Below are positions 1 through 64,000 of a stretch of DNA of 64,000 nt, piece after piece. The stretch spans positions 96,001-160,000 of the forward strand of contig CAXXUA010000006.1 in NCBI GenBank assembly GCA_963663765.2, in the 5' to 3' direction. The stretch comes from Candidatus Poribacteria bacterium (GTDB lineage: Bacteria > Poribacteria > WGA-4E > WGA-3G). A program made the translations under genes and the position numbers. Under the pieces are notes generated by a model, which ran no database searches, was not told the DNA's origin, and saw only the letters and a program-made list of their open reading frames with translations. Positions within the stretch are counted from its first letter, which is position 1, and every line of letters starts with the position of its first letter.

Positions 1-398
1 CTTTCCACGATTTCAAGTCTTACCAATTCTGACGCAAGTAGGCGTAAAGTCCATTTAGCAGCACCTTCGGGAGGTTCGCTACAACTCAGTGCTATCAAGC
101 GTGCTTCAGCTTCACCATCAAGTTTACGAGGTGTGGGAGGATGCTCTCGCTTAGCACGAAATAAGACACGAGAAAAACCACCTTCAGCAAAACGCTTACG
201 CACTTTCGCGACTGTCCTATCAGTGCACTCATACGCTTCAGCTATTTTCCCATCAGTCCAACCGGGACCATTGACATCTGATTTCAGCAAAATATGAGCA
301 TTCCTTATCTTATACGCCTCTTTTTTACCTGTGTTTATACAATCTAACAACTCCTGCCGCTCCGAATCAGTGAGTTTTACAACATATTTCTTAGTCAA
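1..398 (-). CDS. IS630-family transposase, N-terminal HTH part (runs off the window)
   Basis: Manual translation MTKKYVVKLTDSERQELL...NAHILLKSD...WTDGKIAEAY...VRKRF...RKLDGEAEARLIALSCSEPPEGAAKWTLRLLA; GGAGG RBS upstream of the TTG. Confidence 0.85.
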   Translation of the reverse strand, partial: MTKKYVVKLTDSERQELLDCINTGKKEAYKIRNAHILLKSDVNGPGWTDGKIAEAYECTDRTVAKVRKRFAEGGFSRVLFRAKREHPPTPRKLDGEAEARLIALSCSEPPEGAAKWTLRLLASELVRLEIVE

Positions 399-508
399 GG
401 TTGTGTTCCTCCTTAAGTTTTGCTATACTATAAGAGAAAAACTCTTGTTTGTCAAGATACTAAGAAACAAAAAAATAAATACAAACTTTTAGTATGGACT
501 ATCTACTA
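1..508 (-). mobile_element. IS630-like element end, inserted at TA (507-508) into a TPR gene
   Basis: The TPR reading frame (RGGAKLKLAKYESAIADY) resumes exactly after TA at 507-508; IS630 elements target TA. Confidence 0.7.
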
Positions 509-873
509 GAGGCGGTGCAAAGTTAAAACTAGCCAAATATGAATCAGCGATTGCAGATTACGAATTGGCAATTGGGTTAGATCCAAAATATACCATAGCA
601 TATAATAATCGTGGCTATGCAAAGTTGTTTCTTGAGCAGTATGAATCTGCCCTAGAGGACTTTAATTTTGCAATTAAGTTAAAACCAAATAGCGCCCTTA
701 TATATTATAATCGCGGAAAGGTGAACATTTACCTTCATAGGTTTCAACAAGCAAAATCGGATTATGAAGTTGCATTGAAACTAGCAGAAGATTCTGGTAA
801 TTTAGATCTAAAAAGCATGATTGAGAAGAGAATGCTTATTGACGGTATATATAAACAGGACTCGAAAGAGTAA
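508..873 (+). pseudogene. C-terminal part of a TPR-repeat protein cut by the IS630 insertion
   Basis: TPR motifs AYNNRGYAK...ALEDFNFAIKL and YYNRGKV...AKSDYEVAL; frame open from 508 with no native start. Confidence 0.8.
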
Positions 874-941
874 AAAACTTTCAAAATGGTGACAAATAAA
901 CATTATCAATATTGCAAATTTCAATCGTAAAATCATTAAAC

Positions 942-1337
942 TCAAATTGGCTGTGCAAAACACAAAACATATCCATCATGATCCTTCACTTCAAAAGCAC
1001 GCAAACCGTCATCAGTATCAGCAAGCGGTTCATGAAATGCTAATCCTCGCGATTGATACTCAGCAAACAGCGCATCCGGATCAGAAACCAAAATAAAAGC
1101 ATCCCAACGCGCCCATACATGCCGAGTGTGGTTGGGAATTGGGTGAATATCCTCAGTAATCTGTTTGAGCAGTATCCGCACAATATCACGAGAAACTATT
1201 CCAAAAAACGGATCGTCATCAGGAACAAGTAAATCTGTCTGAAAACCGAGTTTCTGATTGTAAAACGCGATTGACTCAGCAAGGTTATCAACGATGAAAA
1301 AGGGATAGATTCTTTCAAGTGTCGAATTTGATGTCAT
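942..1337 (-). CDS. VOC/glyoxalase/bleomycin-resistance family protein
   Basis: V.NLAESIAFYNQKLGF and GLRAFEVKDHDGYVLCF motifs; AGGAG 8 nt upstream of ATG 1337. Confidence 0.85.
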   Translation of the reverse strand: MTSNSTLERIYPFFIVDNLAESIAFYNQKLGFQTDLLVPDDDPFFGIVSRDIVRILLKQITEDIHPIPNHTRHVWARWDAFILVSDPDALFAEYQSRGLAFHEPLADTDDGLRAFEVKDHDGYVLCFAQPI

Positions 1338-1572
1338 CGTCCGCACTCCTATTATTTCACAATATCCTAATAGATTTTCGATTAACGTTCAACAGAAAAT
1401 GTGGATATTGCATCGACACTTCACCTGTATTCTTGAAGGAGCGTCTCTCTTTGAAAAAATACATTAGAGCCAAAAATTGTTTGATTTCCACTACCGGAGT
1501 ATGTTAAACTTTAAAACACATTCGTGGGAAAGGGCTTACATTAACTCTATATTCTCAGTAGGCGTCCTTACT

Positions 1573-2544
1573 ATGTTACAAAAGTCAGAGCAGTCGGCAT
1601 CTAATACCAAACAACAATATGATACTGTTTCAAAGCTGCTCATTCATCAAAACCCCGAAGATTGGCTCTGGTTTTGTCTTGACACCGCTGAGAGTGAAGT
1701 AATCAGTATACTTGATACCGAACAACCCACTGTCAAGTCCAATCGTGCGGATAGTTTCATACACGCGAATGTACAGGGTAAGGAAATTATCGTGCATTTA
1801 GAAATGCAGACACACGACAGTACACAAGTACCGATGCCGCGTCGTATCGCGGGTTATGTGGGGAGAGGTATTGAGTTCTTTGGACTTCCAGTCTATTCGC
1901 ATGTTATCTATCTTCATCCGGTGGCAGGTAAGATGGATCCGGGTGAATATGTTCAAGAAGTACAAGGATATGAAATCCGTATCCGATACAAGGTTATCCG
2001 ATTGAGTGATTTAGATGGTGAAGCGTTTTTAGAAACGCGACTGAAAGGTTTGATTCCCTTTACACCTCTGATGAAGCCACCAGAAGGTATGCCACTTGAT
2101 GACTGGTTGCGAGAATGTGTTCAGGTTGCGGATTCCGTGTTCGTGGATACACCTGCTAAGGCAGATTATCTGACAGATTTAGCGATTTTGAGCGGTTTAA
2201 AATTTGACTACGAGACTATACGTGATAAAATATTGGAGGCAACTATGCACGAATCATCAGTCATTCAACATTTCCTACAACAAGGAATTGAACAAGGAAT
2301 TGAACAAGGAATTGAACAAGGAGCGCGGGAAAGTCTTATAGAGGCAATTGTTGAAAATTTGGAAGTGCGTTTCCAGGTCCATAACTTACAAGCGATAAAA
2401 TCTATGCTTGAGAGTATCGATACGTTACAACATCTTAAACAGTTGCGCCGTGCGTCGATACAGACACCGAACCTTAATGCATTCCAGCAAACTTTGGAAA
2501 TAGACAGCGAAACTAACGAAACTAACGGAACTGATTCCATCTGA
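1573..2544 (+). CDS. Rpn-family (PD-(D/E)XK, 'putative transposase') nuclease
   Basis: YDTVSKLL, RADSFI, HLEMQT, MPRRIAGY, YKVIRL, GLIPFTPLM motifs; C-terminal QGIE repeats and LEVRF; start may be earlier (ORF from 1477). Confidence 0.8.
   Translation: MLQKSEQSASNTKQQYDTVSKLLIHQNPEDWLWFCLDTAESEVISILDTEQPTVKSNRADSFIHANVQGKEIIVHLEMQTHDSTQVPMPRRIAGYVGRGIEFFGLPVYSHVIYLHPVAGKMDPGEYVQEVQGYEIRIRYKVIRLSDLDGEAFLETRLKGLIPFTPLMKPPEGMPLDDWLRECVQVADSVFVDTPAKADYLTDLAILSGLKFDYETIRDKILEATMHESSVIQHFLQQGIEQGIEQGIEQGARESLIEAIVENLEVRFQVHNLQAIKSMLESIDTLQHLKQLRRASIQTPNLNAFQQTLEIDSETNETNGTDSI
2245..2544 (+). CDS. Putative nested in-frame small Rpn product (RpnS-like antitoxin, 99 aa)
   Basis: GGAGG at 2235-2239, 5 nt before the in-frame ATG 2245 (MHESSVIQHFLQQGIEQG...). 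Confidence 0.55.
   Translation: MHESSVIQHFLQQGIEQGIEQGIEQGARESLIEAIVENLEVRFQVHNLQAIKSMLESIDTLQHLKQLRRASIQTPNLNAFQQTLEIDSETNETNGTDSI
2281..2322 (+). repeat. 12-bp coding tandem repeat (CAAGGAATTGAA x3.5, QGIE)
   Basis: Directly visible. Confidence 0.9.
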
Positions 2545-2545
2545 A

Positions 2546-2667
2546 CAGGACTTACACAGTTTTCATGATTTGATGAAGAATTATGACGATAATTGTGTAA
2601 TTTTCAGCATTTTTTCGGTTTCCAGCGCGCTTACAAAGCATGCCTACAACTGGGTGCGTAAGTCCTG
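2546..2667. mobile_element. MITE with IS701-type ends (CAGGACTTAC(G/A)CA)
   Basis: TIRs caggacttacaca / tgcgtaagtcctg; 5-bp TSD CTGAA on both sides. Confidence 0.9.
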
Positions 2668-2704
2668 CTGAAAACTCATAACACAGCAAAACGGGACACA
2701 TTTC

Positions 2705-3667
2705 ATGGCACTTCTCAGATGGGGTATAATTGGTTGCGGGAATGTTGCTGAACATAAAGGTGGACCACCGTTATACTCTGTAGACAATTCGGAACTCATT
2801 GCAGTGATGCGGCGTGACCGCGCTAAAGCAGAAGACTTTGCCAAGAGACACGGCGCAAAACGTATCTATACCGATGTGCAACAACTCCTTGCAGACGATG
2901 AAATCAATGCAGTCTATATTGCAACCCCTCCAAATCTGCATTGCGAACAGACTACCCTTGCAGCACACTCAGGCAAACACGTTCTCTGTGAAAAACCGAT
3001 GGCTATGACAGTGGATGAGTGTCAACGGATGGTGGATGCTTGCAGTCATGCGGGTGTTTCCTTGATGATAGCATACTACCGAAACCACTATCCGAATGTC
3101 GTCAAAATGAAAACACTGATAGATGAAGGCACAATCGGTGATGTTGTGCTTGCCCGTATCAACTGCACAGCATACTTTAACCCAAATCGTAATGACTTAA
3201 AGAACTGGCGACTTAGTCCTGAGATTAGTGGTGGCGGTGTGTTGATGGACATCGGCAGTCACCGCATCAGTCTGCTGCAATACTTGATGGGACACATCGC
3301 ATCTGCACAAGGCTACGCGGAGACGGTTCATATAGATGCTGCGGTAGATGATTCTGCTGTGTTTTCCCTCCGTTTTGAAAGTGGTGCACACGCTGTTGCA
3401 AATATCAACTGGAATGTCGGTGTTGGAAAAGACGATGTTGAAGTATATGGTACAGCAGGTTGCTTAAAGTGTTCACCGTTGAATTCAGGGAATTTAACAC
3501 TTGAGACAAAATCTGATGAAATTGTAGATTTGAAACAGCCACCTTTACCGCACACGCACACTGGACTTGTACAGAATTTTATCAATCATCTCAAAATAGG
3601 TGAACCGATCCGTTGTTCAGGCGAATCTGGATTGCAAACAAACGCGATAATCTCTCAGTTAATGTAA
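2705..3667 (+). CDS. Gfo/Idh/MocA-family oxidoreductase
   Basis: WGIIGCGNVA Rossmann motif, GKHVLCEKPMA, GGGVLMDIGSH. Confidence 0.95.
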   Translation: MALLRWGIIGCGNVAEHKGGPPLYSVDNSELIAVMRRDRAKAEDFAKRHGAKRIYTDVQQLLADDEINAVYIATPPNLHCEQTTLAAHSGKHVLCEKPMAMTVDECQRMVDACSHAGVSLMIAYYRNHYPNVVKMKTLIDEGTIGDVVLARINCTAYFNPNRNDLKNWRLSPEISGGGVLMDIGSHRISLLQYLMGHIASAQGYAETVHIDAAVDDSAVFSLRFESGAHAVANINWNVGVGKDDVEVYGTAGCLKCSPLNSGNLTLETKSDEIVDLKQPPLPHTHTGLVQNFINHLKIGEPIRCSGESGLQTNAIISQLM

Positions 3668-3680
3668 GAATTAAATAACC

Positions 3681-4262
3681 TTAAAATCCTTCAGGATATT
3701 GTACTTCTATCTTTCGCGCTTTTGCTGCTGCTGTTAGTTTTGTAAGCAGACCTTCGTTGTTTAGTGATGGATATTGGAAGGTAAGACGGACATATTCAGT
3801 AACGATTTCATCATAAGCACTCAGAAACTCAAACAGGAACTCACCACCCGTTGTTTCCATATCCCACATAATTTTTCTGTGGTACTCCTGACGAAAATTT
3901 AGATACTTGTCCGAATCAGTAATAGTCAATTTTCCTTCATTATGAAGTTCTCCGCGTGCTATTTCATAAGCAGCAAGTATCTCATCATAGAAATATTCAG
4001 TATCAAATTCGACTTCTTCTTCTAATATTAGGTCAGAAATTTCAAACAATTTTGAGAACTCGCCGGTTTCCAGAACTTTTTGGTGTTCCTCAATTCTCCT
4101 CTGATTGACACGCTCCATTGCTTCCACTGCCTCATCCGTAAAAGGATCTTTTCTTACAATTGGAACTTGATTACCTGTATTTGTATCAGTATCTTCACCA
4201 CAACCGATTGCCAAAACAGCAATTAACAAGAACATATAAGTCAATAAACGCATTTGTATCAA
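3681..4262 (-). CDS. Hypothetical lipoprotein (paralogue of 4383-4934)
   Basis: Lipobox LAIGC-GEDTD; shared motifs FEFLSAYDEIVTEYVRL and QYPEG. Confidence 0.75.
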   Translation of the reverse strand: MIQMRLLTYMFLLIAVLAIGCGEDTDTNTGNQVPIVRKDPFTDEAVEAMERVNQRRIEEHQKVLETGEFSKLFEISDLILEEEVEFDTEYFYDEILAAYEIARGELHNEGKLTITDSDKYLNFRQEYHRKIMWDMETTGGEFLFEFLSAYDEIVTEYVRLTFQYPSLNNEGLLTKLTAAAKARKIEVQYPEGF

Positions 4263-4382
4263 TCTCCTATGTTGTATGGTTTGATATAATCCCTTAATTC
4301 ATGAAAACTGCGTACATCCTGCAATAAGTGGTAGGTCTCAAATTATAGAGTTTAATCTCAATCAATCCGCACTCATAACAAG

Positions 4383-4934
4383 TCAATGTCCTTCTGGGTA
4401 CTGAATACTTATATCTCCTGCTTTGATAGAGGTATCAAGCAATCCAATCACTTGCAACTCGGTGCTATTGGGATTCTCAAGGGAAAGTTTAACATATTCT
4501 TCGACGATTCCATCAAATGCACTCATAAATTCAAGAAAAGACTCTTCTATGAATGTACCGTCTGCATTCATGTATGCTGCTAAAAAACTGGTATATCTTT
4601 GTAGATCAGCATTATCAATTGTTCCATCTGCAACAAGAAGCGTTAATTTAGTTTCCCAAGCAGTTAGCATTTGTACCCAGACTGTTTCACCAAATCCAAG
4701 TTCTTCTTGGTAAATAGTTTCAATATCATCTAAAAAGGTAGAATAATCACCTGATTCTTCAGTTTCTTGTTGTAACGCATCTCTTCTCTCAATCACCTTC
4801 GCCATTGCAGCTTCGGCTTGTTCTGATGGTGTAAGTGTTTCAACCATCTCTTTATCCATATCTTCATCGGTGTCTTCTCCGCATCCAAACATAAAAATTG
4901 ATGCGAATAACATAAAGTAAACTAAAGGTCTCAT
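4383..4934 (-). CDS. Hypothetical lipoprotein (paralogue of 3681-4262)
   Basis: Lipobox MFGC-GEDTD; LEFMSAFDGIVEEYVKL, QYPEG; AGGAG RBS. Confidence 0.75.
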   Translation of the reverse strand: MRPLVYFMLFASIFMFGCGEDTDEDMDKEMVETLTPSEQAEAAMAKVIERRDALQQETEESGDYSTFLDDIETIYQEELGFGETVWVQMLTAWETKLTLLVADGTIDNADLQRYTSFLAAYMNADGTFIEESFLEFMSAFDGIVEEYVKLSLENPNSTELQVIGLLDTSIKAGDISIQYPEGH

Positions 4935-4958
4935 AAATATATCTCCTAATTATAGTTA

Positions 4959-5112
4959 TACCATTTTCATGTGATAATGTCTCATTAGCAGCGAAAATCT
5001 GGTAGGAGCGACCTTACGGTCGCGACCGTGAGGTCGCTCCTACCGAAGAGAGTAACCCCCTGCCAGTAAACAGTAGAATTCCTTAATGAGACAAGATTTA
5101 TTTGAATTGGTA
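4959..5112 (-). mobile_element. 154-bp MITE (TACCA..TGGTA ends) carrying a GTAGGAGCGACC REP-like hairpin
   Basis: TTA flanks on both sides; nine other copies in the window. Confidence 0.85.
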
Positions 5113-5248
5113 TTATAGTTGTTGTTTTATACAAAATTCAAAAAAGTTTAGAATTAAAGAACGTTTAGAATTCAAGAACGTTTAGTAAATAACGTCTAAG
5201 GACAAAGAAAAGTTTACAAATTCTGCTTAATGGTAGTTGGTTCCGTTG

Positions 5249-6139
5249 TTACTTCCGTCTGGATAGGTACGCTGACAAGGCATGGTCAAATGGCGTGGTT
5301 GTATCCATTTGAACGTAATCAATCTGGCTTGCACCACATCCACGTCTGTAATTCTGTATGAATGAATTAAGGTTTTCAAGGTATGCGGTTTTCAACGAAT
5401 CAGCCTGAGTTGAAAGTGTTTGTCCAGTCTCCATATCCCGAAATATAACAGAACCTTTATATGGGAAAGTGATTTCAGCGTTGTCCAGTAAGTGGAAAAC
5501 GATTACCTCATGTTTTTGATGACGAAGGTGTTTGAGTGCAGAGATTACATGGGAAGGTTCATCAAGTAAATCAGAGATAACAATAACCAAGCCACGACGT
5601 ACAATCCGTTTAGCAAGTTCGTGGAATAAACTACTCAGTTCAGTTTCTTCGCCAGGAGTAGCATTTTCTAAAGCAGTCATGATCGCACGTAGATGAGTCG
5701 CAGCACCTCTCGGTGGAATATATTGCCGAATATCAGTATCAAAAAGTGCTAATCCAACAGAGTCACGTTGTTTCAACATCAGATAGGTTAACGTTGCTGC
5801 GAGATAACACCCATATTTAAACTTCGTCAATGTATCATCATTGTGTTTGTAGTTCATTGATGCACTGGTGTCAAGCAGGATATATGCCCGTAGGTTTGTC
5901 TCCTCCTCAAACTTTTTCACATAGAATCTATCAGATTTACCGAAGACTTTCCAATCAATATATCGGATTTCATCACCAGGCATATATTGACGATGTTCAG
6001 CAAATTCCACGCTAAAACCTTGATACGGACTCTTGTGTAACCCCGTGACAAAGCCTTCTACAACGAGCCTTGCAACGAGCTCCATACCTCCGATACGTGT
6101 AAGTGCTACTGGGTCAAGATATTGGTGTGATGTTTGCAT
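5249..6139 (-). CDS. DUF58 (MoxR-associated, vWA-like) protein
   Basis: GLHKSPYQGFSVEFAEHRQYMPGDEIRYIDWK, LLDTSASM, VISDL. Confidence 0.95.
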   Translation of the reverse strand: MQTSHQYLDPVALTRIGGMELVARLVVEGFVTGLHKSPYQGFSVEFAEHRQYMPGDEIRYIDWKVFGKSDRFYVKKFEEETNLRAYILLDTSASMNYKHNDDTLTKFKYGCYLAATLTYLMLKQRDSVGLALFDTDIRQYIPPRGAATHLRAIMTALENATPGEETELSSLFHELAKRIVRRGLVIVISDLLDEPSHVISALKHLRHQKHEVIVFHLLDNAEITFPYKGSVIFRDMETGQTLSTQADSLKTAYLENLNSFIQNYRRGCGASQIDYVQMDTTTPFDHALSAYLSRRK

Positions 6140-6160
6140 TGTGTTCCTTTCTTTGGTGCA

Positions 6161-7108
6161 TCATTTAAAAACAGCAACTGGTACGGAGCGTTTTTGAGCA
6201 ACATTTTCATGATCACGTTTTATCACTTCAATTTTCTGTAGTGTTTCCCGAGTAGCATAACTTTTTCTACAGTTCTTACAAATAATCACTGGTACATCCT
6301 CAATTATCAGAAGGGTTTCTCCTTTTCCAAAGCTTTTGGAAATAAGACCATTAAAGCAATCTGTAGTTCCGCAAATATCGCACTGAACTGTTTGTTCCCA
6401 TACATCATCGTCAATAATGACACCAAACGAAGTACAAACATTGGTCTTATCTTCAGGTAATAGAATTACATGGTTGATATAAGTATGCTCCAGAGTAAAC
6501 CCATACTGTGTTTTTAGTTCGTCTTTGCATGTATCACTAATTTGATTTATAAACTTTTTCCTGTCATGTGTGATGTTATATGAGTCAATCTCAGCAACAA
6601 CACTTCTCAGGATTCCTACCAATTTTGATTCTAAACACATTTGCAAGGTCTTAGGTGTAATCGGTTTTTCGTCAAAAAACTGCGACGCTTTGTGTATATC
6701 AACTTCATCAGGGATGATTCTAAGGAAGAATGTAACTTCAAGATCACACCGTCTGAAATTATTAGTTAGAATACTATCACCAAAAATATCAAGACGCATA
6801 GTATTTAGCGGAATCTCTCTAATCTTATGGAAAATTGTATTGACCCAAAGACCTCCAGCAAATGCAATGTTGTTTTTGGGTTTATTAGTATCTATGAGTG
6901 CAGTATTGGGTTTAGGTATTTGATACCGAACTGTTGCTGATATATAGACAATAAGGCTTACTAAAAGAACAAAGCCCACCGTAACAGTCCACAAGAGGAT
7001 TCCATTATTAGCGAGATACAAAATGTTAGAAAAATATTTGTATCCAAGAAAACCTATTAAAACTGTGGAAATAACTATGTATAAGATAACAAAAGCAAGT
7101 CGCATCAT
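6161..7108 (-). CDS. Membrane protein: 2 TM helices + SPFH/flotillin-like domain + C-terminal YgiT-type zinc finger
   Basis: GGLWVNTIFHKIREIPLNTMRLDI...LVGILRSVVAE...DRKKF (YqiK/flotillin-like); CDICG...LLIIEDVPVIICKNC...SVPVAVF (YgiT/MqsA-like). Confidence 0.65.
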   Translation of the reverse strand: MMRLAFVILYIVISTVLIGFLGYKYFSNILYLANNGILLWTVTVGFVLLVSLIVYISATVRYQIPKPNTALIDTNKPKNNIAFAGGLWVNTIFHKIREIPLNTMRLDIFGDSILTNNFRRCDLEVTFFLRIIPDEVDIHKASQFFDEKPITPKTLQMCLESKLVGILRSVVAEIDSYNITHDRKKFINQISDTCKDELKTQYGFTLEHTYINHVILLPEDKTNVCTSFGVIIDDDVWEQTVQCDICGTTDCFNGLISKSFGKGETLLIIEDVPVIICKNCRKSYATRETLQKIEVIKRDHENVAQKRSVPVAVFK

Positions 7109-7211
7109 TTTTCCTAAGAACAATGGGTGGTACAGATTTTTGCACAGTGTCTCTTGTTCAAAACGGTATAGTAATAACAGTTAAATCGGTAATCAATTCC
7201 TTATATGTTCA

Positions 7212-7382
7212 TCATTTACTTAAAGAGTTCTTAATTTCTGATAAACTTTCGGCAATATATTTGGACGTTTTTGTTAATTCGCTTAGTTCTTGATAAACTT
7301 TGCGGATTGCAAAAGTGATACTTGCAAGTACTAAAACAACTGCGAATAACGATAAATTAATCGCAAAATAAGAAAATTCCAT
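7212..7382 (-). CDS. Small single-TM protein (56 aa), below the ORF-track cutoff
   Basis: MEFSYFAINLSLFAVVLVLASITFAIRKVYQELSEL...SLSK*; strong AAGGAGG RBS. Confidence 0.65.
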   Translation of the reverse strand: MEFSYFAINLSLFAVVLVLASITFAIRKVYQELSELTKTSKYIAESLSEIKNSLSK

Positions 7383-7570
7383 TTTATTACCTCCTTCGGT
7401 TATGTCAAGTAAATGATCACATACACAGTCATTTAGAATCTTGAATCACAAGTATAACAAAATTTGTCCTGAATTACAATCGAAATGTAAAAAATAAGGC
7501 ATTTGGTGCGCTTGCGTGAGTTAGAAAGAAAATGGTAAAATTACATTGCTGTTCTACGTCTTATATTAAT

Positions 7571-7600
7571 TTGCCATAGTGTAACTTAACATGTTATAAT
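7571..7600 (+). promoter_or_regulatory. Sigma70-type promoter of the ATPase-TOPRIM gene
   Basis: TTGCCA-18 nt-TATAAT with extended TG. Confidence 0.5.
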
Positions 7601-7657
7601 TAGGAATTAAATAAAACCGATGTTAAATTCAAAATTACGATTTTTAAATGAAGCTTT

Positions 7658-9520
7658 ATGTATCTTAACGAACTATATTTAGAAAACACCGGTCCCATCT
7701 CAAAATGCTACGTCAAGTTGTCCTTTGATGAAACTGGAAATCCCCACCCTATAGTGATTGTTGGTCCCAACGGATCTGGTAAGACTATTTTTCTTTCCTA
7801 TATCGTTGACGCTCTTGCTGAATTTGCTAAAAAAGCCTTCACTGATATTGTGCCTACAGATGGCTTAGGCACACCATATTTTAGAATCATCCATCCAAGG
7901 GCAATAAGAAGTAGAGCACACTTTAGCCTAAGCCTCCTTCATTTTAAAGCGAATGATGACAATTTATACTACTGTGAGAAATCGGGAATGCTTGAAGCAG
8001 CGTCTTATTCGCCGAACGTAAGATCTATATTTACTCCAGTCTGGAACTGGCCAACAGCAGAAAACCATAAAAATGTATCGGTTAACGAAAAGACTGTTGA
8101 AACTGAAATGACAAACGGTGTACACGCTTTTTTCCCCGCAAGTCGTAGTGAGGACCCTGATTGGCTAAACCCTAAGAGTTTAAAAGCACATCCGACCTCA
8201 TTCTCGCAACATTTTAGTAAGAACCTTGACAAACCTCTCTGGATAGAATCTTGTGCGGAGAAAAACCTTTCTTGGGTATTGGACGTGTTTCTTGACTCTT
8301 TAGTTGATTTTGATGAACAACATAAACTTAACAATTTTGTAAACAGTTTACAAGGACAAAATACAGCACAACAAAATACATTACCGCGGGAATTATTACC
8401 TGTAGTGAATAGACTCGTTTTTGCACAAACTCGCAAGAATATTGAACAGATATTGCAAACAATACTTCAAGATGAAACAGCAAAGTTAATTCTAAACTTT
8501 CGGAATATTGGATCATCAAGAATTAGTATAAAGATGAGCGATGGGCGAATTATCCCGACACTACAATCACTATCAGAGGGACAATCACAATTATTCAATC
8601 TTTTTGCGACAATTATTCGATACGGTGAACGCACTGATCTCAATAGGAGTGTGAATCTCCCGCAGATTACAGGACTTGTTGTTATAGATGAAATTGCTGC
8701 CCATTTGCATCCGACTCTCCAGCACGATGTCCTTCCTGAACTCATGAGTCTGTTCCCGAAGGTACAGTTTATCGTATCGTCTCATTCTCCGCTATTTCTA
8801 CTCGGCATGGAAAATAAATTCGGTGCGGACAGAATTAACATTCATGAATTACCGAGAGGAAATAGAATTAATAGCGAACGGTATTCTGAATTTGAAGAAG
8901 CTTTTAAAATTTATAAAAAAACAAAACGTTCTGAAGAAGATATAAAACAACTTATCGCTAATGCAACAAAACCTGTTGTGTTGACAGAAGGAAAGACAGA
9001 TGCGCGCTACATTAAAACAGCATTGGAGTTGTTTGGTGAAGAAGAACTCCTAAATTCTTTGGATATCAGACCTGTTGGTAGAGAAGGCAACGAGGGGTCT
9101 GATGGTGGTGGGCATACAGGATTAAACAATTTCCTCAAAGTTTACGCTGCACATCCCTTGTCTTTCAACCATGCGATACTCCTCCTATATGATTGGGATG
9201 GCAATAAACCAGCGGATCAGATTGAGAAACTTTGGGTTAGGTCAATCCCAAAGAAGGTTGAAGATGTCGAAGAGAAGAGAGGAATCGAGAATCTTTTTCC
9301 TTCAGACCTTTTTAAAGATTGTTTCTATGAAGAGAAACTTAAAAAAGGGATTCACGGTAAATCTAGCAAAATTCCTGAGTTTAAAAAGCAGAAATTTTGT
9401 GATTGGATTTGTAAAGAAAAAAATGTTGACCACTTCGTAAAGTTTGACAGCGTTGTGAAAATTCTCAAGGAGTTTTTTAAAGCGCATCAACCTCTTCAGG
9501 TTCAGCAACCACCCGAATAA
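7658..9520 (+). CDS. ABC/AAA-type ATPase fused to a TOPRIM domain (OLD/GajA-like nuclease), candidate defence protein
   Basis: Walker A GPNGSGKT, signature LSEGQ, Walker B VVIDE..HLHP, SSHSP; TOPRIM VLTEGKTD and LYDWD, IENLF. Confidence 0.8.
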   Translation: MYLNELYLENTGPISKCYVKLSFDETGNPHPIVIVGPNGSGKTIFLSYIVDALAEFAKKAFTDIVPTDGLGTPYFRIIHPRAIRSRAHFSLSLLHFKANDDNLYYCEKSGMLEAASYSPNVRSIFTPVWNWPTAENHKNVSVNEKTVETEMTNGVHAFFPASRSEDPDWLNPKSLKAHPTSFSQHFSKNLDKPLWIESCAEKNLSWVLDVFLDSLVDFDEQHKLNNFVNSLQGQNTAQQNTLPRELLPVVNRLVFAQTRKNIEQILQTILQDETAKLILNFRNIGSSRISIKMSDGRIIPTLQSLSEGQSQLFNLFATIIRYGERTDLNRSVNLPQITGLVVIDEIAAHLHPTLQHDVLPELMSLFPKVQFIVSSHSPLFLLGMENKFGADRINIHELPRGNRINSERYSEFEEAFKIYKKTKRSEEDIKQLIANATKPVVLTEGKTDARYIKTALELFGEEELLNSLDIRPVGREGNEGSDGGGHTGLNNFLKVYAAHPLSFNHAILLLYDWDGNKPADQIEKLWVRSIPKKVEDVEEKRGIENLFPSDLFKDCFYEEKLKKGIHGKSSKIPEFKKQKFCDWICKEKNVDHFVKFDSVVKILKEFFKAHQPLQVQQPPE

Positions 9521-9527
9521 CAGGCAT

Positions 9528-9730
9528 TTATGAAACAGATTCCAACCACTCAATTGCAGCCTGTTCGTTTTGCTCAATTACAATCTCAACTGCACGTTTG
9601 GCATTTTCCAAAAGGCACTTTGGCTTGATCACGTAAACGAAAGAATTCAAGCACTTTCTCTTGAATTTCTGTCTGTTTATCTTTGGGCAATATAGGTATG
9701 GCTGTTTTTATTATGGCAAAATCTATGACA
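9528..9730 (-). pseudogene. Remnant 3' end of a type I R-M specificity-subunit-like gene (copy 1)
   Basis: IPILPKDKQTEIQEKVLEFFRLRDQAK/(frameshift)LLENAKRAVEIVIEQNEQAAIEWLESVS*. Confidence 0.6.
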
Positions 9731-9763
9731 AGATTTAAGCAATAGATCTTCGAGATTTATAAT

Positions 9764-9792
9764 TTGAAGATGCCATGCAGATGTGTTATACT
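9764..9792 (+). promoter_or_regulatory. Promoter of the TA operon; probably gives a leaderless mRNA
   Basis: TTGAAG-17 nt-TATACT with extended TG; ATG 9799 follows after 6 nt with no RBS. Confidence 0.55.
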
Positions 9793-9798
9793 TAAAAT

Positions 9799-10152
9799 AT
9801 GCAAATCATTGACAGAGAGGTCAGGAACTATATCACACCAGAAGGACGTAACCCGTTCCGTCAATGGTTGACACAACTCCGAGATAAAAGAACACGTGCA
9901 AACATTCAGAGACGAATTGCACGTCTACAAGAGGGAAACTTCGGTGATTGTAAAAGGTTGGGGAGTGATTTATATGAACTGAGAATAGACTACGGACCAG
10001 GATACAGGATCTATTTTAGCACGCTTACTACTCATATTGTTATTTTGCTTTGTGGTTGGCAAAAAGGGACGCACCGACGGGATATTGCAAGAGCTCACAA
10101 TTATTGGAACGAAATAAGGAGCAGGGACAATGAACACGGAAACAATAGTTAA
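9799..10152 (+). CDS. RelE/ParE-superfamily 'addiction module killer' toxin
   Basis: PFRQWL..LRD...I..RIARLQEGNFGD, LYELRIDYGPGYRIYF, LLCG. Confidence 0.9.
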   Translation: MQIIDREVRNYITPEGRNPFRQWLTQLRDKRTRANIQRRIARLQEGNFGDCKRLGSDLYELRIDYGPGYRIYFSTLTTHIVILLCGWQKGTHRRDIARAHNYWNEIRSRDNEHGNNS

Positions 10153-10492
10153 GCAAACTACCAGTTTTAAAGACGACCTTTAAAACGACCTCACAGATAC
10201 AGAGTTCGCGATGTACTATATTGAGGCATCCTTAGCGGACTATAAGAAAGATGGTAACACAGAGGCACTCTGGATGGCACTTCGTGATGTTGCAGAAGCA
10301 CAGAATGCGGTTTCTGAGCTTTCCAAAAGAACGAGCATTGATGCTGAAACGCTCTCGGATACCCTCTCTAACGAGGATGTCCCGCTTTTAGATATGCTCA
10401 ACACGATATTGAAATCATTTGAGTGTCAGTTGCCAGTTGAACCTAAAGCAGATGTGAATGAGACATATCCACAGATTCCAACCAATTCATAG
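10130..10492 (+). pseudogene. Cognate HTH antitoxin (addiction module antidote) with an in-frame TAA at codon 18
   Basis: AAGGAG RBS + ATG 10130 in frame with ORF 10211; TAA at 10181-10183; ALRDVAEAQ..VSELSKRT. Confidence 0.75.
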
Positions 10493-10625
10493 CATCCTAT
10501 TCGTCCTGCTCAATTACAATCTCAACCGCACGTTTGGCATGTTTTAAAAGGTCTTGGCGTGCTTGTTTCCATTGTAGGATTCAATGACTTTCTGTTTATT
10601 TCAGTTCAAGTGTCTTTGGGAATGT
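10471..10625 (-). pseudogene. Second, more decayed HsdS-like 3' remnant (direct repeat of ~9536-9690)
   Basis: DLLKHAKRAVEIVIEQDE*DAMNWLESV; shared DNA ctcaattacaatctcaac-gcacgtttggcat. Confidence 0.6.
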
Positions 10626-11580
10626 ATGCGAACAGCAGTATTGTTATGGTATTTTAGAGGTTAAATGTTTAAAAATCAGAGGGACAACGATAGTTAGTAT
10701 AACGTGAGTTCGGAAAAAGATTTAGGGTTCTAAAGAAAGCGTTGCTGTCGGGATCCGTTCGCATTCCGGCAAGTTCAACGAGGGTTTCTTCTCCAAATAG
10801 GTATAAGCAATTAAGGCAGCCACCATATTCACTTGGAAGTTGATAAAACTTCTATGCCGCGTATGTTGAAGTTGTGTCTGTGTTTTTATTTCTTTAATTA
10901 CCGATTCAATCAGCATCCGTTTTTTCAGCAGGAGCGCATCAAAGTCTGATAAAGGTTGCGGCTTCATGTTCTTGCGAACCTTATATACCAACTCAATACC
11001 TTGGGTTCGCAAGTATTCACGCAGGTCTTGTGAGATATAGCCTTTATCCGCATAGAGTTTGCCATATAAGTTGATTCCCAACTTCGGAACAACTTTCCGG
11101 TCATCTGTTGTAGCAGGTGTGAACTCAACACCTAAAAGTTCGCCAGAAGTGTTAACACACAGATGAAGTTTGAACCCGTAGAACCAACCGACAGAGTTCT
11201 TGCTAAGGGATGCCTGTTCAACAAAGACTTTATGTGTTGGGATTCGGCGATTGTGGCAAACTGGCACTGGCGTAGAATCTACGAAGGAAATACCATCACA
11301 GATACCAAAGCGTGTGTAAAGATATATAGACAAAGGTTCAAGGACTTCTTGTTGAAGTTCCACAAAGCGGTTATAACTCACTAAGTTCGGAAATGCCCAC
11401 CGCAAGTAGCACCGGACGTGTTTTTCATAATAAGCTTTTAAGGTTCGATCATCGCTTTGATGAAAAAGAATAAGGATCGTCATCACCTCACTGGGATGTA
11501 GAGTGCGTGGACGGCCTCGTGTTTCAAGGGGGCGATCCGCTGGCAGTTGTTGAGAGGTTTTATATTTTTTATAGACATTA

Positions 11581-13113
11581 CTATAGTTTGGACAGTTTTA
11601 AGATTTTTAAAGACAAAATGTAGAAAAGAGGTTATCCTTCAAAACAAATACATTCTTTGAAAGGATATAACAATGAAACCTCTTTCCCACTTAGAAACAA
11701 TGTTATCAGAATATCAGTCGGTTTTCAAGTATAATAGTAACTTCAACCATTTTCAAACATTCGTCCAAGGTTTGATCTCTACCCCTTATCGTGGAACGAT
11801 GACACAGATATATCAATCAACAAAACCAACATCCACCTATTGGACTTTACCGAAGTTTCTATCTCGTAGCCAATGGTGTATTGATGAACTCACATCCATT
11901 CTGACCCAACAAGTTCAAAAAGTTTACAGCAAGGGTGTTTATGTTTATGATGAAACCAAGTCTACTAACGAGGGTCGTCATCAATATGGCACACATTTTT
12001 TCAGAAACACTCGGTATAACAAACGCAACAAAAATCAATCCAAGTTCCATTACGGCCACCAGTTTGGTGCGATCGGATGGCTCTGTGAAACACCAGACGG
12101 CACGCGCCTGTTTCCATTGGCAGCCAGGGTGATGTGTCCGAGAAAAGAACAAGATAATAGCCTACAAGTGCTTGCGTCTATCTGTGCCAATGTGCCGCCA
12201 GGGTTGATCATATTTGATAGAGGTTTTAATAGGCGTAAAGTGTTTGCAGAGATCCTTTCACAAGGACATCATTTACTCTGTCGTGCAAAGTCTAATGCTG
12301 TGTTCTATTATATCCCCAAAGAAAAGAAACCAAAGGGACCCGGCAGAAAGCGTATTTATGGGGATCGTGTGCATAAACCCTATCTAAAATATAGAGATTT
12401 CGTCGTGGATAATGAAACATATTCTGTCACTGACAAAGTTGTGCGAACAAAGATGTGTCCACAACCCGTAAGGCTTGTTGTGATACGCAAAAAGCCAAAT
12501 CCATCTAAACCGTATAAGTATTTTTGTATGTTTACCTCTGATTTACAGCTCTCCGTTGCCGAAGTCATCACACACTATAGAAATAGATGGCAGATTGAAA
12601 CGGCGTTCCGGGATGTCAAACAGGAGTTTGGATTTGATACATATCAGGTCCGAAATCGTGTGAGTTTGAACCGACACGTGCAAATCAGTTTTGTGGCAGC
12701 AAGTCTCACACAACTCTGTTGGACAGATACACCGACTGATACAACATCAAACATATCATCGGATACTGAAGAAAATGATGTTCCTGATTTAGACGCTGTG
12801 CTACAAACGCTCGGTATCCATTGGTATAAACCGAAATATCTAACACGTGGATTAATGGTCGCTTATTTACGCTTCTGTTTCCAGCAAAAATATTTTTCTG
12901 CGAGTAACGATCAAAAACAAAACTCAAAGAAATGTCTAAAAATAGTGGAAGATACGACATGAACTTAGCAGATTTTTGTATTTTTGCGATTTTTTTCAAA
13001 AATATAGTCTAAAATGCTGTGATTTCAAACAGAAAATGAGTAAAAAAAGTGTTTACACAACAATTTTTTTCGCTGTTGAAAGTCCTGACAGGTTTAAACT
13101 GTCCAAACTATAG
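11581..13113 (+). mobile_element. Intact IS4/IS701-like DDE insertion sequence
   Basis: 18-bp TIR CTATAGTTTGGACAGTTT; 9-bp TSD TAGACATTA. Confidence 0.92.
11673..12962 (+). CDS. DDE transposase (IS4 superfamily)
   Basis: YDET, IFDRGF, YRNRWQIETAFRDVK (YREK motif). Confidence 0.9.
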   Translation: MKPLSHLETMLSEYQSVFKYNSNFNHFQTFVQGLISTPYRGTMTQIYQSTKPTSTYWTLPKFLSRSQWCIDELTSILTQQVQKVYSKGVYVYDETKSTNEGRHQYGTHFFRNTRYNKRNKNQSKFHYGHQFGAIGWLCETPDGTRLFPLAARVMCPRKEQDNSLQVLASICANVPPGLIIFDRGFNRRKVFAEILSQGHHLLCRAKSNAVFYYIPKEKKPKGPGRKRIYGDRVHKPYLKYRDFVVDNETYSVTDKVVRTKMCPQPVRLVVIRKKPNPSKPYKYFCMFTSDLQLSVAEVITHYRNRWQIETAFRDVKQEFGFDTYQVRNRVSLNRHVQISFVAASLTQLCWTDTPTDTTSNISSDTEENDVPDLDAVLQTLGIHWYKPKYLTRGLMVAYLRFCFQQKYFSASNDQKQNSKKCLKIVEDTT

Positions 13114-13574
13114 TAGACATTAAAAAAGTCGTCAATATTACAGAAAAGTGATATGATAAACATCAGAGAACTCCTTTTGTATTGGATAATGATTTCATTA
13201 TATCAAAAGGGTTCTCTAAATACCACAAACTCGAACTTTATTTCCGAACTCACGTTAGTATAGACACAAATATCCCTACACCCGCAAAAATAATAGTCAT
13301 ACGCCATTGTAGACGCGATTCCTGACGACTAATTCTGTCATGTAGGTCTTTTTTTACTTCATTAATTCTATCATTTAACCTTGATTCAAGTTTGCTTAAA
13401 TCTTTATCAATTACATGTTCTTTAACACTAAAAAGTTCTAACACGCGTTGTGCATCTTCAGATATTCCGTGTTTAGACTCATTCATAGCAATCTCCTGCT
13501 AAGTTTCAATTTATCTGATATTCCAATTTTTTTTGATGTAGTTGTTAAACATTACACAGAGCAAGAAATACTTA

Positions 13575-13793
13575 TCAGGAGGACTTGTCTTTTTGAAGGT
13601 CCCGCCTAATTTTTAAGTATTCAAAAAGAGCTCTGGCATACGAGTTTCCCGCCCCTTCTGTTATTTCCTTTAAAAACTCGTCTGTGCAATTAACAAAATC
13701 AAAACCTGCTTCTTCAATTGCCTTTTCCATGCCGGATGCTGTTTGTGTGACAAATTCTCGATTCTTGTCAAAATAGAACATGTCTAAACTCAT
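13575..13793 (-). CDS. Hypothetical protein
   Basis: ORF with AGGAG RBS before MSLDMFYF; no recognisable motif. Confidence 0.5.
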   Translation of the reverse strand: MSLDMFYFDKNREFVTQTASGMEKAIEEAGFDFVNCTDEFLKEITEGAGNSYARALFEYLKIRRDLQKDKSS

Positions 13794-13978
13794 TGGACTT
13801 CTCCTGATTTTATTTCTCCCTGTCAAGGTGACTTTACAGAGAATGTCTCTGATTTGGTGTAATACTACAGAATCTTTGGTTAATGGATAGTATATCAGAA
13901 ATGTGGTGAAATGAGAAAATCTTTTCTATGTTACATTTGCAAAGTTTTTCGCATGGTGTTGTTCAGAATCGCGAATTA

Positions 13979-14066
13979 TACCCAATTAGCGTGATTCGTC
14001 TTGCTAAGTGTGCGGTTAGGAAACCGCACCTACCGTTGGAAAAAGATAAATTCCGTTTATTTGGTA
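13979..14066. mobile_element. 88-bp MITE (TACC..GGTA ends, TTA flanks) carrying a GTAGGTGCGGTTTCCTAACCGCAC hairpin
   Basis: Inverted second copy at 59300-59387, also with TTA flanks. Confidence 0.75.
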
Positions 14067-14529
14067 TTACACCAGATCAACGGTAAAAATGACTCTTGAC
14101 ATTCCCCGGATTACGCGGAGAGCACAGAGAAGATTGCTGTAATTGAGCGTATAGCTTAAAATACACTGATTATCTGAATAATTCTTCATGCGTGTATCTT
14201 ATCCGCGTAATCCGTATAATCCGCGTAATCCGCGATTCTGTACGCAAAGAACTTTTCGCACTCTGTAGGAGCGACCGGGAAGTCACTCCTACAGAGCATG
14301 TGTATAATTATTTCAATAATTCACCATAATACCTCTGGTAAAAAGGATGTTGTGCATTGAAGCATTTTGAAAATAAATAATGCAACGATCAGCAAAATAT
14401 TGCGTATTATATTTCGTTGGAAAAACAGATAAAATCCCACATATTTTTTTCAACATACACTATTTCCTAAGCCTATTCAATAGGCATTTATTTTTCATAT
14501 TTCTCAATTCATAAAAGGAGTAAATTTCA

Positions 14530-14898
14530 ATGGGAAATCCTGTTGTATTTTTTGAAATAGCAGGTACAGATGTCAATAAATTGAATGAATTTTATAGTTC
14601 CGTTTTTGGTTGGAAAACTGAAGCTGACCCTCAGAGTGGTACTCGTATGGTAAATAATACATCGGACCAAGGGATACCTGGTCATTTATTTCCATTAACT
14701 GACGATATGGGTATAGATAATTATATAACTTTTTATATTCAAGTAGATGATCTTCAAGCATATCTTGATAAAGTAGAAAGCCTTGGAGGGAAAACTTGTA
14801 TTCCACCGCAGGAAATACCTGGAAATATGGGTTCGTTTGCAATGTTCATGGATCCAAGCAATAACTATATCGGTTTATACCGAATGCCAACCACGTAA
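14530..14898 (+). CDS. VOC-family protein, array member 1
   Basis: MGNPVVFFEIAG...FYSSVFGW...FAMFMDPSNNYIGLY; AAGGAG RBS. Confidence 0.9.
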   Translation: MGNPVVFFEIAGTDVNKLNEFYSSVFGWKTEADPQSGTRMVNNTSDQGIPGHLFPLTDDMGIDNYITFYIQVDDLQAYLDKVESLGGKTCIPPQEIPGNMGSFAMFMDPSNNYIGLYRMPTT

Positions 14899-14921
14899 TA
14901 AATACAAAGGAGTCAAAACTA

Positions 14922-15278
14922 ATGGTAAATCCTGTCACAATCTTTGAGATAGCAGGTAAGAAAGAAGATTCTCTATGTGATTTTTATAGTGAATTGTTTA
15001 ATTGGGACATTGTTCAGGACGAAGACTGTGGTAACACAATTGACACAGGATCAGAGTTAGGAATACAAGGACACATCGTGCAAACAACCGAACAGATGCC
15101 ATTTACGAACCATGTCACTTTTTACATTTCGGTTGATGATATTAATGCATCAGCGAAAAAGGTAGAAAGTCATGGTGGAAAAGTAATTATGGGGCCGATG
15201 CCTGTTCCAGAAGGAGAGGGAACGTTCGCTATGTTCACAGACCCAAGCGGTAACGTTCTCGGCTTGTTCCAGTCATAA
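14922..15278 (+). CDS. VOC-family protein, array member 2
   Basis: MVNPVTIFEIAG...FAMFTDPSGNVLGLF; AAGGAG RBS. Confidence 0.9.
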   Translation: MVNPVTIFEIAGKKEDSLCDFYSELFNWDIVQDEDCGNTIDTGSELGIQGHIVQTTEQMPFTNHVTFYISVDDINASAKKVESHGGKVIMGPMPVPEGEGTFAMFTDPSGNVLGLFQS

Positions 15279-15347
15279 TCAACTCTTAGTAGTCGTTTCA
15301 ATTTGCTTGTTGTTAATGCATTGAACGACTACTTACTTCTATTATGA
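15273..15347. other. Intergenic stem-loop within the VOC array
   Basis: agtagtcgtttcaat (15288-15302) pairs with attgaacgactact (15320-15333); outer tcataat/attatga. Confidence 0.55.
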
Positions 15348-15384
15348 TGAAGTTTTACTTAACCCCTCTGTAGGAGATTATGCT

Positions 15385-15756
15385 ATGAACAGTCCAGTCT
15401 TGCATTTTGAAATAGGGGGTAAGGATGTCAATGAACTAATTGATTTCTACAGTAGCACATTTTGTTGGAATATCTTTCCATTAAATAACGTTTTTTACAT
15501 TGCTGATCCCACATCAGACCAAGGTATAGAGGGACATCTGTTTCAGACAACAGATCAGATGGACTATACAAATCTTGTCATCATCTATGTTCAAGTTGAT
15601 GATATACATTCATGTTTAGAAAAATCGGAATGGTTGGGTGGTAAAATCCTCGTACACCCAGTTGAAATACCTGGAAGTACAAGTCACTATGCAATATTCA
15701 GTGACCCGAATGGCAACCGTATTGGACTATTGCAAAGAAGAATATCGGATGTCTGA
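15385..15756 (+). CDS. VOC-family protein, array member 3
   Basis: MNSPVLHFEIGG...YAIFSDPNGNRIGLL. Confidence 0.9.
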   Translation: MNSPVLHFEIGGKDVNELIDFYSSTFCWNIFPLNNVFYIADPTSDQGIEGHLFQTTDQMDYTNLVIIYVQVDDIHSCLEKSEWLGGKILVHPVEIPGSTSHYAIFSDPNGNRIGLLQRRISDV

Positions 15757-15788
15757 CTTAAATCAATACAGGAATGGAGCAAGTATAA

Positions 15789-16169
15789 ATGGGAAACCCG
15801 GTGTTTAATTTTGAAATTGTAGGTCAGGAAAGCAAATCATTAAAAGACTTCTACAGTGCAGTATTTGAATGGGACATCAATGAATATGAAGAGGGTTACT
15901 ATTGGTTTGAGACCGGTTCTGACGACGATAATGGTATTGAGGGAACTATCTACCCACCCAATGATGATATGAATTTAGTCGAAAACGTGCCTTTCTCTAA
16001 CAATGTCACCATTTATGTTGCAGTCGCGGATATCATGGCTACCGTTGAGAAACTTGTTGGTCTCGGAGGAAAAGTATTGATGCATCCTACAGTTGTGTCA
16101 GATAAAGGTGAGAAAATAGCAATGTTCATCGACCCGAGCGGCAACCGAATCAGCTTGTATCAACAATAA
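15789..16169 (+). CDS. VOC-family protein, array member 4
   Basis: MGNPVFNFEIVG...IAMFIDPSGNRISLY. Confidence 0.9.
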   Translation: MGNPVFNFEIVGQESKSLKDFYSAVFEWDINEYEEGYYWFETGSDDDNGIEGTIYPPNDDMNLVENVPFSNNVTIYVAVADIMATVEKLVGLGGKVLMHPTVVSDKGEKIAMFIDPSGNRISLYQQ

Positions 16170-16208
16170 CATGCAAATACTATACATTGGATAAGGAGAA
16201 TATAAATC

Positions 16209-16571
16209 GTGAGTCATCCAGTTACAAATTTTGAAATCGCGGGAAAGAATGGAGCGGAGTTAAGTACATTTTATAGTAATGTGTTTGATTGGAATATCCA
16301 AAATTACCCGGGTGGATTTTATTGCATTCCGGACAATGAAAATGGGATACAAGGCAACATTCAACCAACAAGAAACGGTTCCCCATCTTCAAACTATGTC
16401 GCTATTTTTGTACCAGTAGAGAGTCTTAAGGAATCTACGAAAATAGTTCAGAAATTAGGCGGTAAGGTTGTTGTACCCCCTACTTTAATATCTGAAGAAA
16501 TGGGTTCTTATATGATGTTCAGCGATCCAAGTGGAAATCTTTTGGGTTTATACGAAATTAATAACATCTAA
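16209..16571 (+). CDS. VOC-family protein, array member 5
   Basis: MSHPVTNFEIAG...YMMFSDPSGNLLGLY; AAGGAG RBS, GTG start. Confidence 0.9.
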   Translation: MSHPVTNFEIAGKNGAELSTFYSNVFDWNIQNYPGGFYCIPDNENGIQGNIQPTRNGSPSSNYVAIFVPVESLKESTKIVQKLGGKVVVPPTLISEEMGSYMMFSDPSGNLLGLYEINNI

Positions 16572-16583
16572 AAATAATACTCT

Positions 16584-16820
16584 CAGGACTTACGCACCTA
16601 ACGGTAGGCGGGGAATGCCTAAATGGCATTCATACCCGGGGAATGCCTAAATGGCATTCATACCGTTGATTTCTTGATTTGGTGCTTTGTTGGCGGGGAA
16701 TGCCTAAATGGCATTCATACCGTTGATTTCTTGATTTGGCGCTGGAAATACAACTATGTTGAAAATTACATCATTTTCAACAGTTTTCATGATTAAATCA
16801 TGAAAACTGCGTAGGTCCTG
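16584..16820. mobile_element. IS701-type MITE inside the VOC array
   Basis: TIRs caggacttacgca / tgcgtaggtcctg; TSD ACTCT; three GAATGCCTAAATGGCATTC hairpins. Confidence 0.9.
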
Positions 16821-16835
16821 ACTCTATTTGGAGAT

Positions 16836-17201
16836 ATGTTTATGGCAAATCCTGTAATCTTTTTTGAAATAGCTGGTAAAGGTATTGAAAAATTAAGTGA
16901 GTTTTACGCTTCAGTTTTCGGTTGGAAAATGAGTCCTGCCCCTGATGGTGTGTTAGGAGTAGACACTGATACAGAGGAAGGCATACAAGGAATCTTACAT
17001 CCAGTTGAAGATGATTCAGATTATTCAAATCACGTGATGATTTATGTTAGGGTGGATGACCTTGAGACATCCATCAATAACTTAGAGAGGCTTGGTGGAA
17101 AAGTGTTTATGAAGCCTCAGGGGTTACCAAACAATATGGGTTCGTTTGCTATTTTTACAGACCCAAGTGGTAACTTTATTGGATTGCATCAAAACCCATA
17201 A
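16836..17201 (+). CDS. VOC-family protein, array member 6
   Basis: MANPVIFFEIAG...FAIFTDPSGNFIGLH. Confidence 0.9.
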   Translation: MFMANPVIFFEIAGKGIEKLSEFYASVFGWKMSPAPDGVLGVDTDTEEGIQGILHPVEDDSDYSNHVMIYVRVDDLETSINNLERLGGKVFMKPQGLPNNMGSFAIFTDPSGNFIGLHQNP

Positions 17202-17263
17202 ATTAAATTGTTAAAAGTTTTTTCTTCCGTGCTTGATTTTTATTCTATAAGGAGTATTTTTCT

Positions 17264-17656
17264 ATGGGAAATCCTGTCATGTTTTTTGAAATAGCAGGTA
17301 AAAATGGTGAGTCATTACGTGACTTTTATTCTGCTCTGTTTGATGAATGGGCTATACTACCTTTTGGGTGGTCTAAATCGCACTTTCCTAATGATATTTT
17401 TGCTATTGATCCAACACCACCACCAATGTCTGATGAAGGGATAAAAGGTCATATATTTCCAATTCCAGACGCTATGAATTTGTCCAATCGTGTCTCAATT
17501 TTCATACAAGTTGAGGATATTGAAGAAACACTCAATCAAATTGAGAACAAGGGTGGAAAAATGCTTGTGACAAAACAGGTGCTTCCTGATGGTATGGGAG
17601 CCATAGCAATGTTTGCTGATCCGAGCGGGAATATCATCGGTTTATATCAAGTTTAA
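17264..17656 (+). CDS. VOC-family protein, array member 7
   Basis: MGNPVMFFEIAG...IAMFADPSGNIIGLY; AAGGAG RBS. Confidence 0.9.
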   Translation: MGNPVMFFEIAGKNGESLRDFYSALFDEWAILPFGWSKSHFPNDIFAIDPTPPPMSDEGIKGHIFPIPDAMNLSNRVSIFIQVEDIEETLNQIENKGGKMLVTKQVLPDGMGAIAMFADPSGNIIGLYQV

Positions 17657-17687
17657 ACGATATTCTTCTATGCAAACCTTAAAGCAA

Positions 17688-17998
17688 TACCAATTCAAAG
17701 AAATCTTGTCTCATTAAGGAACTCTACTGTTTAATGGCAGGGGGTTACTCTCTTCGGTAGGAGCGACCTCCCGGTCGCGACCGGGAGGTCGCTCCTACCA
17801 GATTTTCGCTGCTAATGAGACATTAGCGCATGAAAATGGTATCATACCGATTCAAATAAATCTTGTCTCATTATGGAATGCTAATGTTTACTGGCAGGGG
17901 GTTACTCTCTTCGGTAGGAGCGACCTCCCGGTCGCGACCGTGAGTTCGCTCCTACCAGATTTTCGCTGCTAATGAGACATTATCACATGAAAATGGTA
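17688..17998 (+). mobile_element. Tandem dimer of the 154-bp TACCA MITE (17688-17841, 17845-17998)
   Basis: Two 154-bp units separated by 3 bp. Confidence 0.85.
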
Positions 17999-18131
17999 TT
18001 ATGCGGATTTCTTTGTTGCAATTTCCTATGATGTAAACAAGAAAATGAGTTTAACGTTCTAATCTAACACAGCAACGGATGAAGACGATATAAAAAATAC
18101 ATCATTACTAAAAACTTAAGGAGATTTTCTG

Positions 18132-18611
18132 ATGAAGAAATCATACACGGTAATATTTTGTTTATTTCTATTTTCAGCTGCAATTGTTTTGAACGGGTGT
18201 GAAGAAACCACATCAGGTGGAAGTGGAGTCACAGATTTAGGACGAGGCGAACCAAAAATTGTCGAATCAGTCACTGCTATTGCAGTCTTTGATGACCGTC
18301 CTGACGGTATAACAGATACCATTAGTGCAGAATTTAACGACCAAGTCTATTTATGGATATTATGGGGTAATATTGACGAAACTCACAAAATAAAAGTTTC
18401 ATGGTTCTCGCCAGAAGACGATTTGGATGATGAACCATTTTGGTCAGAAGAGAGAACTATTTCCTCAACGACAGGTGAAAAAATCACTTGGTTCTATATT
18501 GATACACCACGGGGTGGCTTGAGCGGCGACCAATTTCTACCCGGTGAATGGATTGTAGAGGTTTTCCTTGACGATCTATTTGAACGTAGTCATCTGTTTT
18601 TCGTTGAGTAG
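18132..18611 (+). CDS. Hypothetical lipoprotein (beta-rich, Ig-like)
   Basis: Lipobox LNGC; PGEWIVEVFLD; AAGGAG RBS. Confidence 0.7.
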   Translation: MKKSYTVIFCLFLFSAAIVLNGCEETTSGGSGVTDLGRGEPKIVESVTAIAVFDDRPDGITDTISAEFNDQVYLWILWGNIDETHKIKVSWFSPEDDLDDEPFWSEERTISSTTGEKITWFYIDTPRGGLSGDQFLPGEWIVEVFLDDLFERSHLFFVE

Positions 18612-18745
18612 GACGCACTTGCCAATTTAGGGAAGTGTCATTCAAACAAATCTTTATTCCAATCAGTATGGGCAGTACACACGTAATACGAAATGGAATT
18701 AGATGTGAACCGCACCAACTGGTTGGATAATAGGGGTGCATACTA

Positions 18746-19648
18746 CTAATTGGATGCAAGCTCTTCACCGACAATGAGTCGGTAAGCTTCTCGGTATTTT
18801 TCGCTTGTTTTCGTGATGACATCTGTTGGTAACTGTGGTGCTGGGGGTTGTTTGTTCCAACCGATTTCAGATAGATAATCCCTAACAAACTGTTTATCAA
18901 AACTTTGCTGCGGTTTACCGGGTTCATATAGGGCTGCGGGCCAAAAACGTGAAGAGTCTGGTGTAAATACCTCGTCAATGAGTATTATTGATCCGTCCCG
19001 TTCTCCAAATTCAAACTTTGTGTCACATAGAATGATACTAGTTTTTTCTGCATGTTGACTTGCAGCACGGAATAGATCAAAACTGATGTTTATGAGTTCA
19101 TCAGTCAGTTCAGATCCGACCTGATTACGCATCTCGTCTATTGAAATCGGTTCATCATGTTCGCCATGTTCTGCTTTGGTAGTCGGTGTGAACAATAGCT
19201 CAGGTAAACGTTCCGATTCTCGTAGTCCTGCTGGTAGTTTTTGCCCACATATTTCACCCGTTTTCTGATACGAACTCCAGCCGGAACCTGCAAGATACCC
19301 ACGAACAACACATTCAATATCTACACGTTTTGCCTTCTTGACCAACATTGAACGGCCAATTAGGATGTCAGCATCTGTTTGAAGTGCTTTAGGGTATTCT
19401 TCAACATCTGTTGAGATAAGATGATTTTCAACTACATCCTTAGTATAATCAAACCAGAAAGTTGACAATCCAGTTAGGACTTTACCTTTATCTGGTATGC
19501 CATTAGGCAAAACCACATCAAATGCGGATATACGATCAGTTGACACAATCAAGAATTCATCACCGAGATCGTATAGATCGCGGACCTTCCCACGATGTGC
19601 AGCTTCTATGTTTGTTAACTTCGTTGATGTTATAACGTTATTTGACAT
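18746..19648 (-). CDS. purC: Phosphoribosylaminoimidazolesuccinocarboxamide synthase
   Basis: RGKVRDLY, TDRISAFD, ECVVRGYLAGSGW, DTKFEFG, DEVFTPDSSRFW, SFDKQFVRDYL. Confidence 0.98.
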   Translation of the reverse strand: MSNNVITSTKLTNIEAAHRGKVRDLYDLGDEFLIVSTDRISAFDVVLPNGIPDKGKVLTGLSTFWFDYTKDVVENHLISTDVEEYPKALQTDADILIGRSMLVKKAKRVDIECVVRGYLAGSGWSSYQKTGEICGQKLPAGLRESERLPELLFTPTTKAEHGEHDEPISIDEMRNQVGSELTDELINISFDLFRAASQHAEKTSIILCDTKFEFGERDGSIILIDEVFTPDSSRFWPAALYEPGKPQQSFDKQFVRDYLSEIGWNKQPPAPQLPTDVITKTSEKYREAYRLIVGEELASN

Positions 19649-19682
19649 ATTCGTCTCCTAAAAAGAAAGATAGTATTATCTT

Positions 19683-20773
19683 CAGGACTTACGCAGTCTC
19701 AAAGATTATCGATGGATTTGAGAGTTGATATCGCATATAATCATCCAATAAACTTTGTTTAAGTTCATAAATTGTTTTGCCAAGTTTACGCGCAACACGT
19801 TTCAAACAGACCCATATTTGAAAACAACAGGCAATATGATTTCTTTGGGCACGCAACTTGCGACATTGACATTTGCCAATACCCGTGACTTGTTTGATCT
19901 CACGATGGAGTTGTTCAATCTTCCAACGTATACGACATTCTTGGTGTGCCGCATCCGCATCCGATTGAGATAAATCGTTTGTCACAATATATTCCGTGCG
20001 CCCGGTAGAGGAGGCTATCCGGAACAACTTTACTTGATACCCTTTTGGAAACTTCTTGATGTGCACGCTTTTCCCTTGCTGGATTTCTGTCCGGGTCCAA
20101 GATAGGTCTTGGACTTGTTGGTGCGGTTGCTCGCCATCCGTATCGTTTACAAGACGATTTCGTTTCAGGGGCACGTAGTAAATCTTAGAAAGTTTTTCAA
20201 TCGCTTTCATAACTTGCATGGAGGCATACCAAGTATCCATTAGCACCGTCCGAAACGGTATCTGTTTTTTAGAGTACGCGTTGTGCAACATTTCCAGTAA
20301 ATGGTCTATTTTGGTTTTACCATCATGATCTATGTCATAAATACGGTAATCAATAATCCAATACTCTTCTGTCTTTGGATTGACATAGATACACGTCACA
20401 ATACCAATGCCTTTAACGACTTTTTTGTCGCTACCACTCCACTGAGAACGGAGGACCTCAATCTCTTTCGCATAGAGTTTAGGTAGCACAACATCGTCAA
20501 AAACAATGTAGCCATCATCATCAAACTCAATGTCGTTTTTGACCGAGTTCCAAAGTTCATTCGCGGGGATGTTTTCACCGCTCAGAAACCGATTGATTTG
20601 ATCGTGGCTCCACTTATCAGTATGGTCTGCCATATAGGTTTGTGTAAAGTTTGTAAAACTTGATAACAAAAATTGACAATAATCTGAATATAAACTTTGT
20701 TTCTTTTCGGAAAGTGTAAATGTAATCATAATGGAATAGTATAGCACAAATCTATTATAGTGCGTAAGTCCTG
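19683..20773 (-). mobile_element. Intact IS701-family element
   Basis: 13-bp perfect TIR CAGGACTTACGCA; 5-bp TSD ATCTT. Confidence 0.93.
19689..20729 (-). CDS. IS701-family transposase
   Basis: SHDQINRFL, VFDDVVLPK, MDTWYA, RWKIEQLHREIKQVTGIGKCQCR..RAQRNH; stop codon lies in the TIR. Confidence 0.92.
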   Translation of the reverse strand: MITFTLSEKKQSLYSDYCQFLLSSFTNFTQTYMADHTDKWSHDQINRFLSGENIPANELWNSVKNDIEFDDDGYIVFDDVVLPKLYAKEIEVLRSQWSGSDKKVVKGIGIVTCIYVNPKTEEYWIIDYRIYDIDHDGKTKIDHLLEMLHNAYSKKQIPFRTVLMDTWYASMQVMKAIEKLSKIYYVPLKRNRLVNDTDGEQPHQQVQDLSWTRTEIQQGKSVHIKKFPKGYQVKLFRIASSTGRTEYIVTNDLSQSDADAAHQECRIRWKIEQLHREIKQVTGIGKCQCRKLRAQRNHIACCFQIWVCLKRVARKLGKTIYELKQSLLDDYMRYQLSNPSIIFETA

Positions 20774-20776
20774 ATC

Positions 20777-21406
20777 TTATTCATCTAATAAATCCTGTAG
20801 CACGATTGCAGTTCTATTTGCAGCATCAATCTGTAGTGCTTTTTCTATCTCTTGCATTGCTTTCTGGTTTTCACCGAGATAGAAGTAACACGATGCTTTG
20901 AGTGCGAATAATTCGGCATTCGTATAATAATCATGTCGGTATAGGTATTTTGTATCTGCGTTCAGACCGTTATCGATTGCTTTTATCGCATCCCCAAAGT
21001 CCGAAGTATCCTTGTATCTCAAATATAACGTATTAGCAAGGCCTATCCAAGCATCAGCATTCGTAGAATCATAACGCACGGCATTTTGGAATGCATCCAG
21101 TGCTAAAGAAACTGTCAATGAAAGACTCAGATGACTCCATCCAACCCCATTGTGTGCATCAGCATGTTCAGGATCCGAGTTTAATGCGCGCTCAAAATTT
21201 AGCAGTGCTTGTGTAAAATCACCCGAGTTATAAGCAATCCATCCTTGCTGTGTATGAGTGATTGCAGTAGCAGAAACAGTCTCAGAATCGCTTGAACAGC
21301 TAAGTATTAAAACAGATAAAATGAGAAACAATATGAATGGATGTCTAAGATTATGGTATTTCATGGCTTCATGTGTTGAATAGGTTGAATTTCTGAACAT
21401 TCTCAT
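20777..21406 (-). CDS. TPR-repeat lipoprotein
   Basis: LILSC lipobox; ALLNFERAL..DP..ADAHNGVGW; ADAWIGLA. Confidence 0.8.
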   Translation of the reverse strand: MRMFRNSTYSTHEAMKYHNLRHPFILFLILSVLILSCSSDSETVSATAITHTQQGWIAYNSGDFTQALLNFERALNSDPEHADAHNGVGWSHLSLSLTVSLALDAFQNAVRYDSTNADAWIGLANTLYLRYKDTSDFGDAIKAIDNGLNADTKYLYRHDYYTNAELFALKASCYFYLGENQKAMQEIEKALQIDAANRTAIVLQDLLDE

Positions 21407-21415
21407 ATTGATTTC

Positions 21416-24400
21416 TTATTCCGATTTTAGCGTTGCCAGTAGTGGACTTCTAAGTGCTAAAGTGACTGCAAATGCATTTGCAATTATACCAAAAACGAAG
21501 ATGAATAACAAGGTAATCGAGAGCGAATACCAAGGTAATGAGTTAAGATTTCCTTTTAAGCTGAGAATACCTACTAACCCCGCAAAAACTCCAATGAACA
21601 TACCCGCAGCAAGAAGAAAGAAACTCTCCAAGAACAACATACGTAAGAGTAATTGTCTTCTGAAACCAAACGCACGGAGTGTCGCTAATTCCCCACGACG
21701 TTCAATGATATTTCTCAAAAGAACAAGTGCTAATCCGAATGTACCAAGTAGAACACCCAAGCCTCCAAGACTTTGGAAAGTAGAAATATATGTGTTTTCA
21801 ACCGCACGAAAACTTGCCAGACGGTCTACTGCTAATGTAACATCAAAACCGTAATCACTTAGTGTTTTCTCAAGTATGCTTGATGTGCTTTCTTGATATC
21901 CATCAGTAGTTTTGATCAGGAAATATTGATACCCACTTTGACTTGGAAAATACTTTTTAAAATTATCTTCTGATATAATCAGTTGGCTTTGAAATAGGCT
22001 ATTATTTACTGTATCAAGAAGTAGATGTAAAGGTTTACCTGATTCATCTTGAATCGCATAAGATTCTTCTGGATCATGATGTAAAATCCAACGAAGAGAA
22101 TTTTCATCACCAATTGCCCGGATTATATCTTCTTCCAATTCATTTTCATCTGCAATGTTTAACCACAACATTTCATCTGACATCGTATCTGGCGCTCCTA
22201 TGATCTGGGGTTTTTCTGGTTTATATAAATTGAGACAACTGACATCTTCCCCCGGTAGTACTCTAAATGGATATACAGTTGATTCAGACAATATTACTTC
22301 ATCGTTTTCATCAAAACCGAGTTCTGACCTGCCATCTGGTGAATTCATGTTTTGATGTATAGGTAATGACGATTCTGCGACAAATGTATATTCAGTTTGA
22401 GGAACGCCATCATGCCGATTTGCCCCAACTGCCACGATGATACAACAAGCTAAACTTATAGTCATTACACAAGTATTACTCCTTGACGGTTGTCGTGCAG
22501 CGTTTTTTAATGACAACTTTACTCTGGTCAACTTCTCGTTTGCTTTTTGGGTATTTATCCATTTTGAAAATATCAACAGACCCATAGCCAATATGACAGA
22601 AGTTAACATAAAGAATATAAATAAAGGATTTGTATACAATTCCGCTAACTTAACTGATAGAGTCTTACCTAAAGGGAAGTAAGAAATAGGTAATCCGACT
22701 ATAATGCCAATACATAGAAATATCATTGCTTTATTTACATTTAAAGTGAGTCTATATTCAGATAGTTTTTTAAAAAAATATAGTAATAAATAAATTGCAG
22801 AAATTCCAAATAACACAAAAACAATATTTACAATTTTGCTAATATAGTCTTCTTCAAATAACATATCGCTAAATATAAGACTACAAATTAATCCAGTAAG
22901 AAATAGGTATATGAAGAAAAACCTATTTACCTTGGTAGAAGTCTTATCATTCTTTATCAATAGATCTGTCTTCTCAAAGTCAGTTTTACCAGCCAATAAC
23001 GATACGGTGGACGTTTTACCTAATTTACGAACAGTCATTATAATGGAAAATATAACTACAAGCAGAGAAATAAGCGCACCAAAAACTAAACTCCAACCAC
23101 TTACATGAAGATTCATAAACGGTGTACCGATAGCAGGTAACCACCATGTCTTCAAACCATAGATCATCAATTGTCCGTAACCTATTGCCAGAATGCAACC
23201 GAATAGACTACCAATACCAGCAATGATGATACCTTCTATAAGAAATCGGTGGCGAATTTTTACAAGCGTATAGCCGATAGCCTGCAAAATACCAATTTCA
23301 CGCGACCTTTGTTCAACACCGATTCTGAACAACATACCAACTAACAATGCAACAGCAATAATGATAAACCCACTCAAACTACCGAATAACATACCGAAAT
23401 CAGTGGAACCTGTCGACGCGTTGAGTCCATCTGCTTTCGGCGATAGGAAACGAAATCCTATCTGTTCGGGTTTGATCTTCTTGAGAAACTCAGTTTCAAA
23501 AAGGTTGCGAGTGTTTTGAAGATTGTTATCCGTCGCAGCATCCATGCGGATTGTAGTGAGATCGCCAAATCTGTTCTGCCAAAGTTCTTTTCCAATTTCT
23601 AAGGAAATATACGCTTTCGGTGTTGCTTTGTATTGTTCCCAATAATCATCGTCTTTACTTCGGATTATGGAGTAATCAAACGGAAAAGGTGGCTCCCAAT
23701 CTGCAATAGTAGCAGTGTCGTGGATACCGGGAAAAGTTGGAATAATGTTCCTGTCTGCCCAGAAACCTTCTATTGGAACAATACCTCCGAGAACAAAGGT
23801 GGCATTTTCTGTTTCGTATTCTTCATCTGCACTGACACTGAAATATGATATATAGATTTTATCACCAATTTGTGCACCTAAGTCTTCGGCTGCCCAAGTA
23901 TTGAGAATGATTTTTGGCAGGTTACCCAACCGTTCTTCTTTATTGGTACTATTGTTGACATCTGAAAACACACTGTCCTCAATAGGTATCGCCAACATTG
24001 TGGAGTACGGTATGGTGTTGGTAGAATTTTCGTTATTGTCTTCCACTTGAGATGCTAATGAAATAGTATTGGCAAGATAGGTCAAGGTTGGGAGTGCTGG
24101 AATATCGTTCGCTTGGGCAACGGACAACGCAGACTCGGACAACACAGGTTCAACCAAGTATTGATCACTTTGTAGATCAAAATAGTTTTCATACGCATTG
24201 ATCTTCAATCCAAGTGTCTCAAGAGTGATTGTTAGTGAATCGGATGTAATTGGATTAATATCAGTTGAAAAAACAGCATTGACTTTATTCAACTGACCAA
24301 GTTCATTTTGTATTATAGGTAGTGATACGTAGGCATTTAAGGGGAGACTCTGGTGTGGTTGCAGACTAAATCTACCAGCATTTTCAGTCGGAATGATGTC

Positions 24401-24946
24401 GCTAACGATTAGTCTTATGCGTTGAATAACATCCGTCGCATCCCGATTACCAAGTAGAAACTCAGGATGGATATCAGCAGTTTCCTGAAAACTAACAAAG
24501 ATCGCATCTCCGACATTTACATTCAATTCCTTTTGTAGAGTCTGGTTGATAACAACATCAGCGAAAGGTTGATCTGATGATTGATTCCAATTAGGTATAT
24601 CTCCATTATCCCAAAGTTCAAAGAAGGAATTCTCTACACCGCAAATGTTGACTGTTGAAGCACGGTTTTCTGTTTGTGGTACAACAACTGAACCGTTGGT
24701 AAGAATTGCTGAAACTTTGTTCTCATGACTGATTATCTCTGGTGAAAAAAAACGATCAGATATGATCGCATGTTCAATGTTACCAAGACGTTCCAGTGTA
24801 ATATCTTGCAAACTGCCCCGCATTGAATCCCCTACAATCAATGCACCAGCAAGCACACCAGTTGCAACGGCAGTACAAAGCGCAACGGTAAGGTGAATTT
24901 GCCAGAAATGTTTTGCAGATGACCATAGTGTCCGCATAATTGTCAA
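21416..24946 (-). CDS. Large FtsX/MacB-type ABC transporter permease
   Basis: GVLAGALIVGDSMRGSL; two permease motifs EQRSREIGILQAIG and ERRGELATLRAFGF. Confidence 0.9.
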   Translation of the reverse strand: MTIMRTLWSSAKHFWQIHLTVALCTAVATGVLAGALIVGDSMRGSLQDITLERLGNIEHAIISDRFFSPEIISHENKVSAILTNGSVVVPQTENRASTVNICGVENSFFELWDNGDIPNWNQSSDQPFADVVINQTLQKELNVNVGDAIFVSFQETADIHPEFLLGNRDATDVIQRIRLIVSDIIPTENAGRFSLQPHQSLPLNAYVSLPIIQNELGQLNKVNAVFSTDINPITSDSLTITLETLGLKINAYENYFDLQSDQYLVEPVLSESALSVAQANDIPALPTLTYLANTISLASQVEDNNENSTNTIPYSTMLAIPIEDSVFSDVNNSTNKEERLGNLPKIILNTWAAEDLGAQIGDKIYISYFSVSADEEYETENATFVLGGIVPIEGFWADRNIIPTFPGIHDTATIADWEPPFPFDYSIIRSKDDDYWEQYKATPKAYISLEIGKELWQNRFGDLTTIRMDAATDNNLQNTRNLFETEFLKKIKPEQIGFRFLSPKADGLNASTGSTDFGMLFGSLSGFIIIAVALLVGMLFRIGVEQRSREIGILQAIGYTLVKIRHRFLIEGIIIAGIGSLFGCILAIGYGQLMIYGLKTWWLPAIGTPFMNLHVSGWSLVFGALISLLVVIFSIIMTVRKLGKTSTVSLLAGKTDFEKTDLLIKNDKTSTKVNRFFFIYLFLTGLICSLIFSDMLFEEDYISKIVNIVFVLFGISAIYLLLYFFKKLSEYRLTLNVNKAMIFLCIGIIVGLPISYFPLGKTLSVKLAELYTNPLFIFFMLTSVILAMGLLIFSKWINTQKANEKLTRVKLSLKNAARQPSRSNTCVMTISLACCIIVAVGANRHDGVPQTEYTFVAESSLPIHQNMNSPDGRSELGFDENDEVILSESTVYPFRVLPGEDVSCLNLYKPEKPQIIGAPDTMSDEMLWLNIADENELEEDIIRAIGDENSLRWILHHDPEESYAIQDESGKPLHLLLDTVNNSLFQSQLIISEDNFKKYFPSQSGYQYFLIKTTDGYQESTSSILEKTLSDYGFDVTLAVDRLASFRAVENTYISTFQSLGGLGVLLGTFGLALVLLRNIIERRGELATLRAFGFRRQLLLRMLFLESFFLLAAGMFIGVFAGLVGILSLKGNLNSLPWYSLSITLLFIFVFGIIANAFAVTLALRSPLLATLKSE

Positions 24947-24968
24947 AATCCGATCTCAATCTCTTTCT

Positions 24969-25670
24969 TTAACTCTGGTTTTCGTTAGCATTGACAATAC
25001 TACAAACGCCATCAGAAAGTCTTAGATGGTTATCAAAACGGGAAGCTAAATCAAGATTGTGGGTCACAACTATTAAGATATTTTCTTCTGTATTGTGTAT
25101 CTCAAAGAGTAAATCTACAATATTACCAGCAGTCGTCGAATCTAAATTTCCAGTTGGTTCGTCACAGAGAAGAATACTGGGTTTGTTGATAAGCGCGCGA
25201 GCAATCGCAACTCGTTGACGTTCTCCACCTGAGAGTTCGGCAGGACGGTGTGATATTCTATCCTTCAAACCTACCCGATCAAGCAGTTCATGTGCTTGAT
25301 CTTTATGGTCCGGTTTCTGTTTGAATGCAAGAGTAGGAATGAGTACATTTTCAATTACAGAGTATTGTGGAAGAAGGTGGTGATCTTGAAAGACAAAACC
25401 GATTGCTGAGTTGCGGTACTGTGCAAGTTCTGGTTCGGTGAGTGTAAATGGATTTATTCCGTTAATATCCACATGTCCATCTGTAGGTTTCTCTAAAGTT
25501 CCAATGATGTGTAGAAGTGTACTTTTGCCAGAACCAGATGGACCCGTAACTGCAATTGCAGTACCATCCGAAAAACTAAAAGATATATCTCGTAAGACTT
25601 GAATAGTTCCGAAGTCCTTGGTAAGTTGTGATACTTTTAGTGAATGCGGATTATTTTCAAATTCATTCAT
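24969..25670 (-). CDS. ABC transporter ATP-binding protein (LolD/MacB-like)
   Basis: GPSGSGKST, LSGGERQRVAIARAL, DEPTGNLD. Confidence 0.95.
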   Translation of the reverse strand: MNEFENNPHSLKVSQLTKDFGTIQVLRDISFSFSDGTAIAVTGPSGSGKSTLLHIIGTLEKPTDGHVDINGINPFTLTEPELAQYRNSAIGFVFQDHHLLPQYSVIENVLIPTLAFKQKPDHKDQAHELLDRVGLKDRISHRPAELSGGERQRVAIARALINKPSILLCDEPTGNLDSTTAGNIVDLLFEIHNTEENILIVVTHNLDLASRFDNHLRLSDGVCSIVNANENQS

Positions 25671-26080
25671 TCTGTTACTATCTGAGATACGATAAAGTCA
25701 GGTATTGGAATTGAGCGTATTTTTTCACCTGGGTTTGTAATGCAGCAGACTGTTGTGAGCTGTCCGCGTGCAACATCAATTTCATTGTGCATGAATTGAA
25801 ATTGATAGGTTAGTGATTTTGTGCCCTTCTTAGAAATCCACAACAGAATATCTACTTCATCCTCAAAACGTAGTGGACTAAGATATTCACATGAAGCGGT
25901 AACACGGGGCCACCCAATCTTATTACCATCCCATTCAGTAACTACACTCGTTCCAAGGCTACGAAGGAATTCGTGTTCAACCGTTTCCATAAAGACAAAA
26001 AACCTTGTGAAATGGACAATCCCCGCCATATCCGTATCCACAAACTCAATTTTACGTTTAGTTCGGAACTCAGTTCGCAT
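25667..26080 (-). CDS. Acyl-CoA thioesterase (4HBT/YbgC family)
   Basis: IEFVDTDMAGIVHF..FF.FME; CEYLSPLRFED. Confidence 0.9.
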   Translation of the reverse strand: MRTEFRTKRKIEFVDTDMAGIVHFTRFFVFMETVEHEFLRSLGTSVVTEWDGNKIGWPRVTASCEYLSPLRFEDEVDILLWISKKGTKSLTYQFQFMHNEIDVARGQLTTVCCITNPGEKIRSIPIPDFIVSQIVTE

Positions 26081-26098
26081 AATTTCAGTGTTAATCAG

Positions 26099-27520
26099 TT
26101 AGTTTTTTGGATATTCTGGTACTTCCTCGTAACGACTCCAAGTTTCTGAATATATTCTCCAATATCCATCTGCAGGATCAATCATTAAGTTCAACTTCTT
26201 TGTTCCATAGTCTGAATACGCAGGACGACTTCCGGACGCGGGTGTGCCTTTGAATTTTTGCATGAAACTCACATCCGCGACTGCATTATCTCCATTAATA
26301 ACGAGATTAGAAATCACAACCTGAATATCAGCATAATGAACATTCAACTTTTTCATTTTCTGTTTCAGTTGATCTTTGCGCAAGAAGGTAGATGTTTCAG
26401 TTCCATTTCTCACAGTAACTCGTGTGATTAATGCTCTGTCTGCATAAATTGACATGTAAGTATCTATGTCCTTGTCTTCCCATGCTTTTTGCCATTTTCC
26501 CAAAATTTGACTGACTTTGAGTTGTGTATCAAGAGGTGCATTTCCATCAAAGATATTTGAAACCGACTCTTCAGGAATTATCTCCTCTGGCAACTGGTCT
26601 GATTGAGAAATAGGTTCATCAGAAATATAATCTCCTCCAACTACATCATTGATGAGTTTCCATTTTCTAACAAAAAAACCTTTCTTTTCAATAGTTAGTG
26701 TGCGTGTGTGGGTTTCAATGTAAGTACCAGCACTACTGATTGAAACACTGATATTATTCACCACATGTCGCGTTTTGGAATATGTTACCGGAGTATATGA
26801 AGCTTCACTTAGGTCAACAACTAAGTCTTGAGATAATTGTAGCAAAGCTAACTGGTAATTACTGTTATGTTTTTTTCTTGCAGATTTGTCCCAAAGCGAT
26901 TCATACTTTTTCTTATTTTGGGATTCAAGGATTTCTTTCCATTCCAATACAACATCTGCGACAGGACTATCTACAGTCGTATCGGGATCGGTCAACGAAT
27001 CTTCTGCAAATGTTGTTAGGTCTGAAGAAATATCTTCACTGACAACTTCATCTCTGATGAGTTTCCAACGCTGTTGTATCAGTCCAGTTTTTGCAATAAT
27101 AAGTGATCTTGACTGTACTAAAGGTTCTCCTGGCGCATTTATTAAGATGGGGATATTCTCAATTCGCAAATAATGTGGGTCCTGAGGATCCTTACGAGTT
27201 CTTTTTTCAGCCAGTCTTATATCAACATCAATTTGCATGTCTTGAATAAAAAGCTGCGCGGTATCTTGATAACCGGAATTAGTCTTATTACTTGCATTTT
27301 TACCCCAGAGTAAATCATATTTTTTTATATCGCCTGATTCAAGTGCACTTTTCCATTTCACTAAAAACGCTACAGGTGTTTCACTTGACCTTGAGAACCA
27401 TATAATACCAACAATAAGGATAACAATAACACTAACTATTGCACCCCATTTCAGATTGTCTGATAAAGAAAAGGAACTTTTTGAGTCATTAATTGCAGTG
27501 TTTTGAAAGTCATTCATCAA
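26099..27520 (-). CDS. Membrane-anchored protein with three NTF2-like repeats
   Basis: One TM; repeated W..(A/I)(L/W)E..(D/N)...Y...(W/Y) starts and WKL/WRI...E ends. Confidence 0.6.
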   Translation of the reverse strand: MMNDFQNTAINDSKSSFSLSDNLKWGAIVSVIVILIVGIIWFSRSSETPVAFLVKWKSALESGDIKKYDLLWGKNASNKTNSGYQDTAQLFIQDMQIDVDIRLAEKRTRKDPQDPHYLRIENIPILINAPGEPLVQSRSLIIAKTGLIQQRWKLIRDEVVSEDISSDLTTFAEDSLTDPDTTVDSPVADVVLEWKEILESQNKKKYESLWDKSARKKHNSNYQLALLQLSQDLVVDLSEASYTPVTYSKTRHVVNNISVSISSAGTYIETHTRTLTIEKKGFFVRKWKLINDVVGGDYISDEPISQSDQLPEEIIPEESVSNIFDGNAPLDTQLKVSQILGKWQKAWEDKDIDTYMSIYADRALITRVTVRNGTETSTFLRKDQLKQKMKKLNVHYADIQVVISNLVINGDNAVADVSFMQKFKGTPASGSRPAYSDYGTKKLNLMIDPADGYWRIYSETWSRYEEVPEYPKN

Positions 27521-27529
27521 CCCTTCTCC

Positions 27530-28879
27530 TTATAATTTCGGTATATTTTCGTATATTTGCCAAGTTTCACGGTATATTTTCCAAGTACCTTGAATTTGAT
27601 GCATCCAAACTTCGCGAATCCAGATATTATATAATGCAGTATCATCCTCTGTTTCTGCTGGAGGTGAAACCAACCGACTCAAACGATAGATACCGATGAC
27701 ACTCTCTTGCTCAACCTCAAAAGATTTGTCAGACGTTGACCATCCTTGAGCATTCATCTCACGTAGTTTGGTTTCAACTTTCGTTTTATCAAGTGAAGTT
27801 TTATGTTCTTTGCTCTCTTTTATTATAATCTGATTTAATTCTGACGTCGCTGTATAGAGTGCAAAGTGTCCTTTAAGATTCTTGCTATTCCATGCCTTGT
27901 GCCAATTCGTGAGTGCGGCTTTACCCGCATTTATTTGTTGGGTGGAAAGCGATGTGCGTCCTGTTCTTTTCGGTTTGTCATTTTCAAGTTGACGGACATA
28001 AGCACGGGCTTTCTCTTCCTGTTTGCGGATAAATTCTGCGTGGTCAGCTGCAACGTTACGTTTCTTGGCTTCTGCAAGCATGTCGGTATATATTTTTGCT
28101 TGTTCACGTAGCTGTTTTTTCAGAGATTCTGTTTCAGCAATAGCAGCGCGTTTTTGGCGACTTTCTGTTTTCGCCATCGCTTCTGCTGCATCAATTTTCT
28201 TTGAAAAATTCTTTATTTGCGTTCCAAAATTAATGACTTCAGTTTCAGATCGAGAGGCTTGTGCTTGAATAGATTTTAATGTTTCCTTAAGTTCCGCAAT
28301 CTTTTGTTCATGAACTTTCTTAGTATTACCTATTTCTTTTTTCTCAGTTTCAAGCGTCTGTATATTCTGTTTTAGTTGTTGTTCAGTCTCACTAAATTGC
28401 TGCAGTTTCGTATCTAAATCAGTTAGTTTCTTTTCACTTGATTTAAGTTGTTTTTGCAGTTCTGTGATGAGCGCATCCTTTCCAATAATATTTGCATTAT
28501 GTTCAGCATTCATCTTGTTTTGTTCCGCTTTTCTCCGAGCAATTTCTGCTTTTGTAATAGCGCGGTTGGCAAAATTGATAACGTCAAATCCGTTCTTGTT
28601 TTTTAATTCATCTTTCGCCTTTTCAAGATAAGTTTCTGCTTCTTCAAAATCCTCAAACGCAAGGGATGCTGCACCTGCATCTCGTGCTGACTGAATAGTC
28701 ATCTCAGCTTGCAAAATCAGACTATCAACATCTTTGGACTCAATATTACCGAGTTTAGTACCACATGCTGTCAGAAAAATCGGCAATATAAGTACTAAAA
28801 CAACGAATATATGATATAAGAGACAATTTAATTGAGTTTTCTTGTTACTTTTCCCATTGATGTGTATTCCCTTCATCAC
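27530..28879 (-). CDS. Lipoprotein: DUF4398-like region + long coiled coil + NTF2-like domain
   Basis: LTAC lipobox; AEMTIQSARDAGA...AETYLEKA; WHKAWNSKNL; TWKIYRETW. Confidence 0.6.
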   Translation of the reverse strand: MMKGIHINGKSNKKTQLNCLLYHIFVVLVLILPIFLTACGTKLGNIESKDVDSLILQAEMTIQSARDAGAASLAFEDFEEAETYLEKAKDELKNKNGFDVINFANRAITKAEIARRKAEQNKMNAEHNANIIGKDALITELQKQLKSSEKKLTDLDTKLQQFSETEQQLKQNIQTLETEKKEIGNTKKVHEQKIAELKETLKSIQAQASRSETEVINFGTQIKNFSKKIDAAEAMAKTESRQKRAAIAETESLKKQLREQAKIYTDMLAEAKKRNVAADHAEFIRKQEEKARAYVRQLENDKPKRTGRTSLSTQQINAGKAALTNWHKAWNSKNLKGHFALYTATSELNQIIIKESKEHKTSLDKTKVETKLREMNAQGWSTSDKSFEVEQESVIGIYRLSRLVSPPAETEDDTALYNIWIREVWMHQIQGTWKIYRETWQIYENIPKL

Positions 28880-28933
28880 TTTGACTCCTTCAAAATAATT
28901 TTACTTTTTAATAGAATAAACGTGTTTAACGAT

Positions 28934-29143
28934 CATGACTTACGCAAAAACTGTAGGCGGTGAATGTCTAAATGGCATACATACCCGGTGAATGCCTAAA
29001 TGGCATTCATACCGTTGATTTCTTGATTTCTTGATTTCTTGATTTGGTGCTTTGTAAGCGCGCTGGAAACCCAAAAAAACGCTGATAATTGCATTATTTT
29101 CATCATAATTCTTGATTAAATCAATAAAACTGCATAAGTCCTG
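28934..29143. mobile_element. IS701-type MITE
   Basis: catgacttacgca / tgcataagtcctg; TSD ACGAT. Confidence 0.88.
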
Positions 29144-29169
29144 ACGATATAAGAAGTAATTTGGATATA

Positions 29170-30285
29170 TTAATCCCATTCAAAAATGGATAAAGAAAGA
29201 ACAGGTGGTTGGGACGCTCCTGTTTTCATCTGTAACAGTGCTTCTTTAATTGCTGAAGCACGAGTTTTTCCAACGCCATCAACATACTGTAATGTATCAA
29301 TAGATGCGGTGATGATAGATTCCAATTTCTTGAATCTCTGGACGATGTTTTCAACAATATTCATGGGAATACGGGGTATTTGACTCAACATCCGATATCC
29401 ACGTGGTTCCAACGGTTCAACATACCTATAAACATCCTGAGGGTAACCGAGTGCTACACTAATATTGCTTTCTGTAGCTAAGTTTACTGCATCTAATCCC
29501 AGGATGTTCTCATAAGCTTGAAATTCGTCCTTTTCTTCTTCCCTATAATAATCCTTTATAATGAGTTGTGCTCTTTCAATTTCTGTTGTTAATTCAGAGG
29601 GAATCAACTGCAATGATTGTGCTTCTGTTCCAAGCTCAATCCGGTATCTGTTTAATTCGTACTCAGTTCTTCGTACTCGCTCACAAACTTGGATGGCAGT
29701 TATGACGTTTGACAAAGTTACCGTTCCACTCAGTTCTGCCCAGTTTAATGCCGCTAATGCGTTTTGCATTGTTTTAACATATTGGTTAATCGCAAGCATC
29801 GCCTGATTTGCGCCAGAAATAAGAATAGGTCGATCACGGAACAAGTAGTGTTGATGTCTTCTATACAATGTGAGTGTATTGCGTCTTCGTGATACAGCTA
29901 ACACCACATTTCCAGTTTCTTTAGCGAATTTTTCTGCTGCGCGATGACGCAATCCCGTTTCTTTTGAGGCAATGGAAGGACTTATTCTTAGTGTAACATT
30001 GGCACGTACTATGCGTTTCATATCAGTAGAAAGAATGATTGCTCCATCCATTTTTGCCAATTCTGACAGACGCATCGGGGTATAAGGACAATTTATGCGA
30101 AAACCACCTTCAGTCAAATTTAAAAGTTCAGGAGAATCCCCGATTACTATCAACCCGCCTGTATTCGCTTGGATGATATAATCAATACCTTCCCTTAGAG
30201 AGGTACCTGGTGACAGTAATTTCAATGTTGAAACTAATTCACGTTCCCTTTGATTTTTAGCAAATATTTGTTGCACTACTCTCAC
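29170..30285 (-). CDS. disA: DNA integrity scanning diadenylate cyclase
   Basis: PGTSLREG, ELAKMDGAI (DGA), ETGLRHRAAE (RHR), PRGYRMLSQIPR, HhH VDGVGKTRA. Confidence 0.93.
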   Translation of the reverse strand: MRVVQQIFAKNQRERELVSTLKLLSPGTSLREGIDYIIQANTGGLIVIGDSPELLNLTEGGFRINCPYTPMRLSELAKMDGAIILSTDMKRIVRANVTLRISPSIASKETGLRHRAAEKFAKETGNVVLAVSRRRNTLTLYRRHQHYLFRDRPILISGANQAMLAINQYVKTMQNALAALNWAELSGTVTLSNVITAIQVCERVRRTEYELNRYRIELGTEAQSLQLIPSELTTEIERAQLIIKDYYREEEKDEFQAYENILGLDAVNLATESNISVALGYPQDVYRYVEPLEPRGYRMLSQIPRIPMNIVENIVQRFKKLESIITASIDTLQYVDGVGKTRASAIKEALLQMKTGASQPPVLSLSIFEWD

Positions 30286-30600
30286 CTTTCATTATAAATT
30301 AAGTATAACATATCAAAGTTATCAAAATCAAGGTTATCAATCAAGACATCTGAAATTTAGTTATATTCTACCTGAAGAGATTTTAAATGATACAAATGTT
30401 AATAAATATTTCACTTGACTTCATTTGCAAATGCATGTATCATGATTTAGGAAATATTTAGTACCCCGATACAAAATTGTAATTTTTCCCTAAGGCTATT
30501 TAAAGCGGCTTATTAAAAGAGGCTTAATTAAAACATGGCTTTGCTTTATTGAAAAATTCTAATTCCACGAAAATAGTTCGAAACTAAAAAACGAGGTTAA

Positions 30601-31140
30601 ATGCAGTTTAGTTTACTCAGTGCCACCACATCCGCATTGTTTTCAAGTACTGACCATGATTTACCAATTGTAACGCTTAAAACCGATAAAGGAAACGTAT
30701 TAATTGAACTTTATCCTGACGTAGCACCAGAAACAGTAGCGAATTTTATTAATTTGATTGAAGCAGAATTTTACGATGGACTATCATTTCACAGGTATGT
30801 CAAAAAGTTCGTTATTCAAGGTGGAGACCCAGATGGAAATGGAACAGGTGGACCGGGATGGACAATCTATGGAGAATTTCAGGACACAAAACTACGAGAA
30901 AAGATGCCAAATCATCAAAAAGGTGTCGTTGCAATGGCAAGGAAACCATCACCCAATTCTGCTGGTAGTCAATTTTATATATGTCTAAGTGAAGATGAAA
31001 GCATATACACACATCTAAATGGTAATTACACAACATTTGGACGGGTAATTGAAGGTCTTGATGTTGTAGATGCACTGCGAGAAAGAGATGTCATTAGGGA
31101 AGTTTCACTTACACTATCTCCTGAAAACCGTACAGTCTGA
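30601..31140 (+). CDS. Cyclophilin-type peptidyl-prolyl isomerase
   Basis: APETVANF, FYDGLSFHR, FVIQGGDP.GNGTGGPG, SAGSQFYI. Confidence 0.95.
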   Translation: MQFSLLSATTSALFSSTDHDLPIVTLKTDKGNVLIELYPDVAPETVANFINLIEAEFYDGLSFHRYVKKFVIQGGDPDGNGTGGPGWTIYGEFQDTKLREKMPNHQKGVVAMARKPSPNSAGSQFYICLSEDESIYTHLNGNYTTFGRVIEGLDVVDALRERDVIREVSLTLSPENRTV

Positions 31141-31175
31141 CTTTCAAAAATTAACATAAAAAGGATCTCTCTTAT

Positions 31176-32231
31176 ATGGAAGAATGGAAACAATTAGTTA
31201 GGGATACTGTTAATACACCAGAGAAACTTGCTGCCGCATTAGACATTGATGTTGAAGAAATGCGGAGAATACACAAAGAATTCCCCATCCGAATCAATCC
31301 GTACTACCTAAGTCTTATAGAAAAACCGGGGGATCCCATTTGGAAGCAGGTCGTGCCAGATACCCATGAACTCATCAGTACGGGTGTGGAAGATCCACTC
31401 CATGAAGAAGACGACAGCGAAGTCCCCAACGTTACACATCGCTATCCAGATCGCGCACTTTTCTATGTAAACTATATGTGTCCAATCTACTGTCGTTTCT
31501 GCACACGCAAACGTAAAGTTGGAGATCCTCACTCTATCTCTGAAAACAATATAGAAATCGGGCTTGCATACATTCGTGAACACACAGAGATTCGAGATGT
31601 CATTATTTCTGGTGGTGATCCACTGATGTTGACTGATAAGAAAATTGACATGATCATCAAAGGACTTCGGGAAATTAATCACATAGAGATTATACGAATA
31701 GGAACACGTGTACCAGTAACATTACCGCAACGGATTACACCTGAATTATGTGCAATACTGAAACAGTACCATCCTTTCTATATTAATACACACTTTAACC
31801 ATCCTCGGGAAATTACTCCTGAAACTGAAAAAGCATGTGGTATGTTAGCAGATGCTGGAATTCCACTCGGTAATCAGGCAGTACTTCTCAAAGGTGTGAA
31901 TGACGACCCTGAAATTATGGCGGAGTTGATGAAAGGCTTACTCCGCATTCGGGTAAAACCTTACTATATTTATCAAGCTGATCTTGTCGTGGGAACAGAT
32001 CATTTTAGGACAGCGGTAAAGACTGGATTGGAAATAGTTGCTGCCTTGCGTGGACATATATCCGGACTTGGCGTGCCACACTATGTGATCGATGCACCAG
32101 GTGGCGGTGGAAAAATCTCACTTAGTCCTGATCCTATTGTTGCATTTGATGACGACGAAATCAAACTCAGAAACTATGAAGGGAATGTCTATAGTTATCC
32201 GAGTACTCCGTTTTTTGATGCTGACTGGTAA
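31176..32231 (+). CDS. kamA: KamA-family radical SAM enzyme (lysine 2,3-aminomutase-like)
   Basis: THRYPDR, CPIYCRFC, SGGDPL, HFNHP.E, PYYIYQAD, DAPGGGGK. Confidence 0.88.
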   Translation: MEEWKQLVRDTVNTPEKLAAALDIDVEEMRRIHKEFPIRINPYYLSLIEKPGDPIWKQVVPDTHELISTGVEDPLHEEDDSEVPNVTHRYPDRALFYVNYMCPIYCRFCTRKRKVGDPHSISENNIEIGLAYIREHTEIRDVIISGGDPLMLTDKKIDMIIKGLREINHIEIIRIGTRVPVTLPQRITPELCAILKQYHPFYINTHFNHPREITPETEKACGMLADAGIPLGNQAVLLKGVNDDPEIMAELMKGLLRIRVKPYYIYQADLVVGTDHFRTAVKTGLEIVAALRGHISGLGVPHYVIDAPGGGGKISLSPDPIVAFDDDEIKLRNYEGNVYSYPSTPFFDADW

Positions 32232-32398
32232 TTTTTAAGTTTTTGCCTTTTTAACGGGAAATGGCATTCCCCGCCTACCGTGTGAGAAATATTTATTTCC
32301 GAATTAATAAATTAATCTTCATAACATCTGTGCTATAACATCCCCGGTAGGTGTGGTTTCGTAACCAATGCAGAATACCACTCGCGTTTTCTGCATAA

Positions 32399-32709
32399 TA
32401 CCATTTCAAATAAATCTTGTCTCATTAAGGAATTCTAATGTTTACTGGCAGGGGGTTACTCTCTTCGGTAGGAGCGACCTCCCGGTCGCGACCGGGAGGT
32501 CGCTCCTACCAGATTTCCACTGCTAATGAGACATTATCACATGAAAATGGTATTATACCAATTCTAATAAATCTTGTCTCATTAAGGAATTCTACTGTTT
32601 ACTGGCAGGGGGTTACTCTCTTCGGTAGGAGCGACCTCACGGTCGCGACCGGGAGGTCGCTCCTACCAGATTTCCGCTGCTAATGAGATATTATCACATG
32701 AAAATGGTA
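32399..32709 (+). mobile_element. Tandem dimer of the 154-bp TACCA MITE (32399-32552, 32556-32709)
   Basis: Units separated by TTA. Confidence 0.85.
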
Positions 32710-33110
32710 TTAGTCCACATCGCCGCTCCAGCGGAGCGGTAAGTGGGAACCGTAACATAGCACTCCGCTGGAGGGCACGAATGCGGATATTCCGTTTTCT
32801 ATAAACATAGCACTCCGCTGGAGTGCAGCCTTTTCTCCAGTTTCACGAAAATACGAAATAGGTGCGGTTTCCTAACCGAACCATAAGCGTCAATTTTAGG
32901 ATTTTGACCTCTTGTGGGAGGGGTTTTCAACCCCGCCATAAGTCAAACGCGCTTCTGGCGTTGATTTGGATTTTATGTACACCTTCTCTCAATTAGTTTC
33001 TATCTGGATATTTTCAAATCAATCATTGCCAGAATAAATACAATACAAATATGAAACCAAAATAAAGTAAAATACGTGAATTCATTCGTAAGGTTAACAT
33101 CCTACAAAAA
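32584..33110 (+). repeat. ~0.53-kb non-coding direct repeat, copy 1
   Basis: Near-identical to 37426-37980. Confidence 0.9.
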
Positions 33111-33387
33111 TATTAAATTAACTGATATTTCTCAAATGGCTTATATGTCAATATAGACAAGGGTTCTCTTGAATTGCGGACATGAAAATGCTATCTGAAA
33201 ATCGGATATGATTTATGATTATCTATTAATTTTCAATCCAAATAGTACTGCATTGTCAATTAGAGTGGTCATAAATACACAAAAATCAAGCAAAACCATC
33301 TAAGATAAAGAGCATTTTCATGTTGTTATACGTTCTTAGTGTTGATAGTTAGTGGGTTTCTGACGATTTTGAAAAATATCATACATG

Positions 33388-34926
33388 TTAATCCTTCACC
33401 GTTTCAGGCGGCTTTGGTGGTGTATAACGTTGCGATTTTCGTTGTGAACTGTGCATCCCGAACAACTCTCCTATCATTTTGGCAACCTCCGGATCATCTT
33501 TTTGCATCTTCCTGAAACCCTCTACCATTCCGTACCGTTCCAGAGTTGCCATCGCCTTATCAAAACGCTGCGGGGTCAATACTTCTACCTCAAACTGTCT
33601 TCGAAATTCCTTCTCAAAATCTACTTCGGAAGGCACTACTATTCCTTCTTGTGTAAGAAATTTTGCAAGTTCTGTCTCAAATGCAGCCTGAAGCTCAGCA
33701 TCGTTTTTCGTCAACATTTCATGGAATTTTTCCTCTGCCTGTCTAATCTTTTCCTCTGCCTGTCTAATCTTTTCCATTTCTGCTTGTGTTGGCTTCAACC
33801 GATCTAGTGTATTGTCTTCGGGTAGTTCGTCCGGAACCATATCAGGAATGATGTCACCTTGGTTTGCTTTTTCCACCGCATCGGCCGGAATCTTAGGTGT
33901 GTTAACAGAAAACTTATCGTTAATAGCCTCTACCAGTTTAGCGGGCGGTTCCCAACCTTTTGGGAGATTCTTCTCCCAACCGGGCGGTGGAGGACCCGCC
34001 TTGTCAATAATAGTCTCCCATCTAAGTGGTGAAGGTTTTTCGTTGAGAAAGGTTCCACTTTCGTCATCAATAAAAATAACTTCTAATCCTTCAGGGTGTA
34101 TACCTTTAAACATCAAATCTCGTGCTTCTCGGACAGTGAGTTGAACTCCTAAACTCATAAACCCACTATCAGATTGATCGATGTAAATAGTATTTCCATC
34201 AAATGGTAAAAAGACTGAATCATTATGCCCCATAAAAGTCCCACCACTAAGGTTGGGAACAACTCTTCTCGCCTCGTTATATTGTTGAACTTCCCATATC
34301 TGTCTATCAATATAATTATTTTTAAAGGATTCCCAATCTGAGGCTGGTGCAATACCGAAGTTCCCTGATTGCCAAGCTTCTGGATTGTTTTCTCTACCCA
34401 TTAGTCCCCTCCGAGCATTCATATACTTTGAATAATCGCCGTAGTGTTCAAAGGTAGCACCTTTCTCCAATAACATCGCAATCCACTTGGCACGCGGATA
34501 TTTGGCATCCAGTTCATCATCATAATCATGTTGATGATTTTCAAGCCCGTCGAAAGCTTCCATGATCGACTGTGCTGTTTGAGGCCAAGGACCCTCGTAT
34601 TTTTTCGGCATGTTTTGTTCATATTCAAATTGAAAGACCTTTCCCATTACCAGAGGCGGTTCGCCGAGAATCTCTTTTAGGCCAGCAGCATCTGCTTTTA
34701 ACTCAGTTTGCATCTTTTCGCGAATCTCAGTAATATCTTCATTAGGTATCACTATGTTGCTTCGCTTCGCTGTGGCTAACTTCTGTTTTATTGAGAAGTC
34801 AACCTGCTTTTCTACCCAAACGTCCCAACTATCCTTAAATATCAACTTGCGCACTATTATCACAGAGAATATAGAGATCCCCACAATTGCTAAAAGTGTT
34901 ATCACGACCAATTTTTGTCTAGACAT
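33388..34926 (-). CDS. Hypothetical membrane-anchored protein
   Basis: GGAGG RBS before MSRQKL; N-terminal TM; 21-bp duplication (EKIRQAE). Confidence 0.7.
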   Translation of the reverse strand: MSRQKLVVITLLAIVGISIFSVIIVRKLIFKDSWDVWVEKQVDFSIKQKLATAKRSNIVIPNEDITEIREKMQTELKADAAGLKEILGEPPLVMGKVFQFEYEQNMPKKYEGPWPQTAQSIMEAFDGLENHQHDYDDELDAKYPRAKWIAMLLEKGATFEHYGDYSKYMNARRGLMGRENNPEAWQSGNFGIAPASDWESFKNNYIDRQIWEVQQYNEARRVVPNLSGGTFMGHNDSVFLPFDGNTIYIDQSDSGFMSLGVQLTVREARDLMFKGIHPEGLEVIFIDDESGTFLNEKPSPLRWETIIDKAGPPPPGWEKNLPKGWEPPAKLVEAINDKFSVNTPKIPADAVEKANQGDIIPDMVPDELPEDNTLDRLKPTQAEMEKIRQAEEKIRQAEEKFHEMLTKNDAELQAAFETELAKFLTQEGIVVPSEVDFEKEFRRQFEVEVLTPQRFDKAMATLERYGMVEGFRKMQKDDPEVAKMIGELFGMHSSQRKSQRYTPPKPPETVKD

Positions 34927-34988
34927 GTATTTGCCTCCTATGTGGGTTTGTGGGAATGTCTTGGACTTGCCCCGAGATGCTTTTGCAA

Positions 34989-35396
34989 CTATGAGGATGA
35001 TCCACAAGGACATCCATCAAGATAAACCTTAATCGCCCGAAAATTGGGAATATGGGCAACCTTTGCTTCAGCCTCCTTCCCTTGCCAGGGCCATCCCCAA
35101 CTAAACAACGAAGCGACAGCATTAGTCGTATCCAATACCTTCTGTCCATTTTGCAACACTACCTCAGCAGAAATCTTCTTGTTAAGAGAGTTTTTAACAG
35201 GATCTACACAGACATACAACGAAGCATCAGCGGTGACAGTAAATCCAACTGGATGGTTCTGAGGATCACCATTATCAATTTTTGCCTTAGACGAAGCAAA
35301 AAACATATTGGCAGCACCAGCGGTGCGGAATGTGTATAGAAACGTAAATGAACCGCGTAACCAAGCACCAGCGGTGGCAGCATGCGCGTATGGCAT
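34989..35396 (-). CDS. Hypothetical secreted protein, 5' end probably truncated
   Basis: Begins MPYAHA (signal-peptide tail); isolated IS end ~55 nt upstream. Confidence 0.45.
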   Translation of the reverse strand: MPYAHAATAGAWLRGSFTFLYTFRTAGAANMFFASSKAKIDNGDPQNHPVGFTVTADASLYVCVDPVKNSLNKKISAEVVLQNGQKVLDTTNAVASLFSWGWPWQGKEAEAKVAHIPNFRAIKVYLDGCPCGSSS

Positions 35397-35447
35397 GCTG
35401 CATAAGGTTTATAAATATGAAAATAGATGTCCGAGTCGCTGATCAAT

Positions 35448-35470
35448 TCTTAAAACTGTCCAAACTATAG
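35448..35470 (-). mobile_element. Orphan left end of the IS4-like element
   Basis: Reverse complement CTATAGTTTGGACAGTTTTAAGA is identical to 11581-11603. Confidence 0.8.
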
Positions 35471-35578
35471 TATATATTAGTGGTTTTTACACAACTTCTG
35501 AATCGTATAATTTGCTACTAACTTTAAAACATGATAGCATTTTGCAAAAATAAAATCATGTTATTTTGTGTCTTATGA

Positions 35579-35851
35579 AGAGGCATTCAATTGTTGATGT
35601 TTGCTCCTAAGAGTGTTATTGCTTCTTTAGTGGTTGACTCGCTAAGATATTATGGTATAATTCTTCTATCTATTGAATTCATAAAATGGAGAGGAGAATT
35701 GAGAACAGACTAAGGGTCGCATTCCGTAATGCACACATCACATGAGGTATGTTGCCACTCCGCACTTGAGACGCATCCTCACCAAGAAGTCATGCTATAT
35801 CTGATATATACAGAATATGCACAAACTAATATCGACAATTGAATGCCTCTG
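35579..35851. mobile_element. MITE/IS remnant with AGAGGCATTCAATTG ends and an internal promoter
   Basis: Inverted termini; TTGACT-16 nt-TATAAT at 35634-35661; related termini at 48905-49035. Confidence 0.6.
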
Positions 35852-36150
35852 GCCTATTGATTTAGGAGTTTTTTTTTCTGATGAATTCTGATACAATAAT
35901 CAGATAAGTTGAACACCAGAAAAAACAACTCTTTTTTCTGGTTCATTTAGAGGGTTGACAACCCCTAATACTTATCAATATTGTATCATATTTTGTAATT
36001 AATACAAGCGGTAAATCCATTCTATAGTACAGGCTTATAGCAGTTTTATTGAATCCCAAAACGACTAATTCCCAAAATAAATGAAGAAACAAATTATTAT
36101 AGGTATTTTTCTTATTATCCCAACGCACCACATAAAAAAGGAGTATTCAA

Positions 36151-36831
36151 ATGAAAAGCGTATTAAGTGTTATAATTGTTCTGATTGTTTGCACAGCAGT
36201 TATTGGTGGCGTGATGTTATGGCGACAGTATAGTTTCATTCCTACCATTACCTTGGTAACACCCGAAACAGACGACACCAACGGCAAAAATACTATCCAA
36301 GAAATAACAAAGTCTTCGGGTAAGTATAACACTTCACAAAAATCTGATGTCGCGGATTTTCCCTTAGCACCTATAGCAAAACAGACTGATGATGAACACA
36401 CCGGTAATATAAAAAATCCCAGTGACGCTACAGTCAAAAAAGTGAAGGGTAAGATGATGTCTAAACGAGCAGCAGAAAAAGTTGCGATAGACGAAGCGAG
36501 AAAAAAGAAATCGGCAGCATTAGAAGCAGAAAGTGCTGAAATTGAGAAATTAGTTGCAGACGCGCTCATTAGTGCCGAGAGATTTGAAAGTATTCTGTCT
36601 CCTATATTCAACAAAGGCGAAGTAAAATTTTCCGAATCAGAGTTCAAAACTATGGTCAATCAGATCGCACCGACTCTCGTCCACCAACTCAACGCTCTCT
36701 CAGCTGACGAACAATACGAAGTCATAAATGAAGTATTTTCTATGGCTGAATTAGCCATAGAAGAGGAGGAAGCCGCAAAACATACACTTCTACAAAACCT
36801 TCAGAAACATGGATTTGAAAAAAAGTTTTAG
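36151..36831 (+). CDS. Hypothetical protein with an N-terminal TM anchor
   Basis: AAGGAG RBS; hydrophobic N-terminus. Confidence 0.7.
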   Translation: MKSVLSVIIVLIVCTAVIGGVMLWRQYSFIPTITLVTPETDDTNGKNTIQEITKSSGKYNTSQKSDVADFPLAPIAKQTDDEHTGNIKNPSDATVKKVKGKMMSKRAAEKVAIDEARKKKSAALEAESAEIEKLVADALISAERFESILSPIFNKGEVKFSESEFKTMVNQIAPTLVHQLNALSADEQYEVINEVFSMAELAIEEEEAAKHTLLQNLQKHGFEKKF

Positions 36832-36902
36832 ATAACGTATGCGGTACTTTTCTTGGTCGTTGAACAGGTTTCGTCACAGCATAGAGAAATATCATCTTTA
36901 GA

Positions 36903-37424
36903 CTATTTCCAACAGTCTAAATTAGTACCTAAGAGTGTTTCAAGTTCCCGAATTTCAGACTTGTAGAGATCTTTTAGAAACTGTCGAGTTTCATCTTTCA
37001 TTTGAGGTGGAAGTTTCTTACCGAACAGCCGCTTAATTCCAAGTTTTTTTGACCAACTGACTATACAATCTAAGCGCATATCCTTAAGCCACCAAGCGAT
37101 TTTGTCAAAGAAAAGCTACGCGGCGTGTGCCTTGGGAATACCAGTTGCTGCGACTTTTGCGGCGCCGGCTGTTGATGGGAAACGTTCTACGTCAATGTTG
37201 AGGAAATTCGCTACTATCTCTTTTGTCTCTGAAATAGATGAGGCAATCGTCTGTTCATAGATAATTATCAGAATCTGATCCCTTTCAAAATGGCGAAAAC
37301 ATTTCTTTAATCGCTCACTGTAAAAACTATGCTGGATAATTATTGGGTATTGAGACATACATCTTTTGAAGGTTCCGAAATAATTACCGTCTCGCACCAA
37401 AATTCCGTAGTGTGAATATGTCCT
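36903..37424 (-). pseudogene. Sulfotransferase C-terminal remnant
   Basis: RTYSHY (3'-PB motif tail), YSERLKK...QILIIIYE, FLNID, MKDETRQFLKDLYKSEIRELETLLG..L..W; in-frame TAG at 37116-37118; 5' cut by the repeat. Confidence 0.75.
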
Positions 37425-37425
37425 A

Positions 37426-37980
37426 AAGGAATTCTACTGTTTACTGGCAGGGGGTTACTCTCTTCGGTAGGAGCGCCCGTGTGGTCGCGACCGTGTGGTC
37501 GCGACCGTGTGGTCGCGACCGTGTGGTCGCTCCTATCAGATTTCCGCTGCTAATGAGACATTATCACATGAAAATGGTATTAGTCCACATCGCCGCTCCA
37601 GCGGAGCGGTAAGTGGGAACCGTAACATAGCACTCCGCTGGAGGGCACGAATGCGGATATTCCGTTTTCTATAAACATAGCACTCCGCTGGAGGGCAGCC
37701 TTTTCTCCAGTTTCACGAAAATACGAAATAGGTGCGGTTTCCTAACCGTACCATAAGCGTCAATTTTAGGATTTAGACCTCTTGTGGGAGGGATTTTCAA
37801 CCCCGCCATAAGTCAAACGCACTTCTGCCGTTGATTTGGATTTTATGTACACCTTCTCTCAAATAGTTTCTATCTGGATATTTTCAAATCAATCATTGTC
37901 AGAATAAATACAATACAAATATGAAACCAAAATAAAGTAAAATACGTGAATTCATTCGTAAGGTTAACATCCTACAAAAA
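37426..37980 (+). repeat. Non-coding direct repeat, copy 2 (starts in a truncated TACCA MITE with an amplified GTGGTCGCGACCGT unit)
   Basis: Matches 32584-33110. Confidence 0.9.
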
Positions 37981-38009
37981 CATAAAATAAACATTTTTAG
38001 GAGTATCTA

Positions 38010-38432
38010 ATGTCATTAAATCCATACTTAACCTTTAATGGTGTATGTCAAGAAGCGTTTGAATTCTATCGTTCGGTTTTCGGGGGTGAGTTCATAACCT
38101 CTCAAACATTTCGTGAGGCACCGGAGGACCTGGGTATTGCAGAAGATGATCTTGACCGAATTATGCATGTTTCTCTTCCAATCGGTGACAGTGTGTTGAT
38201 GGGAAGCGACTCATGCACCTCTTTTGGTCCACCACGAATCATGGGGAACAATTTTTCTCTCTGCTTTAATGCAAACAGCAGAACACACGCAGATGAAGTG
38301 TTTGCCAAAATATCAAACGGTGGAAAAGTGATGATGCCGATGCAGGATACGTTCTGGGGTTCGTACTACGGGAAATGTACTGACAAATTCGGAATTACCT
38401 GGGATATTTTGTCTGATCACGCTAAGGAATAA
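38010..38432 (+). CDS. PhnB/YjdN-like VOC protein
   Basis: LNPYLTFNG.C.EAFEFY, IMHVSL, MPMQDTFWGSYYG..TDKFGI.W. Confidence 0.9.
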   Translation: MSLNPYLTFNGVCQEAFEFYRSVFGGEFITSQTFREAPEDLGIAEDDLDRIMHVSLPIGDSVLMGSDSCTSFGPPRIMGNNFSLCFNANSRTHADEVFAKISNGGKVMMPMQDTFWGSYYGKCTDKFGITWDILSDHAKE

Positions 38433-38561
38433 CTGCTTGAATTCTTAAATCGACACTTTCATACAAGGTAGGCGAGGTTCCTAACCTCGCCAATTACATA
38501 GTTTTCAATTATAGTGAAATCTATAACACGAAAGTTATGTACAGATATGTTCGCTAACACA

Positions 38562-39314
38562 TCATTCGACTTGCTGTCCCAAAGCAGAACGGTAAGCTTT
38601 TACTGCATTTACCAAACCGATATACAACGCATCTGCCATCAAATGATGTCCAATGGATACCTCAAGCAATCCCGGTAGTTGTTGCATTAAAGGTAGATTG
38701 TCAAGATTTAAATCATGTCCTGCGTTCGTACCTAAACCCAATTCAAGAGCCTTTTCACCTGCTTTTCTCAACAATGTAAACTCTCTTTCAATATCAGCAT
38801 CTGTCTCTGCCATAGCGTAAGGTTCTGTATAAAGTTCAATTCTATCCGCTCCAATATCAACCGACCGTTCAATCTGTTCCAAGTCGGTTCCACTAAACAA
38901 ACTCACACGAATCCCCACATCACGTAGTGAAGTTATCACCGGTTTCAGCATATCACCATCCTGTTGTATATTCCAAACAGTATGGCTTGTGATTTCTCCA
39001 GAAACCACAGGGACGAGTGTACACTGCGTAGGCTGGACTTCTAACACCATGTCGAGAAGGTCTGGACGCGGATCACCTTCAATATTATACTCAATCTCAG
39101 CATCCAGTTGTGAGTTGATTTCTTTTAAATGCTGTGCTATTTCATACACATCCGAAGGTTTGATATGCCGTTGGTCCTCACGGGGATGCACGGTAATGCC
39201 TTGTACCCCTGCATCTATGCAAGTATCCACAGCAGTTAGCACATTGGGTATATCACCCCCTCTGGAATTTCGCAGTGTTGCAACTTTGTTGACATTCACG
39301 CTCAAACAGATCAT
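38562..39314 (-). CDS. pdxJ: Pyridoxine 5'-phosphate synthase
   Basis: LSVNVNKVATLRNSRG, GITVHPREDQRHI, NIEG, IELYT, NAGHDLN, EVSIGH. Confidence 0.97.
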   Translation of the reverse strand: MICLSVNVNKVATLRNSRGGDIPNVLTAVDTCIDAGVQGITVHPREDQRHIKPSDVYEIAQHLKEINSQLDAEIEYNIEGDPRPDLLDMVLEVQPTQCTLVPVVSGEITSHTVWNIQQDGDMLKPVITSLRDVGIRVSLFSGTDLEQIERSVDIGADRIELYTEPYAMAETDADIEREFTLLRKAGEKALELGLGTNAGHDLNLDNLPLMQQLPGLLEVSIGHHLMADALYIGLVNAVKAYRSALGQQVE

Positions 39315-39343
39315 CTTTCCTCCTTATAATTCAATCAGGCTTA

Positions 39344-39654
39344 TACCAATTCAAATAAATCTTGTCTCATTATGGATTTCTACTGTTTACTGCCAGGGGG
39401 TTACTCTCTTCGGTAGGAGCGACCTCACGGTCGCGACCGGGAGGGCGCTCCTACCAGATTTCCGCTGCTAATGAGACATTATCCCATGAAACTGGTATTA
39501 TACCAATTCAAATAAATCTTGTCTCATTATGGATTTCTACTGTTTACTGGCAGGGGGTTACTCTCTGCGGTAGGAGCGACCCCACGGTCGCGACCGGGAG
39601 GGCGCTCCTACCAGATTTCCGCTGCTAATGAGACATTATCCCATGAAAATGGTA
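39344..39654 (+). mobile_element. Tandem dimer of the 154-bp TACCA MITE (39344-39497, 39501-39654)
   Basis: TTA before, between and after the units. Confidence 0.88.
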
Positions 39655-39791
39655 TTACTTAAAAAAGGTAGGTTGTGAATGCCCTAAGGCATTCATCCCG
39701 TAGATTTCTTGATTTACTGATCACGACTAAAAGGTCGTTCCTACATGTTAAGTATGTAATTATTTCCAAAATCAACTATATAAGAAACATA

Positions 39792-42180
39792 CTAATCCAG
39801 TGTCAAAGGTATATCTAATGTCTCAGGCAGCAAGCACGATGTTTCGTTACACGCTTGGTAGTTTAGCTTCAATACGATCTGTTTCTCTTTCTTGACATTT
39901 GCATTGGTTTTCTGTTTTAACTTCACTGAGATCGTAATGGTCTTATCATATACCTTCAAAGTCTCATCACTGAACTCAAACTGAACCGACTTACCTATCG
40001 GATACTTCACTTCAGCAATCTCAAGCGGTGCGTCTTCTGCAACGGTGACGGTAGTAGGAATTAGGTTAACTTGACTTGCAGGATTAGCATTTATATGCCA
40101 ACCATCAGCGACTTTTACTTTTAATTCCACCTGAATCGGCATGCTCCCTTTAGCTGATATTATATTTGCATTTGCGGTTACATGTGATTGCTTTGATACT
40201 TTCTCATCCATATCCAAATTAATGTAACCAATAAATGCATAAAGCATGTGGATAAAAGAAGATGGAGTTTCTTTCATCCCTTGTGCAAAACTCCGAAGTG
40301 TCTTTTCCACATAAGGTTTATAGTCTGTATCTACTTCACTTTCCATCAACATCAAGAGATTATTGACAGCCACTGCATTTCCCGAAGGAATAGCAGTGTC
40401 ATGCGGTTTTTTTGTACGGACGATCAGCTGCTTTGCATCTGTCCTTAGTATAAAAGAAACCACCATGCTTTTCGTCCCAAAAGAGTTCAATCATCTTATC
40501 CGTAAGTGTTTTTGCTTGGTTCAACCATGTTTTGTTCCCAGTTGCGTTATATATTCCTAACAGACCACGTACGAAAAACGCGTAATCATCAAGAAATGCA
40601 TCATATTTCACTACACCCGCAGTCAAACTATGCCATAACTCACCATTCGGTTGCATCATTCTGTTAAGGATAAAATGTGCAGCTTCTGATGCTGTGGTCA
40701 AATACTTTTCCTCACCTAATACCTCATATCCATAAGCAAGTGCATCTATCATCAGACCGTTCCAACTGACAATCACTTTCGTATCAAGCAACGGACGTTC
40801 ACGTTCATACCGCGCAGCCAACAGTTCTTCACGCGCAGATTTCATTGTGTTGAGTCTTGTTTCAACCTTGTTACCTTCCGGCACGTAGATTATATTCTTA
40901 CCTTCAAAATTTGGACCCTTTTCTATACCGTAAATTGTAGCAAAAGTCTTGTAGACATCTTTAGATAACACATCTTTTATTTCATCCGCTGTCCAAACAT
41001 AATACTTGCCTTCCTCTGCATCTGTTTCTGCATCCAGCGCAGAATAGAAACCACCTTCAGCAGAAGTCATCTCTCGTGCAACAAAACTGAATATCTCCTC
41101 GGCAATGCGTCTGCACCGCTGTTTCTTGCTCATCTGGTACGTTTGAAGATAAATCTTAGACAATTGCGCATTGTCATATAGCATCTTCTCAAAGTGCGGG
41201 ACAAGCCACTTCGCATCTACCGAATATCTATGAAAACCACCACCAATTTGGTCATAAATCCCGCCATACGCCATCATATCCAATGTGTGCATCACCATCT
41301 TCAACAGGGATTCGTCTACTAGCGGTTTCTCATTCTGCTGAGTCGTATCCAACTTCTTCTTCTTTAATCTGTCATCAGATTGACCAGATTGCCTTTGATA
41401 TTCTCGCAACAAGAACTCCAGATTAGCAGGACTCGGAAATTTAGGCGCTGTGTCAAATCCACCATAAGCATGACTGTAACTGGATTTAAGATACGCAACT
41501 GCAGCAGTTATAACTGAGGAATCAAGCTGCTTTGTAGCAAGATAAGTGAAACCTTTACTTGAAACCATTTCAATAAATCCTGTCAGTTGATTCTCTGCTT
41601 CTACCACTTCTGCTTCACGTGTAACCCATGCTTCATGCACCGCATTTAAGACAGTTGGAAATCCAGGTCTATTCGGCATATCAGTCGGCGGGAAATATGT
41701 ACCAGCATAAAACGGTTTAAGGTCAGGCGTAAGAAATACAGAATTTGGCCATCCACCGCGCTGTGTCAACAATTGCGTAGCTGTCATATAAATTTCGTCT
41801 AAATCCGGACGTTCTTCTCTGTCAATTTTAATATTGATGAAGTGCTTGTTCATCTGCGCCGCTATCTCAGGATTTGAAAAAACCTTACGCTCCATCACAT
41901 GACACCAATAACACGTGGAATACCCCACAGACAGAAAGATGAGCTTGTGTTCTTTCTTAGCTCGTGCCAATGCTTCATCATCCCACGGATACCAGTCAAC
42001 AGGATTGTGTGCATGAAGCAGCAAATATGGACTTGTTTCATCAATCAACCGATTCGTCCATTTCCAAGTACCATCAGCATTCTTTAGCACGTCTTCGTCA
42101 GCATACGTACATAATGTTAGATGCAACAGAATTAAACATAATAGAAATTTCCGTACAGTGTCATTCATAATTTTCTCCAA
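39792..42180 (-). pseudogene. YyaL/SPATA20-like thioredoxin-domain protein with a C-terminal DsbD-N-like domain; frameshift near 40440-40445
   Basis: [40 protein letters not shown]; GGFFYTK continues as [20 protein letters not shown] in another frame; GWHINAN, YQACNETSCL. Confidence 0.85.
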
Positions 42181-43296
42181 TTATTGTACAAGCGCCCTTT
42201 GTGCTTTCACACGTCCTGTTTCTGTAAGCGTCAGTTGCGATGCATCCTGTAACACATATCTATTGTTCAACGCATTATTGACGACCCGGGCAGCAAATGT
42301 CGGTTCCCATTGCAAGTGTTCGTGAAGATGTGCTATCTCAGACTCCTCTTTTGCTTCCGGTAACCCTTCATGGTTAAAAAGATGGATTACAAGCATAGTT
42401 TGCGCAAACTCCCACTTCTGACGAATATGTCGACGCGCTATGGATACAAGACCACGATTCGGGACAACCAATAATACAAGAATAAAAACAAGCAATGTCA
42501 CTGACGCAATAGTACCTGCAATAGACACATCCAGAAAAATGGATAACCAATAACCACAGACAGCATTTATACTTCCAATAACAACACTAAGAATAAGCAT
42601 ACGCGTAAGACTGTCAGTCATCAAATACGCAGTTGCTGGTGGACCTACAATCAGTGCAACAACCAGAATTGAACCGACCGCATCAAATGCACCTACAGTT
42701 GTCATGGACACCAAAGCCATCAACCCATAATGTATTAGTGTCGGGGCAAAACCAAATGTTGCAGCTAAACTCGCATCAAACGTTGCCAACTTCAGCTCTT
42801 TGTAAAAAACAAGAATAAAAACTACGTTAAGAACCAGCATAAAACCCATGACATAAAGTGATACAGGACCTATCTCTTTACCATTGATTTCAAGTTGGTT
42901 TAATGGCGCAAGTGCAAGCTCGCCAAGTAGAACCGCATCTATATCTAAATGAACGTTTTTTGTGTACCTTGAGATTAGAATTACACCGATGCTAAATAGA
43001 GCAGGAAATGTTAATCCAATCGCAGCATCCTCTTGCAGCAATTTAGTTTTTTGTAATAACTCAACAAAAATAACCGTAAGGATCCCCATTGTAGTCGCAG
43101 CAAGTATAAGCAATGGTGACGAAACACTATGCGTAAGAAAAAACGCAAGAACAATTCCAGGTAGAATCGCATGGCTAATCGCATCACTCATCAACGTCAT
43201 CCTACGTAAAACCAAAAAAACTCCCGGAAGAGCACACGCTGATGCAGTAACAATCGCAATAATAGCTGTAAAAAAGTTAATGTTTTCTGTTATCAT
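42181..43296 (-). CDS. Mn/Zn/Fe ABC transporter permease (TroD/MntD-like)
   Basis: GVFLVLRRMTLMSDAISHAILPG, FYKELKLATFD, VGSILVVAL. Confidence 0.92.
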   Translation of the reverse strand: MITENINFFTAIIAIVTASACALPGVFLVLRRMTLMSDAISHAILPGIVLAFFLTHSVSSPLLILAATTMGILTVIFVELLQKTKLLQEDAAIGLTFPALFSIGVILISRYTKNVHLDIDAVLLGELALAPLNQLEINGKEIGPVSLYVMGFMLVLNVVFILVFYKELKLATFDASLAATFGFAPTLIHYGLMALVSMTTVGAFDAVGSILVVALIVGPPATAYLMTDSLTRMLILSVVIGSINAVCGYWLSIFLDVSIAGTIASVTLLVFILVLLVVPNRGLVSIARRHIRQKWEFAQTMLVIHLFNHEGLPEAKEESEIAHLHEHLQWEPTFAARVVNNALNNRYVLQDASQLTLTETGRVKAQRALVQ

Positions 43297-44242
43297 TATC
43301 TTCTATTCGGTTATTGACAGATACCGATCCAACTAATCTATTGTTAGTTAACTTAAAACTACGTCTATTTCTACGTTGTTTTATACTATTCCACAATAGA
43401 CCTCGATTCGGTGCAAATGCAATGGAAAACACTACCACCAAAGTAACACATAATATAATTGTCGGACCAGTCGGAATACCTAACGCAGTACTACTGATAT
43501 AAGTACCAACCACACCAGAACACGCACCAAAACAACCAGCAAGCAGCATCATCAAATTGAGCCTATTCGTCCATTGCCGTGCTGCCACTGCAGGAGCAAC
43601 CAACATCGCACTCATTAACACCGCACCAACCGTCTGTAAACCGATCACTATCGCAATCACAAGTAAACTTGTCAAGACTATATCAAGAATACGTGTCGGT
43701 AACCCAATTGATGCAGCGAAACCTACATCAAATGCAAGGAGTTTTAACTCCTTCCAAAAAAGAAAGGTAATTAATAGCGCAAAGCCACCAAGAACCCCAA
43801 TCGTGACAACATCTCGCTGCAGCAAAGTCGCTGCTTGACCAAAGATAAAGGTATCTAAACCCGCCTGATTTGCAAGTCCTTGACGTTGTATCCAAGTCAG
43901 CAACACTAAACCGAAACCGAAGAACGTTGACAAAACAATTCCCAGCGCACTATCATATTTGATACGTGTGAGTCTTACAATACTCAGTATAAACAGGGTG
44001 CCAATCCATCCCGCTATCGCCGCACCAAGAACCAGAATCAGCGGGGTCTTACTCCCAGTCAATATAAACGCAATCGCAATACCAGGAAGAGACGCATGTG
44101 AGATCGCATCACCAAGCAGACTCTGCCGACGCAATACTGCATAAGTACCAAGCGCACCACTGATCGCACCCAGTAAAGCTGCACCGATAGACACAACCAT
44201 CAACGTATAATCAAAACGTATAATAAATAAAAAATCAAACAT
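43277..44242 (-). CDS. Mn/Zn/Fe ABC transporter permease (TroC/MntC-like)
   Basis: LRRQSLLGDAISHASLPG, FWKELKLLAFD, GLQTVGAVLM. Confidence 0.92.
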   Translation of the reverse strand: MFDFLFIIRFDYTLMVVSIGAALLGAISGALGTYAVLRRQSLLGDAISHASLPGIAIAFILTGSKTPLILVLGAAIAGWIGTLFILSIVRLTRIKYDSALGIVLSTFFGFGLVLLTWIQRQGLANQAGLDTFIFGQAATLLQRDVVTIGVLGGFALLITFLFWKELKLLAFDVGFAASIGLPTRILDIVLTSLLVIAIVIGLQTVGAVLMSAMLVAPAVAARQWTNRLNLMMLLAGCFGACSGVVGTYISSTALGIPTGPTIILCVTLVVVFSIAFAPNRGLLWNSIKQRRNRRSFKLTNNRLVGSVSVNNRIEDNDNRKH

Positions 44243-44294
44243 GTCTTTAGGAGAAAATCAAAATCATGAATAGGAATCTAAACGAATAACTGTA

Positions 44295-44920
44295 TAGGAC
44301 TTACACACTGAAAGGTAAGCGCGCTTTCTAAGCGCGCTGGAAACCTAAAATACTGAAAATTATACCAATTCAAATAAATCTTGTCTCATAAAGGAATTCT
44401 ACTGTTTACTGGCAGGCGGTTACCCTCTTCGGTAGGAGCGACCTCACGGTCGCGACCGGGAGGTCGCTCCTACCAGATTTCCGCGGGTGTGTAAAGTTTT
44501 TGTAGAAACCCAGATTTTAAAAGAAGTCCGTCCAGTTTCTATTATAGTTTACTTGACGTTAGGGAACTGTGGACATCGTAGGGGCGAGGTTTCCTCGCCC
44601 GCGAAAAACTTCTGTTCGGGCGGGGAGACCCCGTCCCTACGTCCAGTAACCAAAACTTTACACACCCGATTTCCGCTGCTAATGGGACATTATCACATGG
44701 AAATGGTATAATACCAATTCAAATAAATCTTGTCTCATAAAGGAATTCTACTGTTTACTGGCAGGCGGTTACTCTCTTCGGTAGGAGCGACCTCACGGTC
44801 GCGACCGGGAGGTCGCTCCTACCAGATTTCCGCTGCTAATGAGACATTATCACATGGAAATGGTATTAATTCATTTTCGTCATAATTCATGATTAAATCA
44901 TGAAAACTGCGTATGTCCTT
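44295..44920. mobile_element. Nested MITE stack: IS701-type MITE > TACCA MITE dimer (44363-44708, 44712-44865) > 183-bp GGGTGTGTAAAG MITE
   Basis: Degenerate outer TIRs taggacttacaca / tgcgtatgtcctt; inner lengths add up (154+183+9=346). Confidence 0.85.
44485..44667. mobile_element. 183-bp MITE with GGGTGTGTAAAGTTTT TIR
   Basis: 9-bp TSD GATTTCCGC; internal GTAGGGGCG...GTCCCTAC REP-like pair; orphan end near 49541-49558. Confidence 0.9.
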
Positions 44921-44928
44921 TTATATTA

Positions 44929-45669
44929 TCAATTCTTAATAAATGCAATACGTCCACCGTAAGTCTCACGCAAATTATCTGACGTAAAAGTCTCTTCAAC
45001 AGGACCACTGGCAATACGCCTAATATTTAATAGCATCACCCAATCGAAATAATCTGTCACCGTTTGCAAATCATGATGCACAACAACAACAGTCTTACCG
45101 TTCTCTCGGAGTTCCTGTAGTAACGCAATAATTGCACGTTCAGTTGTCGCATCAACACCCTGAAACGGTTCATCCATCAAATAAATAGTCGCATCTTGAA
45201 CAAGAGCACGCGCCAAAAATACACGCTGCTGCTGTCCACCAGAAAGTTGGCTTATCTGACGTGTAATATACTTCTCCATACCAACTTTCTCAATGGCTTG
45301 CATCGCTAATTCGCGATCCGGCTTTCCAGGACGTCTTACCCAACCAAGTGCCCCATATCTTCCCATCATCACGACATCAAGCACATTTGTCGGAAAATCC
45401 CAGTCTACACTACCACGTTGCGGAACATAGCCAACAATCTTTCGCTGAACAGCATAAGGTTTATTATATATTAAAACATTCCCCGCTGCAGGACGCACTA
45501 AACCTAATATCGCTTTGATCAACGTTGTCTTCCCCGCACCATTCGGACCAACGATGGATAAAAGCACTCCCGGAGGCACATCAAGATCTATGTCCCACAA
45601 TACAGGTGTTTCTCGATATGCAACGGTAAGATCTGTTACCTGAATAGCTTGTGTTTCTTGGGTTTGCAA
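44929..45669 (-). CDS. Metal ABC transporter ATPase (TroB/MntB-like)
   Basis: [41 protein letters not shown]. Confidence 0.95.
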
Positions 45670-45671
45670 TT

Positions 45672-46673
45672 CTAATCTTCCTCTGTTACAGATAGTTCTC
45701 TGGTCAATCCTCTGACAATTGTATCAATGTTACTCCGAATCATACCGATATAAGTACCCTCAGGAGTTCCTTCATTTCCCATCGCATCCGAATAAAGTGG
45801 GGCACCAAGTTCTACTTCAAAACCTTTCGCATTCACAGCGGCTTTCACCGCATCAATCTTACGTGTAGATACTGATGTTTCTACAAAAATAGTGGGTATA
45901 CGCTTTTCTACTATATAGATCGCTAAATTTTGTACATCTGCAATACTCGCTTCAGTCGATGTACTTATGCCTTGTAAACCGCGTACCCTAAAACCATAAG
46001 CACTACCAAAGTAGTTAAATGCATCATGTGCTGTCACAAGCACGCGTTGTTCTGTTGGAATAAGTTCTGTCTGAGTTCTTACATACTTATCCAATTCCGA
46101 TAATTTCGCAAGATAAGCTTCAGCATTCTTCTGATACACTGACTTATCATCTGGATGATTCTTGCACAAAGTATCCCGAACTTTTTCCACTGCCTTCATC
46201 CATAGAGACACATCAAACCAAACATGTGGGTCATACTGTCCCTCAAATTCATCAGGTTTTAGAAGGCGCACTCTGTCAATACCGTCTGTCACCGCAACGG
46301 TTTGTATATCACCTGACATCTTCGCAAGCACACCACCCATTCTCGCTTCAAGATGTAAACCATTATAAAAAACTATATCAGCGGAACTCAATGTCTGAAT
46401 ATCTTTAGGTGTCGTTTTATAGTAATGCGGATCAACGCCAGCACCCATCATCCCTATCACTTCAACCTTATCACCAGCCACATTCTTGACAATATCTGTT
46501 ATCATACCAATAGTACATACAACACGAATTTTGCCATCCTTTGAACCATCTGTAGACTGGTTTGAATTACATCCAATAATTATCAAAATGACGAATAGAA
46601 ATAGTGAAATATACACTAAATTTGTTACAGATGTAAATGTATCAATAATCCGATTCAATAATTTACTTGGCAT
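45672..46673 (-). CDS. Metal ABC transporter substrate-binding lipoprotein (TroA/MntA-like)
   Basis: IIGC lipobox; GVDPH, YNGLHLE, DPHVW, TAHDAF.YF, LYSDAMG. Confidence 0.95.
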
Positions 46674-46691
46674 TATATATCCTTTATCAAA

Positions 46692-46849
46692 CAGGACTTA
46701 CGCACCCAACGGTAGGCGGTGAATGCCTAAATGGCATTCATACCGTTGATTTGGTGCTTTGTAAGCGCGCTGGAAACCGAAAATATGCTGAAAATTACAC
46801 CATTTTCGTCATAATTCTTCATCAAACCATGAAAACTGCGTAAGTCCTG
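46692..46849. mobile_element. IS701-type MITE
   Basis: Perfect TIRs caggacttacgca / tgcgtaagtcctg; TSD TCAAA/TAAAA (1 mismatch). Confidence 0.88.
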
Positions 46850-46856
46850 TAAAAAA

Positions 46857-48008
46857 TCAATTGACTAAAAAGTAGGTTAATACATAACGTTCCAAAAGTT
46901 CACCAACAAGAAATCCAAATCCCGCAACACCTAAACCTACAACAAACATATCAATACCACTCCGAAATAATCCGCGACCAGTAAATAGACTTCGCGCAGC
47001 ACCAACAATAAAATGCGATAACATCGCAATAGAGAACGAAATCCAGATAGCTGTTCCCACTGGAAAAAACAAAAACGGAGCTACAGGTATAAATGCTCCA
47101 ATCGCAGTAGACAAACCTGTTATCCAGCCTTCTCTAATAGGCGTAGAGTGAGTCTTGCCAATTTTCAACTCAGACTGTATCTTCTCCTCTAAGGCTCTTT
47201 CAGGATCACTCATCACCTCTTCAGCAAGTTGACGGGCATGTTCTTTTGGAATACCACGCATTGTATAAATCAAGGTTAACTCATCCTTTTCAATCTCCGG
47301 CATAAGCATGATCTCATCTTTTTCTATCTCAATTTCATGGTCATATACCTCCTGTTCACTCTTCGCTGCAAGGTATCCAGATGCACCCATAGAAAGAGAA
47401 TCTGCTACCGTACCAACTATACCCCCCACAAGGATTTGAGATATATCTGATGTAGCAGCAACAATCCCCGCAAGTAAACCGAAATTCGCAGTCAAACCGT
47501 CATTAAATCCATAGATGATATTCCCAAGCGTCCCACCAGATTCCGTCCTGTGCCACGGTTCATCACCAGTACCCGTCAATACCTGCAAACTCTCTGTATG
47601 TAATGCCGAATCTTTTGCTAAATCCAATGCTGTTTCTTTAGCATCCTCCAAAGTGCTATTTTTGTACAACGTAAGGTAATCTTTCACCTCATTCGCTTCT
47701 TCAGATAACATGCGAGATAGCGGAAATTTCCTATCAACGTTACGAGCATACCACGCCAACAATCTCGCTTTGATAGTCGGACGTTGCTTCTTAATCTTTA
47801 TATCGTAGGAAGTCAGAATCTCCAACCAGCGCGCTACATGCCGATTCTCTACTTCAGCAAGCTCAAGTAAAATATCTTTACGATCCGGTTCAGGTTCAAG
47901 GATCGCAAATTCACTATATAAGTAACTTGCATCTACTTCATCTTGCAAATGGTGACACCATATTTTTTTAGTCTTGCTATCTGGTCGGTCTTGTTGCTGT
48001 TCTTCCAT
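46857..48008 (-). CDS. VIT1/CCC1-family metal transporter with an N-terminal ferritin/rubrerythrin-like domain
   Basis: DEVDA..LY, LAEVENRH; IYGFNDGLTANF, SLSMGASGYLAAKSE. Confidence 0.9.
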   Translation of the reverse strand: MEEQQQDRPDSKTKKIWCHHLQDEVDASYLYSEFAILEPEPDRKDILLELAEVENRHVARWLEILTSYDIKIKKQRPTIKARLLAWYARNVDRKFPLSRMLSEEANEVKDYLTLYKNSTLEDAKETALDLAKDSALHTESLQVLTGTGDEPWHRTESGGTLGNIIYGFNDGLTANFGLLAGIVAATSDISQILVGGIVGTVADSLSMGASGYLAAKSEQEVYDHEIEIEKDEIMLMPEIEKDELTLIYTMRGIPKEHARQLAEEVMSDPERALEEKIQSELKIGKTHSTPIREGWITGLSTAIGAFIPVAPFLFFPVGTAIWISFSIAMLSHFIVGAARSLFTGRGLFRSGIDMFVVGLGVAGFGFLVGELLERYVLTYFLVN

Positions 48009-48049
48009 TTTGAGTTCCTTATGAGGATAAGCGCGCCTTCAAAGCGCGT

Positions 48050-48721
48050 CTACACATTTACAGTTTCGTTCACATCATTTACAAAAATATTTTTCGCTAC
48101 CTCCCGTCCAATAACTGCTTGCTGTCCAGCAATATCAATTGTAAAAGGTCCATCAAATGGCGCTACTTCTATCACTCGAAATGCAGTACCAGGATAAAGA
48201 TTAAAACTACCCAGATGCCGAAGCAAGGCTGAATCGTTATCACTGACTTCAGCAACAACACAAGATTGTCCATCCTGCAGCTCAGTCATCGGAATAGAAG
48301 ATGTCTCAGGTACAATACCATTCTTATCGGGTATAGGAGAACCGTGAGGATCTTCAGTCGGGTAACCAAGAAACGCATCCATTCGCGCCTCTACTTCCTC
48401 TGAAATCACATGTTCTAACTTCTCTGCTTCCTCATGAACCCCATCCCACGGCACTCCAAGTGCCTTATATAAATAAAGTTCCAACAAACGATGATGTCGG
48501 ATAATTTCCAGCGCAATCGCTTTACCCGCTTTTGTTAAAGTAACTCCTTGATAACGTTCATGTCTTACAAGATTCATCGATTTCAACTTTTTGATCATTC
48601 CAGTTGCTGAGGCAGGTTTAACTTCAAGATATTCCGCTAATACACCCGTTGAAACTTTACCTTCTTTCTCTTGCAACTTATAAATAGACTTCAGGTAGTC
48701 TTCCGCAGCATGTGAGAGCAT
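48050..48721 (-). CDS. DtxR/IdeR/MntR-family metal-dependent repressor with a FeoA-like domain
   Basis: EDYLKSIY, IIRHHRLLELYL, VHEEAEKLEHVIS, LGYPTEDPHGSPIP. Confidence 0.95.
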   Translation of the reverse strand: MLSHAAEDYLKSIYKLQEKEGKVSTGVLAEYLEVKPASATGMIKKLKSMNLVRHERYQGVTLTKAGKAIALEIIRHHRLLELYLYKALGVPWDGVHEEAEKLEHVISEEVEARMDAFLGYPTEDPHGSPIPDKNGIVPETSSIPMTELQDGQSCVVAEVSDNDSALLRHLGSFNLYPGTAFRVIEVAPFDGPFTIDIAGQQAVIGREVAKNIFVNDVNETVNV

Positions 48722-48797
48722 TCGTTTTTCCTATCCGCAAAGAACACGCAACGCGCACCTTAATAATGCGGTTTATGGTAGATCTTACCAACCAAAG

Positions 48798-48886
48798 TTT
48801 AGGTAGTATTACTAAAAATATTTAGAATCATTGAGAATTATTTTTAGGTATAACTAAATTATAGAATAATGTCAATTTAAAGTCAA
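48798..48886 (-). promoter_or_regulatory. Promoter and candidate DtxR/MntR operators of the metal operon
   Basis: TTGACT-17 nt-TATAAT (48886-48858); palindrome TTTAGGTATAACTAAA at 48843-48858; related TTTAG-N9-CTAAA at 48798-48816. Confidence 0.7.
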
Positions 48887-49159
48887 GAAAAATTGAGATG
48901 TTTGCAGTGGTATTCAATTGTTCGAAATGGACTATTATGGGAGAGGTCTGTAACCCCGATTTCAGAGAACCAACATATCAAATAGAGGTTACATACCCTC
49001 CCACAAAGATGTATAGTGACAATTGAATACCTCTGGCTACAACGTCAGGGTTATTCAGTTATCATTTTATTGAGTAAATTCTATCACAGTTGTTAATTCT
49101 TGAGTTAGCTTATTTTTGGGAGTTAACTCATTCTTTGTCTAAACTCAAAGTTAACTGGT

Positions 49160-49464
49160 CAGGACTTACGCACCCACGGTAGGCGTGCTTTGTAAGCGCG
49201 CCCCGCACTCACCTGCACTCACCTGCAGGCGTGCTTTGTAAGCGCGCCCCCTACCTGCACTCACCTGCAGGCGTGCTTTGTAAGCGCGCCCCCCACCTGC
49301 AGGCGTGCTTTGTAAGCGCGCCCCCTACCTGCAGGCGTGCTTTGTAAGCGCGCCCCCCACCTGCAGGCGTGCTTTGTAAGCGCACCCCCCACCTGCAGGC
49401 GTGCTTTGTAAGCGCGCTGGCACAACAAGTCCAAACAGCGCACTTACAAAGCACGCCTACCGTG
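49160..49464 (+). repeat. Amplified REP-like array: seven AGGCGTGCTTTGTAAGCGC(G/A) units (mostly 32-bp period) plus one inverted copy, after a CAGGACTTACGCA end
   Basis: Units at about 49181, 49227, 49269, 49301, 49333, 49365, 49397; inverted copy 49437-49464. Confidence 0.85.
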
Positions 49465-49771
49465 TGAGAAATATTTATTACCCGTTTAATAACTTAAACT
49501 TCATACAGGACTAAAGAGAACAAAAGTTTGTACCTCTGTGCAAAAACTTTACACACCCTCGTTTTCCTTTATTGTTGCGCGGGTCTTGGATTTCTGCTAA
49601 TCTATCTAACAAGTGTTGAGAGTTTTTCTCTGGCATTTTTCACCTCAAAGGTAGGATTTTTAAGGTGAAGTATTGCAGATATGATGCAAAAATCGCGCTA
49701 TATCTGCTTTTCATAAAAATAACACTTGTGAAAAAATATGGAAAACTGAATAACCCTGCACAAAAACACCA

Positions 49772-49801
49772 TTGACAAGAAACACAACCACCATATAAAA
49801 T
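49772..49801 (+). promoter_or_regulatory. Promoter of a WD40 gene; duplicated at 59762-59791
   Basis: TTGACA-18 nt-TAAAAT identical upstream of both paralogues. Confidence 0.55.
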
Positions 49802-49853
49802 ACAATCAGATATTTGACTATCCACCAACCCAAATCACAAAAGGCAAACCAAC

Positions 49854-51719
49854 ATGAAACACATATTCTATACACTATTGATCGTCCTGACCATAGCATC
49901 CACAACCACGTTTGCACAAGACTACACACAATGGAATCTCCCCGAAGGTGCAAAAGCACGACTCGGGAAAGGACGGATTACTGGTAATATATCCTATTCA
50001 CCTGACGGCACAAAGTTAGCCGTAGCAAGTAGCATCGGTGTGTGGATATACGATGCACAGACAGGTGAAGAACTTGCTCTCTTATCAGGATATACTTACT
50101 ATGTTGACAGCGTCGCGTTCAGTCCGGACGGAAGCATCCTCGCCGATGTTGGTGGCACCTTCATCATTTTGTGGGATACAAACGCGTTTTTACCCATCCG
50201 CGCCATAATTGGCAATAAGCATTGGTTCACAAGTGTCGCGTTCAGTCCGGATGGAAAAAAAATCGTCAGTGGAAGTGGATTTGGTGACATGACCGTTCGG
50301 TAGTGGAACGTGAACACAGGTGCTCACATCCGCATGCATGAAAAGCATCCGCATCGGGTTAACGTTGTAGCGTTCAGCCCGGATGGCACACTACTTGCAA
50401 GCGGCAGTGCGGACAACACGATCCGTTTAGGGAACGCAGAGACGGGTGACCCCCTCCACACGTTTGAAGGACATACGGATGAGGTCTACACCTTAGCATT
50501 CAGTCCAGATGGCAAAACAATCGCAAGCGGCAGTAAGGATAATACGCTTCGCTTGTGGGACGCAAACACAGGTGACCTTCTACACACGTTTGAAGGACAT
50601 ACGGATGCTGTCAGAAGTGTAGCATTCAGTCCGGATGGAAGTATCCTTGTCAGTGGGAGTCATGACAAATCCATCCGCTTGTGGAATGCAAACACCAGGG
50701 CACCCCTTCGCACGTTTGAAGGACATACGGAAGGGATCGGAAGTGTAACGTTCAGTCCGGATGGAAAAACAATTGCCAGTTGCAGTTTTGACGGAACCCC
50801 CCATTTTTGGAACGCAGACACGGGTGACCACCTCCGCACATTTGAAGGACATACGGATGCTGTCTATAGCGTAGCGTTCAGCCCGGATGGTAGTATTCTC
50901 GCCAGTAGCGGTCCGGATACAGTTGTTCATTTGTGGAACGCAGACACTGCTACCCTTCTCCGCACGCTTGAAGGGCATACGGATGAGGTCGTAAGATTAG
51001 CGTTCAGTCCGGATGGAAAAACATTCGCAAGCACCAGTATTGACAAAACCATCTGTCTGTGGAACACTCACACAGGCGCCCCCCTACACACTTTTGAAGG
51101 ACATACGGACAAGCTCTACAGTGTAGTGTTCAGTCCGGATGGGAAAACTATCGCAAGCAGCAGTAAGGATAATACGCTTCGCTTGTGGGACGCAAACACG
51201 AGTGCCCTTCTCCGCACGCTTGAAGGGCATACAGATGAGGTCTACACCGTAGCATTCAGTCCGAATGGGAAAACTATCGCAAGCGGCAGCAAGGACAACA
51301 CAATCCGCTTGTGGAGCGTAGACACGGGTGACCACCACCTCACGCTTGAAGCAGATACTGAAGGAGTCGCCACTTTAGCGTTCAGTCCAAATGGCACGCT
51401 ACTCGCAAGCGGCGGTTATGACGAAACCGTCCATTTGTGGAACGCAAACACGGGTGACCTTCTCCGCACATTTGAAGGACATACAGATTTGATCTCTACT
51501 GTCGTGTTCAGTCCAGATGGAAAAACTATCATCAGTAGCAGCATAGACGGAACCGCCCGTTTGTGGAACACCAATACTGGCAACCACATACGAACACTTA
51601 TTGGGCATACGGATGAAATCTGGAACATATCGATCAGTCCAGATGGAAAAACCCTTGCCAGTGGCAGTAGTGACGGCACCATGTTGTTGTGGTCAATCCC
51701 AAGCGCCGAGAACAAATAG
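49854..51719 (+). pseudogene. Secreted WD40-repeat protein (~14 blades) with an in-frame TAG at 50301-50303
   Basis: ORFs 49854-50303 and 50310-51719 share a frame (VR*WN where VRLWN is expected); collinear with 59858-61726. Confidence 0.85.
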
Positions 51720-52244
51720 TTTGACTAATTGTAGACGTGCTTTGGAAGCGCGCACATTACAAAAATTCGGGCGGGGAATGCCAAAAGGCTTTCATACCCG
51801 GGGAATGCCAAAAGGCATTCATACCGTTGATTTTTTGATTTTTTGATTTGGTGCTTTGTAAGCGCGCCCTCTTGCACCTCTTGCAGGCGTGCTTTGTAAG
51901 CGCGCCCTCTTGCAGGCATGCTTACAAACCCCGAATGTCTGAACCAAGATCCACAGGATTATCGGATTATCAGAATTAGAGCCTGAAGCCACTCTTGTGG
52001 GAGGGGTTTGAAACCCCGATTTTTTAGTGCATTTCCACTCAAATCGGAGTTTCAAACCCCTCCCACAAGAGAAAATGCAAACAATATTTTCTAAAGTTGA
52101 CACCTATAAGTTCAATTCCAAAGATACACTTTCACTCAGCAGAAACCTTGGATGCGGTAAATCCTGGCAATCTGCTAATCCTGAAAATCCTGGTTCAGAA
52201 AAAATCGCAGATTAAAACAATATAATCTGTTCTTAAGTTGACAC

Positions 52245-53996
52245 CTATTGGATAGAGTTGAGATCCCACAGCAGCATGGTGCCGTCTTCACTCCCACTTG
52301 TGATAGTGTTGCCACCCGGACTAAACGAGACGCTTCTGACCCAATCCGTATGTCCTGAGAGTGTTCTGATATGTTGTCCAGTGCTTGCGTGCCACAAGCG
52401 GATCGTGTCGTCTTCACTCCCACTCGCGATGGTGTTGCCATCCGGACTAAACGAGACACTTCTGACCCAATCCGTATGTCCTGAGAGTGTTCTGATGTGT
52501 TGTCCACTGTTTGCGTTCCACAAACGGATCGTGTGGTCAGCACTCCCACTCGCTATGGTGTTGCCATCCGGACTAAACGACACGGTTTCGACCGAACGCG
52601 TATGTCCTGATAACGTTCTGATATGTTGTCCAGTGCTTACGTGCCACAAGCGGATCGTTTTGTCATCACTCCCACTTGCGAGGGTGTTGTATTCACGACT
52701 GAACGAGACGCTTCTGACCCGATTTGTATGTCCTGATAACGTTCTGATAAGTTCACCAGTGTTTGCGTGCCACAAACGGATCGTGTGGTCATCACCCCCA
52801 CTTGCGATAGTGTTGCCATCCGGACTAAACGAGACGCTTTCGACCAAACCCAAACGTCCTAAACCCGTATGTCCTGATAACATTCTGATATGTTCTCCAG
52901 TGCTTACGTGCCACAAGCGGATCGTTTTGTCATCACTCCCACTTGCGAGGGTGTTGCCATCACGACTGAACGAGACGCTGGAGACACCACGCGTATGTCC
53001 AGAGAGCGTTCTGATATGTTCTCCACTGTTTGCGTGCCACAAGCGGATCGTGCCGTCATCACTCCCATTTGCAATGGTGTTGCCATCCGGACTAAACGAG
53101 AAGCTTCTGACCGAACCCGTATGTCCTGATAACGTTCTGATATGTTCTCCACTGTTTGCGTGCCACAAACGGATCGTTTTGTCATCACTCCCACTTGCTA
53201 TGGTGTTGCCATCCGGACTAAACGAGAAGCTGAAAACCATATCCGTATGTCCTGATAACGTTCTGATATGTTCTCCACTGTTTGCGTGCCACAAACGGAT
53301 CGTTTTGACAACACCCCCACTTGCTATAGTGTTGCCATCCGGACTGAACGAGAAGCTGAAAACCATATCCGTATGTCCTGATAACGTTCTGATATGTTGT
53401 CCACTGTTTGCGTGCCACAAACGGATCGTTTTGACAACACCCCCACTTGCTATAGTGTTGCCATCCGGACTAAACGAGACGCTGAAAACCATATCCGTAT
53501 GTCCTGATAACGTTCTGATATGTTGTCCACTGTTTGCGTGCCACAAACGGATCGTTTTGTCAACACCCCCACTTGCTATGGTGTTGCCATCACGACTGAA
53601 CACTACACTGTAGACCTTATCCGTATGTCCTGATAACGTTCTGATATGTTGTCCACTGTTTGCGTTCCACAAACGTATTGTGTTGTCCCGACTTCCACTT
53701 GCTATGGTGTTGCCATCCGGACTGAAAGAGACGCTGGAGATCAAACTCGTATGTCCAGAGAGCAGATCAAGTTCTTCACCTGTTTCTGCATCATAAATCC
53801 AAATCCCGATGCTGTTTGCCACTGCCAACTTAGTGCCATCAGGTGAATACTTTACCTCATTGACCGTACCTTTACCGAGACGTGCTTTTGCACCTTCGGG
53901 CAGACTGAATTTTGTGTAGTCTTGGGAATGACTGATGGTTGTAAATGTTAGTGTTATGTAAAGTGTTATCAATATTGAACACAATATATTGTTCAT
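52245..53996 (-). CDS. Secreted WD40-repeat protein with near-identical 126-bp repeats
   Basis: Signal peptide, QDYTKFSLPEGAKARLGKG cap, 12 SGHT..V.SVSFSPDGNTIASG..D.TIRLW units. Confidence 0.93.
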   Translation of the reverse strand: MNNILCSILITLYITLTFTTISHSQDYTKFSLPEGAKARLGKGTVNEVKYSPDGTKLAVANSIGIWIYDAETGEELDLLSGHTSLISSVSFSPDGNTIASGSRDNTIRLWNANSGQHIRTLSGHTDKVYSVVFSRDGNTIASGGVDKTIRLWHANSGQHIRTLSGHTDMVFSVSFSPDGNTIASGGVVKTIRLWHANSGQHIRTLSGHTDMVFSFSFSPDGNTIASGGVVKTIRLWHANSGEHIRTLSGHTDMVFSFSFSPDGNTIASGSDDKTIRLWHANSGEHIRTLSGHTGSVRSFSFSPDGNTIANGSDDGTIRLWHANSGEHIRTLSGHTRGVSSVSFSRDGNTLASGSDDKTIRLWHVSTGEHIRMLSGHTGLGRLGLVESVSFSPDGNTIASGGDDHTIRLWHANTGELIRTLSGHTNRVRSVSFSREYNTLASGSDDKTIRLWHVSTGQHIRTLSGHTRSVETVSFSPDGNTIASGSADHTIRLWNANSGQHIRTLSGHTDWVRSVSFSPDGNTIASGSEDDTIRLWHASTGQHIRTLSGHTDWVRSVSFSPGGNTITSGSEDGTMLLWDLNSIQ

Positions 53997-54109
53997 TATA
54001 GTTTTCCTTATGTTGACTGCTCAATTGTAATTTCTGCTGACTGTACGATGTTTTACTTTAGTAGTGTATACTTAATAACAAGTACTTGTCAAATCTTCCT
54101 GTCGTCCCC

Positions 54110-54231
54110 AAGGGTTATTCAGTTATCCTAAAATTTGGATTTTTCAAAAAAGAAACCTCGCGGTAGGAGCGACCTCCCGGTCGCGATTTTCTTACAAAAA
54201 TGTGAAAAATGTTTAAAACTGAATAACCCTG
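54110..54231. mobile_element. MITE with (C/A)AGGGTTATTCAGTT ends (ISAs1-like CAGGG termini)
   Basis: 9-bp TSD GTCGTCCCC; carries a GGTAGGAGCGACCTCCCGGTCGCGA hairpin; similar ends at 49046, 49758, 54241 and ~59497. Confidence 0.8.
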
Positions 54232-54455
54232 GTCGTCCCCCAGGGTTATTCAATTGTCCGAAATGGATTCTTGTGGGAGGGGTTTGTAACACCGAATGTC
54301 TGAACCAGGATTTACGGATTTCCAAGATTTACCGCATCAAGCGTTTCTGCTGAGGGAAAGTCTATCTTGGGAATGGAGCTCAACGGAATAAAACTCATAA
54401 TCCTGTGAATCCTGGTTCAGAAAAAAGGACAAAACCCTCCTACAAGAGAAGGTAA

Positions 54456-57400
54456 TTACTTCCGTATCAACATCTTACGCGTAGCAGAAAAGTCGCCTGC
54501 GGTGAGTGTATAGAAATACAAGCCACTCGCCACCTTCTCACCAAACTCATTTTTACCATCCCAATATGCAGCACGGGAACGGTTCTGATACATACCCGCA
54601 GCCTGATGTCCAAGCGACAATGTCCGCACCAATGTGCCGTTCACAGCATAGATATGCACTGACACATCCGCATCCTTTGACAAATGATAGGGTATCCACG
54701 TCTCCGGATTGAACGGGTTGGGGAAGTTCGCTAAGAGTGCTGTCTTTTTCGGTGTCAACGCCTCAAGAAGCTGTTGTAAAAACAGAATACCCTGTAAGGA
54801 CTTCGCATCCGTGAGGTTCAACTGCTGTGCTTGGTTCAGCCACGATTTAACATCGGCGGCAGACAACATATCCATTATCTGTGGGTTCAACTGTGGTGCA
54901 GCAGCACCAGTACCAATCGCATTTGCCACGAGCACAAGGTCAGCAATATCAACAATACCATCGCCGTTGATATCCTCCCGGTATTCTCCCCGCCATCCAA
55001 AACGTAAACTGGTTAGCACCAAATCCTGAATGTTAACAATACCATCCCGGTTGATATCCCCAGTAATATCATGTGTCGGTTCAGTCACCTCAGTCCCTTC
55101 AATCTCAACTTCCCAACGCACACCCTCTTTGTCAACAATGTAGACATTGGACAAAGTTATCGTGGAATCTGTAACATCATAAACCTTAAAGGTGAGTGTA
55201 GCAAGTATACCATTACCGTTGCTCAGGTTATCAAGAGTAGTTGCGGCGACTGGCACATAAGGATATTCATAAAATCCAAACTCTGGAACGTTTTCGAACA
55301 CATAGAAAGCATCCGATGGCAGAAAGTTCCCTTTAGCACTTTCCACGTATGCAAGGGAATCATCATCATACCAGACAATAGCCTGAAAACCAGCGACATC
55401 TTTACCACCTGTGATATTTAGACTAATGGTCAACTGTTCATAGAGTGCTGGAGATACGATTGGGTTTGGTGTGATACTAATCGTCGCATCAGATTGTTTT
55501 ATGGCAGTAACGGGTATCTGTCCAGTCAGTGCTTGATTGTATCCAGCAATGGCTTCAGCACCGACTGTAAAACTGAGCGTGCCATCGGTGTCAAAATCTG
55601 TGCCATCATAGTCCAATGTAATTGCAAGTTGAGTATCACTTATACGATACACACCAAAGAAATCACGAAAAGTAATCCCTTCAATATCGGTAGTTACTGA
55701 CACTGCATCTCGAAGCCTAAAGGACGAATCCTCAAAAAACCGTCCGTTCAGTTTCAATATAACAACGCTCTGGTGTAAGGACGCTTCTGTCAACTCAAAC
55801 TTGGATGATATATCCAGTGACTCCTTGACCGCAGTAACGGGTATTTGTGCGGTGAATGCTTCGTTGAATCCTGCAATGGCACCCGCCTCCACTGTTATGT
55901 TAAGAACACCATCGGTATCAATGTTTCCATTGAAAGTAAGTGGAATTTTCACTTCAGACGCACTTTCAGAATCAACCCTGAATCTACCAACAGTCAGTCC
56001 TTCAATGCCGGATAATGTCACAGCATCTTCAATATCCCATAGCCACCATGTAAATTGGCGTCCGATGAGTTTGAGTGTGATAGTGCCACCATTCAGGGTT
56101 GCCTCTGTCAAAGGTTCTTCGGTTGAGACTTCCAGTCGCTCCTCCACAGCAGGCACATTGAAATCAAAGGAAAATCCTTGATTGTATCCAGCGATAGCAT
56201 CTGCCCCGACGGTGATAGTGAGTGTGCTATCCGTGTCAATGTTGCCAGAAAACGACAAGAAAACCTCTACTTCTGTGTTGCTCACACGTTCTACATTATA
56301 CCTACTAACAGAAACGCCTTCTATACCGGCAAATGTCAATGCATATCTGATAAATGATTCACTGCTGAAATTACGCCCGCTGAGCGTGAACGTGATAGCA
56401 TACCCACCAAGGTTCGCTTCTGTCAAGGGTGTTTTAGTTGATATTACCAACGACTCCTCAACAGCAGGCACATTGAAATCAAAGGAAAATCCTTGATTGT
56501 ATCCAGCGATAGCATCCGCGCCGACGGTGAGCGTGAACGTGCTATCCGTGTCAATGTCATTGGAAAAGAGCAAACTAAGCTTTACTTCTGTGTTGCTCAC
56601 ACGTTCTACGCCATTCCTGTAAACAGAAAGACCTTCAATCCCGGAAATCGTCAATACATCTCTGATGGTCGATTCCCGACTGATGAAGTTACGCCCGATA
56701 AGTGTCAGTGTCACAACGTTACCGTGCAGTGTTGCTTCTGTCAAAGGTGTCTCTACTGTGGCGACTAACGATTCCTCTACAAACGTGACGGGTAGTTCAA
56801 AGGAAAGTGATTGATTATAACCATTGATAGCATCTGCACCCATGGTGATAGTGAGTGTGCTATCCACGTCAATGTTGCCAGAGAATATTAATGGAACAGT
56901 CACCTCCGTATCACTAACGCGATCTAAGGTTGTCCATCTGCCTGTGGTGACACCTTCAATACCAACTATTGTCAAGGCATCTATGATATCCCATGATGCC
57001 CCAGTGAACTGTCTCCCGTTGAGTTTAAGGGTCACCACACTGCCGCTAAGGGTTGCTTCCGTCAAGGGTGCCACCGTTGTTGCAACAAGTGACTCCTCTA
57101 CTGCCGTGACAGAAAATTCAAAGGAAAATGATTGATTATAGCCATTGATAGCATCAGCCCCGACGGTCAGGGTGAACGTTGCGTCTGCATCTATGTTGCT
57201 GGAAAATGTCAGTGGAATTTCCACTTTTGCGTTGTTAACGCGTTCCACATCATACTGATCAACAGCGACACCTTCAATACCAGAGACTGTCAAAGCACGT
57301 TCAATGTCATATTCAGAGCTTATAAAGGAACGTCCACTGAGTGTCAGTGTCACCACACTGCCGCTAAGGGTTGCCTCTGTCAAGGGTGCTACCGTTGTCG

Positions 57401-59087
57401 CAACAAGCGTTTCCTCTACTGCCGTGACAGGAAGTTCAAAGGAAAATGATTGATTATAACCATTGATAGCATCTGCCCCGACGGTCAGGGTGAACGTTGC
57501 GTCTGCATCTATGTTGCTGGAAAATGTCAGTGGAATTTCCACTTTTGCGTTGCTAACGCGTTCCACATCATACTGATCAACAGCAACACCTTCAATACCA
57601 GATACTGTCAAAGCCCTTTCAATGTCATATTCAGAGCTTACGAAAGAACGCCCACTAAGTGTCAGTGTTACCACACTATTGTGCAGGGTTGCCTCTGTCA
57701 AGGGTGCCACCGTTGTTGCAGCAAGTGACTCCTCTACTGCTGTCACAGGGAGTTCAAAGGAAAATGATTGATTATAGCCATTGATAGCATCAGCCCCGAC
57801 GGTCAGGGTGAGTGTAGCATCGGTGTCTATGTTGCCAGAGAAGGTCAGTGGCACGGTGACCTTCGTATTACTTATGCGATCTACACCAGACTTGTAAAAT
57901 GATGCACCTTCAATGCCAGAGACCGTCAGAGCATTATAGACATTGTATTCACTAGCGAAACTACGCCCGCTAAGTGTCAGTGTCACCACGTTACCGTGCA
58001 GTGTTGCTTCCGTCAATGGAGACTCCGTTGTTGCAGCAAGTGACTCCTCAACTGCAGTGACAGTGAGTTGGATGGTGAACGGTTGGTTGTAGCCTATGAT
58101 GACACTCGCGCCTACGGTGATAGTGAGCGTTGCGTCTGCATCTATGTTGCCAGAAAAGGTCAGTGGAATTTCCACTTTTGCGTTGCTAACGCGATCCACA
58201 TCATACTGATCAACAGCAACACCTTCAATACCAGATACTGTCAAAGCCCTTTCAATGTCATATTCAGAGCTTACGAAAGAACGACCACTAAGTGTCAGTG
58301 TTACCACACTATTGTGCAGGGTTGCCTCTGTCAAGGGTGCCACCGTTGTTGCAGCAAGTGACTCCTCTACTGCTGTCACAGGTAATTGGACAGTAAACGC
58401 CTCATTGTAACCTGCTATGCGAGCTGCACTTACGGTGATGGTGAATGTGCTATCCGCGTCAATATTGCCGGAGAATGCAAGTGACACAGTCATCTGTGTG
58501 TTGCTGACGCGTCTGACCCTACTTATGGTTACGCCATCAATGCCAGATACAGACACGGTACCGGAGGTGTTAAAAACACGTCCGCTGAGTGTGAGTGTTA
58601 CTACACTTCCGCTAAGGGTTGCTTCTGTCAAGGGTGCCACCGTTGTTGCGGTCAACGACTCTGCTATAGCCATGACGGGCACTTGTGCAGTGAGCGCAGC
58701 ACCGTCGTAGTCCGCTATTGCGCTTGCTCCCACTGTAAAGACAAGGTTCGTATCTGTATCTATGTTACCAGAAAATGTCAGTTCAACGGTTACCTTCGTA
58801 TCGCTGACACGATCGACATCAAAAGATCCAACAGTTATACCTGCAATGCCAGAGACTGTCACTCCATTTCTAACCGTAAATGTAGAACGTTCAAATGCTG
58901 CACCGCTCAGTGTCAGTGTCACCACTTTACCACTCAGGTTTGCCTACGTTAGTGGTGCTTCAACGGTAGCTGTAATTGTAGGGGTTCCTTCCTGTGCATA
59001 ACTGATGGTTTGTATTCCAAAGGTAACCATCAAAATAGATACCAGAATGAATACAAAGTCTTTTTGTTTTAAAACTCGTGTGTTCAT
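54456..59087 (-). pseudogene. Large secreted protein: signal peptide, 11 ~105-aa Ig-like repeats, cohesin, dockerin and FlgD/T9SS-like C-terminal domain; in-frame TAG at codon 48
   Basis: AAGGAG + ATG 59087; APLT*ANL vs APLTEATL in other repeats (TAG 58944-58946); GNGILATLTFKV; GDINRDGIVNIQDL; NFPNPFNPETWIPY. Confidence 0.85.
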
Positions 59088-59299
59088 AAAATACTCCTTT
59101 CGATTTCAATATGTGATCATCTGTAGTCTTGTATGTTAGGTAAATATGCTCTGCCTAACCTACACTCCCATCATAAGTGAGTTGATCGGCAGGTAGGTTC
59201 GCGTCAGCTGCGGAAACCAATGTCGAGGTTGTCTTTTCACACACCTTCTATCCACATGAAATCGTAAAAATGATGCCACTCAAGCATAGATAGTCGTTA

Positions 59300-59387
59300 T
59301 ACCAAATTAACGGAATATGTCTTTTTCCGACAGTAGGTGCGGTTTCCTAACCGCACACTTAACAAGATAAATCACATTAATTGGGTA
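59300..59387. mobile_element. 88-bp TACC MITE (second copy)
   Basis: TTA flanks; matches the reverse complement of 13979-14066. Confidence 0.75.
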
Positions 59388-59433
59388 TTAGATCATATAC
59401 GTAGTGATTTTTTTAGTAGTGTCTAATTATGGT

Positions 59434-59480
59434 TATACACTACCTTAGTAGTGTATACTTATAAGCAAGTACTTGTCAAA
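59434..59480 (-). promoter_or_regulatory. Promoter shared with 54059-54093, overlapped by a perfect palindrome
   Basis: TTGACA...TATACACT on the minus strand; TATACACTAC-ctta-GTAGTGTATA at 59434-59457. Confidence 0.5.
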
Positions 59481-59857
59481 TCTTTCTGTCTTACCCAAGG
59501 GTTATTCAATTGTCCGAAATGGATTCTTGTGGGAGGGGTTTGTAACCCCGACTGTCTGTCTGAACCAGGATTATCGGATTATCAGGATTAGAGTCTGAAG
59601 CGGTTGCGTTCAATTCCAAAGATACACTTTCACTCAGCAGAAACCCTGGAAATCTGTAAATCCTGAAAATCCTGGTTCAGACACCCCGTGTAAGCCGCGA
59701 TTCAGAAACACAACCCACATCCTCCGCGATTCCACACAAACACTCCCACACAAAAACACCATTGACAAGAAACACAACCACCATATAAAATACAATCACA
59801 CACAACAATCAGATATTTAACTATCCACCAACCCAAATCACAAAAGGTAAACCACTC

Positions 59858-61726
59858 ATGAAACACATATTCTATACACTATTGATCGTCCTGACCTTAG
59901 TATCCACCACCACGTTTGCACAAGACTACACACAATGGAATCTCCCCGATGGTGCAACAGCACGACTCGGGAAAGGATGGATTGCTGGTAGTATATCCTA
60001 TTCACCCGACGGCACAAAGTTAGCCGTAGCAAGTAGCATCGGCGTGTGGATATACGATGCACAGACAGGTGAAGAACTTAATCTCTTATCAGGACATACA
60101 TCTCCAGTCATCAGCGTCGCGTACAGCCCGGATGGGAAAACTATCGCAAGTGGAAGCATGGAACACACATTCCATTTTTGGAATACAAACACCAATAAAA
60201 CCAGCCGTACCGTAATTGGCAATAGGACTTGGATCACCAGTGTCGCGTTCAGTCCCGATGGGGTAACATTCGCAAGCGGAAGTGCGACAAACCGTATCCG
60301 CATGTGGCACTTGGTGGAGATGAAAAGAAATGCATACATCTATACGCTTGAAAGCATTCCGCATGAGGTCAACGTTATCGCGTTCAGTCCGGATGGGAAA
60401 ACTATCGCAAGTAGCAGTGGGGACAACACAATCCGGATGTGGGACGTAGAAACTACAACCCTTCTCCGCACGTTTGAAGGGCATACGGATCTGGTCTACA
60501 CCTTAGCATTCAGTCCAGATGGGAAAACAATCGCAAGCGGCAGTAAGGATAATACGCTCCGCTTGTGGGACGCAAACACGAGTGACCACCTCCGCACGTT
60601 TGAAGGGCATACGGATAAGGTCAACAGTGTAGCATTCAGTCCGGATGGGAGTATCCTTGTCAGTGGGAGTCATGACAAATCCATCCGATTGTGGAATGCA
60701 AACACCGGGGCACCCCTTCGCACGTTTGAAGGACATACGGAATGGGTCAAAAATGTAACGTTCAGTCCGGATGGTGAAACAATTGCAAGCGGAAGTCGGG
60801 ACAACACAATACGCTTGTGGAGCGTGGACACGGGTGACCACCTCCGCACGTTCGAAGGACATACGAATAAGGTCTTTGATGTGGCGTTCAGCCCGGATGA
60901 AAACATTCTCGCCAGTTGCGGTCAGGATACAGTTGTTCATTTGTGGAACGCAGACACTGCTACCCCTCTCCGCACGTTTGAAGGGCATACGAAAACGGTC
61001 AGAGGTTTAACGTTCAGTCCGAATGGGAAAACTATCGCAAGCACCAGTTTTGACAAAACCCTCCGTCTGTGGAACACTCACACAGGTGACCACCTACACA
61101 CACTTGAAGAACATACGAATGTCTTTAGAGTCGTGTTCAGTCCGGATGGAAAAACTATCGTCAGTGGAAGTCGGGACAACACAATACGCTTGTGGAACGC
61201 AGACATAGGTGACCACCATCTCACGCTTAAAGGAAATACAGATAAGGTTTACTATGTAGTGTTCAGTCCGGATGGGAAAACTATAGCAAGTCCCATCGGG
61301 GACAACACAATCCGTTTGTGGAGCGCAGACACGGGTGATCACCTCCTCACGCTTGAAGGACATACAGATAAGGTCTACAGTGTAGCATTCAGTCCGAATA
61401 GCACGCTACTCGTCAGTGGAAGTAAGGACAAATCAATCCATTTGTGGAATGCAAAAACGGGTGACCTCCTCCGCACATTTGAAGGACATACAGATTTGAT
61501 CTCTACTGTCGTGTTCAGTCCAGATGGAAAAACTATCATCAGTGGAAGTTGGGACAACACAATCCGTTTGTGGAACACTAACACTGGCAACCACATACGA
61601 ACACTTATTGGGCATACGGATGAAATCTGGAACATATCGATCAGTCCGGATGGAAAAACTCTTGCCAGTGGAAGTAGGGACGGCACCGTGTTACTGTGGA
61701 CAATCCCAAGCGACGAGAACAAATAG
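59858..61726 (+). CDS. Secreted WD40-repeat protein (~14 blades)
   Basis: Signal peptide, QDYTQWNLPDGATARLGKG cap, repeated EGHT..V..VAFSPDGKTIASGS.D.TIRLW. Confidence 0.93.
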   Translation: MKHIFYTLLIVLTLVSTTTFAQDYTQWNLPDGATARLGKGWIAGSISYSPDGTKLAVASSIGVWIYDAQTGEELNLLSGHTSPVISVAYSPDGKTIASGSMEHTFHFWNTNTNKTSRTVIGNRTWITSVAFSPDGVTFASGSATNRIRMWHLVEMKRNAYIYTLESIPHEVNVIAFSPDGKTIASSSGDNTIRMWDVETTTLLRTFEGHTDLVYTLAFSPDGKTIASGSKDNTLRLWDANTSDHLRTFEGHTDKVNSVAFSPDGSILVSGSHDKSIRLWNANTGAPLRTFEGHTEWVKNVTFSPDGETIASGSRDNTIRLWSVDTGDHLRTFEGHTNKVFDVAFSPDENILASCGQDTVVHLWNADTATPLRTFEGHTKTVRGLTFSPNGKTIASTSFDKTLRLWNTHTGDHLHTLEEHTNVFRVVFSPDGKTIVSGSRDNTIRLWNADIGDHHLTLKGNTDKVYYVVFSPDGKTIASPIGDNTIRLWSADTGDHLLTLEGHTDKVYSVAFSPNSTLLVSGSKDKSIHLWNAKTGDLLRTFEGHTDLISTVVFSPDGKTIISGSWDNTIRLWNTNTGNHIRTLIGHTDEIWNISISPDGKTLASGSRDGTVLLWTIPSDENK

Positions 61727-61737
61727 ATTGACTAATT

Positions 61738-61947
61738 GTAGGCGTGCTTTGGAAGCGCGCACCGCTTGCAGGCGGGGAATGCCTAAATGGCATTCATACC
61801 GTTGATTTGGTGCTTTGTAAGCGCGCCCACTTGCACCTCTTGCAGGCGTGCTTTGTAAGCGCGCCCTCTTGCACCTCTTGCAGGCGTGCTTTGTAAGCGC
61901 GCCCTCTTGCACCTCTTGCAGGCGTGCTTTGTAAGCGCGCCCCTCTT
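61738..61947 (+). repeat. REP-like cluster with 38-bp tandem units (CACCTCTTGCAGGCGTGCTTTGTAAGCGCGCCCTCTTG); similar cluster at 51731-51925
   Basis: Directly visible downstream of both WD40 paralogues. Confidence 0.8.
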
Positions 61948-62178
61948 GTGAGAGAGGTTTCAAACCCCGAATGTCTGCGCGCCCTCTTGTCTGAACCAGG
62001 ATTTTCAGGATTTACAGATTAGCAGGATAAGATTTCTGTGACTAATGTTATTGCTTAGATGAAACTTTTTCTATGTGATATAACCTCTGGCACCTGTTAT
62101 TGTAACATGGAACTCACAAAAGAAAAAGGCAGATACCCAAAAAGGATACCTGTCTGTTAGTTTTCAAGGCAATAGTTT

Positions 62179-63804
62179 TCAGTCAACTGTCACATCTTTA
62201 AAAACATCATACGGAACACCCCACGCATCACCCAATCCACTGTTATTAAACGGATACACACGTAAAGTGAATTTATACGTCCCAGATGCAGCAGATGCCG
62301 GAAATGAATAATTTACTGGTAACGAATACGTCGTCGCATCGCTATTCCCAGAAGTCCTATCGATTTTCGTGCCATATTTATTATCCTCATCATAGGTGCG
62401 ATCTGGAAAATATATATACAGATCCGCACCGATAATCGGTGCATTGGCAGTGGCAGTCATGGACACAGAACCTGTGCTGCTGGTATACGTCAAAGATAAA
62501 CTCGGTGTAAAGACTGCAGGTGGCGGTGGCACGGGATATGTGTCCGTATGTTGACAAATATAGAAATTCGTACCTGTACACACACCAACACCATTCGTTG
62601 TCGTACAACTCACCTTGTAGACATGATACATCGAATTTATAGTCAAATCCGTATGACCGCACCCATACGTAGTATGCGGTTGACACTCATAAAACGTTCC
62701 AAAATATCCCGTGATTTGCGTTGCATGGGTACTCCCTGTTTGACATGCAAATAACTCAATATGAGAATGAGATGAATCGCCACACGGTGGAGTTATACGT
62801 GAATGATCACCCGATTGCCAAGACTCATGAGAATCACACACATGGTAGGTTGCGGTTGTAGCGTCCTCATCGTCATCATCCGAATCGCCAGCATCCGCAC
62901 TCTCATCACTACTATCAGAATGGAGTTTTGTCCCACGCCTCAAACGTCTTAAATCATGATCATACTTCAACTTCATGCACCTTCTATAACTTTCGCCGCA
63001 AACATCTTCATTTCCATCTCTATCTATTGCCATAAGTTTGCACTCACGGATTCTATGCTTACTGACTTCTATTGGATCACAAGTGTAGTAATGAATTCCA
63101 TCCCCCGAAATCAATGTCTTATTTCCGTTTTCATCCTCCTCATCGCCACATGTCTGTTGATGCGTATAGAACGCCTTGTTTGGTGTGTTATACGACTCGT
63201 CACAAACCGTCTTACCCGCAAGGTAATTCCCTCTACAGGAAAAAGATGGTAAATTATCTCTACACGTATACGATGTCAAAGAAGACACGGTATGGTTGGG
63301 TTCACTAGGTGAATCGTGGCTTTCTGCCTCATGCAACTTGACAACTTGTAAGGCAACTTTATGAGAACCTTTATAACGGCTAACAGTGGAATTGAAAATC
63401 TCTATCTCTTCCTTCAATGCCTCAAGTACATCACTATAAAATGTAGACAGATCAATTAATCTATAATGGTCTTTAAGTGCCTTCTCTGCGTCTGTCTCAA
63501 AAAAACCTAATAACCTAGCAGCTGTCAATACCAGTCCATCACCCAAATACTTTTCTATAGCACTCCCCATACTTTGCAAACGCACTTCGTCTAGTGCATC
63601 ATCCCAATTATCACTTACTTCATCTTCAACATCCCACGCTCCATTTACATCAATTTTTTGATTAATGACATGGATTTCCATCTTGCGCAAGTCTTCAAAA
63701 GCGTTCTCAACATATTCTTCATAGTTTGCTTCCGATGACACGGTGAATAGAGAAAAACAGATAGAAAAAAAGTAAAGGTTAATCTTAAAAATAGTCTCAT
63801 TCAT
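62179..63804 (-). CDS. Hypothetical secreted protein with a Cys/His-rich middle and a C-terminal beta domain
   Basis: AGGAGG RBS before MNETIF; signal-like FFSICFSLFTVSSEA; many C/H motifs; acidic linker. Confidence 0.7.
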   Translation of the reverse strand: MNETIFKINLYFFSICFSLFTVSSEANYEEYVENAFEDLRKMEIHVINQKIDVNGAWDVEDEVSDNWDDALDEVRLQSMGSAIEKYLGDGLVLTAARLLGFFETDAEKALKDHYRLIDLSTFYSDVLEALKEEIEIFNSTVSRYKGSHKVALQVVKLHEAESHDSPSEPNHTVSSLTSYTCRDNLPSFSCRGNYLAGKTVCDESYNTPNKAFYTHQQTCGDEEDENGNKTLISGDGIHYYTCDPIEVSKHRIRECKLMAIDRDGNEDVCGESYRRCMKLKYDHDLRRLRRGTKLHSDSSDESADAGDSDDDDEDATTATYHVCDSHESWQSGDHSRITPPCGDSSHSHIELFACQTGSTHATQITGYFGTFYECQPHTTYGCGHTDLTINSMYHVYKVSCTTTNGVGVCTGTNFYICQHTDTYPVPPPPAVFTPSLSLTYTSSTGSVSMTATANAPIIGADLYIYFPDRTYDEDNKYGTKIDRTSGNSDATTYSLPVNYSFPASAASGTYKFTLRVYPFNNSGLGDAWGVPYDVFKDVTVD

Positions 63805-63814
63805 GATATACCTC

Positions 63815-64000
63815 CTATTTTGGTAACGGGAAATTTGAGCGTTGTCGTTTGGGACGAAGGATGTTTTCATCTAACGTGCCTCGTCCCCATGTTAATTTAA
63901 TTAAGTCAGTCAACCGGGCATTTTCCCACAAAAATTGTTTGTATACCTCACTGGGAGGCACTCTATCTTCAATTGTAAATGTATCCAATCGTTCATTCAA
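63815..64000 (-). CDS. 3' end of a hypothetical gene entering from beyond the window
   Basis: Open frame to the window edge, stopping 10 nt before the next start. Confidence 0.45.
   Translation of the reverse strand: MNERLDTFTIEDRVPPSEVYKQFLWENARLTDLIKLTWGRGTLDENILRPKRQRSNFPLPK

Follow-up and report, generated by a model that had tools for sequence, protein, structure and literature searches.

Small proteins of the VOC superfamily that lack a catalytic metal can bind natural products, among them TnmS1-3, UcmS2, TioX, MRD and the bleomycin-binding proteins. In binders of the TnmS, MRD and BRP type the drug is bound at a swapped dimer interface, and TnmS1, S2 and S3 are, judged by their entry titles, several paralogues in one organism. 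Glyoxalase I (E. coli GloA, 1F9Z; maize GLX1, 5D7Z/6BNN) belongs to the same superfamily, has the same module topology and holds its metal with four His or Glu ligands on strands 1, 4, 5 and 8. The nearer relatives of the proteins described here are diverse, as titles and names indicate: AbxF (PDB 8STB, 9JT3, 8EO9; two domains, 234–262 residues) is an enzyme that forms the anthrabenzoxocinone spiroketal, KbpA of Streptomyces is a kinase-binding protein in NCBIfam, and Rv0577 of Mycobacterium tuberculosis (CFP32, PDB 3OXH) is a 'kinase inhibitor homolog'. Published accounts report kinase binding for KbpA and, for Rv0577, a part in staining by neutral red and in a putative pathway for methylglyoxal (PMC8779077, PMC3776920).

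Here we describe an array of seven VOC genes in a 64,000-nt stretch of DNA (the window) from the sponge-symbiont-type genome of Candidatus Poribacteria bacterium. A literature search on Poribacteria or sponge symbionts and glyoxalase-type proteins, with most subscription journals outside its reach, returned no account of this family. Our preferred reading, held tentatively and at a little under even chances, is that the array is an old, conserved set that supplies a fixed panel of dimeric proteins, each chain with one site at which a small molecule is bound or converted. Poribacteria are uncultivated, a role has been assigned to only a minority of their lineage-specific genes, and this VOC family is restricted to the lineage. 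If its members bind or convert small molecules, they would mark compounds that matter to Poribacteria in their host-associated habitat and, being small, soluble and easily expressed, would lend themselves to ligand fishing in sponge extracts.

The array and its chromosomal home

The features discussed below are as follows, with the residues at positions 7/9/51/68/114 given for each array member.

5249–6139, minus strand: DUF58/VWA gene, by Pfam match
6161–7123, minus strand: SPFH/Band 7 gene, by Pfam match
14372–14529, plus strand: conserved non-coding block of about 150 nt, directly 5′ of the first array gene and ending in a ribosome-binding site
14471–14485, plus strand: small hairpin GCCTATT-C-AATAGGC, a terminator-like site inside the block, with a T-rich run after it in this genome
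14530–14898, plus strand: member 1, 122 aa, orthogroup X (beside A and B in the tree listing), F/E/H/Y/G
14922–15278, plus strand: member 2, 118 aa, orthogroup D, I/E/H/Y/G
15385–15756, plus strand: member 3, 123 aa, orthogroup E, H/E/H/Y/G
15789–16169, plus strand: member 4, 126 aa, orthogroup F, N/E/T/Y/S
16209–16571, plus strand: member 5, 120 aa, GTG start, a divergent branch in group F or next to it, lacking a close orthologue among the loci compared, N/E/N/F/G
16842–17201, plus strand: member 6, 119 aa (121 aa from 16836), group Y, F/E/I/Y/G
17264–17656, plus strand: member 7, 130 aa, orthogroup G, F/E/H/F/G

A preliminary description of the window had reported seven intact, co-oriented paralogues of 118–130 aa at 14530–17656, most of them with an AGGAG-type ribosome-binding site, and with conserved termini around a variable middle loop. 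The open reading frame calls, the PF00903 (Glyoxalase/Bleomycin resistance protein/Dioxygenase) matches of all seven above the gathering cut-off (22.6–45.4 bits vs 20.6) and the alignment agree with that picture. Five of the members have AGGAG 7–9 nt upstream and the other two GGAG; for member 6, a start at the second ATG (16842, MANPV) agrees better than one at 16836 with the distance from GGAG and with the N-terminus of the family. Identity to member 1 is 38–50% for the other members, and the spacers between the genes measure 23–264 nt. A profile made from the seven members has exactly eight matches in the 6.35-Mb genome, seven of them side by side, so the clustering is not due to chance; the same search places the eighth copy on another contig (G000:C4:301258-301611). 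Coverage by contigs from an RNA library is confined to parts of members 1, 2 and 5 and does not show transcription.

The block ahead of member 1 occurs once in the genome and is 75–92% identical to the first-gene upstream regions of 27 other loci, a number that includes several duplicates (the same contig fetched twice), and in which the first gene is of group A or X. An alignment of 18 such sequences (A6) has a mean column identity of 77%. We presume that the block is a promoter or leader; Rfam gave no match to it at the gathering score, and a simple sigma-70 scan of its plus strand listed no site. RNAalifold retains four pairs of the hairpin, one of which varies among U-A (6 sequences), U-G (6) and C-G (4), and we take this as weak evidence.

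In relatives, the array has a divergent DUF58 gene on its upstream side in 10 of 21 loci and a divergent Band 7 gene in 3; metH lies convergently downstream in 13 of the 21. On gene order, the array's home is fixed between the SPFH/DUF58 genes and metH, and the two minus-strand genes listed above are its ancestral upstream neighbours, here about 7.4 kb away through inserted genes. The eighth copy, of group H, adjoins metH in this genome (a metH 77% identical to that of L030), and by this comparison the array was cut after G, with member H left beside metH on the other contig. The preliminary description had also held that several nearby genes are decayed. This was not confirmed: the transposase ORFs flanking the array have strong DDE-transposase Pfam matches, and no gene fragments emerged when 7124–14529 and 17657–21500 were compared by blastx, in a limited test, with proteins from the flanks in relatives. 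Its remark that no enzyme, regulator or transporter is attached stands, as none is conserved beside the array across relatives, where the flanks are DUF58/SPFH and metH.

Subfamily membership and the metal site

The AF2 model of member 2 (pLDDT 88.5, pTM 0.79) contains the two beta-alpha-beta-beta-beta modules per domain that characterize the VOC fold, with predicted strands at residues 5–12, 29–31, 38–41, 49–54, 64–70, 87–94, 101–106 and 112–117 and predicted helices at 18–26 and 74–83. Foldseek returned 210 PDB matches at E ≤ 0.001 for this model, and the matches listed are VOC-fold proteins. The best structural match is 2R6U (RHA04853 of Rhodococcus sp. RHA1; TM 0.81–0.82, 31% identity), followed by Rv0577 (TM 0.76) and AbxF (TM 0.67–0.71, 27–28% identity). 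A family profile run against PDB sequences finds the same three, with E values of 3.8e-17, 2.7e-23 and 9.8e-08, respectively. Like the array members, 2R6U consists of one VOC domain and is about as long, and it has in common with them the N-terminal 'VHFEI', the C-terminal 'GNvvGL' and a Gly at the Glu-ligand position. It differs in being actinobacterial and in having no match to the Poribacteria His51, where the alignment is uncertain; it is a structural-genomics entry whose title gives neither function nor ligand. Each of the two domains of Rv0577 aligns with a whole array member, and Rv0577 also has Gly at the C-terminal ligand position ('VGLWQ'). Taken together, the top sequence and fold matches, the 'FEI' of strand 1 and the Gly in 'GNxxGL' indicate that the array members belong to a subfamily with Rv0577 and KbpA (two-domain) and 2R6U (single-domain), one for which the libraries used hold no curated model of its own.

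One alternative is that the members are KbpA-like regulators that bind proteins, each with its own target for inhibition, a Ser/Thr kinase or some other signalling protein. The NCBIfam model of the AfsK-binding protein KbpA (NF053614) is the best or second-best match for all seven, and the title of 3OXH points the same way. However, the scores are 17–41 bits where the cut-off is 250, the model spans 231 positions and the members have one domain each, and no kinase gene is a conserved neighbour of the array across relatives. We regard this reading as very unlikely. Rv0577 and its homologue KbpA are fused two-domain proteins encoded by single genes rather than arrays.

Other family models did not capture the array. 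PF22677 (Ble-like_N) scored 19.0 and 19.3 bits with members 1 and 6, against a cut-off of 24.5, and did not match the other five; none of the anti-phage defence families in PADLOC-DB was matched by the four members scanned (1, 2, 3 and 7). An ordinary metal-dependent glyoxalase I, or a related VOC metalloenzyme, is hardly credible. The C-terminal module does align: TIGR00068 gives weak matches to four of the seven members, confined to the C-terminal third, and the family profile matches maize glyoxalase I over positions 69–118. Yet those TIGR00068 matches reach 17.1–20.1 bits against a cut-off of 120, the other three members have no match, and TM values to glyoxalase I are 0.40–0.42, with GloA fitting poorly (TM 0.42, rmsd 12.2 Å).

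The ligand positions also argue against such an enzyme. At the first canonical metal position members 1–7 have F/I/H/N/N/F/F, so that the His is absent from six of the seven and retained in member 3 alone; across the family it is kept in 57 of 133 sequences. The C-terminal Glu position reads G/G/G/S/G/G/G. This residue, Gly114, aligns with the maize glyoxalase I Glu (Q in the deposited E144Q mutant) and is Gly in 131 of the 133 sequences. Position 66 in member-2 numbering, which we take to be the strand-5 His site from hand placement against GloA numbering, is T/T/I/T/A/M/S. The earlier reading of the first His and of the C-terminal Glu holds, and the alignment indicates that the canonical four-ligand site is absent from the array family. 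None of the 36 sequences of group E, to which member 3 belongs, departs from H7, E9 and H51, and in member 3 a metal may be bound at this partial site.

Orthogroups, gene order and selection

Across the genus, orthogroups A–I recur in the same order (A-B-C-D-E-F-G-H-I) in arrays of up to nine genes, and the orthogroup clades have SH-like support of 0.72–1.0. Colinearity is strict in 19 of the 29 distinct arrays in which two or more copies were assigned. In seven of the other ten, the sole departure is a terminal 118-aa copy that the clade cut puts in D rather than H, and group H adjoins group D in the tree. Each member in the window belongs, on this tree, to an orthogroup of its own or to a divergent branch of one.

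Median dN/dS lies between 0.05 and 0.18 in 11 groups, a sign of purifying selection. Against their nearest orthologues, member 1 has a dN/dS of 0.077 (L040_m1), member 2 of 0.058 (L040_m2), member 4 of 0.068 (L028_m3) and member 7 of 0.093 (L028_m4). For member 6 the value is 0.111 at a dS of 1.44 against L032_m5, the only full-length orthologue found; an N-terminally short match in L028 is 86% identical to it in DNA. Member 5 stands apart from the nearest group-F sequences at a dN of 0.45. Given the fixed order and the purifying selection, the family is clearly in use. The array thus reads as an old, orderly set of colinear orthologues, to all appearances vertically inherited and operon-like.

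The preliminary description had proposed selection on all seven copies and a diversified repertoire, with phylogeny, dN/dS and array conservation as checks. Selection was borne out, as purifying selection in each orthogroup; rapid diversification was not, as the orthogroups recur in fixed order with the low medians given above.

The family is present in 5 of the 31 genera scanned in the phylum, and 5–10 copies occur only in the window's genus; among related genomes the copy number runs from 1 to 9 or 10. Six closed, single-contig genomes have one match (G147, G149, G154, G159, G171 and G174). The array of G021 is X-D-G-H, without E, and elsewhere E occurs without D.

Predicted dimer and candidate ligand surface

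When members of groups D and E were modelled as a complex, the prediction scored 0.81, against 0.00 for the best control. Among 157 solved complexes 116 attained that mark, as did 2 among 215 mismatched pairs. Agreement between runs extends to at least 97% of contacts, and partner pLDDT is at least 86. The test does not distinguish hetero- from homodimers, and it is passed as well by near relatives of a genuine partner. Separately, the D+E pass may reflect likeness to solved relatives. The predicted dimer resembles what an unfused two-domain protein of the Rv0577 type would be expected to give.

Twenty of the 27 most conserved positions fall inside the predicted interface, which the model thus builds from family-wide conserved residues; the seven outside are E9, Y68, P92, A103, F105, G114 and L115. 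His51 is also outside. The positions that differ between paralogues and are fixed within orthogroups have a different distribution, as 10 of 12 lie outside the interface, around Glu9. Outside it too are the orthogroup-specific residues 7, 53, 102 and 116 and the hypervariable loop 31–43.

These features bear on the idea, put forward in the preliminary description, of combinatorial sequestration, in which metal-free VOC chains form heterodimers, up to 28 pairs from seven, and pairing makes toxin-binding sites. The confident D+E dimer is in its favour, as are the adjacent genes with their spacers of 23–264 nt, the nearest characterised relatives with two fused domains (Rv0577 and AbxF, and KbpA by its 231-position model) and the interface residues conserved in all paralogues, which in principle would allow pairing between any two members. 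Modelling bore out that much of the proposal, namely a dimer, and gave no sign of sites made by pairing: E9, H51, Y68 and G114 are predicted to lie outside the interface together with most specificity positions, whereas the pocket of a swapped dimer lies at the interface. Heterodimers are possible, on a test blind to their difference from homodimers. The model suits closed VOC domains (TM 0.6–0.8), and its fit to the swapped binders TnmS1/S2, UcmS2 and TioX is poor (5UMQ, 5UMW, 6CKY and 3ITW; TM 0.38–0.40, rmsd about 12 Å). MRD gives TM 0.69 (1KMZ) and 0.39 (1KLL) with the member 2 model, and 5UMP, identical in sequence to the TnmS3 entry 5UMX, is a weak profile match (E 1.2e-04). Pairing is unlikely to be obligate, given that some closed genomes have one copy; D and E occur without each other, and each orthogroup is conserved rather than diversifying. 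A search for longer homologues found no close fused two-domain form, only two proteins that are 30% identical, and we give this little weight. We rate the chances of the combinatorial reading as low.

Much the same low chance attaches to a bolder form of our own reading, an unfused, modular version of Rv0577, KbpA and AbxF in which a universal interface, identical in all paralogues, would permit every combination of two among the eight chains, and the upstream block would set expression by the chemistry of the sponge holobiont. If true, one operon would provide mixed dimers with two sites, and the array would be a dedicated chemical-tolerance module of Poribacteria as well as a natural model of a dimer interface that stays constant while ligand surfaces diverge.

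Another possibility is that the members catalyse steps of one pathway or of parallel ones, acting on related substrates, for example as cofactor-free isomerases or cyclases like AbxF or as enzymes using a partial H7/E9/H51 metal site. AbxF is close in both fold and sequence, strong purifying selection acts on each orthologue, and a nearly invariant carboxylate outside the predicted interface (position 9 is E or D in 133 of 133 sequences) would suit catalysis, as would the constancy of the group E trio. But no pathway genes are conserved beside the array, the spread in copy number among related genomes would be unusual for the steps of one pathway, and several members have lost residues of the candidate site: members 4, 5 and 6 lack His51, and Phe replaces Tyr68 in members 5 and 7. 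We find this reading unlikely on balance, though not negligible.

Under the preferred reading of a fixed panel of binders or converters, each chain would fold as a closed pair of beta-alpha-beta-beta-beta modules, and two chains would join through the large conserved interface. Glu9, with His51 and Tyr68 in most members, residues 7, 53, 102 and 116 and loop 31–43 would then form an outward ligand surface on each chain, as suggested by strand periodicity, the interface list and the description of Rv0577. The ligand would be a small, probably planar or aromatic molecule, and the Glu9 carboxylate could anchor it or serve as acid or base, with the canonical VOC metal site playing no part. Dimers might be homo- or heteromeric, and pairing would combine two sites rather than make new ones. 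It is tempting to speculate that the result is about eight fixed specificities for tolerating or converting metabolites of the host-associated habitat; between sequestration and conversion, we lean slightly toward binding.

Member by member, Glu9 is the sole residue of the Glu9/His51/Tyr68 trio common to all seven proteins, which counts against the proposed ligand surface. The family offers a natural experiment, in which a conserved interface accompanies diverged ligand surfaces and relatives exist with the two domains fused.

The array genes, their fold and the metal site

14530 to 17656, + strand: seven ORFs in the same orientation, 118–130 aa each (members 1–7 of the array)

All seven ORFs exceed the Pfam gathering score for PF00903 (VOC), in agreement with the preliminary description of intact, co-oriented VOC paralogues. 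The members are 38–50% identical to member 1, and their alignment has the conserved termini and variable middle loop noted earlier. Ribosome-binding sites lie at a normal distance from the start codons and read AGGAG in five members and GGAG in two, so most are indeed of the AGGAG type; for member 6, ATG 16842 is a better fit than ATG 16836. The inter-gene spacers are, in order, 23, 106, 32, 39, 264 and 62 nt. A seven-member profile finds eight matches in the 6.35-Mb genome, namely these seven and one copy on another contig, C4 (G000:C4:301258-301611). PADLOC gave no match for the members scanned (1, 2, 3 and 7).

AlphaFold2 modelled member 2 from a 133-sequence alignment as two beta-alpha-beta-beta-beta modules (pLDDT 88.5, pTM 0.79). 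The best PDB matches to this model are 2R6U (TM 0.81, 31% identity), Rv0577 (0.76) and AbxF (0.67–0.71). Closed VOC domains, among them methylmalonyl-CoA epimerase and Clostridium glyoxalase I, give TM 0.6–0.7. Values of about 0.4, with an rmsd near 12 Å, come from E. coli glyoxalase I and from the drug binders (TnmS1/S2, UcmS2 and TioX). We take this difference to mean that the modelled modules would pair inside a single chain, as they do in 2R6U.

At the first canonical metal position, members 1–7 have F/I/H/N/N/F/F, and at the C-terminal Glu position G/G/G/S/G/G/G, the residues that the preliminary description had given. In profile alignments, Gly114 (member-2 numbering) faces the Glu of maize glyoxalase I that the deposited E144Q mutant replaces by Gln; the residue there is likewise Gly in 2R6U and Rv0577. 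A set of 133 non-redundant family sequences has Gly at position 114 in 131 cases and His at position 7 in 57, which argues from the alignment that the canonical four-ligand site is missing across the subfamily, beyond this array. In the same set, position 9 is Glu in 129 and Asp in 4, His51 is present in 113, and position 68 is Tyr in 119 and Phe in 14. A partial H7/E9/H51 set is invariant in one orthogroup, E, including member 3, and may bind metal. Against the reading as an ordinary glyoxalase I stand the nearly family-wide Gly114 and the poor fit of the E. coli enzyme; we regard it as extremely improbable.

Gene order, neighbours and distribution

The window and 90 fetched loci yielded 354 matching segments. 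Of these, 326 are full-length and begin with a start codon, and the unique sequences number 227. To define orthogroups A–I, we took a FastTree (LG+gamma) tree, rooted on four non-Poribacteria copies, and cut it at each of the nine genes that make up the closed array L031; the resulting clades have SH-like support of 0.72–1.0 and mostly one member per locus. The order A-B-C-D-E-F-G-H-I occurs in five distinct genomes. Two or more assigned members are present in 29 distinct arrays, and 19 of these are strictly colinear with that order. In seven of the ten others, the sole departure is that the last 118-aa copy is assigned to D rather than H, and H stands beside D in the tree. That leaves three arrays: the window, which has F twice; L022, which has A twice; and L024, where a C-like copy separates F from G. 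The order in the window is X-D-E-F-F'-Y-G. X (member 1) is listed beside groups A and B in the tree, F' (member 5) forms a divergent branch for which the fetched loci offer no close orthologue, and Y (member 6) has one full-length orthologue. The eighth copy, on C4, is assigned to H.

Median pairwise NG86 dN/dS within orthogroups is 0.05–0.18, after discarding pairs with dS outside 0.05–1.5 and sampling groups of more than 120 pairs down to 120 (usable pairs were, for example, 29 of 120 in group D and 44 of 120 in group E). Window members compared with their nearest orthologues give 0.058–0.119, in line with the earlier suggestion that intact copies reflect selection; the 0.31–0.42 of member 5 against group F is not comparable, as it has no true orthologue. 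These low ratios indicate that the copies are functional and that each is conserved, the opposite of a fast-turnover repertoire. The array is thus old and orderly in both its gene order and its orthogroups.

Copies do decay elsewhere, being split or truncated in L022, L027, L028 and L039 or carrying one in-frame stop (TGA or TAG) per copy in genomes G006, G034, G120 and G170. Single members thus do decay in other genomes, and the window's seven are all intact. The decay reported for nearby genes in the window could not be confirmed, since blastx against a small set of relatives' flank proteins returned no decayed genes.

In relatives, the array is preceded by a divergent DUF58/VWA gene in 10 of 21 loci and by an SPFH/Band 7 gene in 3, and is followed by a convergent B12-dependent methionine synthase gene (metH) in 13 of 21. 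The window compares as follows:

5249 to 6139: DUF58 gene, ancestral neighbour kept in the window
6161 to 7123: Band 7 gene, ancestral neighbour kept in the window
7658 to 12962: inserted genes, comprising a PtuA-like ATPase, a Gp49-like (DUF891) ORF and two DDE transposases
18132 to 18611: 159-aa ORF downstream of the array, in the same place in L028 (84% identity)
19689 to 20747: DDE transposase gene between purC and a TPR gene

About 7.4 kb, holding these inserted genes and two small ORFs, separates the DUF58 and Band 7 genes from the array. The inserted 620-aa ATPase matches the PADLOC PtuA (Septu) models (E 5.8e-30), and the inserted transposases measure 253 and 429 aa. metH is absent downstream of the window array, and the H copy on C4 (locus L109, 8259–8615) directly precedes a convergent ORF of 1226 aa, which shares 77% identity with the L030 metH; a rearrangement has therefore split the window array after G. 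The cut may be older than the divergence of this genome from L028, the nearest relative fetched, because L028 has the 159-aa ORF, purC and the TPR gene downstream in common with the window and its genome holds a further family match on another contig. As purC and the TPR gene are adjacent in L028, the transposase between them is a lineage-specific insertion. The 159-aa ORF has no Pfam or PADLOC match; by eye, its N-terminus is hydrophobic and lipoprotein-like.

The earlier statement that no enzyme, regulator or transporter gene is attached also held, none being found among the conserved neighbours in relatives' loci. We set aside an immunity-gene array for polymorphic toxins, since a conserved toxin neighbour is absent, housekeeping genes flank the array, and its order and orthologue relations are stable.

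Among 69 related loci in named public genomes, 61 are titled Candidatus or uncultured Poribacteria and 4 just 'bacterium' or 'uncultured bacterium'. The other 4, from one Zixiibacteriota, two Nocardioides and one uncultured source, are single copies at a greater distance, with no second copy in the DNA fetched around them. At E <= 1e-25, 91 of the 176 genomes scanned in the phylum have the family. The window's own genus has it in 35 of 39 genomes (1–9 matches per genome), a second genus from the same family in 41 of 65 (1–3), a sister-family genus in 10 of 10 (1–2), and two further genera in 2 of 3 and 2 of 2, with a single match per genome. The remaining 26 genera gave no match at this threshold, where incomplete genomes cannot prove absence. 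With a looser cut-off, one own-genus genome shows 10 matches, two of them halves of one split copy. The array organisation, with its conserved order and up to nine genes, is limited to part of one uncultivated phylum and is a new variant; the proteins themselves add to a known superfamily and, within it, to a subfamily that is poorly understood. No description of such an array was found in literature pairing Poribacteria or sponge symbionts with the family names, subscription journals and supplements being outside the scope.

Predicted dimer and possible function

We predicted one complex, between members 2 (D) and 3 (E), whose groups are neighbours more widely than any other two, using an orthologue alignment for each. 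It scored 0.81 against 0.00 for the best of 3 controls, in support of binding; 116 of 157 solved complexes attain that mark, as do 2 of 215 mismatched pairs. Solved structures of relatives exist, and close cousins of a true partner also pass this test. Contact agreement between runs was at least 97%, and partner pLDDT at least 86. The prediction suggests that chains of this kind can pair in the manner of their relatives; it says nothing on whether D prefers E to itself. The predicted interface is large and symmetric, with about 140 contacts:

Residues 1–6, 8, 10–14, 17–18, 21–22, 24–28, 42–50, 63–71, 77–86 and 107–113: predicted interface

Twenty of the 27 most conserved family positions fall inside this interface (the other seven are E9, Y68, P92, A103, F105, G114 and L115), so the conserved terminal motifs would largely be dimer interface and fold core. 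Conversely, 10 of the 12 positions that are fixed within orthogroups and differ between them lie outside it (7, 32, 33, 37, 40, 53, 55, 102, 116 and 117). In the model, the variable parts, Glu9, His51 and Tyr68 are thus placed outside the predicted interface, which agrees with the architecture of Rv0577, reportedly two crossing eight-stranded sheets with two outward 'saddles'.

Our reading is that the array may be a fixed panel of dimeric VOC proteins in which each chain would carry its own ligand surface, formed by a conserved carboxylate amid orthogroup-specific, often aromatic residues and the hypervariable loop. We tentatively favor small-molecule binding without the canonical metal as the common mechanism, at slightly below an even chance. 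Binding could end in capture or in acid/base conversion. Among the alternatives, a set of enzymes is in our view unlikely, and protein binders like KbpA seem very unlikely.

The preliminary description had proposed a combinatorial system of toxin-binding heterodimers with up to 28 pairs. A shared interface makes mixed dimers physically plausible, and fused two-domain relatives offer a precedent. A search for longer, fused forms of the family returned 2 proteins of 238 and 247 aa, both at 30% identity; a close fusion was not among them, which is weak evidence. Against the proposal, each chain appears to have its own site, gains and losses affect individual members, each orthogroup is stable, and exactly one match is found in six closed single-contig genomes (G147, G149, G154, G159, G171 and G174). 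The proposal survives in a weak form alone, and we judge it improbable.

Upstream block, RNA libraries and repeats

14372 to 14529: upstream block of about 150 nt, immediately before the first array gene

This block occurs once in the genome and is 75–92% identical to the equivalent region in 27 other loci (several being the same contig fetched twice), whether the first gene is of group A or X. Mean column identity over 18 sequences is 77%, whereas synonymous divergence among these genomes is often close to saturated. We infer that the block is the array's promoter and leader. An Rfam scan gave nothing near gathering score, and we do not claim a riboswitch because RNAalifold kept just a 4-pair hairpin with modest covariation (total energy -2.09 kcal/mol). 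A scan of 13400–18800 listed 23 promoter-like sites, where shuffled sequence gives 19.1 +/- 4.1, and 5 terminator-like sites, where it gives 3.3 +/- 1.8; these counts are uninformative.

RNA-library contigs came from four runs in two studies, in which X1/X2 and X3/X4 are identical records and may be one dataset filed twice. They span 14620–14944, 15046–15283, 16199–16349 and 18324–18472 at about 97–99% identity and touch members 1, 2 and 5, although library presence does not establish transcription. One 224-nt contig (14721–14944) crosses from member 1 over the 23-nt spacer into member 2 by 23 letters, short of the 31 letters required for bridging. Members 3, 4, 6 and 7 had no cover in the four runs, which proves nothing.

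Two short dispersed repeats occur in the window:

17686 to 18009: two tandem copies, just downstream of member 7, of a roughly 157-bp repeat that contains a GC-rich palindrome of 44 bp (GGTAGGAGCGACC...GGTCGCTCCTACC)
4958 to 5117, 32395 to 32712, 37426 to 37582, 39343 to 39657 and 44359 to 44868: further copies of this repeat, 75–95% identity
16588 to 16751: second short repeat with the hairpin GGGGAATGCC-TAAAT-GGCATTC, in the gap between members 5 and 6
28933 to 29145, 46692 to 46849, 51770 to 51853 and 61770 to 61817: sites similar to the second repeat

The first, with at least five window sites beyond the tandem pair, looks like a MITE/REP-type element, and RNA-library contigs accumulate on it. 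The second stands as three tandem copies in the 264-nt gap and carries the region's deepest contig pile-up, presumably because it is multi-copy. G+C is 0.44–0.50 in 50001–62000 compared with 0.35–0.42 in the first 50 kb, and cumulative GC skew drops steadily from about 40 kb.
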